From a virus (lineage: Duplodnaviria > Caudoviricetes): a DNA stretch of 64,000 nucleotides. Location: IMG/VR virus record IMGVR_UViG_3300028805_000070, positions 32,001 through 96,000 of that record; one strand, given 5' to 3'. Below the pieces are notes generated by a model. The model was not told the DNA's origin and searched no databases. It saw only the letters and a list, made by a program, of their open reading frames with translations. Shown in pieces: positions 1-64,000 of the stretch (positions are counted from its first letter, which is position 1; the number at the start of each line of letters is the position of its first letter). The position numbers were made by a program, and so were the translations under genes.

Positions 1-26
1 CAGTAGAGATAATCCCATTATGGTGA
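1..26 (+). CDS. 3' end of upstream (probably virion) gene, partial
   Basis: ...VEIIPLW-TGA ends at 26, just before the SD/ATG of the next gene. Confidence 0.5.
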
Positions 27-36
27 GGTGAGATAA

Positions 37-543
37 ATGGCAACAGAAACTCCGAGTCAGCGCCGATTCGCGGTAATGGGAGATAATACGTTTAAAATTG
101 CTAATAAATTAATGTCTAATAAAGACTTATGTCGCTTATTAAAGTATCAAGTACGAGACCCTTTAAATAAAGAAAAATATCCGGATGTAGATGGGGCGGA
201 GCTTATTAACCGCTAGATTCTAATTGTGCCAAAGATATTTGATGACAGCACTGAAAAAATGTCTTATGTAACAGCGCTATTTAGTAATTTCGTTGTCAAT
301 TATTTAAATCCGGAATTTAAAATTTCTACAATTCGTTTTGATATAGCATGCCCATATGAAGAATGGCTGCTTGATGGAAGGACTTTGCGCCCATATTTAA
401 TTATGGAAGAAATTGATAAAATGTTTAATGAAGCAAAAATGCAAGGCATAGGTACTTTATAGTTTTATCGCGCAGATGCCTTAACATTAAGTCCTTGGAT
501 TGGCGGCTATTCTATGGTATATTAGATAAATGAATTTAACTGA
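37..543 (+). CDS. Putative head-tail joining/tail completion protein (168 aa, TAG=Gln)
   Basis: GAGGTG SD, ATG 37; open to TGA 541-543 when TAGs are read as Gln; includes track ORF 226..462; function from position only. Confidence 0.7.
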
Positions 544-1309
544 TACCGAAGTTTTAAAGTTTTTAAAGGGTTCTCCTGTATTTGTAGAAGACATATGTGC
601 GGTATTTCCTGTTACATTGGGGCAAATAGTGGATGAGGGTTACGATAATTTTTAGAAATATCTAAGCGTTCTAACTGCCAATAAGCCAAATACTAATTTT
701 GATTCAGATCATGAATTAAAAGAACTAATGGCGCAATTGACCGATTTTTAGTACTTGCTTTTAATTGCAAGTACTGACCCAGAAATTCATAACCTTATGA
801 AGCGAGGCTTTAGATTTTTCACACATGAAGATGTAATTTTTTCTTTAGACCCCGCACAAATCATTATAGGCCCCTTGGAGGAAAAACACATAATGACTGA
901 GGATAAATTCTATGATTTTTAGCATTTGCTACGTAGAATGTATTTTCTTGAAACAGCGGAAGATGAGATTATTATTTATGAGGATGATCCGGAGATTACC
1001 AAGCGGCTTAAGATGCAATAGCGCGATAGGCGCGAAAAGCTTCGCCGCGCGAAGGCTAAAGAAGCTAAAAAGAATGGTACTAATATGGAGTTTTCAGATT
1101 TAATAGCAAGTTTGCCGCTAAATAATTGTGGCCTGAATATTTTAAATATTTGGGATGTTAGTTATTATGCTTTTCAGGACCAACTCAAGCGGATGGGGTG
1201 GCGTGATTAGTTTAATATAAATTAGCGCGCGGCGTTAGCAGGCGCGAAAATTGAGAAGTCGCAACTGAAGCATTGGATGCGTTCAATTGCTGATGGCGAT
1301 AAGTTATAA
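530..1309 (+). CDS. Hypothetical tail-module protein (259 aa, TAG=Gln)
   Basis: ATG 530 overlaps previous gene end; only in-frame stops are TAG until TAA 1307-1309. Confidence 0.75.
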
Positions 1310-1325
1310 CTTGGAGGTAACTTTT

Positions 1326-1508
1326 ATGGCTAACAATGTTAATATTTTTGACAAGTATGGCATTAAGGAAGTTGCTAACGTATATTTTGAAGCTCTAGAT
1401 GACGATCTAAAGACCGGCGTCTATAAGGGCGATATCGTGCTCTTCCTAGATACTCTAAAAGTTTCCACCATTGAGACCACTGCAGAAAATGTAGCCGCTC
1501 AGGGCGGT
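1326..1508 (+). CDS. Major tail (tube) protein, exon 1; join(1326..1508,2486..3262), 319 aa
   Basis: GGAGG SD, MANNVNIFDKYGIKEV...AAQGG joins in frame to WGNPRLVQWDYGKEI; the paralog at 3330 has uninterrupted GGW. Confidence 0.85.
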
Positions 1509-2485
1509 CAAATGGCCCCGGCCGCCTAAAAAATTCCTTAATTTCTGGAAAATCCTAAAGCCATCGGAGATGGATATAAAATCCTAAGGAGGATGAATAG
1601 AATGGATAATCAGACGCTAAGCATTATGCCAAAACATGGTTTTGGCTTTGTGTATTGTTATACTTCTCCAAGTGGGAAGAAATACATAGGAAAAACAAAG
1701 ACTACTTTAAAAGCTAGAGCAAAAGATAATTGTAAAGGATATAAAGGTTGTACAGCATTTTATAATGCAATTCAAAAATATGGTTATGAAAATTTTGAGG
1801 TAGAGATATTAGAAGAAGTCCCATTAGAACGACTAATAGAAGCAGAAACACAGTATATTATTGATATGGATACAACCGACCCTAATAAAGGTTACAATAT
1901 CGTTACAAATTATCATGAATTTTTAGCTGCTTTTAACCGAATTCCCGTATATAGTTATGATGGTCAAACTGGTATTTTTATTGAAGGCTTTGAAAGTACA
2001 GCAGAGGCAGAACGAGTAATGCAAGTATATCGTGGCAGTATTAGAAGAGTTTTAAATATACCTAACCATCATGTACGAGGTCGTTTATGGAAAACAGAGA
2101 AATTTGATTCGGTTTCTGTAATTCCAAATAATATCTAGCCTAACACTAAACCAGTTTTTAGATATGATCCTGAAACTGGAGAGTTTTTACAAGCATACAG
2201 TTCTATTCGTGAAGCGGCACGTTAGACTGGTTTTGATAGAAAGACTATTAGCGATTAGGTAGCGTTAAAGGCTAAAAGAGAGCGGAAATATATCTTTAGA
2301 GATTTTAAAGTAGAGAATTTGTATAATGAAAGTTCAACGACTATCCCTAGTGGAGTAGATTCAAGTGAATCAAAACAGGAATAATAAGTTTATCTTATTA
2401 AGATATAGTCTAATCTTATAGGAAACTATAAGCAGTTCATAAGAGAACGCGCATATGCTCACGACTTATGCGGAATATTATTATG
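1509..2485 (+). mobile_element. Group I intron in tail tube gene
   Basis: 5' exon ends in U, intron ends in G; IGS GCCGCCU (1521-1527) pairs with exon GGGCGGU including the U-G pair; P10 GCCCCG pairs with exon 2 UGGGGC; core elements GTTCAACGACTA (~2332) and AAGATATAGTCT (~2400). Confidence 0.9.
1602..2384 (+). CDS. Intron-encoded GIY-YIG homing endonuclease with NUMOD1-like C-terminal repeats (TAG=Gln)
   Basis: GFVYCY...KYIGKT motif; AGGAGG SD before ATG 1602; read-through of 3 TAGs restores a second PVFRYD..GEFLQAYSSIREAAR repeat; TAA 2382-2384. Confidence 0.85.
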
Positions 2486-3262
2486 TGGGGCAATCCTCGT
2501 CTCGTGCAGTGGGACTATGGTAAGGAAATCAACATTACTCTAGAAGATGCTCTAATGTCTCTAGAATCTCTTCGTTTCATGCTAGGTGGCGCAATTCGTC
2601 GTACTAGTGATAATAATAACAGTGAAACGATTGTTGTACATCACACTGAGGAAGTAACTGCACTAGCTAATCATATAGTTCCTGCTCCAAAGGATCATAT
2701 TACTGGTACTGTTATGTATCCAGAAGCTAAGGCCAACCATCCAATTAAGTTAATCAACTTAACTAAGGGCTATCGTACTTAGATTGAGTATGATGAAAAT
2801 GGTACTAATAAGATGAAAGATAAAAATACTATCCTCTTTAAGAATCCTAAGGCTGGTATTGCAGCTGCCGGCGAACAGCCAGATGAAGGCGATAAGATTC
2901 GTATTTTCTGGGATGAAATTGTTGCTTCCAGTACTACTACTGAGGATGCAGTTGAAGTAACTATTTCTCCAGATACCTTCCCAGGAACTTATAAGGTAGT
3001 TGGCGATACTCTAATTCGTTCTGAAAAGACTGGCCGTGATGAGCCCTTCCAGTTCATTATTAATAAGGCTAAGGTACAGAGCAATGTTACTATTACTCTA
3101 CAGGCTGAAGGCGATCCTTCTACATTTGAAATGACCCTTAACGTATTACGTGATGGCAATGAAATGATGAAGCTTGTTCGTTATAATGTACTTACTTCTG
3201 ATAATTCAGTAGCTGGTAATGATAAGGGATCTATTGAAACTGCTCAGGATTCTGGTGGCTAA
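2486..3262 (+). CDS. Major tail (tube) protein, exon 2
   Basis: Track ORFs 2468..2782 and 2813..3262 are one frame joined by a single TAG (2780); TFPGTYKVVGDT..LQAEGDPSTFEM tube-like C-terminus. Confidence 0.85.
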
Positions 3263-3277
3263 TAATTAATCATAAAT

Positions 3278-3310
3278 CCGGGGACTCATCCGAGTCCCCG
3301 GTTTCTTTTT
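3278..3310 (+). terminator. Rho-independent terminator
   Basis: CCGGGGACTC-atcc-GAGTCCCCGG followed by TTTCTTTTT. Confidence 0.9.
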
Positions 3311-3329
3311 GAAAGGTAGGTGAATACCT

Positions 3330-4217
3330 TTGATACACCAATACTTTGGAATTAAGGAATTATATGAAGTATGTTTGCGCGCGAAGACTGCTATGCGATT
3401 TGGCGAGCGCTATATCGAAGCAGACGAACCGGTTCTTTATTTTGAAAACATTAGTATGTCTATGTTATCAGAGCAAAGTAAAGAAGTCTATGCGCGCGGC
3501 GGTTGGCTGAATTAGCCAAAGGTAATATGGCAAGATCGGTCAGAAGTTCGCTTTCAAATGTCTGAAGGTGTAGTATCTCAATTTGGATTCGGTATCCTTT
3601 TGGGCGCGAAAGTTGCCATAAAAGGCAAAGAAAAACCTATACTAATGCATAAGACAGAAGGCCCTTTTGATTTTCCAATTGGAGAAGAGCGGCCGCGTAT
3701 TTACTTAGAGCATTGGCCGGTAGATGTTAACTAGAAGAAGACATTTATTTTTGAGTATGCTCGTGATGCCATATAGTCTAAAATATACGGTAAGAGAATC
3801 TATGGATAGCATCACGATCCGTTTTAGCCGGACGTAGAAACTCCTTGTGTGGAGTTGTATGAAGATAAAGCATTGACAAAATTGGCTGACACCAATAATA
3901 AATATATAGTAGATTACTACTATGAATATGGAAAAGAAGCAATTTCTTATACATTATAGAAAGAACGTTTTAACGGTTTATTCTCTTTAGAAGGGAAATT
4001 TTATTCTAAAGATGAGAATGAGGGGTAGAATTATACAAATATTTTGTATATGCCGAAAGTTAGGATTGTAAGTGATATTAACTTGCGATTGGGAGAAAGG
4101 GCTGATCCAACGGTGTCCGCGTTTGATATAATAGGGTTGCCGGAGACTGTCGGTGACGATAAAGATTTGATTGTTGAGATTTAGCATCTAGGGGAAGATT
4201 TGGATGCTGATATATAA
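3330..4217 (+). CDS. Tail-tube-like paralog (minor tail protein, 295 aa, TAG=Gln)
   Basis: AGGTAGGTG SD, TTG start; YFGIKELYEV, RGGWLNQP and GERADPTVSAF parallel YGIKEVANV, QGGWGNP and AEGDPSTF of the tube gene; TAA 4215-4217. Confidence 0.8.
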
Positions 4218-4257
4218 GCCACTTTCTTGCGGGGAAAGTGGCTCTTTTTTTTATTTT
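4217..4257 (+). terminator. Rho-independent terminator
   Basis: AGCCACTTTC...GAAAGTGGCT stem plus long T tract. Confidence 0.85.
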
Positions 4258-4282
4258 AGGAGATAAAGGAGAGTGAGATGGG

Positions 4283-7200
4283 ATGGCAACAGAACTTAGG
4301 GTACCAGTAAAACTTGAAGTATTATAGAGTTCAATTGCAGATATAAAATCAACGTTAGCTAATTTGCGGCCGGAGACTACCGTTTGGAAAGAATTATAGA
4401 ATATTTTACGTTCAATGACCAAAGAGGCGGATGGCTTACAAAGCGCTATAAGTAAGCCTTTTAACGCTTAGAAAGATTTTACTTCCGCAGAAAAAGGTAT
4501 AGGTAAAATTGAGGATGCGCTAGAACGCGCTCGCATCGCAATGGGGCGTATAACTTTTTCTGATTTAAAATTGGATGAAAATTAGTCTGCTGCTTTAAAA
4601 GAATTTGAGCGTTAGTTATAGGTTATTGAAGATAAGGCTAGGAATTTTAAAGCAACTTTGAAGGCTGAATTACAAAGTGGCGATAACTGGGGTGATATAT
4701 TAGCTCTTGATCCTAATGCAATCACTTAGTCTTATGATGAAATTGTAAAAAGTATATAGAATAAAGTTAAGTAGATTGAAAGTGAATCAAAGAAAGCGGC
4801 GGAAGCTTTACGTATTGCTACTGAAGAAGCTAATCGCGCGACAGCAAGTAAATAGTTTTTTTCTGCTCAACAATCTTTAAGTACTGAAGGAATGGGTGAA
4901 GAGTGGAATACATTTTTTTAGAATAATAAAAATGGACAATTACAATTTCGCTCAGGACAAAAAAGTGCTTTTTATGAGTGGATGCGTGATAATTTAACTA
5001 TTACGCCAGCTTAGTATGAAGAGATTAAAAATAAAACTATTACTGAAATATAGTAGTGGATTAAAGATTTTGATGTTAATAAAATTATTAATGATGAAAC
5101 AAAAAAGAAACAGACAAAAGATGATGCAACAACACGCGTGGCAAATGTAACAGCAGAAGCATAGAAAGCATAGGTAGTATAGTAGGTTATTGCTGCAAAT
5201 CAAGAAAAAATTACTACTAATAATACTGCTTTAAGCAAAGAAACTGCGGTAGTAACTTCTAATTTAAATGATTATAAAGCTGCGGCAGAAAATGCTGCAC
5301 GAGCTTCACTATAGACTTCTTCTGGTATGCAGAAAGCAAGCAGCGAGTGTACTATGCTTACTAGTGCTTTATAGCGTTCTAACTCAGAATGGCTATAGAT
5401 GGATCGTGCTGCGACTACAATGAATGGATTACGTAATGCCATTCTTAATTTTATGGGTTTTAATTAGATTTTAAATTTAACTAAAACCGCAGTACGTTAG
5501 GCCGCTTAGCACATACAAGAACTTGATACAGTTATGAGTAAGATTGCAATTGTTACTGATATGTCAACTGGTGACTTATGGAAACAAGTTGATGCATATA
5601 GTGATATGGCGCAAACTTATGGTGTATCTATTAAAGGTGCGTATGAAGTATCATAGATTTATTATCAGCAAGGTCTAGAAACCGCTGATGTTTTAACATT
5701 AACTAATGAGACGTTAAAATTAGCAAAGATTTCTGGTCTAGATTATGCAACAACTACTGACTATATGACAACTGCTTTACGTGGATTTAAAATGGAAATG
5801 TCCGAGGCAGGAACTGTCGTAGACGTATATTCTGCTCTTGCTGCAAATACAGCAGTGTCATAGGAAGAATTGGCAGTAGCTATGAGTAAGACTGCTTCTT
5901 CTATGGAATCTGTAGGTTCTACCTTTGAAGAGACATCAGCAATGATTGGTACTATGGTAGCTGTTACTCGTGAATCTGCTACTAATATTGGTAGTGCTAT
6001 GAAGAGTATAGCTAGCCGTTATGGTGAATTGACTAAAGATCCAACTGCATTATTAGATGCTGAAGGCGAAGCTATGTCTTTCAACAAGGTTGATACGGCA
6101 TTACAGTCAGTAGGTATCTCAATGAAAACTGTTGATGGACAATTCCGTGAATTCACAGATGTTATTGTTGAATTAGGTGAAAAATGGGATTAGTTAGATA
6201 GTACGCAGCAACGTTATATTGCTACTTAGTTTGCTGGTAATAGACAACAATCACGTTTCTTAGCATTAGTTAGCAATGTTGATTTATTAAAGTCTAATAT
6301 GGACGTTGCAATGAACAGTGAAGATACTGGTACATTGCAAGCTTTAAAAGCATTAGACTCAATTGAATCTAAAACTGAATAGGTAAAAGTAGCATATTAG
6401 CAATTCTATACGACTCTTGGCGCCGAAAATGTTTGGAAAAGCGCTTTAGATGGATTAAAAGAATATATTAATATGTTAAATGGCTTACCGAAGTTATTTG
6501 ATAAAATACCAATTGGCGCGATCGCAATGGTAGCTAATTTGGTGGATTTAATTAAATTCGCTGGAACTAGTGTTATTAGCGGTGTAGCTGAAATCTGGAA
6601 AAAGTTTTTGCCTGAAAATGCTTAGGTAGATATTGCGGCGAAGAATATTTTGCCTAATGGACAGGCAGAAGCTTAGAAGGCAGGACAAGATGTTACTGCT
6701 GGTATGGCATAGGGCATAAAAGCAGGAGAAGGAGAAGTACGAGCTGCTGGTGTAGCTTTAGGAGAAGTTTCTATTGAAGGCTTACGCGATGGAGCCGGGA
6801 CACATTCTCCTAGTGTGCCAGCAGGTGAAACCGCAGATAACGTCGGCGCAGGAATGATTATTCATCTTGAGGCGGCGGTTGATGCTGTAAAAAATGCTGG
6901 TCGTTCTTTAGGTGAGGCTGCTATTGTTGGCGTTAAAGAAGGTATGCAAAATGTACAAGCTGTAGCGGATTTACTGGTATCATAGCTTGCTACTTTAGCA
7001 CCTGAAATTCAAAGTAAATTTGGTAATTTAAATGATTTTTCTATTGACAATATCCGTCAATTTGTTGAGCGCCCTGAATGGAATAATACTGAACGTGCGG
7101 CTGCTTATACTGCTATAGATGTATAGCGTTCTACATTAGAGGCTAATAATTTAATTAATGATATTAAATTAATTAATGATAAAATCGCAGCATATAGAAA

Positions 7201-10200
7201 TTTAGAGTAGGCGTAGTTAAAAGTTAAAAGTATTGAAGATAAAAATAGTGCAGAGTATAAAGCTGCAAGTTCTGAACGTAATGCTTTGGCTAAAGAATTA
7301 GGAACTTCTTGGAATGTTAATGCTTAGGGAAAAATAAGTGAATTAGAAGCATAGAGAGACTAGTTGATTACTTCAGTGCAAGAAAAGTTAAATGCTGTTT
7401 ATTTTGCAGTCAATTTTTAGTTAGCTAATGCGGAACAATTATAGGGGCAATTATCTGCATTAGGACTTAAGGTTGAAGTTGAACCTGTCATAAAAAGTGC
7501 CGCGGCATCATAGGCAATAGATGAGATTAGAGAAAAAGCCGCGAGTGCTAAAGAGGCTGCTGCAGAAATAATGCCTTCAAAGGCAACATCATATACTCCT
7601 CATGAAGATAGTTTGCCTAAAGCTGATTCTTCACCGACGTTATTTACTATTGGTACACAACAGAATTAGGTTAATCTAATTAATCAACAGATTGATGCTT
7701 TATATAAATTACGAGAAGCAAAATTAGCAGTAGAAAATGCCGGTAATAATTCTAATGAAAAAAGTGCGGCTATAGAAAATTATAAATAGCAAATAGAAGA
7801 GATTAAGTCTATTATTAATGTAGATATGTTTTCTAACGGATTTAATTGGAAAACTAATATTAATGAAATTGATGCTGTTATTGCATAGTATTAGGAACGT
7901 TTATCTAACTTTGTAGTTAAGCCTACTGTTGAAATAGAACCTGGCGCGGAATAGTTAGGCTTTGATTTAACTTTATTAGGTGTCCCACAAGTTCAAGTAG
8001 AAGATTCTGCTAAGCAAGAAGCGGTAGAGCAAGTTAAAACTGAAATGCAAGAAGCTGTACAAGGCGAATAGCTAGAAATGCAGTTTGATGCAGAGTATGA
8101 AGATGTATATGAGTAGATGCAACTTGCACAAAAGCTTCAAGATTTTGAAGAAAGCCGTATTACTACTGCTTAGGAATATAAACGAGAATAGCAAAGAATT
8201 AAAGAAGAGTTGCTAGAACAACGAGATATTTAGGATAGGATAGCTCGTAGTAAATAGGTTAATGCAGCATCTAGCGCTGCGGCATAGAATCTTGATTTTG
8301 GAAAACTTGATAATGAAATAATTGAATCTGAAGAGCGTTAGCAAAATGCTATTAGAACAACTATTGATACTATAAAAGAAAAAATACAAGCAATGCAGAA
8401 TCAGGAATTAAGTCGCTCTTTATCTGGAATTGGTTCTGCAATTTCTACAATTTCCAGTGTTTTAGATAAATCTTCTGCGGGCGGCCGCACATTTGCTGGC
8501 GTAATGACTGCTGTAGGTGGAACAATTAAAGTAGTAAGCGGATTATTAAGCAAGAATCCTTGGATGGCAGTTGCTACAGGAATTATTACGATTATTAACG
8601 GTATTTCTTTAGCAATAGAAGATGATGCAGAGAGACTAGAAAGATTAACTAAGGAAGCTGAAGAAGCCAGTAATGAAGCTAAAAAGACTAAGGCAAATTT
8701 AAATATCTTAGAAGCGGGAAAAACAAAATTAGAAGAATTAGAAAAGAAACGTTATGATAGTGCTGAAGCCGCGGAAGAATATTAGAGTAAAGTAGAAGAA
8801 TTAGCTAGTGCTTTTCCACAATTAATTAGCGGTTTTGATGAAGCGGGTAATGCTATTATTGAAACTAGTAATATGGAAGATGTTCTTACTGCTGCACGTG
8901 AGTAGAGCGCGGCGGCAACCTTAGCCGCAGCGGAAGCTGAAAAGAAGAAATCAGCGGAAGAACGTAAACAAAATTAGGAAATATTAGCTGGAAATGTTTC
9001 TGATGCTATTAATAGTCTAGATACTTTATAGGATGTTATAGATTCATAGAAGGCTGGAGAAGCTCCAGGTATACCAGCAGACTATACTTATAACCCATCA
9101 TAGAATAAAGATTTGACCAGTGCTTTAGGCGCTATATTTAATAATGATATTGTAGCAGCTAATATGGGTAGTCTTAATAGTATTAGTTTTGAGGGTATAT
9201 TTACAGATTTATTATCTACAGGAATGCTAGCCGATAGTTATAAAAAGAACATTGGCTTCATGAATATTTTAACATAGGCTGGTTTTAATTTAGATCTTTT
9301 ATCTCAAGCGGCAAACACTCTTACTTGGGAAGATTTTGAGACAGAAGAAGAAAATCTTGCATAGAATGCTGAAAACCTTTAGCAATTTATTTTAGCTTAT
9401 TACCAATTATTAAAAGATGCATCTAAATTAGGTTCCGCAGATAGAGAAATGCTAAATTTCCTTAATGAAAATTTAGATATAGAAACTGGTTTAGCAGATT
9501 TTAAAGACGATTTTAATGCTAAACCGACTGTCGAAGCGCTATCTAAACTATAGGAAGCTATTAAAGAAAATAATATAGAAGACATTTCTAAATATTAGTT
9601 AGAGGCATAGCAAGAATTTTAGAAATTAAAAAATAATACTGATTACACTAGTGTATATAAAGACTCTTTTGAACAATTATCAGAGTTGATGGAATCTATT
9701 ACATCTAATGCTAATAATTATCTTCAAGCGGCTATTCAAGATAATGCTAATGCCATTGCAGTAGTTAATGGTATTATTCGAAATCGTAATCCTAATAGTG
9801 ATTTTATTAATGATAAGAGTGGTATTATTAGTTTAATTTCTGGTACCTTTGGTAGACGATGGTAGTAGCAATATGTAGAAGCTGAAGGTAATTATAGTCA
9901 AGAAGATTTTGAAGATAAAAATAATGTAGATTTAAATGCCGCGGTAGAAGCTTCCGAACAATTTTGGCAGGATTTAGTCAATAGCGGTTCTGAAAGAAAA
10001 GATAAATTTGTTAAAATGCTTTCTGATATTAGTAAGTATCGAGAGTCTGATTTTACACAATTTTCGGATATTACAGATGAAGAATCATGGAACTAGGTAT
10101 ATGACTTAATAAAAGAAAATACTGCTGAAAGAATAAAAGGAATTTAGAATAGTTTAACAAATTTTTATTTTAAAAATGTCGTTCCTGCATTTAATAGCCG

Positions 10201-13200
10201 TAGTTCTAATGCTAATCTAACCTGGCGTACAGCAGCAGCGACAGCTGAAACTGCAACCGAAAGTCAATATTTAAAAGATATTTATCTTTAGTATGCGCAA
10301 TTAAATTAGGCAGGTTTAACAGGACGAGCTTCTGACTATATGACTGCTTCGTTAGAAATTTATAATTAGATACTTCCTCTTGATGGTGATTTACGAACTG
10401 CTATTTGGTCTAATATAGAAAAGAATGGTTTAAAAACTAAAGAACAAATTCAAAAAGTGATTCAAGCTGTGTAGAATAATGACACAGGTGATGATGACTT
10501 TTTAGTAGGATTATTAGAAAATTTATCTAAAACTATTTCTGATAATATTATTCTTGCCGTATAGGCTTCAAGTAGTGCTTTTGTTGAAGGTTGGTCTGAT
10601 GATAGTAAAACTATTAAGAAATTAAGTTCAGGACTAGATCTTAGTGAAGTTGAAGGACTTATTAATAGTGAAGCTGGTCAAAACGCAGGACTAACAATGA
10701 GCAGCTTTGTTTCAGATGGTGAAAAACTGATACTAAAAGCTAATGAAATGGATAGGTATTTAACGGAATATTTTGCAACGCAATAGGAAACCTATAATGC
10801 TCGTTATATTGAGTTAGAAAATGCGGCAAAATAGCTAGGGATTACTTCTACTAGTGCACACATCACGCAAACAAAAGAATCAGATTTTAAGGAAGAAGAT
10901 TTATTAGCAATTGATGCAATTTTAGGGAGTCAAGATTCAATTAGTAATTATGTAGATGAAAAAACTGGAGAAATTGATACTAAAGGATTAGCTACGGCTT
11001 TATTAAAAGCGTACTAGAGCGGCGAAACTGCATTAGCGAATTATTAGGATTATATTAATTGGGCACAAGCACAAGTTGAAACTTCGAGATAGTGGGCTGA
11101 AGGAAATTATTCTTCTTTAGATGAATTAGCGCATGGTAAAGGAAATGGTAATAAAGCTGTATTAAATTTTGCAAAAGCATCAGCTAGAAATTAGCTATTG
11201 TTAAGTTCAAAAGACAATCCTGATTTACTCAGTGCAGTTGGGCAAGTGCAATCTACTGCTTCATCTTTAATCTCCGATGCATTGTCTAAAGGTTTAAATA
11301 ATCTAAGTGCTTTAGATTATAAAGCCTTACCAATTGAATTAGATTTTTCAGGCTCATATGTAGAATTCCTTAATCGCTATGCTACTTATACCGGGAAAAC
11401 CGTTGATGAAATTAATGCCTTGTATGCTCAAGCCTTAGAAAAGGATTAGGAACAAGTTGCCAGCTCTTTAATCAAGGATTTTACCTTTACTTCTGCTGAT
11501 ACTTTCATGGCATCTACTTCTGCCTTACAGGGACTAGCAGATGCATATGATGTTGCGTTAGAAACTCTTATCTCTAAGTTAGGATTTAATGAAGCGACAG
11601 AGCAGTATTTCGGCAACATTTCTGACCTTGGAATTGATTTAACTAAAATTAATAACTATCAATAGATAGTATAGGATAGCATTGTAGACTATATTAATTC
11701 TATTAATATTACTGATTTCCTTAATGCGACTTCAAGCGCAGAACGGGTAGCGACTGGAACTAAGTTAGCTAGTGAAATCTAGAACTATCTTGATATGACC
11801 GGTCAAACGGTTGTAGAATTATTTACTGGTCAATCTGAAGCAATAATACAGTAGTAGATCGCTTCTACTAAAGCTTTTATGAAAGCTGTACCTTCTAAGT
11901 CGATGAGTGAATCTCAAAAGCGTGGCGCAGATTTAGCCGCCTTAGAAGAGCAATTACGTCAATTGTAGTCTTATACAATGGACGATGTATTAGCTATTCT
12001 TGAAGCCGGTGGTGAAGAAGCCGTTGCCTTACTTAAAAGGTTAAAGGGCGACAATGTCACAACTTCCGAACTCGAAGCTGCCTTTAATAACAGTCAAATT
12101 GTAAAACTTCGTACTGCAATGTCTGACCTAGAAAAGGGCGTGGGTGAAACCGTAACTGGACTTGCGATGAATATTATGCAAGTAACTGATGGTTTTGAAC
12201 TTGCCGAACTAGACGATGGTAGCGCAGTTATTACCGCAGTTGGCGATATGGTTTAGGCTTATGCTAATCTCTATGCGGCGATGGAGAAGAATACTGATCA
12301 TACTACTGGTGATTTAAATAGCGCATATGCAAAATTAATTACTCAATATGCTCAATCTTCAAATGATTTAAAAGACTTATTATCCAATGCTGCGACAGGA
12401 ATTTCTGCTGATACTTTTGGAACTATAATGGAACATTATGGTTTAGTTATGAAAGAAGTATTAGAAAGTGCGGAAGGCATCGTTATTGATTAGTTTGGTA
12501 ATATTATTATTTAGGATTTTAAAGCTTTTGAAAACTGGATGAATGATAATGCCAATGTTGAATGGAATAGTAATGATCCAGCATTTAAATCACTTTATAA
12601 TTCTTATATAGATTCAAAAGTAGAAATATTAAATCGTCCTATTACAGATGCTTAGACTGCGGCGGAATAGCTGAATAATATTTTAAACGCTAAAAAGGGT
12701 GAAGCTGTTAATATTTCTTATCTTGATGAATTTGATAAAGCTGATGAAAAAACAAAAGAAGTATTTGAAGCTATATTGTAGAAATATGGAGCTGCTTATG
12801 AAGATGGCATTTTAATTATAAGCAATGAGACACAAATTCCTAATTTAGTGGGAGAAATTGGCCATTTAGCGCAAGAAGCGGGAATTATTATACCAGAATA
12901 GTTAGCAGAGTTAGAAGATGCTATTGTGGATTTATTAGATAATATTGTATCTTTATTATCTAATGGAGTAAACGGAAGTTTAAGTCATAAGGACGCTCTT
13001 ACAATATCTAATTGGTATAAGGATACTCTTGCTTAGCGGAAAGATTATACTGATTTTATTAAGGAATTAGATTTTTCTGATACTGCTGAAGGATTGCAAT
13101 TAACTGAAACTTCCTTAGCAAATATTTATGAATTATTAAAGGGTATTAATGCAGAGAAAGCTGATGCATTTTTAGAAAATATTATTAGTAGCAAAGAAAG

Positions 13201-16200
13201 TTATTAGACTTTAACTGGAGCATTACGTGAATTTAATGATTCGACTAATATTACAAATACCGCGGCTAGATTTAGTAGATCTGGTTATAATGGTACCGTT
13301 GACGTTAATTATAATAAGCGTCCACATATAATAAATGCAGATGGCTCTATTTCTACTGTTGAATCTTTATCTAGTGGTAATGGTGAGGTAGAAGTATTGG
13401 TTACGCCTATTCTTCCAGATGGTTCTAGATTAAGTGAAGATAGTGCAGCAAAATATGCTGATATGTTTGCCAATAAAGAAATTGATTTAACAACAAAGTT
13501 AGTAGGAGAAGATGGACAAGAACTAGAATATAGTTTTAAAGATATCTATATGGGCACATATGATACAGTCGAAGCTGCTAACGAAGTTGCAGAATCTTTA
13601 CATGAATGGCACGAAGCGATATCTAATGCAAATACTGAATTAAGTAAAACTTCTAGTATGATGCAAGATATAGTTTAGAAAGCTATGGTAAATCCGGATT
13701 CTATGAATTTTATGTCTAATAAATTGCCAGATGATATACAAACAGCTGTTAATGCGTGGGAAAATGCTTCTAAAGCAATTCGCACTTTAACTACAGCATA
13801 GAAAAAGGGCTATATGGGAGTCTAGGATTTCTATAATATTGTCACTACCGCATCTTCATTAATGGAAGCAGCAGGAAAAACGTTTGAAGTTGCTGAGATG
13901 AATGCGAGCGAATTAATGTTAAAAGGCGCTCAAAATATAAAGATAGTAGATGGTCAATTAACAGTGGATTTATCTTCCGCTGGTATGAACATTGTTGGTG
14001 ATGTTAATTCGCTTAAAGAAAATATGACAGATGGCGTTCAAGAGCTTGCTAAAGCAGAAATAGCAATTATTGATGCTGAAATTTAGGTATTAGAAATATT
14101 GGCAGCTATGGAGCAACTAGGGGACATGGATGTCGATGTTAATAGTAATGGTATTAATTTTGAGGTGGGCGACATATTTGACCCCGAAGGTCCTTATGGC
14201 TTTAGTTAGGATATGAAGGATTACACTACAGCACTTTTAGATATGTGTAAGACTAATAAGGAATTAGAATCTGCATTACAATAGGTAAAAATAAATAATA
14301 AAACTCTATATGAATTATTACAAGCTGATGCTAATACATGGATTGAAACTTTTGGTAGTAAAGAAAATGTATCTAAATTCTGGTAGAATTTTAGCGAAGG
14401 ATTAGAAGGCTGGGATTTAGAAGGTAATTTACAAGAGCAGGTTTTAAATTTCTTTAAAGGGTTAAATTCAGAATTAACTGTTGACTTAGGCGATAGTGGA
14501 GTTTTTCATATTGGTGTTAATGGCGCTGTTTGGTCTATAGATTTTACTAATGAGTAGCTAATGAAGGACGCTGAAGCTGCGGCTAAAAAATTTGATTTGC
14601 TTCATACAGGCGAAGATATTAAAGATAAAATAAAAGAAATTTTAGCAAAATAGCAAACTGAGGGCACATTAGACTTAGGAGAAACTTTTACATTACATGT
14701 CGCAAGTGGAACTATTACTTTAGTCACAGATGATGATGGAAATACAAGATATAAAGTTGGAAATAATACTTATTCGGATGCACAGTTAGCATCGGCTGTT
14801 GCGGATTTAACAAAGATAGGCGCGACAATAACTGATGATATTGATTTAAGTACAGACCCCCAATTTAGTTCGCTTGAAAATGGGACATTAAATGGAAAGT
14901 TAAAAATTGGTAGCTTTGAAGTAGAGGTTGAAAGCGCTGGTGAAGGAGTTACTTATACAAAAGATGGGTATACGGCAAATAGCTTAGATGACTTATATGC
15001 AAAATTATATTTAGAAAAATAGGATGCGACACAAGACAGCATTACTGATATTTTAGAATATAAAAAATGGCAAGTAAAACAAGGAATATTAGTTGAAACT
15101 ATTTTTGAAGTAAATGGCCAAGAGAGTGATCCTAATAAAAATGAAAATTTACGCAAAGCAATATAGGATTATTTAACTGGTAATAAGCCAATTACAAAAA
15201 AAGATATAGATATTGGAGAAAATGGCTCTACTGTTAAATTAGAAGAGGGTATAACCTTAACTATTCCTGAAAATAAAGTTCAACTGAACTTTGAGAAAGA
15301 TGGCTCTTTAACACAAAAATCTGCGGAACAATTACAATCTTACTTAAGAGAGATTACAGGAGTAGATTTAGGACTAAAAGATACAATTTCTCAAGCCATT
15401 ACTGAAGCATTTACCAATATCTCTTCTCAATTGACACTTCTTAATGCAACTGAACCTACCGGCATCACCGCCTGGTCTGGAGCTTTGTCTTCTATGGCTG
15501 ATGCAATTTCTAAAACAAGTGAAGCTGTAAAGAACTTAATTGCCGCATTAGAAAAATTAGGTTAGCTAAATGCGCCAACAGGTTCTACTCCGACTACCTT
15601 TACTGCTGATGGAGATTAGGCGCAAGAGGAAGCAGAAAAAACCAAACAGCAAATTAATGATATTCCAGATAAGACTGAAACTGAAATAACCGCAGATGGC
15701 TCTCAAGCACAGGCGGAAGCTGATGAGACAAAAGGAAAGTTGGATGCAATTCCAATAGATATTGATATTGATATCACCGCATCTGATAATGCTTCAGATG
15801 CCATTGATAAAATTGCCGAAGCAATTGAAAACCTTAAAGATAAAACTGTTAATGTTACTGTTAAAGAAACTATAGCAAAGGCCAAAGGAAATTCTAATAA
15901 TGATAATACTAGTGGTAGCGATAATAGCAAGCCTAATTTCGTTAAGGCTACTGGTAATGTTGGCTATGCTCGTGCATCCGGTACTTTAATGGGTGAACTT
16001 GGTCCAGAAATTTATGTTCAAAATGGGCGATATTATGTTGCAGGTCAAAATGGCCCAGAATTTGTAGATTTAGCTGAGGACGCTATTGTCTTCAATCATC
16101 TCCAAACCGAGCAACTTCTAAAGAAGGGCATGTCCTCTACTCGCGGGCGTGCAGTTACTAATGAGCGCACCGCAGTTGCATTCGCGCAAGGTAATGTTAA

Positions 16201-18553
16201 CGGCGGCCCCGCTATGGCAAGCGCTTCCGCAGCATTAGCCGCTTTAAAGAGATTACGTAGTATGTGGGAATCTCTTATGAATGCATCCGTGCAAGACCTT
16301 GCTGGTGCTGGCGGCGCTGGAGGTGGCGGTGGCGGTGGCGGAAAGGGTGCTAATGCTGCTTTTGTAAAACAATTAGAAAAATGGTATAACTGGTTATAGA
16401 AAATCGCTGAACTCGAAGAGAAAATTAATTATCAAGAATAGTTACGTTCTACTATCAGTTCTGGACAAAAGAAAAACGGTGCCGCCTATTATGCTAGCTT
16501 AAAAGAAAGCTTAAATAATTTATAGGAATAGGTTAAGACAGAGCAGAGTTTGGTACAGTCATAGCAGGAATACTTCGATAAGCGCCGCAAGGAAATGAAT
16601 AAGAATAGCAATCCTTTTACTTCACTTTATACATTTGATGAAAATGGACAATTGAAATATAAAGATGGGGCTTTAAAGAAATTATCTGATATTTCTGCAA
16701 AGGATGATACCGGAAAACCCAAGAAAACAGTTAAAGAACAGTATGACGCGATTTTAGCAATGAATTCCGATTTTGCGAAATACATGAAATATGATTCTTC
16801 CGGCAAGGAGATTGAATATGACGAGAATGGAAAGCCAAAAGATGAAGCAGCATATGCCTCGGCTGTTCAAGCATTCTGGGATAAAATTGATGCTGATAAG
16901 GAAGAAATGCAATCTCTTCATGATTCTATTAACGAGCATAAAGAAGCAGTCCTAGCCGCGCAAGAAAAATAGAATGAAATTCTACAAGAAATGCGCGATA
17001 ACTAGCTCGCAGTTGAGAAGGATGTGTATGATGCTATTGTGGATTCGCGCGAACGTGCTATTGAAGATTCAGAAGCGGAACGTGACGCAATTGAAAAATC
17101 CACTTCTAAATTTATTGACGGGCTATCTAATGCTCTCGATAAAGAACGTTCTATGTATGAAATGTAGTAGTCTTAGAATGATTTGGATTAGAAACGTCGC
17201 CGCTTAGCTATATTGTAGCGTACTGGCGGCTCTAATTCTGAGATTGCTAGCTTGTAGTCTGATATTGCTAGTTCTGAACAAAGCCTATATTTTGATAAAC
17301 AATAGGAACAAATTGATTTAATTCAAGAAGCCTCTGATAAATAGATTGAAAAGCTAGATTAGCAAATTGAATTAGATCAAGAATTATTAGATTATTAGAA
17401 AGCACATGGTTTACTTTGGGGCGAAGTAGCTGACATTATGAAACAGGATTCTGCTACTATTGCTGATTTTATTAAGACTAATAATTCAGAATGGTGGGCA
17501 AAATCACCAATAGAATCTGCGGATAGCTTACGTGATGTTATTTTTATGACAGATTAGTGGGTAAATTTTAGAGATGACTAGAATAAGTATTTTGAATAGA
17601 TTATTAACAGTATAAATTAGACCACTACTAGTGAAGCACCAAGTAATCCTAATGAGAGCTCAGATAGTACAACGCATACTGGTGGTACTGATAATGACAA
17701 TAAAGGCACTGTGACATATGAACAATTTAATGAGAAAAAGCACATAAAAGTTACAACCACCAAGGATAAAAATGGAAAAGAAAAAGAATCGAGGAAAAAA
17801 GAAGCTCATGAGTTTGATAAGAACGGCAAATGTACAAAATGTAAATATAAAAAAGTGACTGGTAGTGATAATAATGGTGGTGGTAAGCCACCAGCTGATA
17901 ACGGAGGCAAGCCGCCAGCTGATAATGGCGGTAAACTACCGGCTGACAATGGTAATAAACCACCAACGAGTGATAATAAGGTACCTGCTAATGATCCGAA
18001 TGATTCAGCTGTAGCACGTTATGAATACTAGCAAGAAGGTGCAAGTGGTCATAAGAAACGGGCTATTTATAAAAGTGGACGAGTTGGTACATACGGTAAA
18101 TTATAGCCACATAATTATAATGGTGGTAGAAAATGCACTGATTGCGGTTATAATCGCCACGGCAGTGTGGTATAGGAACCTGGGTCCGCTCCAGAATTAG
18201 CAACTAAAGACAAGACTATTAATAGTATAAATAAAGAACAAGATAATAGAACTCTTCATTCTCTTTCTGATATTAATCTTACTAAGAATGAATTGCAAAC
18301 ACTTCGCAATTCCACTCTTTCCAATGGTCTCAGTGCATTAAATAGTGCTATGCAAATGCACCTTGCGGCGATAGATAATTCTGCTTATACTACTATAGAC
18401 CGCGATAAATCCACACAAATCGGTTCTATTTCTCTCAATATGGATGTTAAACAAATAGCAAATGATTATGACGCAAAGCGCGCGGGAGAAAAAGCGATGG
18501 AAGAAATGCTCCGTATCGCTCGTAAGTCAACTACCGCGACAATAAGGAGGTAA
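4283..18553 (+). CDS. Giant tape measure protein (~4,756 aa, TAG=Gln)
   Basis: Eleven track ORFs (5870 to 18293) share the frame of ATG 4283; ten end in TAG, the last in TAA 18553; TP901-type core (ELAVAMSKTASS..GISMKTVDGQFREF..FAGNRQQSRFLAL), HSPS and GELGPE motifs. Frame spot-checked, not every codon. Confidence 0.9.
17872..17995 (+). repeat. ~24-nt coding tandem repeat (GGKPPADN x3-4) in TMP C-terminus
   Basis: ggtggtaagccaccagctgataac/ggaggcaagccgccagctgataat/ggcggtaaactaccggctgacaat. Confidence 0.85.
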
Positions 18554-18560
18554 AAGGATT

Positions 18561-20258
18561 ATGAGCAATACAGCAATATTAGTTGGATAGGAAGTTTCCA
18601 CTATTAAAATTCCATAGACTTAGGTCTATATGGCGACACACGATGGGGAAGGCAATCGCCTTCCCTATCGTTATCGCTCATTTATTAGTTTTAGTTTTGG
18701 TGGGAAATGGATAGAAGATTTTAATTTTATTGCATTTCTTGATGGTGATAGAATGCAACGCAATCTAGCACCCGAATTTGAAGACTTAACTTCTTCATAT
18801 GAAGTTTTAGATGGACAATTTTATCATAGTACGCATTTCCGTACTAATACTATACACTTTACTCTTATGAGTGACGAGATAGACGGACGCCTAATGGAGA
18901 GCTTTAAAAATTGGTTTTCTCCTGGTAAAAATGACAGACTTATTCTATCTGAATATCCGAATCGCGCGATTATGGCGCGAATAGCTTAGCCGCCAGAAAT
19001 GTCGATGTTACCATTTGAGAAAAAGGTAGAATTAAATATTGCTGGAACTAAGTATGAGACTAGTGTAACTAATTATAAAGGAACCGTTGATTTAGAATTT
19101 GTAATGGATGATCCTTTTTGGTATAGCATTATTAATATATTTGGGCAAGTTACAATTAAGGATGGGCATGAAGTTTATGCTAACCAATGGGATGGCTCAG
19201 AAGATTTTTTTAATGAACCCGATAAACTTAAAGATGTTTTAAAGATAGTTTATGAAGATGGTATTCCATTATATCATATGATTGCATCTCCGATGCTATT
19301 TGGTAATAATGTTTACGCCGCTTCAGGCGGGCGGCTTAATAGTAAGGTTGCTACTGTTATAACACAAAATGAATATGATAGCCATTCTACTGAAGAAGGG
19401 TATTTTTATAATTCTAAAGTGGTAGACGGTGAAACTGTTATAACTTATTATAAAGGCGCATCTATTAACTATGGTACTATTGATGGAGCTTATGTAACTA
19501 CTACTGCAAATAATTCTTTAACTATACCAATAAAGGGTTCAGTTAATTTATACTATAGCGGAACTGCTCCAGCACCAATTAAATTAAGTTTTAAGGTGCG
19601 GATTACTACGGATAATAATGGATATGTAAATAGTATAGCTAATATGAAAGCGTTGCAAAATGATATACCGTATAATACGATTACTTTTAAAAGCTTGCCT
19701 AAAAACGCATAGCAACTACGAGTAACGACCCCCAATTTTATTACTAGTTATAATCGCGCAATAGAGATATTCAGAAGCAGGCCAAAAAAGAAATCCTTTG
19801 AGGATTTACGAGGAGATATACGAGATGAAATTAGACATCCTATTATTCGTATGCTTGCTGCTGACTTAATTAATAAGAGTGCAAAGAGCAATGGTAGTGA
19901 AATTGATGTTACTAATGCTATATATGATACTCTAATTGACGGGTTAAAAGGTATTTGGCCATCTTCTGAAACAGCAGATTATTATGTACAGGTATGGCTA
20001 AATAGTAAAACAGGCGAAGCAATTGGGGAAATTAAATATCATGATATTTCTGATGATCAAGATAAAAAAGTGGAAGAAAATGTTGGAGATATGTTTGATT
20101 CTAATTACTTATTATTAAGAGATAGAAACTCATTTGATGAGCAAATGATGGTGCAAGCTTGGAGTGAATAGCATCCAGAGTATTCTTATGTTGTATCTCA
20201 TAATTTTATTGTTCCATTAGATGATTTTTCTGTTGAGTATTCTAATTTATATTATTAA
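18561..20258 (+). CDS. Distal tail (Dit-like) protein (565 aa, TAG=Gln)
   Basis: Follows TMP; track ORFs 18630, 18999 and 19851 share a frame joined by TAGs; SFISFSFGG, LEFVMDDPFWYS and YYSGTAPAP Dit-like motifs; TAA 20256-20258. Confidence 0.8.
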
Positions 20259-20281
20259 TGAGTTAAAAGGAGGACAAAGTA

Positions 20282-23200
20282 ATGAGTGACAATTCTAATA
20301 AAAATGTCCGCGATTACGAAGTCTCCATCTGGACCCTTCAGGATAGTTATTTAACTACCCTGAAGTGGTCTAAATCTAGTCATAAGGGACAAATATAGAA
20401 TCCTAAGATGACCTTAGCGGATGATGGAACCCAATCATTTTCTTTCAGCATCCCAATGTATTTATATGTTTAGGATGGAGACGTATTAGTTAAAAAGGAA
20501 AATCCCAATTGGTATGTTATAAAAGATAATAATTTATTAATAGAAAATATGCGAAAAATTAAGGTTATTTTTAATAAAACTTTTGGTACTGAAGACGAAA
20601 AGAAAGCCAATGGGGAACGCATATTTGAATTTTTAATTACTAAAGTAACTGAATAGCATGAGAGTGATAATTTAACCTGTGAAGTAACATGTGAAGGGCT
20701 GGCTTTTCATGAGTTAGGAAAGCAAGGATATAAAATCGAATTAAGTAGCGACGTATTCGTTAATAGAGATTATATTTATTATCATGGTGAGCCTGTCGCA
20801 GATACATATATAGTATCTGAACAAGCCAATCAAAAGCGTTCATATATTTGGTATGATAATTTACATTAGCCGCACGCTGAATGTCCAGAAGCAACATTAG
20901 ACTACTGGATGAATGATTTAGGAATTAAGCACGCGAGATACACATATAAAACAGTCAAAATTACAGATGAAAATAAAACCTGCTTAAATGGTTTAAATAT
21001 TACTGATAATCCTAAGGAATAGCGTACAGATCTGAACTCAACTGAATGGTATTATGATGTATAGATGAATTAGAGTTTTTATACAGATATGATTGAAGAT
21101 GGCGATGAACGTCGTAGTGATTAGATTTATGAAGAGCCTTATGTTAGTTCTTGGGATAAAAATTTATCCCCTCTAAAAATAGAAAGTGCTCGTGTAAAAT
21201 AGCGTATGATAGATGCTAGTGAAAGTAATTTATATAATCTTACATAGACCATTGCTGAAACTTTTGAAGTATTTTGCCGCTATGAATATCTTTACGATGA
21301 AAATTATTCAATTAAAGGACGTAGAATTATTTTTTATAATAACTTTAATGCCGAAGATGAGTAGGCATATTTTGAATATTTAACATATCCTTATACGTCA
21401 TCTGCTATCACGCGTGAATATGACAGTACCGATATTACTACAAAAATGTATGTGCGTCCAGAAACGGATGATAGTAATTTAACCGGATAGATTAGTATCA
21501 TTGATAGTCCCGCAAATCCAACTAAAGAAGATTATATAATGAATTTTGACTATTTAAAAGAAATCGCAACTATTTCACAAGAATAGTATGATGCTATTAC
21601 TGAATATAATCAAAAGATGAAATTATATAATGAAGGAACTTCCTATAGTTCAAATCCATTACCACGGGTTAATGGGAATTATACTGGCGAAGTACTTTCT
21701 CTTGATGAGAATTATAAACGCTATAATAATAGAATTTATAGTCAAGATGGCGATAATGATGCTTGGCGGCAATACGGTCTAATTACTTTACAAGAATAGC
21801 TAATTTCTAAAAAAAGTAGAAAGATTGAACTGGAAGCGAAACTTACAGTCGCTAGAAATTCAATTACCGAAGCGGAAGAACGTATCGCAGATGCTTCTTA
21901 GCATATAGGGAGCGGCGCAGAGAAGTCTCCTAATGCTTTTTCACGTGATAAAAATAATCCAATGGTAACTAGCCTTGTTACTTATGAGAATAAAAAAAAT
22001 AATAAAACTAAAACTTATTATAAAGTAACAAACTTTTCAGATACTGGTATTAATGCTAATAGTATTCATATGTATCGTGACTATGATGATAAAAAAAAGA
22101 AGTTTCCTGTATATAAACAAACAGGAACTGTGCCAGAATCGACTTTTTTTTCACAAGTTAATGAACAATTAAATTTTAATGAAGATCCAGCGCGGCAAGC
22201 AGTCGAGACCTATCGTCTATTAATTGCTCCTAATCAAACGGATTAGTAGTAGATACAATCTATTCTTCAAAGATATATTACTGAGTTAAGTAAATATAAT
22301 GAAAATAAGGAGTCTTTAAAAGAAGATACAGGTCTAATTTTTTCTAGTTAGAGTAAGATAAAAGAAACTGACACTGATAATTTATTTAATAAATATAACA
22401 TTCAATACGATGAGATTGGTTGGGCTTTATTTACAATTGGCTATGCCAAATTAAACGATTCTTTAAATGCTACTGCTACTGAAGGCGGATGGGCAAATAA
22501 AAAATTCTTTTCTATTATTGGCCCTAATGGTAAAACTGAATATAAATTAACCGCTCAAACAGATAAAAAAGGTAATCATTTTATTAAAAAGGATGATTGG
22601 AATGCTTGGATTGCTAGTCGTTTAGCTTGGTGTTTAGTAGCTTGTGATGGGATAGAACGAAGTAATATTTCATTAAAGAAAGGTTCTAATAGGTATGATG
22701 TTGTATGCACACTACCGTGGGCTAAATTAGCTTCATCGTCAGACTATATTAAAGCGACAGTTTCAGATAAAGGTAAGGCGCAATGGAGTTGTAGTCTTGG
22801 GAGCCGTATCGCAGAGAATAAAACCTCTTTTAAAGATTTGCGTAATAAGGCAACTACTGAGAGTTATTATGAATTATTAGAATCAGTTGGTATTCACCGT
22901 TATCCTAATGAAATTGTAGGATTCAATGTAAAAACTGATAATTACGGACATGCTACTAGTATTGTCGCTATTCCTTATAATGAAAATGAAAGCTAGTTAA
23001 CTAAAGTATATTTAACATATTTTTATAATCCAATAACTCACTACAAAGCTGTAAAAGATATGTGGATTAAACGATTAACTAAGTCATAGTCTGAAGAAAG
23101 AATGTACGTATATACATTAACATATTTAAATCGTGTAATTAATAACTTTGAAGAAGTTATTAGGATTATGCTGAAGGAAAAATTTGAAGATGTACGTAAG

Positions 23201-26200
23201 TTTGATCATCTGATGGGCCCAGCAATGCGCGAAAGTTATTGGCAGCCTGAAGATTATAGAGACTATGGCGATTATTATTCTGCCTAGTTAAATCGTATTT
23301 ATTTTAATCATAATAGTATAAAAATGCCAAAATGGCGTTTGAATAAGATTAGTGCAGGATTTTTCTGGGATAATAAGCCTTTTCCAGAAGAAGAAACTGG
23401 TTATTATGAATTAGGCGTAGATTAGAAAAAAGCTTATTATCCATGTATTGATTTAGAAGCCTTCTTTAAATCAGTCGAAGAGACAGCAATTGCAAATAAT
23501 GCTCGGCCGCCTGTCATGTATACGCCAAATATATCTAAAGATTTTACAGCTGAAGAGGGCATAGACCCTCCAAGTGCTACTGAAGAGGAATTAGATTAGT
23601 TGTTTGATTACGTACTAACTAAAGGAAACGGCAAAACTTATCAAGGCACTTCTGGCACTAGTTATTAGGATGATCAAGTATATCGAAGCAGCGCGCAGAC
23701 CGCTATAAATGAATTTATTGCTCATTTGCCTTATTTTACTTTTGCTTTTTATAATGACTCATTTGATAAGTAGAAGTATAGTGCAGAAAAAAAGAATTAT
23801 GTAACAGATAGAACATTATATGCTAAAAAAGATGCAAAGGGGAATATTGAATGGGCATATAAAATAAAAGCCATTAATACGATGAATATTGATGGTAATA
23901 GTAATACTGATAGCAATAAAACTGTTATATATACCGAAGTTCCAGTACAGCGAGAAGAGGATGACCATGTTTTTTATCGCGTGGGTTCTGTTACAGCTAA
24001 AGGTGTATTTGTAGAAAACGATGAAGCTTAGCTAGTTTTTGTCAGAAACAAGAAGACTAATGTAATTAAACCAGTTTTAATGTTAAAAGGGTTAGACACG
24101 CTTCCTGAGTCAACATTACATTATATTACAAAACAAAAGGTAAGCTATGATACGAAATCATTTTTAAATAATAGTTAGTATGCAATAAATACATATTATG
24201 AAATTCATCCTGGCGCTTAGCCAGAATTGGGATACTATACTGAAAATGGTTTTACACCGATAGGAACAGTGCAGAAAAAACATTGGCTTTCTTGGAACAG
24301 TGATAATGACTATGAACTAGTATATCCTCGTATAAAAATTAATTCTTTATAGTTAAAGCCAGAAACAGTGGCCTTATCATTGAACTGTCAAACATTGGTT
24401 TAGTATGAAGATTATTATGTATTTACGCGAGATTCAGATTATTTAATTACTTTAAAACCATATACTTTTTATTCTGAAAAAGGTTCACGTGAAGCTATTG
24501 CTAAAAAGATTGAAGAAAGCGGCGGTAATGTATCAGAACTATTAAAAACCGTATCAACAGTTAACAATGGTTATGAAGACGCTTCTTTTTCTGAAGGAAC
24601 TGACGCCATTCATGCTCGTGTAAGTGGTAGTCATTCTACCAGCGGTTCAGGCGCTACTGATGATGATATTACACCTTTAAATGAGGAAGAATGGAATAAC
24701 AATGGATATTTAGAGAAAATTAGTATCATGCGTGAATTAGGCTTCTATTCAAGTAAAATGAAGTCTGTTTATAAACCCTTACGCATTACTTATGCCATAT
24801 CTAATGGTGGAACAAGAACCTATTTAGATGCCTTAAAAGTATTAAAAGAAAATTCTAAACCTAAAGTTACTTATACTGTTACACCGAATATTTTAAATAC
24901 AAATTTAATCAATTAGCTATATAATAAGTTATGCCAGATAGTTTCTATTAATGACCATGAATTAAAATTTAATAATGTATTCGGTTATATTTCTTCTATG
25001 GACTTAGACTTAGATAAACCTTGGGAAGATACAATTGAAATAAAGAATTACACTAATAAGTTTGAAGATTTATTTAGTTCCATTACAGCATAGACAGAAG
25101 CAATGAAAAAGAATTCCGGCATTTTAGCAAGTTTTGGCGCTGGGAATTTACCTGTTACAATTGTTTAGTCAGTAGAAGATACAATGACGGATGCACTTTA
25201 GAATTCTCCTATTATAAATAATTATTTAATGGAAGAATTTGATAGCGCGCAAGTCGTGAAAGATACATTGTATGATATCGTAGATTAGACTAATGTAATA
25301 TTAGGTAGTAGTACGGCCGCGATAGATGAGCTTACTACTTTAAACAATTTAAATGCAACTATTTTAGGTTCCTTAGTAAAAAATATTGAAGCACTTACTG
25401 CGCCTCAAGTTTTTAATGGAGATCCTAGCACAATTATTGGCTATAAGGCCGGTGATATCTGTTATGGAAGTGATGGCAAAGCATATATTGCCACCTCATC
25501 GGCAGGTTTCATGCCGTTCTTCGACGGCACGGTATCTAAAATTACTGGTGCAAGTGTAGATTGGGATGCTGACAAGGGTACTGTTGATATTCATGGAGCG
25601 ACTTCTATTGATATAAAAAGTGGAAATGATATTGATATTGCCGCAGACGCGAATATTTATATTATTGGTAATAAGTCAGTTAATATTGGCGGCGCAACAA
25701 TTAATATTGGTAGTGCGACAATTGATGATGGCACGAGCACGGGTGAAGAGGTCGTAGGTGGAATTAATATTGTTTCTTCTCATGTAGATTAGAAGAATAA
25801 GGCGAATAGTAGCTTGTCAGGTGTTTGGATTAATCCAAAGTCTATTTCAATGTTAAGCTCTAATATTGTAATGGAAGGTAGCAAACGTATTGTAATGAGC
25901 GCGTCAAAAGGCACGAACGTAGCAACCTCTGGAATTTAGATTGATGTTGATCAAGGAATTTGGATTGGCTCAGGAAAAGGTGTTAATATATATTCTGGGG
26001 CAGCATTTAAATTGACAAGTGATAATAGCGATGATGATGAAAATTAGAAATTGGTACTAAATGGTACACCAGGTACTTCATTATCATTAAATGGAAAGCG
26101 TGCACTTATAGGCACGTCTAATGATACTGCTGCGACAGTAATACGTATAAGCTCTGATTAGATGGTTATTGGTTCAGCAAAAGGATTCGGATTAACTGAT

Positions 26201-27877
26201 ATAAGCGGTGATAATGTCGATATTCCTGTTCCTTAGGCTAAACAAAATGCTAACATAATAGGCGCTGTCTTTTCTTCTTAGAATATAGGATTTGCTACCA
26301 GAAAAGGAACTTATCGTAATTTAATCGCAATGGATGAAACTGGTATTACACTAGGCCAAGCTCGGGTGAGTGGAAATGCTTATGCTTTACATGGCAGTGA
26401 CGAGACTTCAGAATCTATGGTAAATGATAACATTGAGGGCTCGTATGTTAAAATTGGTGTTGATGGTATTAAATTAGGCTCATTAGCAAATATGTATATT
26501 AATACTAATAATTTTAAATTACAGACCAAAGCTGATGAATCTACAGGAGAGCATACCATTCTTGCTGTAGGGACTCATTTTAATAATGTGTCTGGTAGTA
26601 CTGTTAATAACATTTTTGGCGCGGATACTGAGAATTCTGTGAAAGCGGGATTAGTATTTAATGCGAATGGTTTATTTATTAAAGGAACTGTATATGCAGA
26701 TGCGGGACAGTTTACAGGGACGGTCTATGCCACAAATGGCAGCTTTAGTGGTTCTATTTTTGCAGCGCAAGCGAGTAAAATTGCCGGTTTCTATATTGGA
26801 AATACATATATGGCTTCTATATTTAATAATAACAGTAATGATTATCATAAAAATAATTTAAGCAGTACTTATAGAGGAGTATATATTGGAACAGATGGAA
26901 TTAATATTAGTAGTAATTATGATTCTAACAGTTCTACACCTGAGAATACTATCTATGGGGATATTTTATTTAAAATAGATATTCCACAACGTATTTTAAC
27001 TTTTGGAAACTACCAAAAAACTTCAAAGCCAACTTTATTAACTGTAAATTAGGGTACTTCAACAGTTTCATTACATGGTATTTTTATATTAGACCCAGAC
27101 AAAGTGGCAGTTGCAGATGGGTATGCCTCTTTATCGATTCACTCCGATGGCGATCCATATTGTATATATACATCCGGTGCATATAGCAGATCAACAGACC
27201 ACTATCATATAGAAGATTATACTTTTGGTATTAATCATATTGGAGAATTATTTTGTTCTACATTAACTACAGGTGGAATAAGCGCATATTCTTTAAGTGT
27301 CCGGTCTGCTTCTTTTTATATTGATAATGTGTATGGGTTAAGATGTTTTAATGATAAATTTAGTGTTGATGTAAATGGTAATATTACTGCTAGTGATATT
27401 ACTGTTAGTAATATTACCGCTAATGCTATTACTGCTAATGATAATCTTATCGTAGGAGACGTATCTAATCTTGAAATGTCACCTAGTTCCGGAAACTCCT
27501 CTAGTTCCGGAAGCTCATCTAGTTCTGGGAACACCTCTAGTTTTACCAATGGATCGATTATTGCCGAAACAACAATTGCTGCAGGGGCATCAATTGCTGC
27601 AGGAGCATCCATTCGCGCGGGAACTTCAATTCGTGCAGGAACTTCTATAGCTTGCAATAATTTTTTATATATTAATGGGACAGATACTACTGGTACTAAT
27701 ACAACAAATATTGCAAGAATTGTTTTTGGAAGTAATGATACTGATTATCCTCGTCTCGTATCAAGAAAACGTGGTGGGAAATGGTAGTTGGTTTGGTTAT
27801 ACGCCTCTGGCAAAGAAACTATTCTCGCTTCAGAAGATGATTCTCAAACTACTTGGCAACCAAGGTCGTCAACCTAA
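20282..27877 (+). CDS. Tal/tail-tip host-specificity protein (~2,531 aa, TAG=Gln)
   Basis: AAGGAGG SD; seven track ORFs in the same frame end in TAG; N-terminal Tal-like region (FSFSIPMY, ITTKMYV), coiled coil, beta-rich C-terminus; TAA 27875-27877. Confidence 0.85.
27483..27650 (+). repeat. 18-nt coding repeats (SSSG x3; IAAGAS/IRAGTS x4)
   Basis: ctagttccggaaactcct/ctagttccggaagctcat/ctagttctgggaacacct; attgctgcaggggcatca etc. Confidence 0.8.
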
Positions 27878-27896
27878 GGAATAAAAATCTTAAGCT

Positions 27897-27940
27897 AAAA
27901 AAATAAAGCCCGCTCCTTTCGGAGCGGGCCATTTTCTTTT
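27897..27940. terminator. Bidirectional terminator at convergence of the two arms
   Basis: A-tract, GCCCGCTCC-tttc-GGAGCGGGC, then T-rich tract. Confidence 0.9.
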
Positions 27941-27944
27941 CCCC

Positions 27945-28337
27945 TTATTCTTCATCAAACTCAATAAAGTTCTCAAGCTGCGCCATTTCAGCTGGCGTAA
28001 ACTCAACCTCACCAATATCATCCATCTTAATCTTATTCGCGCTAATTTCCACATTCGTATCAAGCAGCTCGCGCAACTCTCTACTAAATGCTTCCATTTG
28101 CTCTGCGGGAATCCTTACATTACCATTTTCCTCGGTCTTAAGTTCTCCATTCTCATCCTTCTCACCGTATTTCTTAATTAGTTCCATACGAGTCTCATTA
28201 AAGGACTGAATTTCCGCATCAGCACTTTTTAGAATCTTACCAACTGCATAAGCGCAGCGTGCCTTTAATTGTTTCTGACTTAATCCTTTAAGCCCCTCAG
28301 TCGCATTGACTAATTCTTCTAGCTTTACATTAATCAT
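27945..28337 (-). CDS. Hypothetical acidic helical protein
   Basis: Track ORF; likely start MINVKL at 28337 in ATGA overlap with upstream stop. Confidence 0.75.
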   Translation of the reverse strand: MINVKLEELVNATEGLKGLSQKQLKARCAYAVGKILKSADAEIQSFNETRMELIKKYGEKDENGELKTEENGNVRIPAEQMEAFSRELRELLDTNVEISANKIKMDDIGEVEFTPAEMAQLENFIEFDEE

Positions 28338-29083
28338 ATATCTTCTCCCCAAGTGCTATGCACTCTTATCTTATTACAAAAGTATTTACCAATACAAATA
28401 GCATCTGCTTCATCTTCAGTACACTGTAAATTATACCAAATTTTAACTTTGGCTTGCGCCGCCTTCTTCCGCGCTTCTCGATGCTAATCACCGTCGCCAA
28501 CGCCGCAGTAGCTGCGCCATTCGCTTGGATAAACTAAGTCGCTATCTATACAGGCTTCAAATAGCGTGTCTAATATTACACCCTATAAATTAGCTAATGT
28601 CTAAAATGTTTTAACTTGTGCCTAAGCCGCGGATGCGCCATACTTTTGTAGCTATATATTTTCTATGCCCACAAAATCCGGTTCCCATTCTTTCAATGCG
28701 GCTTTAAGCCAATTTTTAACCTAATTAATTCTTTCTGTGGCTGGTAATGTCGCGCTAGTTTTAAAAGTACCGTAACCGACTAATGCTTTATTATCATAAA
28801 TGGAATAACCAGTTACTCCAGTTGCGGCATCTAATGCTAGCACTCTTAGCGTATCGTCTCCTTTAGGCGGTACCTTATTTTTTTTAACCTTATATGGGTC
28901 ACCAGCCATACAAATATCGCATATTTTATGCTTGCGCCAGTACTCAAATGTTTGCTACTGCTAATGTCCTTGCGGACATTGCATATCTAATGGTGTCTTT
29001 AAATTCTTATAAGTTTCACTTATAAGTTTCCATCCTTCGGCTTCTAAGGCATTCTATACAGTATATATATTAATACTTGCCAT
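28334..29083 (-). CDS. ruvC: RuvC-like Holliday junction resolvase with N-terminal Zn-ribbon (249 aa, TAG=Gln)
   Basis: VLALDAATGVTGYSI, VGIENIQ and EDEADAICIG catalytic motifs come into one frame only with TAG read-through; TAATG and ATGA overlaps at the ends. Confidence 0.85.
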
Positions 29084-29877
29084 TAGACGCCGGTACTCCC
29101 AAAGCCATTTTCGCCTCGGTCGGAATCCTCTAAGGAGTCTACAACCTTCGCCTTAAAGCGATAGGAAGGCATTACCATTAGCTGAGCAATACGGTCACCC
29201 GCATTAATAATGTGTGGAGTATCGGAAATATTATCATATAGAACACCAAGCTCGCCGCGATAGGAAGAATCAATAATTCCAACGCTATTGCTTAGACGCA
29301 GAGCAGTGTTCGCGCCAATACTAGACCGTGGGAAAATCATAGCAACCCAACCTTCTGGTAGCTGGATTTTTACGCCAGTACGAATCTTATTTCCGAGAGA
29401 ATTACCTTGAAGCACGGTAGTTTCCAGCGCATATAGATCCGCTGCTGCGTCTGTATCATGTGCATAGGTGGGAACCTGCACACCTTCCTCTAGGCAAATT
29501 GGTAGGTCAATTGCATACATATGATACTTTTCAAAAGCCGTATCAAAGATATTGAAAATCTTCTCAATGATGTTATCAAGTACTTTCTTCTTATTCCCCG
29601 TGATAATTCCATCGCCATATACTAGCTGGTTAACAAGGTCTTTAATAGCATCTACTGATTGTAGAGCTTCTGCGCGAGAAGCGCCTTGTGTTTCTAGATT
29701 TTGAATAATCTGGTTTACAGATGTCCGCATCTGTTCTGGAGAAAAACTCTCATTCAGCGCGGCTAAAAGCTGTTCCATAGATTCATCTGTAAAATACTTA
29801 TCATCAAGATTCTTTAGGCTATTAACAGCATCTACAAATGCTTTAATGCCTGGGTCATTTACTAATTGTTCGTTCAT
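29083..29877 (-). CDS. dut: Trimeric dUTPase with ~120-aa N-terminal extension
   Basis: AAADL, PRSS, GIIDSSYRGE, GDRIAQL and RGENGFGSTG motifs. Confidence 0.93.
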   Translation of the reverse strand: MNEQLVNDPGIKAFVDAVNSLKNLDDKYFTDESMEQLLAALNESFSPEQMRTSVNQIIQNLETQGASRAEALQSVDAIKDLVNQLVYGDGIITGNKKKVLDNIIEKIFNIFDTAFEKYHMYAIDLPICLEEGVQVPTYAHDTDAAADLYALETTVLQGNSLGNKIRTGVKIQLPEGWVAMIFPRSSIGANTALRLSNSVGIIDSSYRGELGVLYDNISDTPHIINAGDRIAQLMVMPSYRFKAKVVDSLEDSDRGENGFGSTGV

Positions 29878-29888
29878 ATTTATACCTC

Positions 29889-30098
29889 TCAATCACTATA
29901 AGTTTTTTCGGTAGTCACAACCATCCACATATCAACCACTTCGCCCTTAGACTTTTTAGTTTTTACGACATAGCCGGACTTAGTTAGGGTGTAGCCGCCA
30001 GAAATCTGCTTATCTTTCGCATCTTCAATCATACTCATTGCTTCTTCTTCGGTATCTACCCTATAAACATCAGTTGTCTTCAATAGTTGCTGTGCCAT
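29889..30098 (-). CDS. Hypothetical protein
   Basis: Track ORF; GGAG SD before MAQQLL. Confidence 0.7.
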   Translation of the reverse strand: MAQQLLKTTDVYRVDTEEEAMSMIEDAKDKQISGGYTLTKSGYVVKTKKSKGEVVDMWMVVTTEKTYSD

Positions 30099-30459
30099 CT
30101 TCTTCATTCTCCTTTGCTTTTTCTTCGTTTAGTTTTCTTAGCTTTTGAATCAAATCTATATAATTAAGCTTTGTGGCGGTTTCATTTATCTCATCAATCT
30201 GAGACTTCTAAGCCACTTTAGCTTTATTACCTTTATTTTTCTTTGCGAGTGCTCGCCGTTGCGCCCGATTTAACTTAACGCCACCGTTGATTTTTGTTAC
30301 AGTAAAATCTGTAATCTTCTTCATAATTTCATCATCAGTTTCGGCGCCAACTAGTGCTTCGGCTTCTGCATAAGTTATACCTTGAATCTCTGCGAAGCGC
30401 TTAATTAAATCATTTGTTTGCGGCAACTCGATATTGCTTTTAGCTTCTGCATATTCCAT
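30070..30459 (-). CDS. Hypothetical protein (129 aa with TAG read-through; 83 aa if TAG stops)
   Basis: Frame stays open past TAG 30208-30210 to TGA 30070, filling the gap to the next gene. Confidence 0.65.
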
Positions 30460-30944
30460 TATAAATCTACCTCTTTCAACTTAGCAGGTTCCTTTGATGG
30501 CATCGTTTCACGTTCATTCCAAAGAGTGATATACCATCGAGTTGGGTCGCCTTCGCACTGTAATTTATGCTCAATCTTAAAACGATTAAAATTAATTTCA
30601 GGCTCAATAAAAGCTTCATCTTTTCCCGTTTCGGCACTGCGCCAGAAATTATCTGCTTGTGTTGTCCATCTCAACCAATGGTGCCGAGTAAGTAGCGCAT
30701 AAACCTTAGGCGATAATAATGACATTTCTAACACTATTTTCCATCCAGTCTTAGAGTCATATTTTTCATAATATTGAGTAAGCTGGTCAAAATAAACTTC
30801 GTGTTTTTCTTTACTATCCCACAGTCTATCATAAACTGTTAATAGTATATTTGGAATTTCTTTCTTTCCATACCAATTTTCGCGCGGATATTTCTGAATA
30901 GGATGCTCATCGTTTTCTATGTCAAGTCTATTAAAATATTCCAT
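30459..30944 (-). CDS. Hypothetical protein
   Basis: Track ORF, tightly packed between neighbours. Confidence 0.7.
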   Translation of the reverse strand: MEYFNRLDIENDEHPIQKYPRENWYGKKEIPNILLTVYDRLWDSKEKHEVYFDQLTQYYEKYDSKTGWKIVLEMSLLSPKVYALLTRHHWLRWTTQADNFWRSAETGKDEAFIEPEINFNRFKIEHKLQCEGDPTRWYITLWNERETMPSKEPAKLKEVDL

Positions 30945-31979
30945 TTATCCTCCCGCGTTACGGTTATAACCGAACGTTTGTGTATCAAAGAATTCAATAT
31001 AGTATTTTTCAAGCTCGGATAGCTTATCCTTATCGCAATAAGTAATTACTTCAATTGACCAGTTCCAGAATCCTGTCTTTAATATTTCGTGATGAACCGC
31101 TTGGTCTGCGATGCTTTTAATTCCAATCGAGGACTTAAAATGGTCTGCTATTCGTTTCTTTATATCAGTACTTTTTCCAATATAAGCCTTGCCGCTATCC
31201 AAATTTGTTAATTTGTAAATCCCTGGCTCTGGCTTAATTTCTATACGTTTAAAAGTATCATCCAAATTAGGTTTAACATACTCTGCCCAAACTAGCTTTG
31301 ATATAATATCTGGATGCTAAACCTTTGCGGCGACAGTAGTAAGCAAAAATTCAATATCCTCTCGATATTCTTCAGGCAACTATATGGTATAGAATAATTT
31401 TGCCTATTTATCCATTTCATACTAAAGTAGCGGTTTGCGTAAACTTAAAAAGCGTTCACGCTGCTGTTCTTCGGCAAGCTAATATTCCTTAACTTTAGCT
31501 TGGGCTTCTTCAATTTGCTCAACCATCCATTTCTTGGCTTCTTCGGCCTACTTATCGCATTCTTTTAAAGTCTTATCTAACTCAGATTGCAAAACTGATT
31601 TCTTTTCATTAAATGTTTCGTCCAATGACTCTTGGCGGCGTTGCCGCTATTCATCCATTAAAGAATCCAATTCAGTCATCTTGTCATTTACTAGATGATT
31701 ATATTCATCACGTGCATCTGATAAACTAGTTTTTGCACTGTCTAATGAATTATATATATCAGTTAATTTTTGTTGCTCTGAATTAACTCTGAGTTGTATA
31801 TCCATTAATTTATAGCGATACTATTCTAGCGCTTCTTCATCAGAACTTAATTCTTTTTTAAGTTTAGCTGCCTGTTCATGATATTCATCTAATAGCTATG
31901 TATCAATAGATTGCTTTTGATAAAGTTTATACCCCAGAAATCCGATAGTAACTAAGCATAAAATTAAAACTACAACCAT
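30945..31979 (-). CDS. Membrane-anchored coiled-coil GIY-YIG nuclease (344 aa, TAG=Gln)
   Basis: AAGGTG SD; N-terminal TM (MVVVLILCLVTIGFLGY), ~170-aa coiled coil, C-terminal GIYKLTN..AYIGKS..EKYYI..GYN. Confidence 0.8.
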
Positions 31980-32006
31980 ATCATCACCTTTTTCTCTTGA
32001 TACTTA

Positions 32007-32035
32007 ATTATATCAGATTTCTGGGGAAAAGTCAA
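32007..32035 (-). promoter_or_regulatory. Sigma-A/70 promoter
   Basis: TTGACT-17 nt-TATAAT. Confidence 0.85.
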
Positions 32036-32583
32036 ATGTTTGGTTCTATTAAATTACTAAAAATAACGCCGCCAAATATGTTGCCAATAACAGTACCAAT
32101 TAATGATGTACCAATGGTACCTGCCGCAATCATATAGTAGGCATCTGCAATACAGTGATTAAAGCCACCAAGGATAAAGCCCATTACACATAAAATACAC
32201 ATCCATAATGGAGATTTCTCATAGGTAGCTAATGACATTAGCATACCGCATCCAATACCTCTTGCGGCGGCCTCCCATATGGGTTGATTAACTTTTACAG
32301 TCGCGATTGCCGCGGAAGCATTGTTATGCGCGAGTAACGCCATTAATGATACGCCTATAATATTTCCAAGCAATACTATTAAATAGAAATACCAAGGATA
32401 TTGTTTAGTGACCATAAACTAAATTTTTCCAGTAAATAAATTTAATTTATAAATACGTACTGATAGCAGGCCGCAAGAGAAAAGGAAGGCGCCTACTATT
32501 GGATTCGGCGCCACCATATACATCCAGCAGCCTAATGCAATTGCCATTCCAGCAAGTATTGACTTATATATGTCCTTCTTCAT
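32032..32583 (-). CDS. Formate/nitrite transporter (FNT family), compact, 183 aa, one TAG=Gln
   Basis: SILAGMAIALG, LFTG, GIGCGMLM and GFNHCIAD FNT signatures; multiple TM helices; TAG at 32419-32421. Confidence 0.85.
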
Positions 32584-33064
32584 AATATTTCTCCATATTA
32601 ATTATTCGTTGGTTTGAAGAACCACGCAGCGGCAGCGTCGTGTCTCTTTTATCCTGCTCATAGCGTCCATCTATTAAGCAGGTAATATTTCTTAACACCG
32701 CCCTTATATCATCATCATCACGAGCTTCTAGCTCTTCTATTGTGTAGCCTGTCCAAACATATATTTTTAAATCTGGATAATCAAGTTTACACCAACCAAT
32801 TAAACGTAGAACATCTCCAAGATTTTCTTCGCATAATGGCTCACCGCCGAGAATACAGAGTGTTCTCATTACTCCATTTTTCTTTATTTTTTCCATAATA
32901 TGACGTAATGTTTCTAATGTAAATTCTTCACCGTAATTAAAATCTTGCGCTTCGGGATTATGACATCCGGGGCAATGGAAATGACATCCCGAAAAATACA
33001 CAGAGAGGGAGATACCGGGCGCTGCCGCGGTATCGTCCCAATAGATTCCTGCAATCTTACTCAT
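32564..33064 (-). CDS. nrdG: Anaerobic RNR activating enzyme
   Basis: GCHFHCPGCHN radical-SAM motif, LGGEP, LIDGRY, LRGSSNQR. Confidence 0.93.
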   Translation of the reverse strand: MSKIAGIYWDDTAAAPGISLSVYFSGCHFHCPGCHNPEAQDFNYGEEFTLETLRHIMEKIKKNGVMRTLCILGGEPLCEENLGDVLRLIGWCKLDYPDLKIYVWTGYTIEELEARDDDDIRAVLRNITCLIDGRYEQDKRDTTLPLRGSSNQRIINMEKYYEEGHI

Positions 33065-33230
33065 TAGCACAAATTTGTGATGATAGATCACTTAATATAT
33101 CAATTAAGTGACGATAAGTTCCATCAGCCTACTTGATAGATATATTATAATTTTTACATAATTCTACTACTATTTCCCCTTCACCCTGCTCTATAATTTC
33201 TGGAACATCTATCATCGTATTTTCCTCCAT
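33057..33230 (-). CDS. Small hypothetical protein (57 aa, TAG=Gln)
   Basis: ATG overlaps nrdD stop (TAATG); with read-through it fills the nrdD-nrdG gap. Confidence 0.55.
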
Positions 33231-35530
33231 TAATGTATATGTTTGACGCGATCTTCAGTTTCTTTCTGTTTGCCCCAATTGAAAGCGTCTTTATATGAAC
33301 CAGTAAGGTATCCAGTTACGCGTCTAAGTCTTGAAATGTTCTTACTGCCACATTCAGGACAGCTTTCACCAATTTCATCCTGATAGCCGCAATCGTTACA
33401 CATATCTAGCGGCACATTTAAAGCAAAATAAGGCACGTCTTTATCCATTGCATAATTTACAATGATTTCAAGCGCGTCAATATTATTTTTAACGCCCGAT
33501 GGTACTTCTACATAAGTAATGCACCCAGCACTAGAATAACCAGTTAGTTGGCTTTCAATATCAATCTTATCAAAAATAGAAATTTCATGCCATACTGGTA
33601 CGTGAATACTATTGGTAAAATACTCGCGGTCTGAAACATTAGGAATTTCGCCGTATTTAGCTTTAAATTTCTTCATTGCTGTGTAACAGAGATTTTCGGC
33701 TGGAGTGTAATATACTCCAAAGTTAAGATGATATTCTTTCTTAAACTCTGCACATCTGTCTTTAAATAACTGCTCGATTCTCTTAGCTAGCTCCATTCCT
33801 TTTTCAGTTGTATGGTCACAGCCAATTAAAATTTGAAGCGTTTCTGCAAGTCCTAGTTGTCCAATAACAATAGTGCCGTGTTTCAATGCTGAGCGAATAC
33901 CTTCTTCTGGATGATAGCCAAGCATTGTATTATTTTCATACATAAACTTAGCAGAGTCTGGAGATTGCTTACAAATCCATTCAAAGCGTTCAAGGAGCAT
34001 ATCTTTTGCTTCGTGGATTTTGTCGTCAAGATGATCAATAAAGGCGTCAATTAATACTGTTTCACCATCTTCTCCATCAATTAAATGGTTCTGTTCCCCA
34101 TATATTTTCGTCTCCATGGCAATAGTTGGCATAATAATAGTTACAGGACAAATATTACCACGGCCGTCCTTCATCTGAGGATTAGTGCCAGGCTCTGCAT
34201 TTATATCTGCGCCATTCGCTGTTCTACAGCCCATAGTTGAAAAATATGTACGAGGGTCATTTCTATCATATCCAGCATTACCGCTCCAATCAACATTTGC
34301 ATAATTAGGATAAATACGCTTGGCTGTTGATTCAAGCGCGAGTCTAAATAAGTCATAATTTGGATCACCAGGCGCACGATTTACACCTTTCATACATTGA
34401 AAAATGCCGCAAGGGAATATAGGAGTTTTATGATGTTTCCCTACACCCTTTATAGAACCTTCCAATAGCGCCTTAGTTACCATACGTCCTTCCGGTAGTG
34501 TGCAGGTGCCATAGTTAATTGATGTGAAAGGTAGTTGATTTCCGCTTCTAGATTGAAGCGTGTTAAGGTTATGATACATGCCCTCTACTGCTTGTTGAAG
34601 TTCACGTTCTGTCATATCCATTGCATATTTATAAGCTTTTGTACACAATTTTGCAGTTGTGACTAATGGTACTGTTTCAGCATTGACTGTCGGATTAATA
34701 TAATCATCAATAGGCTGGCGCGCTGTATCAATTCCAGCTAGAAAATGCGCACTGCTGCTGTTATCAATATATTCTAATCCATCTTTAAAATGCTTCCAAA
34801 AACTCTTCCTTACATAAGGCACCATAATCCAATCCAAATGCGTAGCACTAACGCCGCCAAACTGCATTAGAGATTGAAGCTGGAATATAACTGCTACAAG
34901 CTGAAAAGCAGTATTTATAGAATTGGCTGGACGTACATCTGTTTGCCGTGTATTAAAACCTTTTGCAAGTAAATCATCAAATGGAATACTCAAACAATTA
35001 TGCATTCCAACTGCATAAGCACTTAAATCATGAATATAAATTTCATTGTTTAAATGATTGGCCCGTGCCATTGGAGATACGCAGTAATCTAATGCATATT
35101 GCTTCATCATTTCATCCGAAGCTTCTCCAACCCTGCCGCCAAATGAATGTTCGTCTACATTAGCATTTTGATTCTGTACATTGGAAGCCTGTAGCTTCTC
35201 GCTAATTGCACGAATAAACTCAGTAGAATTAGCACGCATAATACCGTGTTTATATCTATATTTAATATACGCCTTACCTACCGCTAAGTCATAGTCAGTT
35301 AAATAATCTTCTACTAAATCTTGGATATCTTCTACGCCCATAAGATCATTTGATTCTACTGCCATTTGCTGAACTACTGTTTCTACCATATTAGCAATTT
35401 CAGAGGCATATTCTGGGTACCCAGTTTCTTTCGGATAAATTTCGTGCCACGCTTTGCATATAGCGGTTTCAATTTTCTCTTTATCAAACGAAGCTAATTC
35501 TCCCGTTCGTTTCCGGATTTGTAATTCCAT
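33230..35530 (-). CDS. nrdD: Class III anaerobic ribonucleotide reductase with ATP cone
   Basis: ATP cone (IRKRTG..FDKEKI), HNC, TMGCRT, GRGN, YYTPAE, Zn ribbon, RRVTGYL glycyl-radical loop. Confidence 0.96.
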   Translation of the reverse strand: MELQIRKRTGELASFDKEKIETAICKAWHEIYPKETGYPEYASEIANMVETVVQQMAVESNDLMGVEDIQDLVEDYLTDYDLAVGKAYIKYRYKHGIMRANSTEFIRAISEKLQASNVQNQNANVDEHSFGGRVGEASDEMMKQYALDYCVSPMARANHLNNEIYIHDLSAYAVGMHNCLSIPFDDLLAKGFNTRQTDVRPANSINTAFQLVAVIFQLQSLMQFGGVSATHLDWIMVPYVRKSFWKHFKDGLEYIDNSSSAHFLAGIDTARQPIDDYINPTVNAETVPLVTTAKLCTKAYKYAMDMTERELQQAVEGMYHNLNTLQSRSGNQLPFTSINYGTCTLPEGRMVTKALLEGSIKGVGKHHKTPIFPCGIFQCMKGVNRAPGDPNYDLFRLALESTAKRIYPNYANVDWSGNAGYDRNDPRTYFSTMGCRTANGADINAEPGTNPQMKDGRGNICPVTIIMPTIAMETKIYGEQNHLIDGEDGETVLIDAFIDHLDDKIHEAKDMLLERFEWICKQSPDSAKFMYENNTMLGYHPEEGIRSALKHGTIVIGQLGLAETLQILIGCDHTTEKGMELAKRIEQLFKDRCAEFKKEYHLNFGVYYTPAENLCYTAMKKFKAKYGEIPNVSDREYFTNSIHVPVWHEISIFDKIDIESQLTGYSSAGCITYVEVPSGVKNNIDALEIIVNYAMDKDVPYFALNVPLDMCNDCGYQDEIGESCPECGSKNISRLRRVTGYLTGSYKDAFNWGKQKETEDRVKHIH

Positions 35531-35536
35531 AAAATT

Positions 35537-35743
35537 TCACTTCCTAAACTTTTTTCCACAGTATGGACAAGCCGATAGATCTGATAAATCAAATCCTTCT
35601 GCTTTATGAGGACATATGCTTTGTAATTCTTTAATTTCTTCACGTATTACAAAGACTCTATCACTATATTCCATTCGCGCGAGGGCATCCCTTAGCTGCT
35701 CTGTTAACTCGCGGTATTTGGTTGTAATTTCATTTTCATTCAT
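35537..35743 (-). CDS. Small Zn-finger protein
   Basis: CPH...CPYCGK; ATGA overlap with upstream read-through stop. Confidence 0.7.
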   Translation of the reverse strand: MNENEITTKYRELTEQLRDALARMEYSDRVFVIREEIKELQSICPHKAEGFDLSDLSACPYCGKKFRK

Positions 35744-36822
35744 CGCATCCATTTTCCTCCTTCCTGTAAACGTTGTTTTGTCTATTTAAATAAAATATCC
35801 TACTTGGGATATTTATCAACTAGCATTTTTACTTCTTCTTTTGCTGCTTTTATTTCTTCTTGTGTAGTCCTTTTAGGAAAATACTCGTAAAAAGTAGTAT
35901 TTTCGCGCCGAGAACTACAACTCCAAGCGGCAATTGTTTTTGATAAGTTAGCGAGTGGGTCATAGCATCCCAATGTGGGCTTTTCATACTTTAATCGTAT
36001 TGGTACTTTATAAGCCCAGAAACTATATAATAAATTAATTTTGTAAATAAAATTTTTATAATAATCCATTTGGTAATAATAAGAGCCGCCAATTGATAGG
36101 TAAATTGCTGAAGTTGGCAAAATTAGCGCGAGCAGGCGCTTCTAATAATTATGCATCATATAATCTACTTCAGAGAGTGGAATATTCAGGTCTAAGAAAG
36201 CATCATTACTTTTAGAAATAATATCGCTTTCTCGCGCGAAAAAGAAATCAGATAACTTATAATAGTGTGCGGGATGAATAAAATTAATAGAAGAAGGCTT
36301 ATGCTCTTTAATATCTTCTATTACTTCTTGCCATCCATCCTAGAAAAAATCTCTATCATAAATATACATACGCTTACGTGCCCTAATGGGCGGTATTGGC
36401 AGTTCCTTTTCTCCCGCAAACCTGCGATAATAGCTATCATCTAAAATATGTTCTATATTTTTCTCTGTTTCGCCAGCCTAATATTTTTCTTTTAGTAAGT
36501 TGCTATATATTCCTGGCCGCGGTAAGGTATAATCTATTAATTCATTTTCAAAAGGCACATATATTTTATTTGTAAAGGCGGAGCCGCCATATATTATATT
36601 GGATGCACGCTTGATAGCTTCTGGCACTTCAATACACGCGTCATTTTCGCTGAATACATACACTTTTTCATAGCCACCAAATTCTGTTTCTTCTAAATTA
36701 ATTAAGCGGCAATACCTATTTTCTTCTCGCTTATAATATTCCGCGAGCTTCATAATCTCTAAATTAGGAGGCGGAAGAGACTTCTAGGCCATCTAAAAAT
36801 TTAAATCAATTAGCCCTATCAT
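35740..36822 (-). CDS. Hypothetical protein with N-terminus resembling B12-binding/radical-SAM-like proteins (360 aa, TAG=Gln)
   Basis: Track ORFs 36478..36753 and 35800..36120 are one frame; ATGA overlaps at both ends; MIGLID..PNLEIMKLAEYYK..YGGSAF. Confidence 0.75.
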
Positions 36823-39800
36823 TCTTCCACCTCCATTCTTTGAGTCTGGAATTCCAGTACTCCATCTTCATCTATATTTGTAATCTTTGAAATCACCGGA
36901 TAAAACGAATCTTTGCGCTTTTTAGGTACGAAGTCTTGTCCTCTACGAATACCTTGTACCATCAACAATGTACCGCGCGAAAACCAACTCTTTTCAATGA
37001 CGTGTTTGATACCGTCATCTCTCTTCTGAGAAAGTTGCTTATCATATAATGCGTATTGATTCTTATAAACCTTTACATTTACAACTCCTGTCGGTGTCAA
37101 CAATGTAACCGTGTTCTTTAACTTATTCTTATCAATTACCGTACCAATAATTCTATGAAGTCTGAATACTCTTACTTCATTACCATCCTTTCCTGGAAAC
37201 GTATACTCAACTTCTGGTTCTTCTGGTAAAGTAAAGAAATCATCATAATTATGAGCTGCGGCCGCCAATTCGTGTTCGTGGCTATAAAAAGATACAGATT
37301 CCATTTCCCAATGAGAAATAGTTCCAGCGGCATATTTATCAAACATTTCTTGATATAGGCTATCATTTAGCTTTTTTAATACTTCATCTTTATGCCCTTT
37401 TAAATATACTCGCATTGGTTCCATTGCCTTCTTATATACATTATCCCACCGAGTTTGTGGAATTTCTATACCATTATCAATTAAGTCGGCGCTGAAATTA
37501 TTTCCAATGAAGTTCACAGCGGCTTCATTTAACTCATAATTATCACCATTCTTACAAGTCTTTAGATATCTATTAAATAAGAACAGCTTCTGGTAAAACT
37601 TCATATCTTCAGGAATCAAACCTTTATTAATTAACATCTGCATATTCTGCAACGTTAACCGTTCTTTCCTGTCTGCAATCATTCCAATATAATCCGCCAT
37701 AATCTTCTCGCGTGGTTCGTTCATCAACGAATCAAATGCCCCGCATTTAATCAAATTAGACATTTGAATCTTATTAACTTTTACACGTTCTAGAAAATCA
37801 TTCATTGACTTAAATGGACGTTGCGCCATGATATCTTTAATAATAGAAGTTGAAAGCCGCGTAATACCTCTTAACCCATACAAAATGACATTATCTTTCA
37901 CCACCGGAGTGAAAGTAAAAGAAGAATTATTAATATCGGGCGGCGAAACCTTAATACCATAAGTACTAAACTTTCCAATTGCTGATGCGACTTTACCATA
38001 ATCTACCGATTTGGTCTTTTCCTTTTTCTTATCTTCTTTTTCGCCCTCTATTACTTCATTTTCTTCTTCCCATTCTTCCAACTCTTCTTCCGGATCTTCA
38101 TCGGGCGCCGATTCAACTATAATTGAAGCTTCACCTTCATCATCATACTCAATCGTTTGTGCGCCGCCGCTATCTACTATTAAGTTTGCTGTATTCCAGA
38201 AAATAATTGGTTCAAACCGTGCAAGATTCATTTCTTGTAGAGCGACCATAGAATAGGCGTATGTGTGAGATGCGTTAAAGCCATAACCACGACTTAGCGC
38301 GACCTCGACATTCCATACATATGAACAGAACTTCTCGCTGAGATGTTTTTCCTTTACTCGCGCGAAAAACTCAGTTGTTAATTGCTCATACTCTTTTGGA
38401 TTCTTTTTCGCAATACTTTTTCTCAAACGGTCTGCCCATTGTAAGTCCCAGCCGCCGCATTCTGGCAATTGAACCAACTGCATAAACTGTTCTTGTGTAA
38501 TTGACATTCCATCTGAAATATCCAGTTCCCTGTGAAGAATCGCTCGTTCATCATCCGTCAATCCATATTGAATCATTTCTCGTTCCCAATCATTAGGATT
38601 GAAACGGAATCTTGCATATTTATCCAATGGACTTTCGGCGCCCTTTTCAGTCGCCATTAGACGAATAACTGAATTCAAAACTGCTAATTCGTCTACTGTT
38701 CTTGGATGTGTTAATGCAATCCCTCTGGTTCCAGATTGCTGTTCCATCTGAAACAAACTAACAATTTCGTGATGTTGAATCATATCCCACATCTTTTTAT
38801 CATCACGATTTATTTTATACACATTAAGAACTGACTCATAAGTTTCGCGCAATGTTGCCTTTTTTTCTACATATCCTTGCTCTACCAATAAATCAAGACA
38901 AGTATGAATTTTATCCGCGGCTTCAACACTCAGCAAGTCCATTTTAATTTCAGAAACATCTTCCAAATCATGTAATTCAAACTGAGTAATTATTGTGCCA
39001 TCGGGCGCGCGCATCAGAGCACTAGAAGCAGTGAAATCTTCATCTTTAAAAACGACTCCTCCCGCGTGAATACCAACACCGCAAATCAATCCTTCAATAC
39101 GACTCGCAACTTCCCATAACTGTGGATACTTACTAATCTCATTAATAAAAGTCTGATTTGGTTCAATCCCCGCTTCTTCATCACCATAATACATTTGTTT
39201 CAATGTATATGATTGACCACGTTCAGCACTAATAAGATTTGCAATATAGGATGCTTCATCAACATCAATTCCCAATCCTCGTGCCGCCGTTAAAATTGCA
39301 GAACGAGATTTTTCGGTTCTAAAAGTTGCTACATTTGAGACTCGATTTTCGCCATATACTTTTCTCAAATATTCCAATACTTGCCCTCGACGCAGCCCTT
39401 CAATATCCACATCGATATCGAGAACAGAAACACGGGCAGGATTAAGGAAACGCCAAGGATACATCTTAGTCTTTTCCCGAAGGCAATTTATTTGTATGAT
39501 ATCCAGCGCATACAGAAGAACAAATCCACCACCGGAACCTCGCGCCGGGAGAACAATACTCCCGGCATTCCAACATTCATCTATAATCTTTTGTAGATTT
39601 AAGAAATATGCTGACCATTGCGCTTTATTAACCTGAGAAGACTCCCAAGTCATTTCAAGACATTCATTTAATGCATCAAATGCATCTACATTTTGCAAAT
39701 CTTCATGTTTTTTGATACCCTCAATTAGAGCCATTACTAATGTTCTATCTGCTTTATACTCTGACTTAATAAAATGCACCAAAGCAGGCATCTTATGAAT

Positions 39801-40794
39801 ATAAAAATCTAATTCTTGACTATCAATTTCTGAAGGAAATTCACGCCACGGAAGATTTGGAATTTTCAGTGGTTTCAAAATACTAAAATCTTCACACCTA
39901 TCCTTAATCTCTTTAATTGCTGAGTATGCGGCTTGAAGTTCATCTTCATTTAAATATGGAAAGAAACTTCTAATCTCTTCATCCGACATCATATACGTTG
40001 TGGCATAGAATGAACGGACTTCACGCTCACCATCCTGAGAATTAAGGAATGCTTCGTGAACTGCCGCATCTTCTGGCCGCCCATAATGGCTATCAGTTGT
40101 GATTATATATTTAATTCCAAGCTCTTTACTAATTTGCAATAGATGTTTATTTACAAATACCTGTTCCTTTCCATTTGAAGGTTGCATCTCCAAATAGAAA
40201 TTTCCTTTACCAAAAATATCTTCAATATATAAACACCAACGTTTTGCTGTTTCATAATATTCTTCATTATCAGTATCCATATATTGAAGAAGAAACTTAT
40301 CTAATTGCGAACCTAAACAAGCACTACTTGCAATCAAATGTCCTTGATTTGGTTTTACAATTTCTTTTAAGTCCGAATAGTAAGTTGGACGTCGCCGCAT
40401 TTTTCTACTCATATATGAGCGATTCCAGGCCCGAGTTGAAAGTTCGCAAATTTGATGATAGCCTTCCAAATCTCGCGCCAAAAGGATAAAGTGGAAATAC
40501 TTATCTTTCGTTCTATCGAAATTTTTTGCGTTTAAACCATTACGAGTTAAGTAAATCTCGTTACCACGAATTAATTTAAAGTCTGGATGGTCTTTTTTTA
40601 TTTTCTTATAATATTTTTCAGCCTTGATATAACTTGATATAGTTTCATGGTCTGTGATTGCTACGCATTCGTGTCCGAGCTGTATTGCAAGATTAAACAA
40701 ATCTTCAATACGATTTGTGCTATCTCGTAGGGTTTCATTACTAAACATTGTGTGGTTCCTAATTATGAAGACTTCCAGGATAAGTCATCTTCAT
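36819..40794 (-). CDS. dnaE: DNA polymerase III alpha (DnaE-type) with discontinuous 5' end; putative join(40794..40762, 40754..36819)
   Basis: PHP (ITDHE, TTDSHY), RGSGGG, LDIDVD, HAGG, KMDLL, YGFNASH; AAGGAGGT SD and ATG 40794 encode MKMTYPGSLHN in a frame offset by 7 nt from HTMFSN. Confidence 0.93.
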
Positions 40795-41513
40795 ATAGGT
40801 ACCACCTCCTTTCGTGCTTCATTACGCACATTTTTATTATAATTATGTAAATATTTCCAAGTTCTGCATCTATTTATATCATACAATATATTTAAACTAA
40901 TGTCAAGATCTCGTGACAATTGAGCCAATGAACGAGTATCATTTTTTAATAATTCAATAATTTCTCTTGCTTGATTTTCTGTAATTTTATTTGTACCTAA
41001 TTCACCATTATGAGTATTACGCTGTTCATTTCGCAATAATAATGATTCTTGACGAATATTCTTAACATAATTATGTAGGTGACCCCAAGTTCTACATCTA
41101 TTAATAAAATCAATTGTATTTATATGTACATTAAATTGTTCTGCAATTTCACGATTGTTTAATTTACATTCTTCTAATAGATGAATAATTTGTAAAACCT
41201 CTTTATCATTTAATTTGGCTTGAATATTATTTTCTCCTCGATAACAGTTTCCTCCCTTAATTAAATTATATCCATTTTGAATTGAATCATAATATTCAAT
41301 CCAATACTTTTCTCGCTCATCCAATAATTCAACTGGACATTCTTCAATAATAGAGAAAGTGAAATTATCGCGTTCATTGCGTAGAGCATCATCTATTTTA
41401 GAATAAGGTGAAGGATTATAAAGATGATCTTGCTTTCGTTTTGAAATGTTTGTACTTTGTCCTATATATTTTTTATGAGTTTCTTTATGTTCAAACATAT
41501 AAATACCTATCAT
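40791..41513 (-). CDS. Free-standing GIY-YIG homing endonuclease with two C-terminal HTH-like repeats
   Basis: GIYMF..KYIGQS..EREKYWI..GYN; duplicated INRCRTW motif; stop overlaps the dnaE ATG. Confidence 0.88.
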   Translation of the reverse strand: MIGIYMFEHKETHKKYIGQSTNISKRKQDHLYNPSPYSKIDDALRNERDNFTFSIIEECPVELLDEREKYWIEYYDSIQNGYNLIKGGNCYRGENNIQAKLNDKEVLQIIHLLEECKLNNREIAEQFNVHINTIDFINRCRTWGHLHNYVKNIRQESLLLRNEQRNTHNGELGTNKITENQAREIIELLKNDTRSLAQLSRDLDISLNILYDINRCRTWKYLHNYNKNVRNEARKEVVPI

Positions 41514-41539
41514 ATTTATTCACCTCCCTATCTATATCA

Positions 41540-41568
41540 ATTATATCATAAATTTTATTAAAAGTCAA
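41540..41568 (-). promoter_or_regulatory. Sigma-A/70 promoter
   Basis: TTGACT-17 nt-TATAAT with TG extended -10. Confidence 0.85.
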
Positions 41569-41963
41569 AAGTAATCTGGGAATACCTTCATTAGTTTCTC
41601 ATAAGCTGATTCTTTCTTTAAACTTGGACAATAATCATACTGAATATCATCTACTTCATTCCATACTTGCGCTTGATTACGGGTTAAGTCTAACTCAGTC
41701 GCAATTACTAGCCTATCTTGATAAGATGCTCCATCATAGTACCAGTATCCATATTCATTCCAAAGCATATAATATTCAGTACGTTCCTTATTTACAACAT
41801 AGTAAACATCTGGCGCCAAATTCGGATTATCATTTTCACGCATATATTCAAGAAAACACTTATCTTGTGTATTAACTTCCAATTTAAGTTCTGGCGTGCG
41901 AGTACCCATGAATACATGGCCTTGCGCTATCTGAGGGTACATCTTATAAATTTCAAAAATCAT
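41565..41963 (-). CDS. Hypothetical protein
   Basis: Track ORF with ATGA coupling upstream. Confidence 0.7.
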   Translation of the reverse strand: MIFEIYKMYPQIAQGHVFMGTRTPELKLEVNTQDKCFLEYMRENDNPNLAPDVYYVVNKERTEYYMLWNEYGYWYYDGASYQDRLVIATELDLTRNQAQVWNEVDDIQYDYCPSLKKESAYEKLMKVFPDYF

Positions 41964-42124
41964 TTTATATTATCTAGCCATCCCATCTGCCACATACGGA
42001 ATAGGATATTATCTATTACAGCCATTTCTTCCGGACTATCTTCTATATTCGTGCCTTCAATTAGTTTTTCTCGACACATTTGAATTAATTCTTCTCTGTT
42101 ATCATCGCACGTATTAAAATTCAT
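41960..42124 (-). CDS. Small hypothetical protein (54 aa)
   Basis: MNFNTCDDNREEL...; fills gap, overlaps both neighbours. Confidence 0.55.
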   Translation of the reverse strand: MNFNTCDDNREELIQMCREKLIEGTNIEDSPEEMAVIDNILFRMWQMGWLDNIK

Positions 42125-43886
42125 ATTTACTCTCATCCTCTTTCAATTCATAATCATCAATAAATACTTGAACCGAAGTGCGCCCATTGAACGTATTAAG
42201 GTTTGCGCGCCCATATATAGTAAGCATCTTTGTTCTATCTTCCATTACTTGCTCTACAAAATCTGAATCTTTAAAGCGTACATAGTCGATATTGTTGTAT
42301 GAAATTTTCATACTGTCCTTATTTGCGCCCATAGGCATCACACTCATAAGCGGAATATTTTCTACTACAATTCGTACTTCATCAATATGATTACCAAAGT
42401 ATTCTGGATGAGAGGCAAGCGCAGCGATAAGTTCATCGTTATAATCAGATGCTTTTAAAATATAATCTACAAGATAACAATTCTCAAAGTCTGATGAACT
42501 TAGGTGCTTATTAGCATAATCAATAAGAGAATCAACTCTATTTCCATTTAAGCCCCAGCCACAAGCATTATCATGCCCAGCGGTATAATTAAGCAATTTG
42601 CTATCTTCCAAGAACTTTTTAAAGCTCGGTAAGCCTGCGAAATTCCCGTCTGAACGAATACTTCCTTGAATTTCATTATCATTATTGCGGCGGCCAATCA
42701 TTACGGGCTTATGGTATTTAGAAACCACGTTCATAGCAATGAGGCCAGTCAGTTCTTGTGGGATATTATCAGAATTATCTAGCTCAACTAAGATGATATT
42801 ATTCGCATCCAAACAATCTTTTTGAATCTTAAAATCTACTATTCCAAGCGCTTGTTCCTTTAACCGGTCTTGGCGCGCTTTTGCGTTTTTGCCTACGCGT
42901 GCAGTCTGCTCTGCGGCAGTCTCAGTATCACCAGGTTTCGCGCCACGTTTTGTGCTCTTCATTTCACGCCTAGGTTCAATAAAACAATAGAACATTGTTT
43001 CTTTTTCTTCCATAGTGCCCACGCGAGTAATTGCATTAATAAGAGGAGCAATATAAAAAGCAATATCAATAGGAGTTAATCCATTATAGGGGAAAATAGC
43101 TTTTTCTTTTAAAGAGAAAGCCTGCGCTTCAATTAAAGTTTTAAATCCTTCATTCTGAATATATGATAATCCTTCCATCATAATATAATTAGTTTCGGTA
43201 TCTGTTCTATCCATAACGTCAGCAATTTCTCCTAATGCCGCGAGATCCATATAATTCTGAGCTTGGTCTATTCCTAAAATATCATCCAATACTTCACAAA
43301 ACTTATATACTACTCCCGCGCCACACAAAGATTTATTAGAATACTCTGGTGAGAGTTGATTATTTACTATAATGGTATTTGGATAGTCAGATATAATAGG
43401 ATTTCCTTGTGTATCATATTCCTGCTCGTGATGGTCTAGACAAATGACATCCATTCCTAGTTCGCCGCAGCGCCGATGTTCATCTTTATCATAACTGCTT
43501 GAATCTGGGCATAGTATTAAATCATAGTCTGGATTGTCTTCTAGCCACTCAATCTTATCATCCAAACCGTGCTGTTTATGGTTATGTACTGTAAAATGCA
43601 AATCAGCATTTGGGAAAATATGTTTTATATAGAGCCATAAGATTGCGCTGCTTGTAAATCCATCAGCATCGCAATCTACGTTGAAAAGAATAGAACTTCC
43701 TTTGCGTAAATGATATAGTAGTCGTTCTGCCGCCGCATCAATATTTTTTAATAAATGTGGATTAAGTTCACAAGCAGATGTTGGATACATAAAATTCTCA
43801 ATATCTTGAACGCCGCGGTCACGAAGAACATCTTCTAGCGCGCCTTCCGGGTCGGTCGTGTATTTCTTTCTTAGCTTATACTTCAT
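42114..43886 (-). CDS. recJ: RecJ-like DHH ssDNA exonuclease
   Basis: DCDADG, CPD, LDHH, LCGAGV, GSIRS and AGHDNACG motifs. Confidence 0.92.
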   Translation of the reverse strand: MKYKLRKKYTTDPEGALEDVLRDRGVQDIENFMYPTSACELNPHLLKNIDAAAERLLYHLRKGSSILFNVDCDADGFTSSAILWLYIKHIFPNADLHFTVHNHKQHGLDDKIEWLEDNPDYDLILCPDSSSYDKDEHRRCGELGMDVICLDHHEQEYDTQGNPIISDYPNTIIVNNQLSPEYSNKSLCGAGVVYKFCEVLDDILGIDQAQNYMDLAALGEIADVMDRTDTETNYIMMEGLSYIQNEGFKTLIEAQAFSLKEKAIFPYNGLTPIDIAFYIAPLINAITRVGTMEEKETMFYCFIEPRREMKSTKRGAKPGDTETAAEQTARVGKNAKARQDRLKEQALGIVDFKIQKDCLDANNIILVELDNSDNIPQELTGLIAMNVVSKYHKPVMIGRRNNDNEIQGSIRSDGNFAGLPSFKKFLEDSKLLNYTAGHDNACGWGLNGNRVDSLIDYANKHLSSSDFENCYLVDYILKASDYNDELIAALASHPEYFGNHIDEVRIVVENIPLMSVMPMGANKDSMKISYNNIDYVRFKDSDFVEQVMEDRTKMLTIYGRANLNTFNGRTSVQVFIDDYELKEDESKYEF

Positions 43887-44074
43887 TCTTTTTCACCCAC
43901 TTTCTTAGCATTACTTAGAACTAATGAGTCAGAATTAAGATAAACCGGAATATCCTCTTTATCACTCTTCAAATAAATTACATAACAATCACCGCTATTA
44001 CTTATACTAAAGGAATGAACGGTGCCACGCATAGTTAATTCAATTTCATCATTAATATCAAATAATGTCGTCAT
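43883..44074 (-). CDS. Hypothetical protein
   Basis: Track ORF coupled to recJ. Confidence 0.6.
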   Translation of the reverse strand: MTTLFDINDEIELTMRGTVHSFSISNSGDCYVIYLKSDKEDIPVYLNSDSLVLSNAKKVGEKE

Positions 44075-44078
44075 TTTA

Positions 44079-45200
44079 TTACCTCACTCTTATTCTAGTC
44101 TTATAAAGTTGCTCAAATACTTCTTTCCCCTTATCATATGGAGAATCTTTTTCTGCAAGTAAGTTATCCATATCCCATATATAATAAAAAGTTGCTTGGC
44201 CTGCATATTTTCGGCAGGCTGCTTCAATTCTTTTTCTATATTCGCGCGCCTTTTCAGTGCGCCAATCTGTATATTCTTTATCAAAGGCAATTGTTATCTC
44301 ATTCGCGCCCAAAATATTAGTTAGCAAGTTAATTTGATATTTATTAATTTTTGAGCCGCAACACGCTACCGCATTTGCCCATTGCCCATAATACCCGTCA
44401 TCTAGAAGAACAGATTTTTCACCTTCAACAATAATGGCACTTTGACGCTTTCTAATTGCATTTTGATGTTCATATATTCCATATAAATTAAAATGTAATG
44501 GATGTGCGTATAATACGTTTCCTAGCTGCAATGGCCGATATTTACCATATTGTTCTGCTTCTTCTTCATCTAAGGTTCGCGCGCGAATTCCCACTAAATT
44601 CCCATCTAAATCCAAATGTGGAATTGTTATTTTATTTTGCGCCAGAGAAAAACCAATATGAAATTTATCCATAATTTCTGGCTTGATTCCATCCTTTAAC
44701 CAAAGAGGATGGTGATATGATGGAAAATAAGTTAGCATAGTTCGAGGATACTGGGTTAGATGCGGAATAGAAGAATCAAACTTGTATTTATCTATATTAA
44801 AGTCTGAGCGGTATTTTTTCGCGCCTGTAACTATAAGATGCTTAATGCTTTTTTTCACATAATCTACTGCTTCTTCAAAACTAACATTGTGATAGTTGAT
44901 GTGCATAAATTTTTGATACAGCGTGAAAATTGACATTGCCTCATTACATTCTGTATAGCATCGGAATATCTTATTATTCTGATACCAATATAGTTTCATA
45001 GATTCGGCTTCTTCTAATGGATTATGACAGATGGTTGGGCAGACCAAGTATCCTTTATCTTCATACATAGCTATCTGTTCTACTCCCAACCCTTCTAAGA
45101 AATTCTGTACATCCTCCAAAGTAATAGAATTGACAATATCTTGAAGACTAATATCCAATAATTCTAGTTCTTCATCCGCGCCTTGTAATGTGGCGAGCAT
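44079..45200 (-). CDS. DNA primase (Zn-finger + TOPRIM)
   Basis: CPTICHN..CYTEC, IIVEGEKS, IAFDKE, KDSP. Confidence 0.88.
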   Translation of the reverse strand: MLATLQGADEELELLDISLQDIVNSITLEDVQNFLEGLGVEQIAMYEDKGYLVCPTICHNPLEEAESMKLYWYQNNKIFRCYTECNEAMSIFTLYQKFMHINYHNVSFEEAVDYVKKSIKHLIVTGAKKYRSDFNIDKYKFDSSIPHLTQYPRTMLTYFPSYHHPLWLKDGIKPEIMDKFHIGFSLAQNKITIPHLDLDGNLVGIRARTLDEEEAEQYGKYRPLQLGNVLYAHPLHFNLYGIYEHQNAIRKRQSAIIVEGEKSVLLDDGYYGQWANAVACCGSKINKYQINLLTNILGANEITIAFDKEYTDWRTEKAREYRKRIEAACRKYAGQATFYYIWDMDNLLAEKDSPYDKGKEVFEQLYKTRIRVR

Positions 45201-45203
45201 TTA

Positions 45204-46799
45204 TTACTCTCCTTCCTATATCTTAATTACTCGTTCACTGCTACTCGAAAACAAATCAATCGGCTCATTAATAGGTTGATTTTCCGCAGTTGTAATAAAT
45301 AAATCTTCTCGTTCTCCGGTACCAAGATGTAATCTTGTCCAGATACGAACCATTTTATAGCGGCCACGCCGCATCTTATAAATATCCAATACGTGTGTTG
45401 GTCTATTATCAAAGATAGTTGATGAAATCACTCCTTCTCGTGCAGCTACTTTCAACCCTGGTAATACTGAATTCCACGCCTTATCTGAAATACGTTGCAT
45501 TCCATATCCCATATCGGCCTTATCTGCCACAGCCTTAGACCCACGAATTGTCTTTTCATCCATAAAAGGAAGGTCATCCATATTCATTCCAGCCGCATTT
45601 ACCTGTGTTGCTGAAAATATAAATAAACCATAATCTTTTGCTAGCTGTTTCAGCTGATTAGCCAGCATCATCAGTATAACATCCTCGCGTATATTATTTC
45701 TGGTGAATTGAGAAATCATACTCGCAGTACTATGTATATAGTCAAAGAATACATATTTTACATTATCTACTGTCGCATACTTACGAATCGTTGCTTCTAC
45801 ATTTTGTAGATTTGGATCGCTAATTTCTTCAATCAAAAAATATCCACTATATTCTTCCATAATTTTACCGGCACATTTTACTCTTGTCAACTCTCCTAGT
45901 TCATAATGCCCCGTTAAAATATGATCTTCATCCACCCCAGATAAATAAGCCAACATAATTGTTTGAACTTCTTCTTTATCCATTTCTGTCACAATAAACA
46001 GAACTTTACGAGGTTCTCGTGGATCGCCAGTCGCATCTATCTCTTCAATAAATGCTTGTTGTGTATGCGACCAACGTTTTGGATATGCGAGATGACAAGC
46101 ATCAAAAATACTTGTACGAGTTTTACCTGCACTCGTACTTGCACTTTTTAAGAAAAAACATCCATCTCGCGCCCCGCGACATACTGAGCTAAATATCTTC
46201 CCTTCCAAACTCGGCCCAATACTTGGCGATTTACGTAAGTCTTCAATTAACTCAAAAATTCCTTCCGCCGGATCACCTTTAAGTCGGCCGCCATTCAGAA
46301 ACTCATTTCTAATTTCTGAATAATTCTTCTCTACACTATTTAATATATCTTCCAATGATGATTCATTGAAATGCTGTATTACTTGCTGTTCTCTTGCTGG
46401 ATCTACTGTACTTCTTTCATCAATATAAAATTCACTAATATCATAATTGGCTCTTTGTAACTTTCTTAAAAGTGAGCATTTCTTTAATCTATCATAATAA
46501 ATTTTAAAGTTGCCTAAACTCGCGGTTTCATATGCGTTTTTTACGAAGTCTAATCCGCCCTCGCTTTTATATATTTGCAATGCCGCGCCGCCATTACGTT
46601 CAATCTCTTGGTCTATTTCAAGTACAGATAATTCCATTGCGCCCGCAGCATACATTTTTTTAATTACGTTAAAACATATTCGTGCGGGCTTATAATCAAA
46701 GTCTACTGGATTAATATCCTGATATTCCAAAAGTAATTGAGGCTGATACATTAAGCAACCGATAACATTGCGATAAGCCGCATTATCGGATAACGTCAT
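45204..46799 (-). CDS. DnaB-like replicative helicase (ends TAG 45216, or TAA 45204 with read-through)
   Basis: Walker A STSAGKT, VTEM, FFDYIH, ATQVN, IRGSKAVADKAD, KMRRG. Confidence 0.9.
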
Positions 46800-46810
46800 A
46801 TAATTCCTCC

Positions 46811-47299
46811 TTAGTCGTCAAATAGCCCATCTTCCAAACTAATTTCTTTGCGCTTTGTTTTATTTTCACGAATTGGCACAACGTATTCCTTCATTTCGGT
46901 ATTTGCAATTGCTGCGGCCATACTTGCCCCTTCGGCTTGTTTTTGTTCCTTCCACTTTCGTGTTTCTTCCATATTGCGCGGATTTACCAATCCCAATGTA
47001 TCAGAAAGTTTCTTCATCTGTTTTACATTGTAAATATAATCTAAGCAATCAATGATTGCATCGTCCGTATATCCGTACTCATTTTGAAGTCGTTTACGTT
47101 GTGTCCAGATTACTGGCCCTGGCGCCTTAATACCAAAAATTTGGCATACCTTATTTGAAAAGCGTTCGCGCGCCTGCTTCTCCGCTAAACATTTTGGACA
47201 ATACCAATTTGAAGTTTTACCTGTGATGGATGTATACTCTACCAATTCGGTTTTCCTAAATTGTTCTTTACATCCACTACACTGTCTTGTTAGTTTCAT
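46811..47299 (-). CDS. Zn-finger protein upstream of helicase (possible loader/adaptor)
   Basis: CSGC...CPKC; role from position only. Confidence 0.7.
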   Translation of the reverse strand: MKLTRQCSGCKEQFRKTELVEYTSITGKTSNWYCPKCLAEKQARERFSNKVCQIFGIKAPGPVIWTQRKRLQNEYGYTDDAIIDCLDYIYNVKQMKKLSDTLGLVNPRNMEETRKWKEQKQAEGASMAAAIANTEMKEYVVPIRENKTKRKEISLEDGLFDD

Positions 47300-47330
47300 C
47301 TATTTCACTCCTATACTATCTCTTTATTTT

Positions 47331-47359
47331 ATTATAGCATAGATTACGAAAAATGTCAA
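47331..47359 (-). promoter_or_regulatory. Sigma-A/70 promoter
   Basis: TTGACA-17 nt-TATAAT with TG. Confidence 0.88.
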
Positions 47360-47360
47360 A

Positions 47361-47383
47361 TAAAAAAGACCCTTGCGGGTCTA
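47361..47383 (-). terminator. Rho-independent terminator after tRNA-like RNA
   Basis: AGACCC-gcaa-GGGTCT TTTTT. Confidence 0.85.
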
Positions 47384-47384
47384 A

Positions 47385-47566
47385 AATGCTGGTGAGGATT
47401 TGCACCTTACATACGGGCTTTATTCTCCACGGTTCCGAGTTTTAATGTCCTCTGCGACTGGTACAGCTTTTTCGGCGCGTAGTCTCAACCCTCGCATGCC
47501 CGCCAACCGTCTACTGCTGCATTCCTGTGGATTTGTATTTGTGTCTACCTATTCCACCACTACATT
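47385..47566 (-). ncRNA. tRNA-like RNA (~180 nt) with Leu/Ser-type D arm, T arm and a ~125-nt structured insert in place of the anticodon arm
   Basis: 5' AATGTAG-TG-GTGGAATAGGTAGACAC ... TAAGG-TGCAAAT-CCTCA-CCAGCATT 3'; intergenic, followed by a terminator. Confidence 0.65.
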
Positions 47567-47570
47567 ATAA

Positions 47571-48566
47571 TTACATAAGCTGCTTTACTTCATCAATAAA
47601 GTATTCAACTAAGCTACTTTGAGAAGGTACCGCCTGACTTAGCTTAAAGTCCTCAGACCCGAATACTTTCTTAATAATATCCTTCATAATCATCAGATGC
47701 TGATCCTTATTCTCTTCACCGCCAAGGTCAAGATACTTAATCCAAATTTCTTTGGCTTCAGCCATAACCTCGCCGAATGGCCTGTCCTTAATTTGGGCGA
47801 TTTCGGTATGGTCAGTTACCTGTGCGCCATCTTTTTCAACTGCTTCATCAATTGCATCACCTATCGCATCCACCAACTCTTGGTAACCGAATTTAATTTT
47901 AGGTGCCAGATACTGATAGCGGCTTCCAGCAAATACTGTCGGTGTTGAACGTGTATATAGAAAACGTTCAGAAGTTCCATCAGGATTCATCTGCACCTGT
48001 AGATAACCAATAATATCAACAATTGAATTAATAATAGTATAAGCCTGATTTGGAAGATCTGGACATACAGCAGTAATTTCATTACCATCTTCATCACGCA
48101 TTTCAGTAGGCTTATCCTTACTATGCGCGATAAAAAGAATTCCAAAACCAAGTAGCGTAATCTCACGCCAGAATTCAGAGAACTCAGTTTTCAGCATATT
48201 CCAACCTTGTCCCCAAGGTACATCACGAATACTGTCTACATTCTCTCTCTGACAAATATATTTTTCACACAGCTGCCACGCAATAGAAGCAGTATCAACT
48301 ACGATACTATCATACATTTCCTTAGCCTGAGGTTTGCGTAGCTGTGTAAGAACTTTCTTAGCATCAGTCCAACGTAGAATAGGAACCGCGCGAATACCAG
48401 CTAGAGCATTAGTTCCTTGTTCAAAATTAAGGAATAGAGAACGAGGTAGCTGGCTACCAAACGTGGACTTACCAGTCTTAGGCTGGCCGTAAATCAGCAA
48501 GAACTTGCCTTTAAGGTCACGCGAAATCTTGGAGGGCTCCAAACTAAAAATATCAATATCTGCCAT
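47571..48566 (-). CDS. AAA (Sak4/AAA_24-like) ATPase, putative single-strand annealing protein
   Basis: YGQPKTGKST Walker A, IVVDT, GQGW, FIAHSK; adjacent to SSB. Confidence 0.85.
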   Translation of the reverse strand: MADIDIFSLEPSKISRDLKGKFLLIYGQPKTGKSTFGSQLPRSLFLNFEQGTNALAGIRAVPILRWTDAKKVLTQLRKPQAKEMYDSIVVDTASIAWQLCEKYICQRENVDSIRDVPWGQGWNMLKTEFSEFWREITLLGFGILFIAHSKDKPTEMRDEDGNEITAVCPDLPNQAYTIINSIVDIIGYLQVQMNPDGTSERFLYTRSTPTVFAGSRYQYLAPKIKFGYQELVDAIGDAIDEAVEKDGAQVTDHTEIAQIKDRPFGEVMAEAKEIWIKYLDLGGEENKDQHLMIMKDIIKKVFGSEDFKLSQAVPSQSSLVEYFIDEVKQLM

Positions 48567-48587
48567 TTTATTCACCTCTTTTCAGTA

Positions 48588-48617
48588 AGAAAAGGAAAGT
48601 AAGGCTTACGCCTTACT
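48588..48617 (-). terminator. Probable terminator after ssb-like gene
   Basis: AGTAAGGC-gtaa-GCCTTACT then TTCCTTTTCT. Confidence 0.65.
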
Positions 48618-49512
48618 CCCATTCATACTTCTTAGCATCAGAATTAGAACCACTGCCACCCTGGTTCTTAGTGCGAGACCGAGCATCAATCTGCATCTGC
48701 TCAATCATAGCCTTACGCTGATTGAATGCCTTTTTAATTTCAACTGGATCGTAGCTGAAATCTTCATCCTTTGCGGTGTCTTCGCCACCAGTAATAACTA
48801 GTTCGCGCACATAGGTGGTCGTAGTATCAGGGAGGTCTTCACCCCAACTACCGGTACCACCACCGGTACTTACTTCGTGCGAAGTAACACGAACACGACC
48901 CTTAACAAGCTGAGTTGTATTAGGTTCCCAATTACGGGAAACAAATTCTACCTTATCAGGAGCTTCTACAACAAAGTCTAGAACATCGAGCTTGCCGCCA
49001 TACTGTACGATACCACCCCGGACAATTAGACGACCAGTTGGATCGCCTTCCTTATCCACTTCATCGTGCATATCCATAATAAAGATTTCAGTTGTAAATG
49101 ATGCAATATCACTTAGCTTCGCGGAAGAGATGAAAGAACCGCGAATCTGGAATCCATTGATGAGATTACCGCTACGAGAGACAAAATTATTTTCAGAAAG
49201 CACACCGCTCGTAATACGCACTTGATCAGCGGCGTCAATACCGACATTCTGTGCGGTCTTTAGGTCTCGAAGTTCTATTAGAGATTTATAAGCTGGATTC
49301 TGCTTCCCTGTGCTAGTATAAGGAGTTGCAAAGAAACCAATTGGAATCTCGCTCATTTCCTCTTTCCCATCTACGGGCTGATTAACACGAATAGTGACGG
49401 TCGCACGCTTATATTCGCGCCCATCGGAAAGCTTTCCCTCACCAAAATCTACATTCATTAGCTTACCAACTAGATTCATCTTATTTGTTGCCTGTACATT
49501 AATATCTTTCAT
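48613..49512 (-). CDS. Putative single-stranded DNA-binding protein (tandem OB folds)
   Basis: Beta-rich two-domain pattern, flexible tail ending in aromatic/acidic YEWE, replication context. Confidence 0.7.
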   Translation of the reverse strand: MKDINVQATNKMNLVGKLMNVDFGEGKLSDGREYKRATVTIRVNQPVDGKEEMSEIPIGFFATPYTSTGKQNPAYKSLIELRDLKTAQNVGIDAADQVRITSGVLSENNFVSRSGNLINGFQIRGSFISSAKLSDIASFTTEIFIMDMHDEVDKEGDPTGRLIVRGGIVQYGGKLDVLDFVVEAPDKVEFVSRNWEPNTTQLVKGRVRVTSHEVSTGGGTGSWGEDLPDTTTTYVRELVITGGEDTAKDEDFSYDPVEIKKAFNQRKAMIEQMQIDARSRTKNQGGSGSNSDAKKYEWE

Positions 49513-49545
49513 TTTACTTTCTCCTTTTTATTTTATTTCTTACTA

Positions 49546-49929
49546 TTAAGCTTCTTTTGCGGCTTCCTTAGCGGCTTGCTTAGCGGCTTTCTTAGCAGCC
49601 CTTTCAGCGGCACGAGCAGCCTTCGCGGCTTCATCCTTCGCGGCCTTCTTGGCTTCCTCAGCAACTGGATCATAAGCCAAACCAGCCTCAGTTAGGGTAT
49701 GATATAGTACCTTATGAGTCTTCGCCTTACGAGTTTCAGTCGCAGGTTCATCTTCCACTACTTCTTCACGAGTAGTAACTGCATACTTCTTCTTAATTAG
49801 GGCATTAACAGAACCAGTTACCGCTGGAATTGTAATATCCAGAGCGTCACTAATCTGAGCCTTTGTTAGTTCTTCACCATAATGTTCCTTTAGATAATTC
49901 AATACACGTTCACTATTAACTGTCGCCAT
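49546..49929 (-). CDS. Winged-HTH protein with Ala/Lys-rich histone-like tail
   Basis: LTKAQISDALDITIPAVTGSVNALIKK..LTEAG; AAKAARAAERAAKKAAK tail. Confidence 0.75.
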   Translation of the reverse strand: MATVNSERVLNYLKEHYGEELTKAQISDALDITIPAVTGSVNALIKKKYAVTTREEVVEDEPATETRKAKTHKVLYHTLTEAGLAYDPVAEEAKKAAKDEAAKAARAAERAAKKAAKQAAKEAAKEA

Positions 49930-49976
49930 TTTTCATTTCTCCTTTTTATTCGGGTTTTTCCCTTTTCTATACATAT

Positions 49977-50005
49977 ATTATAATATAAATTTGACTAAAA
50001 GTCAA
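49977..50005 (-). promoter_or_regulatory. Sigma-A/70 promoter overlapping palindrome TTGACT-aaa-AGTCAA
   Basis: TTGACT-17 nt-TATAAT. Confidence 0.85.
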
Positions 50006-50008
50006 ATA

Positions 50009-50392
50009 TTATTCGTCCTTAATAATAAACTCTTCATCGGCGATTCGCATTGCCTCTTCATCAGATTCAGCTTTCAGAATCTTATCTAGCTTTGGCATCA
50101 GGTCAGTCTGATAGCCTGCAATAGCCTTTTTAAGCGCATCCATGCGGCTTTGCAGTGTTCCAAGTGTTACATAACATCCCACCAGTAACTTGGCGAAATC
50201 TCCCTTGGTAAGGGTACCATCAAAGTTCGTAGTAATTTTTTCGTGTAGGGCTTCAAAATCATCACGCATTGATTGCGCTGTTTCTACTCCCTTATCATCG
50301 CCTTTTTCGCGATCATACTCCATTACCTGCTCAGCTGATACAGCTGTAGCACGAGTTAGTTCTTTAAACAGTTCAAGATATTTCTTATCCAT
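50009..50392 (-). CDS. Hypothetical helical protein
   Basis: Track ORF overlapping gyrA end. Confidence 0.75.
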   Translation of the reverse strand: MDKKYLELFKELTRATAVSAEQVMEYDREKGDDKGVETAQSMRDDFEALHEKITTNFDGTLTKGDFAKLLVGCYVTLGTLQSRMDALKKAIAGYQTDLMPKLDKILKAESDEEAMRIADEEFIIKDE

Positions 50393-52235
50393 TCTTTACT
50401 CCTTTTACTGCGCGTCCAGTATTTTTATATTCAGAATCTCCTACCCACTTAGCTTCTTTTACATATCCATCTGTATCTAGTTTAATAGCTTTCACGCCCT
50501 TGGTAAGGCGCCCAGTGTAACTTAGTTCGGAAAGAGGATAACAATTATAGTAATCATTATTTCCAATAACTACTACTCTATCATCATCATCATCGCTACT
50601 TAGGATTACTGATATGAGTGAATCGCCTTCTTCCAGTTTAATTGCGGCCGTACCCTTCTTTGTACGAGTTAAATATTCTGCAATATGACTTTTCTTGATA
50701 AAGCCGTGTTTAGTTACACAAGTAGCTGATTGGAACGCATTAAAAGTACGAGAATCAATTAGAAGAAGTGGTGTTTCTGCGCCAATTGGGAATATATCTG
50801 CAAGCTTTGTATCCTTATCATACTTAATTTTACTAAGCGATTCACTATACATTTTCCCGCCAGAGGTAAATAGAATCAAAGAGCCAAGATTAGTTGTATA
50901 TAACGCTTCTCCACGTTTTCCTCTACTTACTTCCTTCTTAATTACCTTAATGGAACTTCCATTTTTAAAAACGATTACATCTTCCTCTTTGATTTCCTCA
51001 GGCTCTTCCTCATCGCCCAAAATATTCTCAATCTTGGTTCTACGAGCGTCGCCAAATTTTTGAGATACTAGATTTAGTATTTCAATTAATTTTTCATCTA
51101 AAGCGGTAGGTTCATTTAATAGGTGGTTACACGACCCAATAAATCTAGTAATTTCTGCCAGTTCTTCATTTATTTTAATACCGTCTAATCGGCACAAGCG
51201 CGATAGCTTCATATCTAGAATTGCATCAACCTGAGGTTCATTGAATTGATATTTAGCTATCAGAGCTTTCTTAGCTTCTGCTGGACTATCACTACCTTTA
51301 ATGATAGCAACCACATTATCAATATCAGCAAGCGCAATTAGTAATCCATTCAGGATATTTTCGCGCGCGAGTGCTTTATCCAAATCAAATTGAATCATAT
51401 TATGCTTGCACTGTCTAATGTGTGCAATATAAGCATCACATGCTTCGCGCCATCCAAATACTTTCGGGAAACGCCCACGGTCTAGCAAAATCATATTGAT
51501 AGAATAATGATTTTCTAGCGAAGTATCATGATAAAGTTTAGCAATCATCTTATCAGGGTTTTGTCCCTTAGAAAGATAGATACGAATATCTGCTTCCTTC
51601 TTGGTATGGTCTATAACTTTATCAATACCATATTCTGGATTATCATTAACCAAAGCCGCAAGCTGGTCCATTACTGTATTGGTAAACACACCATATGGAA
51701 GTTCGATAGCTTGAAGCATATTTTCCTTAGGCACGAACTTAATATTTGCGCGCAAACGAATAGATTTTCCTTTACCTACTCTTAGACTTTCTTTGACTTC
51801 CGCGGCATTAGTAATAGTACCGCCAGTTGCGAAATCAGGTGCACAATAAATATCATCATATGTGACTTCTGGATTCTGAATAATCTTAATAAGGGCATTA
51901 TTTACTTCTTTAAGATTAAACTGTGGTACAGAAGTAGCCATAGCAACTGCGATACCTTGACAGCCATTTACAATATTCCAATATCCGATTGAAGGAAATA
52001 CGGATGGAATCTGCTCAGTACTATCATAGTTATCATACCATTCTGTAATAGCATTTTTCTTAAGGCCATCAAACATAAAGTCTGCAACTTCACCCGCTTT
52101 CATTTCAACATAACGGGCGGCCGCATGACTATCTGGAGATGACGGGTTGCCGTAGCTGCCTTGTACATCTTCGAGTGGGTAGCGACTTGACCAAGGCCGT
52201 GCCGCACGTATGAGCGCGTCATACATTGCTACATC
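50385..52235 (-). CDS. gyrA: Type IIA topoisomerase A subunit (GyrA/ParC-like), exon 2
   Basis: DVAMYDALIR, AAARY catalytic Tyr, NGCQGIAVAMAT, PDFATGG; short CTD. Confidence 0.92.
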   Translation of the reverse strand, partial: DVAMYDALIRAARPWSSRYPLEDVQGSYGNPSSPDSHAAARYVEMKAGEVADFMFDGLKKNAITEWYDNYDSTEQIPSVFPSIGYWNIVNGCQGIAVAMATSVPQFNLKEVNNALIKIIQNPEVTYDDIYCAPDFATGGTITNAAEVKESLRVGKGKSIRLRANIKFVPKENMLQAIELPYGVFTNTVMDQLAALVNDNPEYGIDKVIDHTKKEADIRIYLSKGQNPDKMIAKLYHDTSLENHYSINMILLDRGRFPKVFGWREACDAYIAHIRQCKHNMIQFDLDKALARENILNGLLIALADIDNVVAIIKGSDSPAEAKKALIAKYQFNEPQVDAILDMKLSRLCRLDGIKINEELAEITRFIGSCNHLLNEPTALDEKLIEILNLVSQKFGDARRTKIENILGDEEEPEEIKEEDVIVFKNGSSIKVIKKEVSRGKRGEALYTTNLGSLILFTSGGKMYSESLSKIKYDKDTKLADIFPIGAETPLLLIDSRTFNAFQSATCVTKHGFIKKSHIAEYLTRTKKGTAAIKLEEGDSLISVILSSDDDDDRVVVIGNNDYYNCYPLSELSYTGRLTKGVKAIKLDTDGYVKEAKWVGDSEYKNTGRAVKGVKNG

Positions 52236-53523
52236 CAAATGTTATTATCGTTTAGCTTTTTATCTAAACCTCTGGAGATTTCTCTCATTTTCATCAACTA
52301 GTCTTTTCTAGTTCAGTTTAGCATATCTTTTCACGTTATTACGCGTCGCGGCCTCGTGGAGAGATTATATCTTTTCACTCTCTATGCGTTGCCCCTGACT
52401 ATACTATGTATAGCCTTCGGTTCGGATTAGCAGTTAAGCTTTCCCGCTTAATTCCGCGATTTAGTCACGGCAATATTGCATATATAAATTATATTTTCGG
52501 TCCAGATAGATATGACTATCATCATATAATAAATGTAATATATCTTGTGAAATATTCTTTCCGCCAACAGCAAACTTATAAATTATCCCATGTGGATGAA
52601 TATATTTCTCAAAATAGTTTTCCCAGTGTAGTTGTTGTCCCAAAAAATTTCTTACATAAGTTAATATTTCTTGAGATCCAACTAATCCTACACCATATTG
52701 TGTGCTACGAATATATCCATCTCCATCTAATAATCCGCGAATATACGCAATTTCCAATGCAGTTGAAGAACATTGATAAGGAATTTCTTTACCGCTTTTT
52801 CCTTGAAACAGTCTATATTGTTTCAAATTGTTAATTAACTGTCTTCCGCAGATGGTAACAGAGTAAACGATGTTATCTTGCGTATATGCCCCACCCGTAT
52901 GCTGTTTAATTACCTATGGGATTTCTTCTTCAGTAAATTGCATATATCGTAAAAACTTTTTTAAATGTTCTAAATCAATTTCTCCTAAATTGATATTTAG
53001 CCATCCATTAGTTTCATTGATATATCCATCCGCTGTAATAAATCCTAACCAATATGCATCTTCTTCTGTTTCAATCTTGGAAAAAGCATTCTAATTATTA
53101 CTATATTTATAATGCGGTTTATATTCTTCTCCTAAAATATTTAACCAATTTTTAAATGTTCTACTTATTGTAGTAGAATTAAACATTCTTTGTAATTCTA
53201 AATATTTAATATGAGGATGACTTAAATAATAATCAATCATTGCCAATTCATTATCATCAAAGCCATAACAGTAACCATCATCTTTAAATATAGTATAATA
53301 ATCAATTTCTGGCATAGTTTTACTTACCGCATTTCTATCTACGCCAAACATTTTAGATATCTAAGTAATACTTTGTTCTGGATGCTCAACTGCATATTTT
53401 GCTGCATTTAGAATATTTTGTGATTTCTTTTTCATATTCATCGCCTCCACTATTATAGTGGGTTAGATGAACAAAATATATAACATTTTCTTCCGAAAAA
53501 AATAATTTTTTGTCATCTTACCT
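52236..53523 (-). mobile_element. Group I intron in gyrA (HG|D)
   Basis: Exon ends CACGGU, intron ends ...AUUUG; IGS GCCGUGA (52465-52471) pairs with UCACGGU; P10 GCAAUAUU pairs with GAUGUAGC; P7-type GCAACGCAUA/AAGAUAUGCU. Confidence 0.9.
52461..53435 (-). CDS. Intron-encoded double-motif LAGLIDADG homing endonuclease with N-terminal HTH (324 aa, TAG=Gln)
   Basis: YWLGFITADG and YIRGLLDGDG in one frame after read-through of 3 TAGs; GGAGG SD. Confidence 0.88.
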
Positions 53524-53748
53524 ACCGTGAACGTAGCTCTGGCTCATTGCCGCGGCTACGCTTTTTTGAGCCTTCTGGAATTTATCTTTATGAGTAAGTT
53601 TATTTGTAAATTGAGCGTACAATCCTTGACGCAATCCTATCTTTAAAAAGTCTCGTACATCCGGTAATGCCCTTTCTTGAGCAATACTACTACCGTACTT
53701 TAGAAATGCATCTTCAATTGTTTGCTGAAAATCTACTTGCTTAATCAT
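53524..53748 (-). CDS. gyrA: GyrA/ParC-like subunit, exon 1
   Basis: ERALPDVRDFLK..KAQKSV..YVHG. Confidence 0.92.
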
Positions 53749-53772
53749 TTCCTCACTCCTTTCTTTTTATTT

Positions 53773-53801
53773 ATTATAACATAAATTTAAATATCAGTCA
53801 A
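53773..53801 (-). promoter_or_regulatory. Sigma-A/70 promoter for gyrA
   Basis: TTGACT-17 nt-TATAAT with TG. Confidence 0.85.
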
Positions 53802-54638
53802 ATATTCATCAAGATTTTTATAATTATATGGAATTTCAATCAATCTTAGATTATGAGCCTTGCAGTAATTTCTTTTAAGCGTATCATGTATTTTTTGAAT
53901 TTTAAATTGCTCTTCACCGCCAAAAAAATCTACAGGCTGATAATGCTGTATTCCTTGAAATTCAATTAAAACAGGTTTATTCAAAATTTTAAAATCAAAG
54001 CGTAGATAACCATCATTGATACCTTTTAAATCTTCAAAAGTATCTTCAATATTAAATTTTATATTATGTTCAAGCAACCATTTTTCAACTGCCTGCTCTC
54101 CTAAAGAGCGTTGGCCTTTATTAATTTCTGCTATATTTTTAGCAATAATACTGGCATTTGTATAAGTATTATCTATATTGTGCGGTAAACTATCTAAACG
54201 AGAGGATTTAATTTTCCCTGTTTTAATATTAATAACTTTATAATAAGTATGACCATGTGCTATATCTGTAGTATAATCAACTGCATTTATAAACCAGTCA
54301 CCACGAATTTCCCCAATATGCTTACCAGTAAGATTATTTAGATTAATTTCTTCTGCGGTTCGTTTTTGATATTTCCAAGTATCTTTTGTGTATCCTTCAG
54401 GGCGCCTACTTTTTCTCCCGCATTCAGGACATCTACATGTACGACCACTACGAATACGATCAATACGCCCATCATATAAAATACCACTATTACAAGCGGT
54501 ACAAGCATATTTTATACTTGGGCGGCGTGTTCCAGATGGATCAATAATAATAAATGGTTCACTTTCAATTCGTATAAGCGTACCAGGATAAATTTCTCCA
54601 ATAATAAAATCACTATAATCTCCACGTTTATGTGCCAT
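53787..54638 (-). CDS. Free-standing PD-(D/E)xK (Vsr/DUF559-like) endonuclease with Zn ribbon
   Basis: CTAC..CPEC; SLGE, LRFDF, LIEFQGIQHY, HDTLKRNYC..LIEIPY. Confidence 0.8.
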   Translation of the reverse strand: MAHKRGDYSDFIIGEIYPGTLIRIESEPFIIIDPSGTRRPSIKYACTACNSGILYDGRIDRIRSGRTCRCPECGRKSRRPEGYTKDTWKYQKRTAEEINLNNLTGKHIGEIRGDWFINAVDYTTDIAHGHTYYKVINIKTGKIKSSRLDSLPHNIDNTYTNASIIAKNIAEINKGQRSLGEQAVEKWLLEHNIKFNIEDTFEDLKGINDGYLRFDFKILNKPVLIEFQGIQHYQPVDFFGGEEQFKIQKIHDTLKRNYCKAHNLRLIEIPYNYKNLDEYLTDI

Positions 54639-54650
54639 TTATATTCTCCT

Positions 54651-56516
54651 TTAATTATTCAAAATATTAAAATCCACATTATCAAACAAGAAATCCCGGC
54701 GTCCCTCAACTTCCGTACCCATCAGCATTTGTAGCGATTCAGCCGCAGCTTCGGCATCACTTATAGTTAGAATTTCCAAACGCCGATTTGTCGGGTGCAA
54801 CATTGAACCTTCCATATCCTCTGATGTGCACTCCCCGAGGCCCTTAAAACGGGATTGCTCCCACCCAGACCGAGTTTTTCTTAACTCAGCAAGCTCATCC
54901 TCATCATAAGCATAAACGTGCTGATTTCCTTTGCTCAATCTATAAAGGGGCGCGCGCAGCCATCCAAGTCGTCCTTCCTCAATGAATTTTGGCATTAGGA
55001 CATAGAAGAGCGTAGTGATAAGACACATAATATTGTAGCCGTCTACGTCAGCATCGACTGCAATTGCGACTTTTCCATAGTTAAGTTTCTTACTATTATA
55101 TCGGTCCTGAATGCCGCACCCAAGTGCCATGATGATATCAGATACTTCCTGATTTGCCAAACATTCATCAAGCGGATGCTTCATTAGGTTCTTAACCTTT
55201 CCGCGTACTGCGTACAATGCTTCAGTTTTTACATCGCGCGCAGGCATTAGGCCACCTAATGCAGAATTACCTTCGCATATGATAAGCATTGAATCCTGAC
55301 CGTGCTTTTCACAATCCTTAAATTTATCAGAGGAAGTAACCTTACGCTTGCGCTGTTCGGTTTCTTTTTTCTCCATATTAAGGATTGCATTACGAGCTTT
55401 TTCCGCGGCGGCATCAGCGCGGGCTTCCTTAGTTAAAAGCCCAACGATTTTATCAAAATCTTCTCTATTCTTAGATGCCCAGTCTTTGATAGCTTCCGTA
55501 AACACGGTCTGCGTATAACCGCGCAATTCCTGATTTTGAATCTTATCCTTAACCTGATTCTGATAAACAGGATGTGGGTGCTTAATATTGATAATAGTAA
55601 CAAGCCCTTTACGAATCATATCGCCATCGAATGATTCTTTTGACAAGTCATTTATAGTACGAGTAAAAGCTGTTTTCATCCCGCTCACAGGCGTACCACC
55701 GCCACTATTCAAAGCACCATTAGAAAATACGTAGCACTTTTCACGCCCAGCAGTCCACTGCGCGAAAACTTCAATATCAATATCTCCATCAAAAGTCTTG
55801 GCGCTATAAATATATTGTTTATGAAGCGGCTTGGTAATATTGTTTGCGGCAAAATCTTTTAATCCATTCTTAGATAGAAATTTCTCTTCTTTTCCATCCG
55901 CTCTATATATAAAAGTAACATTGGGAATAAAGTAACTAGTTAATTGTAGTTCTTTCCTAATGCGCTCTTTATCAAATGAAGGAGTATCTTCACTTAAATG
56001 GAATATGGTCTTATCAGGCTTAAAATACACTGTCGTACCTGTTTCTTTTGTAGCTCGTATTCTGTTCGCAGTAGAAGATTGTGGTATGCCGTCTTTGAAT
56101 ACAATGTTCCATTCTGCTCCGTCTCTACGTGTCCAGACTTCAAAGATTTCCGAGCAAACGCACACTGTACTTGACCCAATACCGTGCATACCACGAACTC
56201 TTTTATAGTTAGTCGAATCAAATTTGCCAGAAGAATGAGCAGAAGTATATATTTCGATGAGTACTTCTTCTGTATCTTTATTTTTTCCATGTGGCACTCC
56301 CGCACCTTTATCGGTGACTTTAATGTCATTATCATTAACTTCTACTGTGATTTCATTGCCGCGGCCCATAATCGCTTCATCACAGGCATTATTTAGTATT
56401 TCCAAGAAGCAGTTAAACATCGCATCTTGTCCGTCTGCTCCAATATACATACCGGGAGTTGATCTCGCCGCAGTACGAAAATCCCGTACCTGTATTGAGT
56501 CTGCATTATATGCCAT
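54651..56516 (-). CDS. gyrB: Type IIA topoisomerase B subunit (GyrB/ParE-like)
   Basis: PGMYIG, EILNNACDE, GMHGIG, EGNSA, RGKVKN, DADVDG, RFKGLGE. Confidence 0.95.
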   Translation of the reverse strand: MAYNADSIQVRDFRTAARSTPGMYIGADGQDAMFNCFLEILNNACDEAIMGRGNEITVEVNDNDIKVTDKGAGVPHGKNKDTEEVLIEIYTSAHSSGKFDSTNYKRVRGMHGIGSSTVCVCSEIFEVWTRRDGAEWNIVFKDGIPQSSTANRIRATKETGTTVYFKPDKTIFHLSEDTPSFDKERIRKELQLTSYFIPNVTFIYRADGKEEKFLSKNGLKDFAANNITKPLHKQYIYSAKTFDGDIDIEVFAQWTAGREKCYVFSNGALNSGGGTPVSGMKTAFTRTINDLSKESFDGDMIRKGLVTIINIKHPHPVYQNQVKDKIQNQELRGYTQTVFTEAIKDWASKNREDFDKIVGLLTKEARADAAAEKARNAILNMEKKETEQRKRKVTSSDKFKDCEKHGQDSMLIICEGNSALGGLMPARDVKTEALYAVRGKVKNLMKHPLDECLANQEVSDIIMALGCGIQDRYNSKKLNYGKVAIAVDADVDGYNIMCLITTLFYVLMPKFIEEGRLGWLRAPLYRLSKGNQHVYAYDEDELAELRKTRSGWEQSRFKGLGECTSEDMEGSMLHPTNRRLEILTISDAEAAAESLQMLMGTEVEGRRDFLFDNVDFNILNN

Positions 56517-56544
56517 TTTCTCACCTCTTTCTTTCTTACAATAT

Positions 56545-56573
56545 ATTATATCATAATTTAAAAAAGAAGTCAA
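56545..56573 (-). promoter_or_regulatory. Sigma-A/70 promoter for gyrB; -35 lies in an inverted repeat (56565-56590)
   Basis: TTGACT-17 nt-TATAAT; AGAAGTCAATT..AATTGACTTCT. Confidence 0.85.
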
Positions 56574-56589
56574 TTATTTAATTGACTTC

Positions 56590-56772
56590 TTATTCGTTAG
56601 ACCAGTTAGGAAAAATTGATTTTAATTCTTTTTGTAAATGTTTTATTTTATCATTTTGTAACTGTAAGATATGAGTGGCTAAACTTTCTGGCAAAACAAT
56701 TTCAGTAATTTCAGCATCGGGCTTAACGATTACTGGAATACCGCGAAATTGTCCAACATATCCTTCTTCCAT
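56590..56772 (-). CDS. Hypothetical protein
   Basis: Track ORF in packed array. Confidence 0.55.
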   Translation of the reverse strand: MEEGYVGQFRGIPVIVKPDAEITEIVLPESLATHILQLQNDKIKHLQKELKSIFPNWSNE

Positions 56773-56776
56773 ATTA

Positions 56777-56962
56777 TTACTCCAAATCTATATAATCAAA
56801 ATCTGGCTTATCATAGGGCCAATTTCCTTGCGTCCAAGTTTTCTTAGACACCTTAATCCAATGAGGGTCTAAAGCCGCATTTGGACCAATATCTTGCATT
56901 GTAGCAACCGGCATATCTTGCGGCCATTTTTGTAATTCTTCAATTAGCTCTTTTACTAGCAT
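56777..56962 (-). CDS. Hypothetical protein
   Basis: MLVKELIEELQKWPQDMPV, typical small phage ORF start. Confidence 0.65.
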   Translation of the reverse strand: MLVKELIEELQKWPQDMPVATMQDIGPNAALDPHWIKVSKKTWTQGNWPYDKPDFDYIDLE

Positions 56963-57128
56963 ATGGAATCTCCAATTTTTCACTACATTTAATCCTTATT
57001 GGGGTGGCTCGCCAATCTGTAGTAGTACCAATTTTAACTTCATACTGCTTAAGAGTTTCAGTATATTTACATACTGTTCTATGCACACAAGTATAACAAT
57101 ATTTAGCGACTTGTACTGTTTCTTCCAT
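56940..57128 (-). CDS. Small Cys-rich protein
   Basis: CYTCVHRTVC. Confidence 0.55.
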   Translation of the reverse strand: MEETVQVAKYCYTCVHRTVCKYTETLKQYEVKIGTTTDWRATPIRIKCSEKLEIPYASKRAN

Positions 57129-57577
57129 TATGTCAACACCGTCCTACATTTATTATGATTTTCTTCCGTCGGATGTTCCAATATCCATCTTAGCGCGCTA
57201 GTAAGATTGCCTTGTCCCTTAGGGATATTAATGAAACTGGTACAGCCGCAGTACGTCATTAGAGAAGTTGGTTCTTCTGTAATTTGAATAATATGTACTG
57301 GCTTACCAATTGCGTAAGCATATCCGTTCTCCCAGTTTACTCCAGCAGTACTTTTGCGCCCTTCGCTAATCATAATAATGGCTTCACACGCATTTATTGC
57401 GGCAATATCAGCTTCAAAGACGAGACGTGCCCAATCTTCCTGACTATAATCCCAGGCATTCTCAATTTTCAGTTCCCAAGGACAGTAAATTTCGGCGCCC
57501 TTTTCGCGCAGGTATTTAGCAATTTGAGTCATAAAAGTACGATGTTCTGTATCACATGGCCCAGCAAGATAAAACAT
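57128..57577 (-). CDS. Nucleoside 2'-deoxyribosyltransferase/hydrolase family protein
   Basis: FYLAGP, DIAAINAC, STAGVNWENGYAYAIGKPV. Confidence 0.88.
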   Translation of the reverse strand: MFYLAGPCDTEHRTFMTQIAKYLREKGAEIYCPWELKIENAWDYSQEDWARLVFEADIAAINACEAIIMISEGRKSTAGVNWENGYAYAIGKPVHIIQITEEPTSLMTYCGCTSFINIPKGQGNLTSALRWILEHPTEENHNKCRTVLT

Positions 57578-57578
57578 T

Positions 57579-57788
57579 TTATTCCTCCCATTTTACATCC
57601 ACAGAGCACTTATAGCCATCTGGTAAGCAATTTTCCGCGCGACTATCAAGTTTATGAATGCGGTCATTATAGGCGCCATTATACTCATAGTATCCTTTTA
57701 CGTTGGTAATACCTTCTGCTTCGTATTCTTCGGGGTGTATCGTTTCCTCCCAAGTATAAGTCACCGATACTTTAAGCTTTAGTGGCAT
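57579..57788 (-). CDS. Hypothetical protein
   Basis: Track ORF; likely start MPLKLK. Confidence 0.55.
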   Translation of the reverse strand: MPLKLKVSVTYTWEETIHPEEYEAEGITNVKGYYEYNGAYNDRIHKLDSRAENCLPDGYKCSVDVKWEE

Positions 57789-58152
57789 TATTTTCCTCGT
57801 TTCTACTAAAAATTTCAGATATACATTCATTTAAAAGGTAGCATCTAATGGTAGAATCCATATAACGCGCAGGCTCTTCATAAAGAGTAGGCGGCAAGTC
57901 ACTTAAGTTCATGCCCCACTCAGATAGTGCTTCAAAGAATAGTTTTAGATTATGGCATATATATTCTTCACATTTTTCTTCAGTATCATAGTAATTGAAG
58001 CCATTACCAGTTACTTCATCCTTATCCCATAGCTCCTCGGTTAAGTAGTCAATATAACCGTCTCGTGACATCCCTTCTTCGGGCTGCAAATCATTGGCCC
58101 ACACGTAATCCTTAATATCTTGAATTAATGCTTTTCGATAGTCATAATACAT
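57772..58152 (-). CDS. Hypothetical protein
   Basis: Track ORF with GGAGG SD. Confidence 0.7.
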   Translation of the reverse strand: MYYDYRKALIQDIKDYVWANDLQPEEGMSRDGYIDYLTEELWDKDEVTGNGFNYYDTEEKCEEYICHNLKLFFEALSEWGMNLSDLPPTLYEEPARYMDSTIRCYLLNECISEIFSRNEENNATKA

Positions 58153-58153
58153 A

Positions 58154-58435
58154 TTATAACCTCCATTTCAGTTCTTCTAACGGTCTCGCACATCCACGGC
58201 AACTTGGCCGTACTACCGTTTGAAATAGCTCATTGTCTATTTCTTCATCATAAAAACATAAGTCAAATCTATAACCGCGCACTCTATGGTGTGTTATAAT
58301 TACAAGCTATAATAAGTCAGAAATAAATTCTGTGAAGCCTTTCGTGCGGCGATGCAGTGCTGCTTTACGGCACATTAATTCTGTAATCTCAGCTACCTAA
58401 GCTTCATCCTTACATATAATGCCAATACGAAACAT
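58154..58435 (-). CDS. Hypothetical protein (93 aa, TAG=Gln)
   Basis: GGAGG SD; fills the gap between neighbours only with read-through of two TAGs. Confidence 0.6.
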
Positions 58436-58436
58436 A

Positions 58437-58727
58437 TTATTCCTCCGTCGCTACGCTATAACCACATAGAGTAAGTCCAAAGTCTTTCTTAAAATATTCC
58501 GCCATAGTGTCATCTAGCTTATTTACAAATAGCGGCTTAGAGTTATCATAGTTGCCATAGAGCAAGTCGGCCCAATCTACAATATCAAGTGAGTCGAATC
58601 CATATGCTTGTGCCTTTGCAATCAGAGCACGCTTATTTGTAGTAAGTAGGATTCCATCGGCGTCAAGTACCGCATCCATAAGTTCTTTTGTCTTACCAGT
58701 TCCAACTGGCCGCGCAATTACTTTCAT
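58437..58727 (-). CDS. Small P-loop-containing protein
   Basis: ARPVGTGKT. Confidence 0.7.
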   Translation of the reverse strand: MKVIARPVGTGKTKELMDAVLDADGILLTTNKRALIAKAQAYGFDSLDIVDWADLLYGNYDNSKPLFVNKLDDTMAEYFKKDFGLTLCGYSVATEE

Positions 58728-59050
58728 TCATTTTCAATCTCCTTTACCTGAACTACATCAGAATATTCAAAACGCTTGGTAACATCATAACGTTCAATGA
58801 ATTCTTTTGTAGATATATTATCTATTTTTATAATATACTCATCGTGGCTATATTCAGTATTATCAAGTATAAACATAAACGTAAAGCCGACAACAAGCAT
58901 AATTAATCCAATTATGAATATAATAATTCCAGCATAATCTGTATCTTTTATTATTGCCACACCTATAATAAATAAACTTAAACCAATTAGCGCTATTATT
59001 ACTGGCCAAATTGGAGATGTATATATTGGAATAGTTTCAAGAATTTCCAT
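58724..59050 (-). CDS. Two-TM membrane protein
   Basis: Two hydrophobic helices. Confidence 0.7.
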   Translation of the reverse strand: MEILETIPIYTSPIWPVIIALIGLSLFIIGVAIIKDTDYAGIIIFIIGLIMLVVGFTFMFILDNTEYSHDEYIIKIDNISTKEFIERYDVTKRFEYSDVVQVKEIENE

Positions 59051-59343
59051 TAATGCCTCCTTATACCACAATTCGGGCACCAAAGTTCATTTTCGGGGTC
59101 ATAGAGAATGCTGATTACCTTACATTCCGGGCATTTATATGCCATTACTTCATCAGTGATAATGGTTGGCGCGGTGTCAATAACTGCTTGCGCGCGGTCC
59201 ATTACCGCTTTTGCAAAATTAAACACTTCTTCTGAGTCGGGCATTCCCATTTCATAAATCAAATCCCATAGCATTTCATCGCGGTCGAGGGATGGTGCAT
59301 TGAGGTCGCAGTCATCACGATATATAAGTTCGCGCATTTTCAT
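59050..59343 (-). CDS. Zn-ribbon protein
   Basis: CPEC..CPNCG. Confidence 0.7.
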   Translation of the reverse strand: MKMRELIYRDDCDLNAPSLDRDEMLWDLIYEMGMPDSEEVFNFAKAVMDRAQAVIDTAPTIITDEVMAYKCPECKVISILYDPENELWCPNCGIRRH

Positions 59344-59663
59344 TTCGCCGCCTTACTTCTATTTTTTCTAAAAATGTATTTATATACTTTCCATAATTTG
59401 TCAAACACTTTATGCAAGCACACTACGGAAAATATCAAAATATAACCTGGTAAAAGTAATAATGATATTGCAACAATAGCTATCGTTAATCCAGCAGAAT
59501 TAAGTCGGTCTTTATTGTTTTCATAAAATATCGACACATACCAAAAAGCTGTTTTAAAAGATAGTTTATCATCACAAGATGCAATCATGATTTGTAAAAA
59601 ACCGCCTACAAAACTACCCAATGTAAGCCAAAAAGCTAAAATCCACATTAATAGATTATTCAC
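59340..59663 (-). CDS. Membrane protein
   Basis: Two hydrophobic segments. Confidence 0.6.
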   Translation of the reverse strand: MNNLLMWILAFWLTLGSFVGGFLQIMIASCDDKLSFKTAFWYVSIFYENNKDRLNSAGLTIAIVAISLLLLPGYILIFSVVCLHKVFDKLWKVYKYIFRKNRSKAAK

Positions 59664-59976
59664 TCCACTTCACTGCCTTTCCGCAATAGTAGCAAAAGTT
59701 GATTTTCCCATATACCGCTCTATTTGGAAGCACTTTCTCACAGTTCCCACAGTGTGGGAGATAATCTTCATATTTTTCTTTATTATAAATTGGCTCAATG
59801 GCTTTCTGCTCTTTTAGCAGAGCGATAACCATAGCGAGGTCATTTGCAATTTTCGTAGTTTCTGCTGACTCTTGTTCTTTGTCGTATGTTAGAAGATCGT
59901 AATCCTCCTGCAAGTCTCCGATAAGCGTTTCTATATCTTTCATTGTCATTCTGCTCTCCATCGCGCGTGAGAACAT
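59656..59976 (-). CDS. Zn-ribbon protein
   Basis: CGNC..CYYCGKAVKW. Confidence 0.65.
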   Translation of the reverse strand: MFSRAMESRMTMKDIETLIGDLQEDYDLLTYDKEQESAETTKIANDLAMVIALLKEQKAIEPIYNKEKYEDYLPHCGNCEKVLPNRAVYGKINFCYYCGKAVKWSE

Positions 59977-59996
59977 TTGTTCAGATTGTTCCCATT

Positions 59997-60236
59997 TTAT
60001 TCCAGTTTACCTTTCTTATAAGGATAATTCTTTTTTAATTCATCACCGCACCAAGGGCAATATTTAATAGGAAGAGAAACTTCGATACTTTGATTTCCAC
60101 TATAACAGCCGTCTAAATGGACAATAAGATTATTGAAGAAATCTATAAAGGCTTCACCCTCATATCCAACATTTACATCCTGTCCTTCGCGTATCTTTTG
60201 CGCGGCTTGGGTGAATTTGCGGCAATAATCACACAT
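59997..60236 (-). CDS. Zn-ribbon protein
   Basis: MCDYC..IKYCPWCG. Confidence 0.7.
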   Translation of the reverse strand: MCDYCRKFTQAAQKIREGQDVNVGYEGEAFIDFFNNLIVHLDGCYSGNQSIEVSLPIKYCPWCGDELKKNYPYKKGKLE

Positions 60237-60249
60237 TTTTATCTCTCCT

Positions 60250-60531
60250 TTATGTCGCTGGCATCATAATGCTTTGCAAAATGTCCTGATCGCCATATTC
60301 CATCAGTCTGAGTTTCTCTTCAAGTCCGTTGATTCTTCGCTCTTGATTTTTCAAAAGGGCAAGAGCCTCTCCCGCTAACACATTCGTACATGACTGCCAA
60401 ACAGTATAAGCATTCATGACGTTCCGCTCTTTGTAAGGGCACTCGTTACATTTATTCTTCTCGGGTTGAACATTCTGGCGGCTCCACTTACAACATTCTA
60501 GTCCCTTAATAACTTTTTCTTTATCAGTCAT
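60250..60531 (-). CDS. Cys-rich hypothetical protein
   Basis: MTDKEKVIKGLECC..CNECPY; AGGAG SD. Confidence 0.7.
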   Translation of the reverse strand: MTDKEKVIKGLECCKWSRQNVQPEKNKCNECPYKERNVMNAYTVWQSCTNVLAGEALALLKNQERRINGLEEKLRLMEYGDQDILQSIMMPAT

Positions 60532-60532
60532 T

Positions 60533-60676
60533 TTATCTCCTATTCTTATGAAAGACGTCCGCATTATGCCATCTACTCATATACTTCCTATATCGCACCT
60601 TGCGATAAGACTTTCTGAAAGGAACCACAGCACCCGTACTGTTTATAGTGTACAAAATCGTTCTACTCATTTTCAT
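60533..60676 (-). CDS. Small basic protein (47 aa)
   Basis: GGGGAG SD, first ORF after promoter. Confidence 0.45.
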   Translation of the reverse strand: MKMSRTILYTINSTGAVVPFRKSYRKVRYRKYMSRWHNADVFHKNRR

Positions 60677-60694
60677 CTCCCCTTTCATAAGTAT

Positions 60695-60723
60695 ATTATA
60701 CTATAAATTTGAGATAGTGTCAA
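60695..60723 (-). promoter_or_regulatory. Sigma-A/70 promoter
   Basis: TTGACA-17 nt-TATAAT. Confidence 0.85.
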
Positions 60724-60726
60724 ATA

Positions 60727-60987
60727 TTAATTTTCATACTACCATTCAATATCTTCAATGTTAATTTCATCATAACCTTCGCGTGCGAGCGTCATACCAA
60801 GCTGGACTGCTTCAAGCCATTCATATGCGCTTACAAGGTCACGATGGATACAGGCATCTTCTGGACAGTCCCATAGATTGGAAACGCTGTATTTAATGCG
60901 CGAGTCCTCGTCACTCCAAACGCGCTGATAATCTGGGGTATCACCATCTACGAAACGGGTTGCTACTTTTACATTTAGTGTTTTCAT
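60727..60987 (-). CDS. Hypothetical protein (TAG 60739, or TAA 60727 with read-through)
   Basis: AAGGAGG SD; track ORF. Confidence 0.7.
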
Positions 60988-61014
60988 TTTATTCCTCCTT
61001 GCGCCAAGGCGCGT

Positions 61015-61197
61015 TTTTATTTTTTATAGTATTTATATTTATTTATAGTATTTATATTTCTCTATTCAATTTGACTATACCCCTATAGTCAATTTGACTT
61101 AAACTCTATGTCAATTTGACTATACCCCTCTATTCAATTTGACTATAGGTTCAAGTCAAATTGACATAGAATTTTTTCTCCTATGTCAAATTGACTA
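61015..61197. repeat. Iteron-like array plus AT-rich tract; putative replication origin
   Basis: Six near-palindromic (G)TCAAWTTGAC at 61066, 61089, 61111, 61134, 61156 and 61186, next to a duplicated TTTATAGTATTTATATTT. Confidence 0.75.
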
Positions 61198-61581
61198 TAG
61201 GTCTGGGCGCGCGATAAAATCATAAAGAGGACAACTTAATCCATCTTTATCAGTTACATTTTCGTGCATAAATATGAGAAATCCTTTTTCAATGAGTTCG
61301 TTTACTGCGCGATTATAAGAAGAGTCACTGATGCCGGTTTTTGCTACTACGTCTACCTTGCTTAAGCCGCCTACATAGCCATCTTGATTAGAAATAAGAT
61401 AAATATAAAGTTTAAAGCCCTTTTCGCTTAATTCGCGGCTAGCGTAAAATAAATCTTCTTTAAATAAATCAGATATACGTACATCACTGCTACGCTGCTT
61501 TTCGCGCACCTTCTTCACTCGAAATACTTTTTGATTCTTATTCAGACTATAGTCTGAACTAGTTAATTTTACATTTGCCAT
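61186..61581 (-). CDS. Winged-helix DNA-binding protein, putative replication initiator
   Basis: LSEKGFKLYIYL..LSKVDVVAKTGISDSSYNRAVNELIEKGFL; abuts the iterons. Confidence 0.75.
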
Positions 61582-61593
61582 TTAGGTTCCTCC

Positions 61594-61782
61594 TTATCGC
61601 TTAGATTGCGATATGCGGCGGAAAGCTTCTTGAAACTCTGGCGAGTCCTCAAATATCCATACTTTAAATTCTGGATTATATTCATTTATATCAGTACCTA
61701 TAATTTTAAAGCCTTCGCGCCGAAGCTGTAAGGCTATCCAACGAGTATATACTCGGTAGCCTTCGCTTTGTAATTTTGTCAT
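61594..61782 (-). CDS. Hypothetical protein
   Basis: Track ORF; AGGAGG SD. Confidence 0.7.
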   Translation of the reverse strand: MTKLQSEGYRVYTRWIALQLRREGFKIIGTDINEYNPEFKVWIFEDSPEFQEAFRRISQSKR

Positions 61783-62333
61783 TTATTTGCCTCCTATAGC
61801 TATTTAATATCTTTAATTGCGTCATAAAAAGCAGTTTTCTTTATTTTAAGCTTAGTTTGTATTAATTCTTTATCATAATTATCTGTGCTAATGCCGTCAA
61901 ACATAAGAAAACTTAATAATACACCAAAAGATGCCTTACTTAAATTATTATAATAATATAAAAGCCATTCTTGTTGGGTTTCGTTTAACTATGGAAAAGT
62001 TCCTTTATTTATTTGTATGATTGTATCATTTTTATTAATTTTCCTTTCATTACAAAGTGGCTTATACTTATTTATATAATTAGTTTCTAGGCATTCAAGC
62101 TATTCATTAGATAAAGGGCAATCATTACATTCAAATAATGGTATCAATATTAAATCATTTATAGATATATTCTTCTAACGGCAATAATTATAAAATTGAG
62201 TATGAATCTAATTAGATTTAATTTCTATTTTATGCTAAGAAAATCGCGTCTGAAAAGGTTGATTAGTTTTACCAACATATAATAATTCATTATTATAATA
62301 TATACCATATATTCCGCCATTATTATTTAACAT
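61779..62333 (-). CDS. GIY-YIG domain protein (184 aa, TAG=Gln)
   Basis: GIYGIYYNNELLYVGKT..RFSQH..LETNYI..PLCN; several TAGs; ends in ATGA overlap. Confidence 0.7.
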
Positions 62334-62514
62334 TCTTATCACTCTCCATAATTTCTTCCATTTTATCTAGTAATTTTACCGATGGATTTTTAGTTCCTTT
62401 AAAAATACGACTTAAATGTTCCTAGCTGCATCCAATGTGATTGGCCGCCTCAGTTTGCGTCCATCCTTTATTATATACAAATAATTCATATTGCTTTATA
62501 ATATCTCGTGTCAA
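62323..62514 (-). CDS. XRE-family HTH regulator (63 aa, TAG=Gln)
   Basis: AGGTG SD, TTG start; WTQTEAANHIGCS(Q)EHLSRIFKGTKNPS. Confidence 0.78.
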
Positions 62515-62542
62515 TTTTCTCACCTGCCTTAAAGACATATAT

Positions 62543-62586
62543 TAAAATAAAAGAAATATGACATATCCTTCATAGAACATGTCATA
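62543..62586 (-). terminator. Probable terminator upstream of the HTH gene
   Basis: 13-bp stem TATGACATGTTCT/AGGATATGTCATA plus T tract. Confidence 0.6.
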
Positions 62587-62600
62587 ATATAACCTTATAA

Positions 62601-63110
62601 TTACATCAAATGCTTCCCTTCATTAACAAATTTTTTAATTGCCTCTGGGCTTGTAAAAATCAGCCCATTCAAATATTTTTCGTGGTCAAACATATATGCA
62701 GCCTGCTCGCGCCGCCACTTATCATCTAGCAAATCTTCTAGCGGCCATCCCAATGTTACTGCAAGTTCACCATCTGGCACCAAAATTGTATCTGAATAAA
62801 AAGAATCAATTGGTTCCCATCCAAAATCTTCTGAGTAAACGGCTGGATAAAATTCATCAAAATCATCTGTTTCATTAATATAGCCGCGCACTCTAAAAAA
62901 TCCAAATGTCCAAACTACAAAACGCTTATTGGCTGGCTCGAATTCTACAAATGAATAGCAAGAATTATCTTCCCAAAAGGGGTTATCGTCCCATTGTTCA
63001 ATATTATCTACATTATGGCCGCTAGGTACGCTAAAAGATTGCTCAGTTTCATAAGAGCCAACTAGCGTGTGAATACGCGGGAAATCTGTTACACAATCCA
63101 TAAAAGTCAT
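62601..63110 (-). CDS. Hypothetical protein
   Basis: Track ORF; GGAGG SD. Confidence 0.7.
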   Translation of the reverse strand: MTFMDCVTDFPRIHTLVGSYETEQSFSVPSGHNVDNIEQWDDNPFWEDNSCYSFVEFEPANKRFVVWTFGFFRVRGYINETDDFDEFYPAVYSEDFGWEPIDSFYSDTILVPDGELAVTLGWPLEDLLDDKWRREQAAYMFDHEKYLNGLIFTSPEAIKKFVNEGKHLM

Positions 63111-63124
63111 TTTACTTCCTCCAA

Positions 63125-63454
63125 TCAGTAATCAAACTCCATATAATAATTATATCCTTCTTCTTCATCTTCATCAAAATGCCGAAGAATTTCGCAGAGC
63201 TTGGGGACAGTTGTAAATCCATCAAAATAGTCTGCATTATGGGTTGCGATATTAATGAGTTCCTCTACATTTTCGCGCGAAAGTTCGATGAACTCGCCGC
63301 AATCGTCATTTACATTAAGAAATGATGCCTGTTCGATAAGAGTCCAAAATTTACGGGCATAATAGACTTCGGTTACTGCATCTGAGTTGTACCAATCTTC
63401 ATTACTAAAAACTTTATGATTGCGCGCACGATAGATGTTTATATCAAGACCCAT
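63125..63454 (-). CDS. Hypothetical protein
   Basis: MGLDINIY start with AGGAG SD. Confidence 0.7.
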   Translation of the reverse strand: MGLDINIYRARNHKVFSNEDWYNSDAVTEVYYARKFWTLIEQASFLNVNDDCGEFIELSRENVEELINIATHNADYFDGFTTVPKLCEILRHFDEDEEEGYNYYMEFDY

Positions 63455-63456
63455 TT

Positions 63457-63639
63457 TTATTCTCCTTCCTTTTTTACATATTCTTTTTTCAAAACACAAC
63501 GATAAGGAATACCATCATCTGGATAAAACATAACATTACCAGTTTTGTGAGTAAAAGAATAATCAATCATACCGGTTTTTCCTTTACACGGGGTCATACC
63601 ACTTTTAGCATTATCCTCAATAGCAATTCCGCGTACCAT
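63457..63639 (-). CDS. Hypothetical protein
   Basis: Track ORF after promoter. Confidence 0.6.
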   Translation of the reverse strand: MVRGIAIEDNAKSGMTPCKGKTGMIDYSFTHKTGNVMFYPDDGIPYRCVLKKEYVKKEGE

Positions 63640-63670
63640 TTTCTTACTTCCTTTCTCTCTTTCTATAATA

Positions 63671-63698
63671 ATTATACCATAAATTATAAAAATGTCAA
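63671..63698 (-). promoter_or_regulatory. Sigma-A/70 promoter
   Basis: TTGACA-16 nt-TATAAT with TG. Confidence 0.75.
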
Positions 63699-63731
63699 AT
63701 AAGAGGAGCTCAATTTTGAGCTCCCCAAAAA

Positions 63732-64000
63732 TTAAAATTCATCTGGTACATAAATGGACCATCCCATGCTATCCTTAGTCATTGGCGCCCATTCGTCTCC
63801 ATTATACAAGTATCCTTCAATTATAGTTGGAACTATACGTGTTACAGTAGCATGATGCGGAGAGGTCTGCCTTACTTCTGCGCCTACAAACCACTTCTTT
63901 AGCTTGTCTAAAGTAAGCGAATCCGCGCAATAAAAACGTTGATAAATTGGTTCTTCACTTACTACTGTGCCGAGCGGCCAAGCTTTCTCTACTTCTTCTT
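63732..64000 (-). CDS. Hypothetical protein, 3' part
   Basis: Open frame ...MGWSIYVPDEF-TAA followed by the GGAGCTCAA/TTGAGCTCC hairpin. Confidence 0.55.
   Translation of the reverse strand, partial: EEVEKAWPLGTVVSEEPIYQRFYCADSLTLDKLKKWFVGAEVRQTSPHHATVTRIVPTIIEGYLYNGDEWAPMTKDSMGWSIYVPDEF

Follow-up and report, generated by a model that had tools for sequence, protein, structure and literature searches.

A short out-of-frame gap in a rumen phage dnaE gene, carried by a mobile GIY-YIG cassette and probably bypassed by ribosomes

Analysis of 64,000 nt of phage DNA (positions 32,001 to 96,000 of IMG/VR record IMGVR_UViG_3300028805_000070; hereafter the window) revealed seven bases, TAGGAAC, that interrupt a dnaE gene inside the PHP motif of its product. 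Judging from the comparative evidence presented here, it is probable (roughly 70%) that these bases are an untranslated coding gap bypassed by ribosomes, and that the locus represents a short translational bypass that would be an independent miniature of the T4 gene 60/MobA system. Direct observation revealed a real gap whose length varies out of frame, coding constraint on both flanks, matched codons at its two ends and a mosaic, scattered cassette.

The gapped dnaE locus

All features described here lie on the minus strand. A sigma-70-type promoter (41540..41568; -35 TTGACT at 41568-41563, 17-nt spacer, -10 TATAAT at 41545-41540) now stands ahead of a nuclease gene and is followed on its 3' side by the SD of that gene (GGGAGGTG, 41521..41528). 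The GIY-YIG nuclease ORF of 240 amino acids (40791..41513) terminates with a TGA contained in the ATGA of the dnaE leader. The strong SD of the leader (AAGGAGGT, 40804..40811) lies inside the 3' end of the nuclease gene and is kept in nuclease-carrying relatives. Together with ATG 40794 it opens a leader of 11 codons (40762..40794; MKMTYPGSLHN), which reads ATG (40794-40792), AAG, ATG, ACT, TAT, CCT, GGA, AGT, CTT, CAT and AAT (40764-40762) and encodes the first His of the HxH motif of PHP; its last codon, AAT, is the proposed take-off codon. The gap (40755..40761) comprises the stop TAG (40761-40759), a single G (40758) and AAC (40757-40755), the proposed landing triplet. The main dnaE frame of 1311 codons (36819..40754) resumes at CAC (40754-40752), the second His of HxH, and continues with ACA and ATG (40748-40746); it contains no TAG codon and is closed upstream by TGA 40787-40785. 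When TAG is taken as a residue, read-through from the leader stops at a TAA after ...QEPHNVQ. This layout, including the SD, ATG, TAG, the seven nucleotides, the upstream TGA, an AGGA ahead of ATG 40748 and the read-through product, had been described in an earlier sequence-only reading and was borne out.

The interrupted gene appears, by its domains and ligands, to encode a DnaE-type (YorL-like) replicative polymerase whose active PHP site would require the leader to be joined. Pfam domains PF02811, PF07733, PF17657 and PF14579 (PHP, polymerase core, fingers and HhH) were identified, and a protein search found 37% identity to SPbeta YorL. Without the leader the PHP profile is matched from position 6 only, compared with position 2 in a gapless relative, and a whole HxH requires that leader and main frame be joined. 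The first His, 5' of the gap, corresponds in the alignment to His 11 of Taq DnaE (entry 2HPI), part of the LHQHT segment at residues 10-14. The other PHP ligand columns (D, H, E, H, C, D and H) are invariant in the alignment of gapped and gapless proteins, in agreement with the earlier statement that the remaining metal ligands are intact. Downstream ORFs of about 1310 codons are intact in six gapped loci, the window included, and dnaE is the sole DNA polymerase gene found in the 133-kb record, which is 75% complete. The source is an uncultured rumen phage, and blastn of the junction against a cultured-phage collection gave no match.

The gap is real DNA. Two contigs from sheep rumen RNA libraries (X1, 2221 nt; X4, 323 nt) run across it without a single difference or gap, as does a DNA contig from what is probably the source sample (X2), and a bovine contig from another study (X6) retains the nuclease gene, the leader and the gap with no indel. 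The identical junction recurs among contigs from four runs, which cover three samples and three studies, and gapped junctions are also present in dozens of independent IMG/VR and metagenome assemblies. The sequence-only reading had listed an assembly error among its alternatives and had called for the insert to be confirmed in raw reads; its presence in independent sheep and bovine assemblies and in two RNA-library contigs shows that it is real. The probability of an assembly or sequencing artefact is practically nil, this explanation being already refuted by an identical junction across independent contigs of four runs.

Removal of the gap from the mRNA before translation, by editing or by the mini-intron that had also been suggested for the window, is highly improbable. 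Variable, non-triplet lengths would also fit a spliced segment. However, the gap is retained in RNA-library contigs of two gap types, among which no joined form appeared; this evidence consists of assembled contigs, in which DNA carry-over is possible and a minor processed form would be beyond reach. No Rfam family was matched in 40300-42100 at E up to 1, and no bacterial mechanism is known to excise 4-12 nt. Splicing, moreover, needs neither an in-frame stop at the 5' end nor a 3' triplet matching the preceding codon. The mini-intron proposal was dropped on the retained gap and the Rfam result, and a group I intron with a homing endonuclease ORF was rejected on the same two observations.

Gap variants and the mobile cassette

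Comparative analysis identified the seven bases as extra by homology, because about 115 of 133 distinct junctions read through as ...GSLHNHT... without a break; in a first survey, CAY AAY CAY was unbroken in 46 of 51 related viral loci. A 15-mer pattern scan, whose matches were mostly due to chance and which was biased to TAG and AGTCTTCAT, was used in filtered form and followed by protein-based surveys. A gap at the same junction was found in 25 loci, which share cassette descent in their leaders and thus are not 25 independent cases (about three take-off/landing classes are independent). These loci carry 15 gap sequences of 4, 6, 7, 8, 9, 10, 11 and 12 nt, the TAGGAAC of the window being replaced by 14 other sequences in 24 relatives, and sister gaps differ by single-base indels (TAGGAAC and TAGGGAAC; TGAGGAAC and TGAGGAAAC).

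A stop codon opens every gap in the leader frame (25/25). TAG, named earlier as the take-off stop, fills this place in the window and in 21 loci overall, but it is not required, as four alleles use TGA. The base after the stop codon follows no consistent pattern among gapped alleles. The last triplet of the gap matches the take-off codon: AAT is paired with AAC, AAT or AGC, and AAC with AAC or AGC; three loci use the codon before, CAT matching CAT across 12 nt. In 17 of the 18 alleles tested, the first A-R-Y triplet past the take-off codon is the one proposed for landing. Two observations count against bypass: AGC, a near-match that would need a middle-position G-U pair with tRNA-Asn, is the sole landing option in four gap types, and in allele L277 an AGT at +4 precedes the productive AAT. 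Both flanks of the gap are coding, because changes in the gapped leaders (11-17 codons long) at the Tyr, Pro and Gly codons are third-position synonymous changes or whole-codon indels only, the PHP ligands are invariant and the ORFs are intact.

Profile matches (PF01541 at E 8e-11; PHROG homing endonuclease families) identify the product of the gene ahead of the leader as a putative free-standing GIY-YIG homing endonuclease, located outside an intron or intein. A candidate C-terminal DNA-binding region is suggested by an HTH_23 match below the Pfam gathering score (21.4 bits against a cut-off of 24.6 bits) that does not form one single stretch. A search with the single protein gave one orthologue, and an alignment-based search was needed for the rest; the orthologues are 49-69% identical and were found only ahead of gapped dnaE. 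Gapped dnaE lies 3' of the orthologous nuclease in 10 of 10 loci, and by allele the nuclease accompanies 8 of 18 gapped and 0 of 115 gapless sequences (Fisher 2e-8). The co-occurrence of insert and nuclease anticipated in the sequence-only reading holds in one direction: every orthologous nuclease precedes a gapped dnaE, whereas in about half of the gapped alleles the nuclease gene is gone or only a remnant is left.

The cassette consists, in order, of the GIY-YIG gene, a replacement leader and the gap, which forms its 3' edge; the leader appears to take the place of the native dnaE start. Leader and gap are 89-91% identical between cassettes whose downstream dnaE is 73-76% identical, and the identity mosaic has its break at the gap. 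Over 40745-40799, contig X6 shows no difference from the window, and its nuclease gene is near-identical, yet 29 of 95 positions differ just downstream. The left border of the cassette is at the native dnaE promoter and SD: the block holding the promoter and SD of the nuclease gene aligns with the block directly before dnaE in gapless L002 and L003 (alignment A3). The nuclease had been credited with a promoter of its own; this alignment identifies that promoter as the ancestral dnaE promoter. Gapped alleles are scattered over the DnaE tree, each with a near-identical gapless sister, and over 17 rows the gap label requires 16 changes, as many as shuffled labels do. Tree scatter, identity mosaic and nuclease association agree with the earlier claim that the gap is tied to a mobile GIY-YIG element, and point to horizontal scattering of the cassette into many dnaE lineages. 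By analogy with MobA and gene 60, the gap most likely spoils the nuclease target so that carriers escape cutting.

A mobile element of this kind could also leave gapped alleles as poorly functional or non-functional scars, kept by homing drive and by complementation from gapless co-infecting phages or the host replicase. In favour of this, the alleles are recent and scattered beside near-identical gapless sisters, the nuclease gene is often lost, and gapless relatives share samples with gapped ones. Against this, diverged loci, some of them in genomes with a completeness rating of 100%, have kept long dnaE ORFs unbroken behind the gap, and gap-only alleles persist after nuclease loss. The interior of the gap drifts, but leader, stop, matched triplet and hairpin stay conserved, and no second polymerase was found in the 75% complete record. 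Overall, we consider the scar explanation very unlikely.

Possible routes across the gap

For a ribosomal bypass, translation would start at ATG 40794, either directly or by coupling with nuclease ORF termination at the ATGA overlap. After 11 codons, peptidyl-tRNA-Asn would occupy the P site on AAU while UAG fills the A site; slow termination would let the anticodon release and the mRNA slide 7 nt forward, and the tRNA would re-pair with the first matching triplet, AAC, with decoding restarting at CAC. The product would be DnaE with an intact PHP motif (...GSLHNHT...), and the hop predicts the tryptic junction peptide MTYPGSLHNHTMFSNETLR. Our inference covers the hop and its efficiency, the part played by the hairpin described below and the immunity function of the gap. 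Three features that define the bypass class were found, namely apparently undecoded bases of free length, matching take-off and landing codons, and a stop after the take-off codon in all 25 loci; the take-off/stop/landing geometry first proposed for the window recurs as matched codons across these stop-led gaps. One event, a skip exactly to the codon before the resume codon, fits all 15 gaps, and no single frameshift type does so because the lengths vary (4 and 6-12 nt) by single-base indels. Counting against the bypass, a nascent-peptide signal of the gene 60 type that spans the tunnel is not possible because the leader has only 11-17 residues, and a take-off stem-loop in the gap is not possible because the gap has only 4-12 nt. 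Our search found no published description of such a gap in dnaE.

The alternative that the gap is partly translated would combine a +1 shift (4, 7 and 10 nt), a +2/-1 shift (8 and 11 nt) and stop read-through (6, 9 and 12 nt), so that one to four additional residues would separate the two His of HxH in DnaE; for the window, the frameshift version predicts a peptide ...HNRNHT.... A stop in the A site is the classical trigger of a +1 shift, most gaps are purine-rich and SD-like, and the last gap triplet would in every case encode Asn, Ser or His, a possible further reason for its conservation. We nevertheless judge partial translation to be unlikely, as it needs three or more mechanisms within one cassette family and a switch of mechanism at each single-base indel between sister gaps. 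It would also place variable inserts inside a metal-binding HxH whose spacing is fixed in about 115 relatives, and re-pairing of tRNA-Asn from AAU to AUU (+1) or UAA (-1) is poor. Among specific candidates, a prfB-type +1 frameshift was rejected, since the shifts required are +4 to +12, AAU to AUU is a poor re-pairing and no SD lies 3 nt 5' of the take-off codon. A quadruplet-decoding tRNA was also rejected, as it fails for gaps of 6, 8, 9, 10 and 11 nt.

Termination at the stop, with DnaE made separately by re-initiation at ATG 40748 or by non-canonical starts elsewhere, would yield a polymerase lacking the first His and having a crippled PHP site, the leader being a leftover. The AGGA of the window stands 8 nt ahead of ATG 40748, and PHP exonuclease activity is dispensable in some DnaE enzymes. 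Among 13 gapped loci (11 distinct alleles), however, the window is alone in having a start codon just past the gap; elsewhere the nearest in-frame ATG, GTG or TTG is found 24 to 396 nt downstream and shows no conservation. Coding constraint acts on the leader codons, which follow a strong SD in frame, and all other PHP ligands are invariant in gapped alleles. Re-initiation at ATG 40748, another alternative of the sequence-only reading, is therefore excluded as a general solution, and separate synthesis of DnaE as a whole is quite unlikely.

A hairpin was predicted in the dnaE leader (40752..40805; MFE -23.4 kcal/mol, z -4.2), in which an inner stem pairs UAUGAAGAU (40795-40787) with GUCUUCAUA (40772-40764), the 3' arm ending at the take-off codon. 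Predicted outer pairings join CCUA (40799-40796) with UAGG (40761-40758) and GUGGU (40805-40801) with ACCAC (40756-40752). These outer stems are not claimed, the swap test giving -19.0 kcal/mol for cognate and -17.9 kcal/mol for non-cognate combinations. An inner stem of 7-10 bp is present in 25/25 gapped leaders, with one G-C to A-U exchange, and RNAalifold on a MAFFT alignment recovered the invariant inner stem only, with no covariation. Gapless leaders average -8.9 kcal/mol, and in these predictions the hairpin appears specific to gapped alleles, the contrasts in leader length and folding energy being uncorrected for kinship among cassette leaders that share descent. In the proposed bypass, refolding of the hairpin behind the ribosome may bias the slide forward, in the way that the T4 gene 60 5' stem-loop does. 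The landing triplets are also predicted to pair with the SD-proximal spacer, and their conservation may have this as a second cause.

Analysis of codon usage bears on what the take-off stop might do besides. TAG is clearly a sense codon in late genes, as had been stated before; the further assignment to Gln fared less well, the residues opposite TAG in a virion protein being K (12), Q (11) and I (9) of 73. No suppressor tRNA turned up in either the window or the 133-kb record, whose completeness is 75% and whose 20 tRNAs include tRNA-Asn(GUU). A joint reading, tentative and rather doubtful, is that hairpin, stop and matched triplet form a minimal portable bypass module that serves as a sensor of code state in amber-recoded phages. 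Such a module would need no long nascent-peptide signal and would work within the first 11-17 codons; its hairpin would bury the start codon, so that a second ribosome would load only while the first pauses one footprint downstream. A late UAG-decoding tRNA would then have the take-off stop read into the dead-end frame, and polymerase synthesis would stop. Shut-off of the polymerase by the code switch is speculative, and such control cannot be a general need of these phages, because most relatives are without the gap.

Comparison with known systems

With mitochondrial byp elements and a few tentative candidates set aside, bypassing as a route to gene expression is documented only for gene 60 of phage T4 and close homologues. 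According to a review (PMC5009743), the existence of shorter counterparts has long been presumed. If the bypass is true, the dnaE cassette family would be such a counterpart, offering 15 natural variants of 4-12 nt at one site in three codon classes. The gap-specific hairpin, together with a nascent chain too short for signalling, would make these variants a mutational series for the minimal signals of slide and re-pairing. Gene callers would annotate such polymerases as truncated or as pseudogenes.

Counting against the bypass, the E. coli stop-hop constructs of Weiss et al. 1987 were reportedly inefficient. In these synthetic sequences codons that match lie on either side of a stop and nine bases give one residue (Weiss et al. 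1987, via Atkins et al. 2016, PMC5009743); according to the same review, natural in-frame stop-hops are not known. The geometry of allele L310, AAC TGA AAC, is identical and that of other alleles is close, and in both cases a P-site tRNA would re-pair a few bases downstream with a stop in the A site, as proposed for dnaE. The constructs were engineered and of low efficiency, whereas the dnaE arrangement is natural, conserved and located in the only polymerase gene found in the record.

The byp elements of Magnusiomyces capitatus mitochondria (27-55 nt, at 81 sites) are skipped in translation (Lang et al. 2014, via PMC5009743). They resemble the dnaE gaps as short mobile inserts that break reading frames and whose take-off and landing codons are not always perfect matches. 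They differ in being mitochondrial, with an unused codon in the A site and no nuclease; in dnaE there is one site, the ribosome is of the bacterial type, the A site holds a stop and the partner is a GIY-YIG gene. For Streptomyces phage Hau3 and prophage StrepC.1, the terminase genes likely contain a short bypass (PMC5009743). As in dnaE, the proposal was made from sequence alone and concerns a phage gene with a short coding gap and an SD-like element close by; it differs in being keyed to the rare UUA codon, with no nuclease cassette reported and far fewer variants.

Bonocora et al. 2011 are said to have placed the 50-nt bypass of T4 gene 60 within a MobA homing-endonuclease element. This element comprises the nuclease, a homologous replacement region and the bypass, ends at the landing codon and often loses its nuclease (Manning and Atkins, bioRxiv 10.1101/2022.08.31.505936), and the upstream stem-loop of gene 60 has been implicated in forward movement (bioRxiv 10.1101/2024.12.09.627546). 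The likeness to the dnaE cassette extends to a selfish nuclease gene followed by element-borne replacement coding sequence and then a non-coding gap, an end at or just past the landing codon, a stop right after the take-off codon, and take-off and landing codons that match. It further includes repeated insertion into near-identical gapless relatives, a nuclease that is often degraded or lost while the gap stays, and an upstream stem-loop, which in the dnaE cassette is predicted.

Several differences separate the two systems. The nuclease is GIY-YIG (PF01541) here and HNH in MobA; the target is the 5' end of a YorL-like dnaE (PF07733) rather than a topoisomerase large subunit; and the gap is 4-12 nt rather than 50 nt, with no room for a take-off stem-loop. 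The nascent chain has 11-17 residues, compared with a signal of about 46 residues in gene 60, and dnaE is not split into two proteins. The hosts are probably rumen Firmicutes, and this phage, at least, reads TAG as sense. Homologous membership in the T4 gene 60/MobA family was therefore rejected: the architecture is shared, but nuclease, target, stem-loop and peptide signal do not correspond. If the bypass is true, the dnaE cassette would constitute a second, independent case of a homing endonuclease travelling with a translational 'patch', here inside a highly conserved motif of the sole DNA polymerase gene detected.

The interrupted dnaE start

At the dnaE locus of the window the relevant genes are all on the minus strand. 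The order begins with a RecJ-like gene (42114-43886, minus strand) and a small ORF, after which there is a promoter-like site with TTGACT (41568-41563), TATAAT (41545-41540) and then an SD. The following GIY-YIG ORF (240 aa; 40791-41513, minus strand) matched PF01541 (E 8e-11) and PHROG homing endonuclease families, and its TGA overlaps ATG 40794 of the dnaE leader, upstream of which AAGGAGGT is present. The leader consists of 11 codons (MKMTYPGSLHN) from ATG 40794 to TAG 40761-40759, and the order after this TAG is G, AAC, CAC, ACA and ATG 40748. The main dnaE ORF (1309 codons from ATG 40748 to 36819, minus strand) contains the PHP, polymerase core, fingers and HhH domains, and TGA 40787-40785 closes the polymerase frame upstream. 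The sequence-only reading, which described a leader, a TAG, a 7-nt break and a resumed dnaE frame, was thus accurate as judged by sequence, ORF and domain reading. A search of the 133-kb record (75% complete) found no second family of DNA polymerase.

The first survey, made with the DnaE N-terminus, gave 51 related viral loci, 46 of which are uninterrupted (M-S-K-Y-P-G-S-L-H-N-H-T...) and have their own TATAAT-type promoter; the arrangement of the window is common to four. Two wider surveys of viral and metagenome contigs with the profile A1 revealed 133 distinct junctions, of which 18 have a gap and about 115 do not. PHP domains have HxH as their first metal-binding motif. In L002, a gapless relative whose DnaE is 96% identical to that of the window, CHNHT corresponds in the alignment to residues 10-14 (LHQHT) of DnaE from Thermus aquaticus (2HPI), and the PHP profile match begins at position 2 in L002, at 6 in the post-gap piece of the window and at 10 from ATG 40748. 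Together, the HxH alignment and the profile starts indicate that the first His is encoded upstream of the break.

Two sheep rumen RNA-library contigs (2221 nt and 323 nt) and a contig of the probable source DNA are identical to the window across the break; in a bovine contig of a separate study the nuclease gene, leader and gap are retained with no indel, and the 8-nt variant of a relative is present in a further RNA-library contig. The break is real: an artefact as source of the 7 nt, listed as an alternative in the sequence-only reading, is ruled out by its presence in the RNA-library, source-DNA and bovine sequences, all assembled contigs. Removal of the gap at the RNA level is highly improbable, as neither the RNA-library contigs nor Rfam give support to it.

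Both flanks of the gap behave as coding sequence. Among gapped leaders, variation in the Tyr, Pro and Gly codons is confined to the third position, and leaders of unequal length differ by entire codons. No PHP ligand column varies in the DnaE alignment, and six loci, window included, have an ORF of about 1310 codons after the gap. Re-initiation after the gap could use ATG 40748 in the window, but of 13 gapped loci checked, representing 11 distinct alleles, the window alone has a start codon just past the gap, the next one being 24-396 nt downstream in the others. Re-initiation also leaves the coding constraint on the leader unexplained, and is quite unlikely.

Gap alleles and a candidate hop

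The two DnaE surveys, together with a filtered pattern scan and a further survey that took the nuclease protein as its query, yielded 25 gapped leaders with 15 different gap sequences. These are of 4 nt (TAGC), 6 nt (TGAAAC), 7 nt (TAGGAAC in the window, and TAGGAGC), 8 nt (TAGGGAAC, TAGGGAGC, TAGAGAAT, TAGTGAAT and TGAGGAAC), 9 nt (TGAGGAAAC), 10 nt (TAGGGTGAGC), 11 nt (TAGGGTTGAAC) and 12 nt (TAGTTAATTCAT, TAGTTGATTCAT and TAGTTTATTCAT). A stop codon in the leader frame opens every gap (TGA rather than TAG in four alleles), and every gap is followed by precisely the codon that comes next in the gapless protein. In all gapped leaders the last triplet of the gap (landing triplet) is the same or nearly the same as the codon before the stop (take-off codon): AAT is paired with AAC, AAT or AGC, and AAC with AAC or AGC. 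At three loci the break occurs one codon earlier, CAT being paired with CAT 12 nt on, followed by AAY CAY. The landing triplet is the first A-R-Y triplet past the take-off codon in 17 of the 18 alleles tested, L277 (AGT at +4) being the sole exception, and four gap types offer only the near-cognate AGC. Sister gaps are distinguished by single-base indels, so that alleles differ in the frame change they need (0, +1 or +2).

We propose that the peptidyl-tRNA would leave the codon before the stop and re-pair at the matching triplet 4-12 nt downstream, where decoding would resume. A single hop event of this kind probably (about 0.7) accounts for every allele with the same product each time, a reading drawn from sequence comparison in which independent observations are truly few owing to the shared ancestry of the cassette. 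Translation of part of the gap, by frameshift or stop readthrough, is unlikely, since sister alleles would need different shifts or stop readthrough and one to four residues would be added into the fixed HxH motif.

The gapped allele L090 (324-392; gap TAGC) has ACG in place of the ATG, GTG or TTG of all other leaders and a very long branch on the DnaE tree, and is therefore possibly a decaying copy.

Each of the 25 gapped leaders is predicted to form a stem in which the start codon and the 4-7 bases after it pair with the 7-10 bases ending at the first His codon. The predicted window stem pairs UAUGAAGAU with GUCUUCAUA and thus ends at the take-off codon; the CAT-type leaders retain the stem, with A-U replacing a G-C pair and with another Leu codon. 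Contrasts in leader motif, length and folding, none independent of the leaders' common descent, are as follows: AGTCTTCAT precedes the take-off codon in all gapped leaders against 23 of 114 gapless ones (DnaE surveys); gapped leaders have 11-17 codons (after correction by eye of the start codons at four loci) against a gapless mode of 10 (p = 6e-10, computed on automatic start calls); and mean predicted folding is -19.2 kcal/mol (z -2.7) for gapped and -8.9 kcal/mol (z -0.5) for gapless leaders. The predicted outer pairings, of the spacer with the stop and of SD-proximal bases with the landing triplet, failed the swap test. The 3' arm of the hairpin might be held inside the paused ribosome, and its refolding could bias the mRNA slide forward.

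TAG as a sense codon

TAG is read as a sense codon in the plus-strand late genes of the window. The late-gene block (1-27877, plus strand) needs TAG as a residue, including giant ORFs of 4756 codons with 137 TAGs (4283-18553, plus strand) and 2531 codons with 44 TAGs (20282-27877, plus strand), and two late ORFs with six and eight TAGs have PHROG profile matches over nearly their whole length. Glutamine is weakly indicated as the residue. In dnaE, TAG occurs only at the break. Read-through of the leader gives MKMTYPGSLHN-X-EPHNV-X and then TAA, so a UAG-decoding tRNA would divert ribosomes from DnaE. Shut-off of polymerase synthesis by the code switch, as the sequence-only reading suggested, is possible, but the comparison gives no sign of selection for it: four gapped alleles use TGA and most relatives are gapless. 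No UAG-decoding suppressor tRNA was found in the 133-kb record (75% complete).

A cluster of 20 tRNA genes in the whole record (G000:C1:118505-132001), outside the window, includes tRNA-Asn(GUU), the proposed hopper. Nine TAG codons occur in a RuvC-like Holliday junction resolvase gene (28334-29083, minus strand), although the minus-strand block around it is largely free of TAG. A GIY-YIG homing endonuclease-like ORF (1593-2384, plus strand) with three TAGs lies among the late genes. A second such ORF (30945-31979, minus strand) is TAG-rich, has its GIY-YIG domain at the C-terminal end and is followed by a separate 161-aa ORF (30459-30944); the arrangement could reflect a nuclease gene that is broken or split.

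The mobile cassette and known bypass systems

The gap label, present in 17 of the 130 rows of the DnaE tree, requires 16 changes and fares no better than labels that were shuffled; well-supported branches force at least 12 changes, and a close gapless sister exists for every gapped allele. Compared with nuclease-carrying loci, the window shows 89-91% identity in leader and gap and 72-79% in the next 150-900 nt; compared with L002 the order is reversed (64% in leader and gap, 84-89% downstream). The bovine contig is identical to the window at 40745-40799, with only five differences in the nuclease gene, whereas 29 of 95 positions differ in 40650-40744. The right border of the cassette is therefore at most about 10 nt past the gap; on the left the cassette is bounded by the native promoter and SD of dnaE, which now drive the nuclease gene.

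The orthologous nuclease gene (49-69% identity) is present at 8 of 18 gapped and 0 of 115 gapless junctions (Fisher 2e-8, phylogeny ignored). The predicted co-occurrence of gap and upstream GIY-YIG gene held in one direction, all 10 orthologous nuclease loci with readable downstream sequence in the nuclease-first survey preceding a gapped dnaE. It failed in the other: at least six gapped alleles are without the nuclease gene, with a recJ or helicase-like gene about 100-150 nt upstream, and two have only its 3' remnant. That gapped dnaE genes are tolerated dead alleles is very unlikely, being hard to reconcile with the intact long ORFs, the gap-only alleles and the conserved signals. More distant GIY-YIG genes (25-45% identity) occur between recJ and dnaE in some gapless phages, so the link to the gap is a property of this one nuclease lineage.

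At L229 (1825-2469), L334 and L346 a distantly related GIY-YIG gene (31-37% identity) lies directly against a gapless dnaE start, so the dnaE 5' end is a recurrent landing site of this nuclease superfamily, gap or no gap. The TGA-type cassettes L393 (1903-1990) and L394 have a full promoter (TTGACA, 17 nt, TATAAT) between nuclease gene and dnaE leader, with no overlap; nuclease and polymerase expression are thus uncoupled in that sub-lineage. The gapless dnaE of L304 (2450 region) has a cassette-like leader (...GAGAAGATGACCTAT...AGTCTTCACAAT), representing either the lineage type that donated the cassette leader or precise gap loss after invasion. A conserved GC-rich motif (...CCTGTAWCGACTATC...) that looks structured is found downstream of more distant nuclease homologues (L395, L404, L412-L414, L422, L452 and L453); it could be the 3' portion of group I introns, and is unrelated to dnaE.

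Full-text literature searches returned gene 60 papers and reviews, and found no short bypass in phage dnaE or GIY-YIG-linked micro-gaps. According to a 2016 review, no natural in-frame stop-hop was known and shorter counterparts of gene 60 had long been expected (PMC5009743). The 5' stem-loop of gene 60 has been proposed to bias the mRNA forward by refolding (bioRxiv 10.1101/2024.12.09.627546). The MobA/gene 60 element and the dnaE cassette are alike in combining a nuclease, an element-borne homologous replacement region and a bypass, the last a candidate in dnaE, and in ending at the landing codon and frequently losing the nuclease (bioRxiv 10.1101/2022.08.31.505936).
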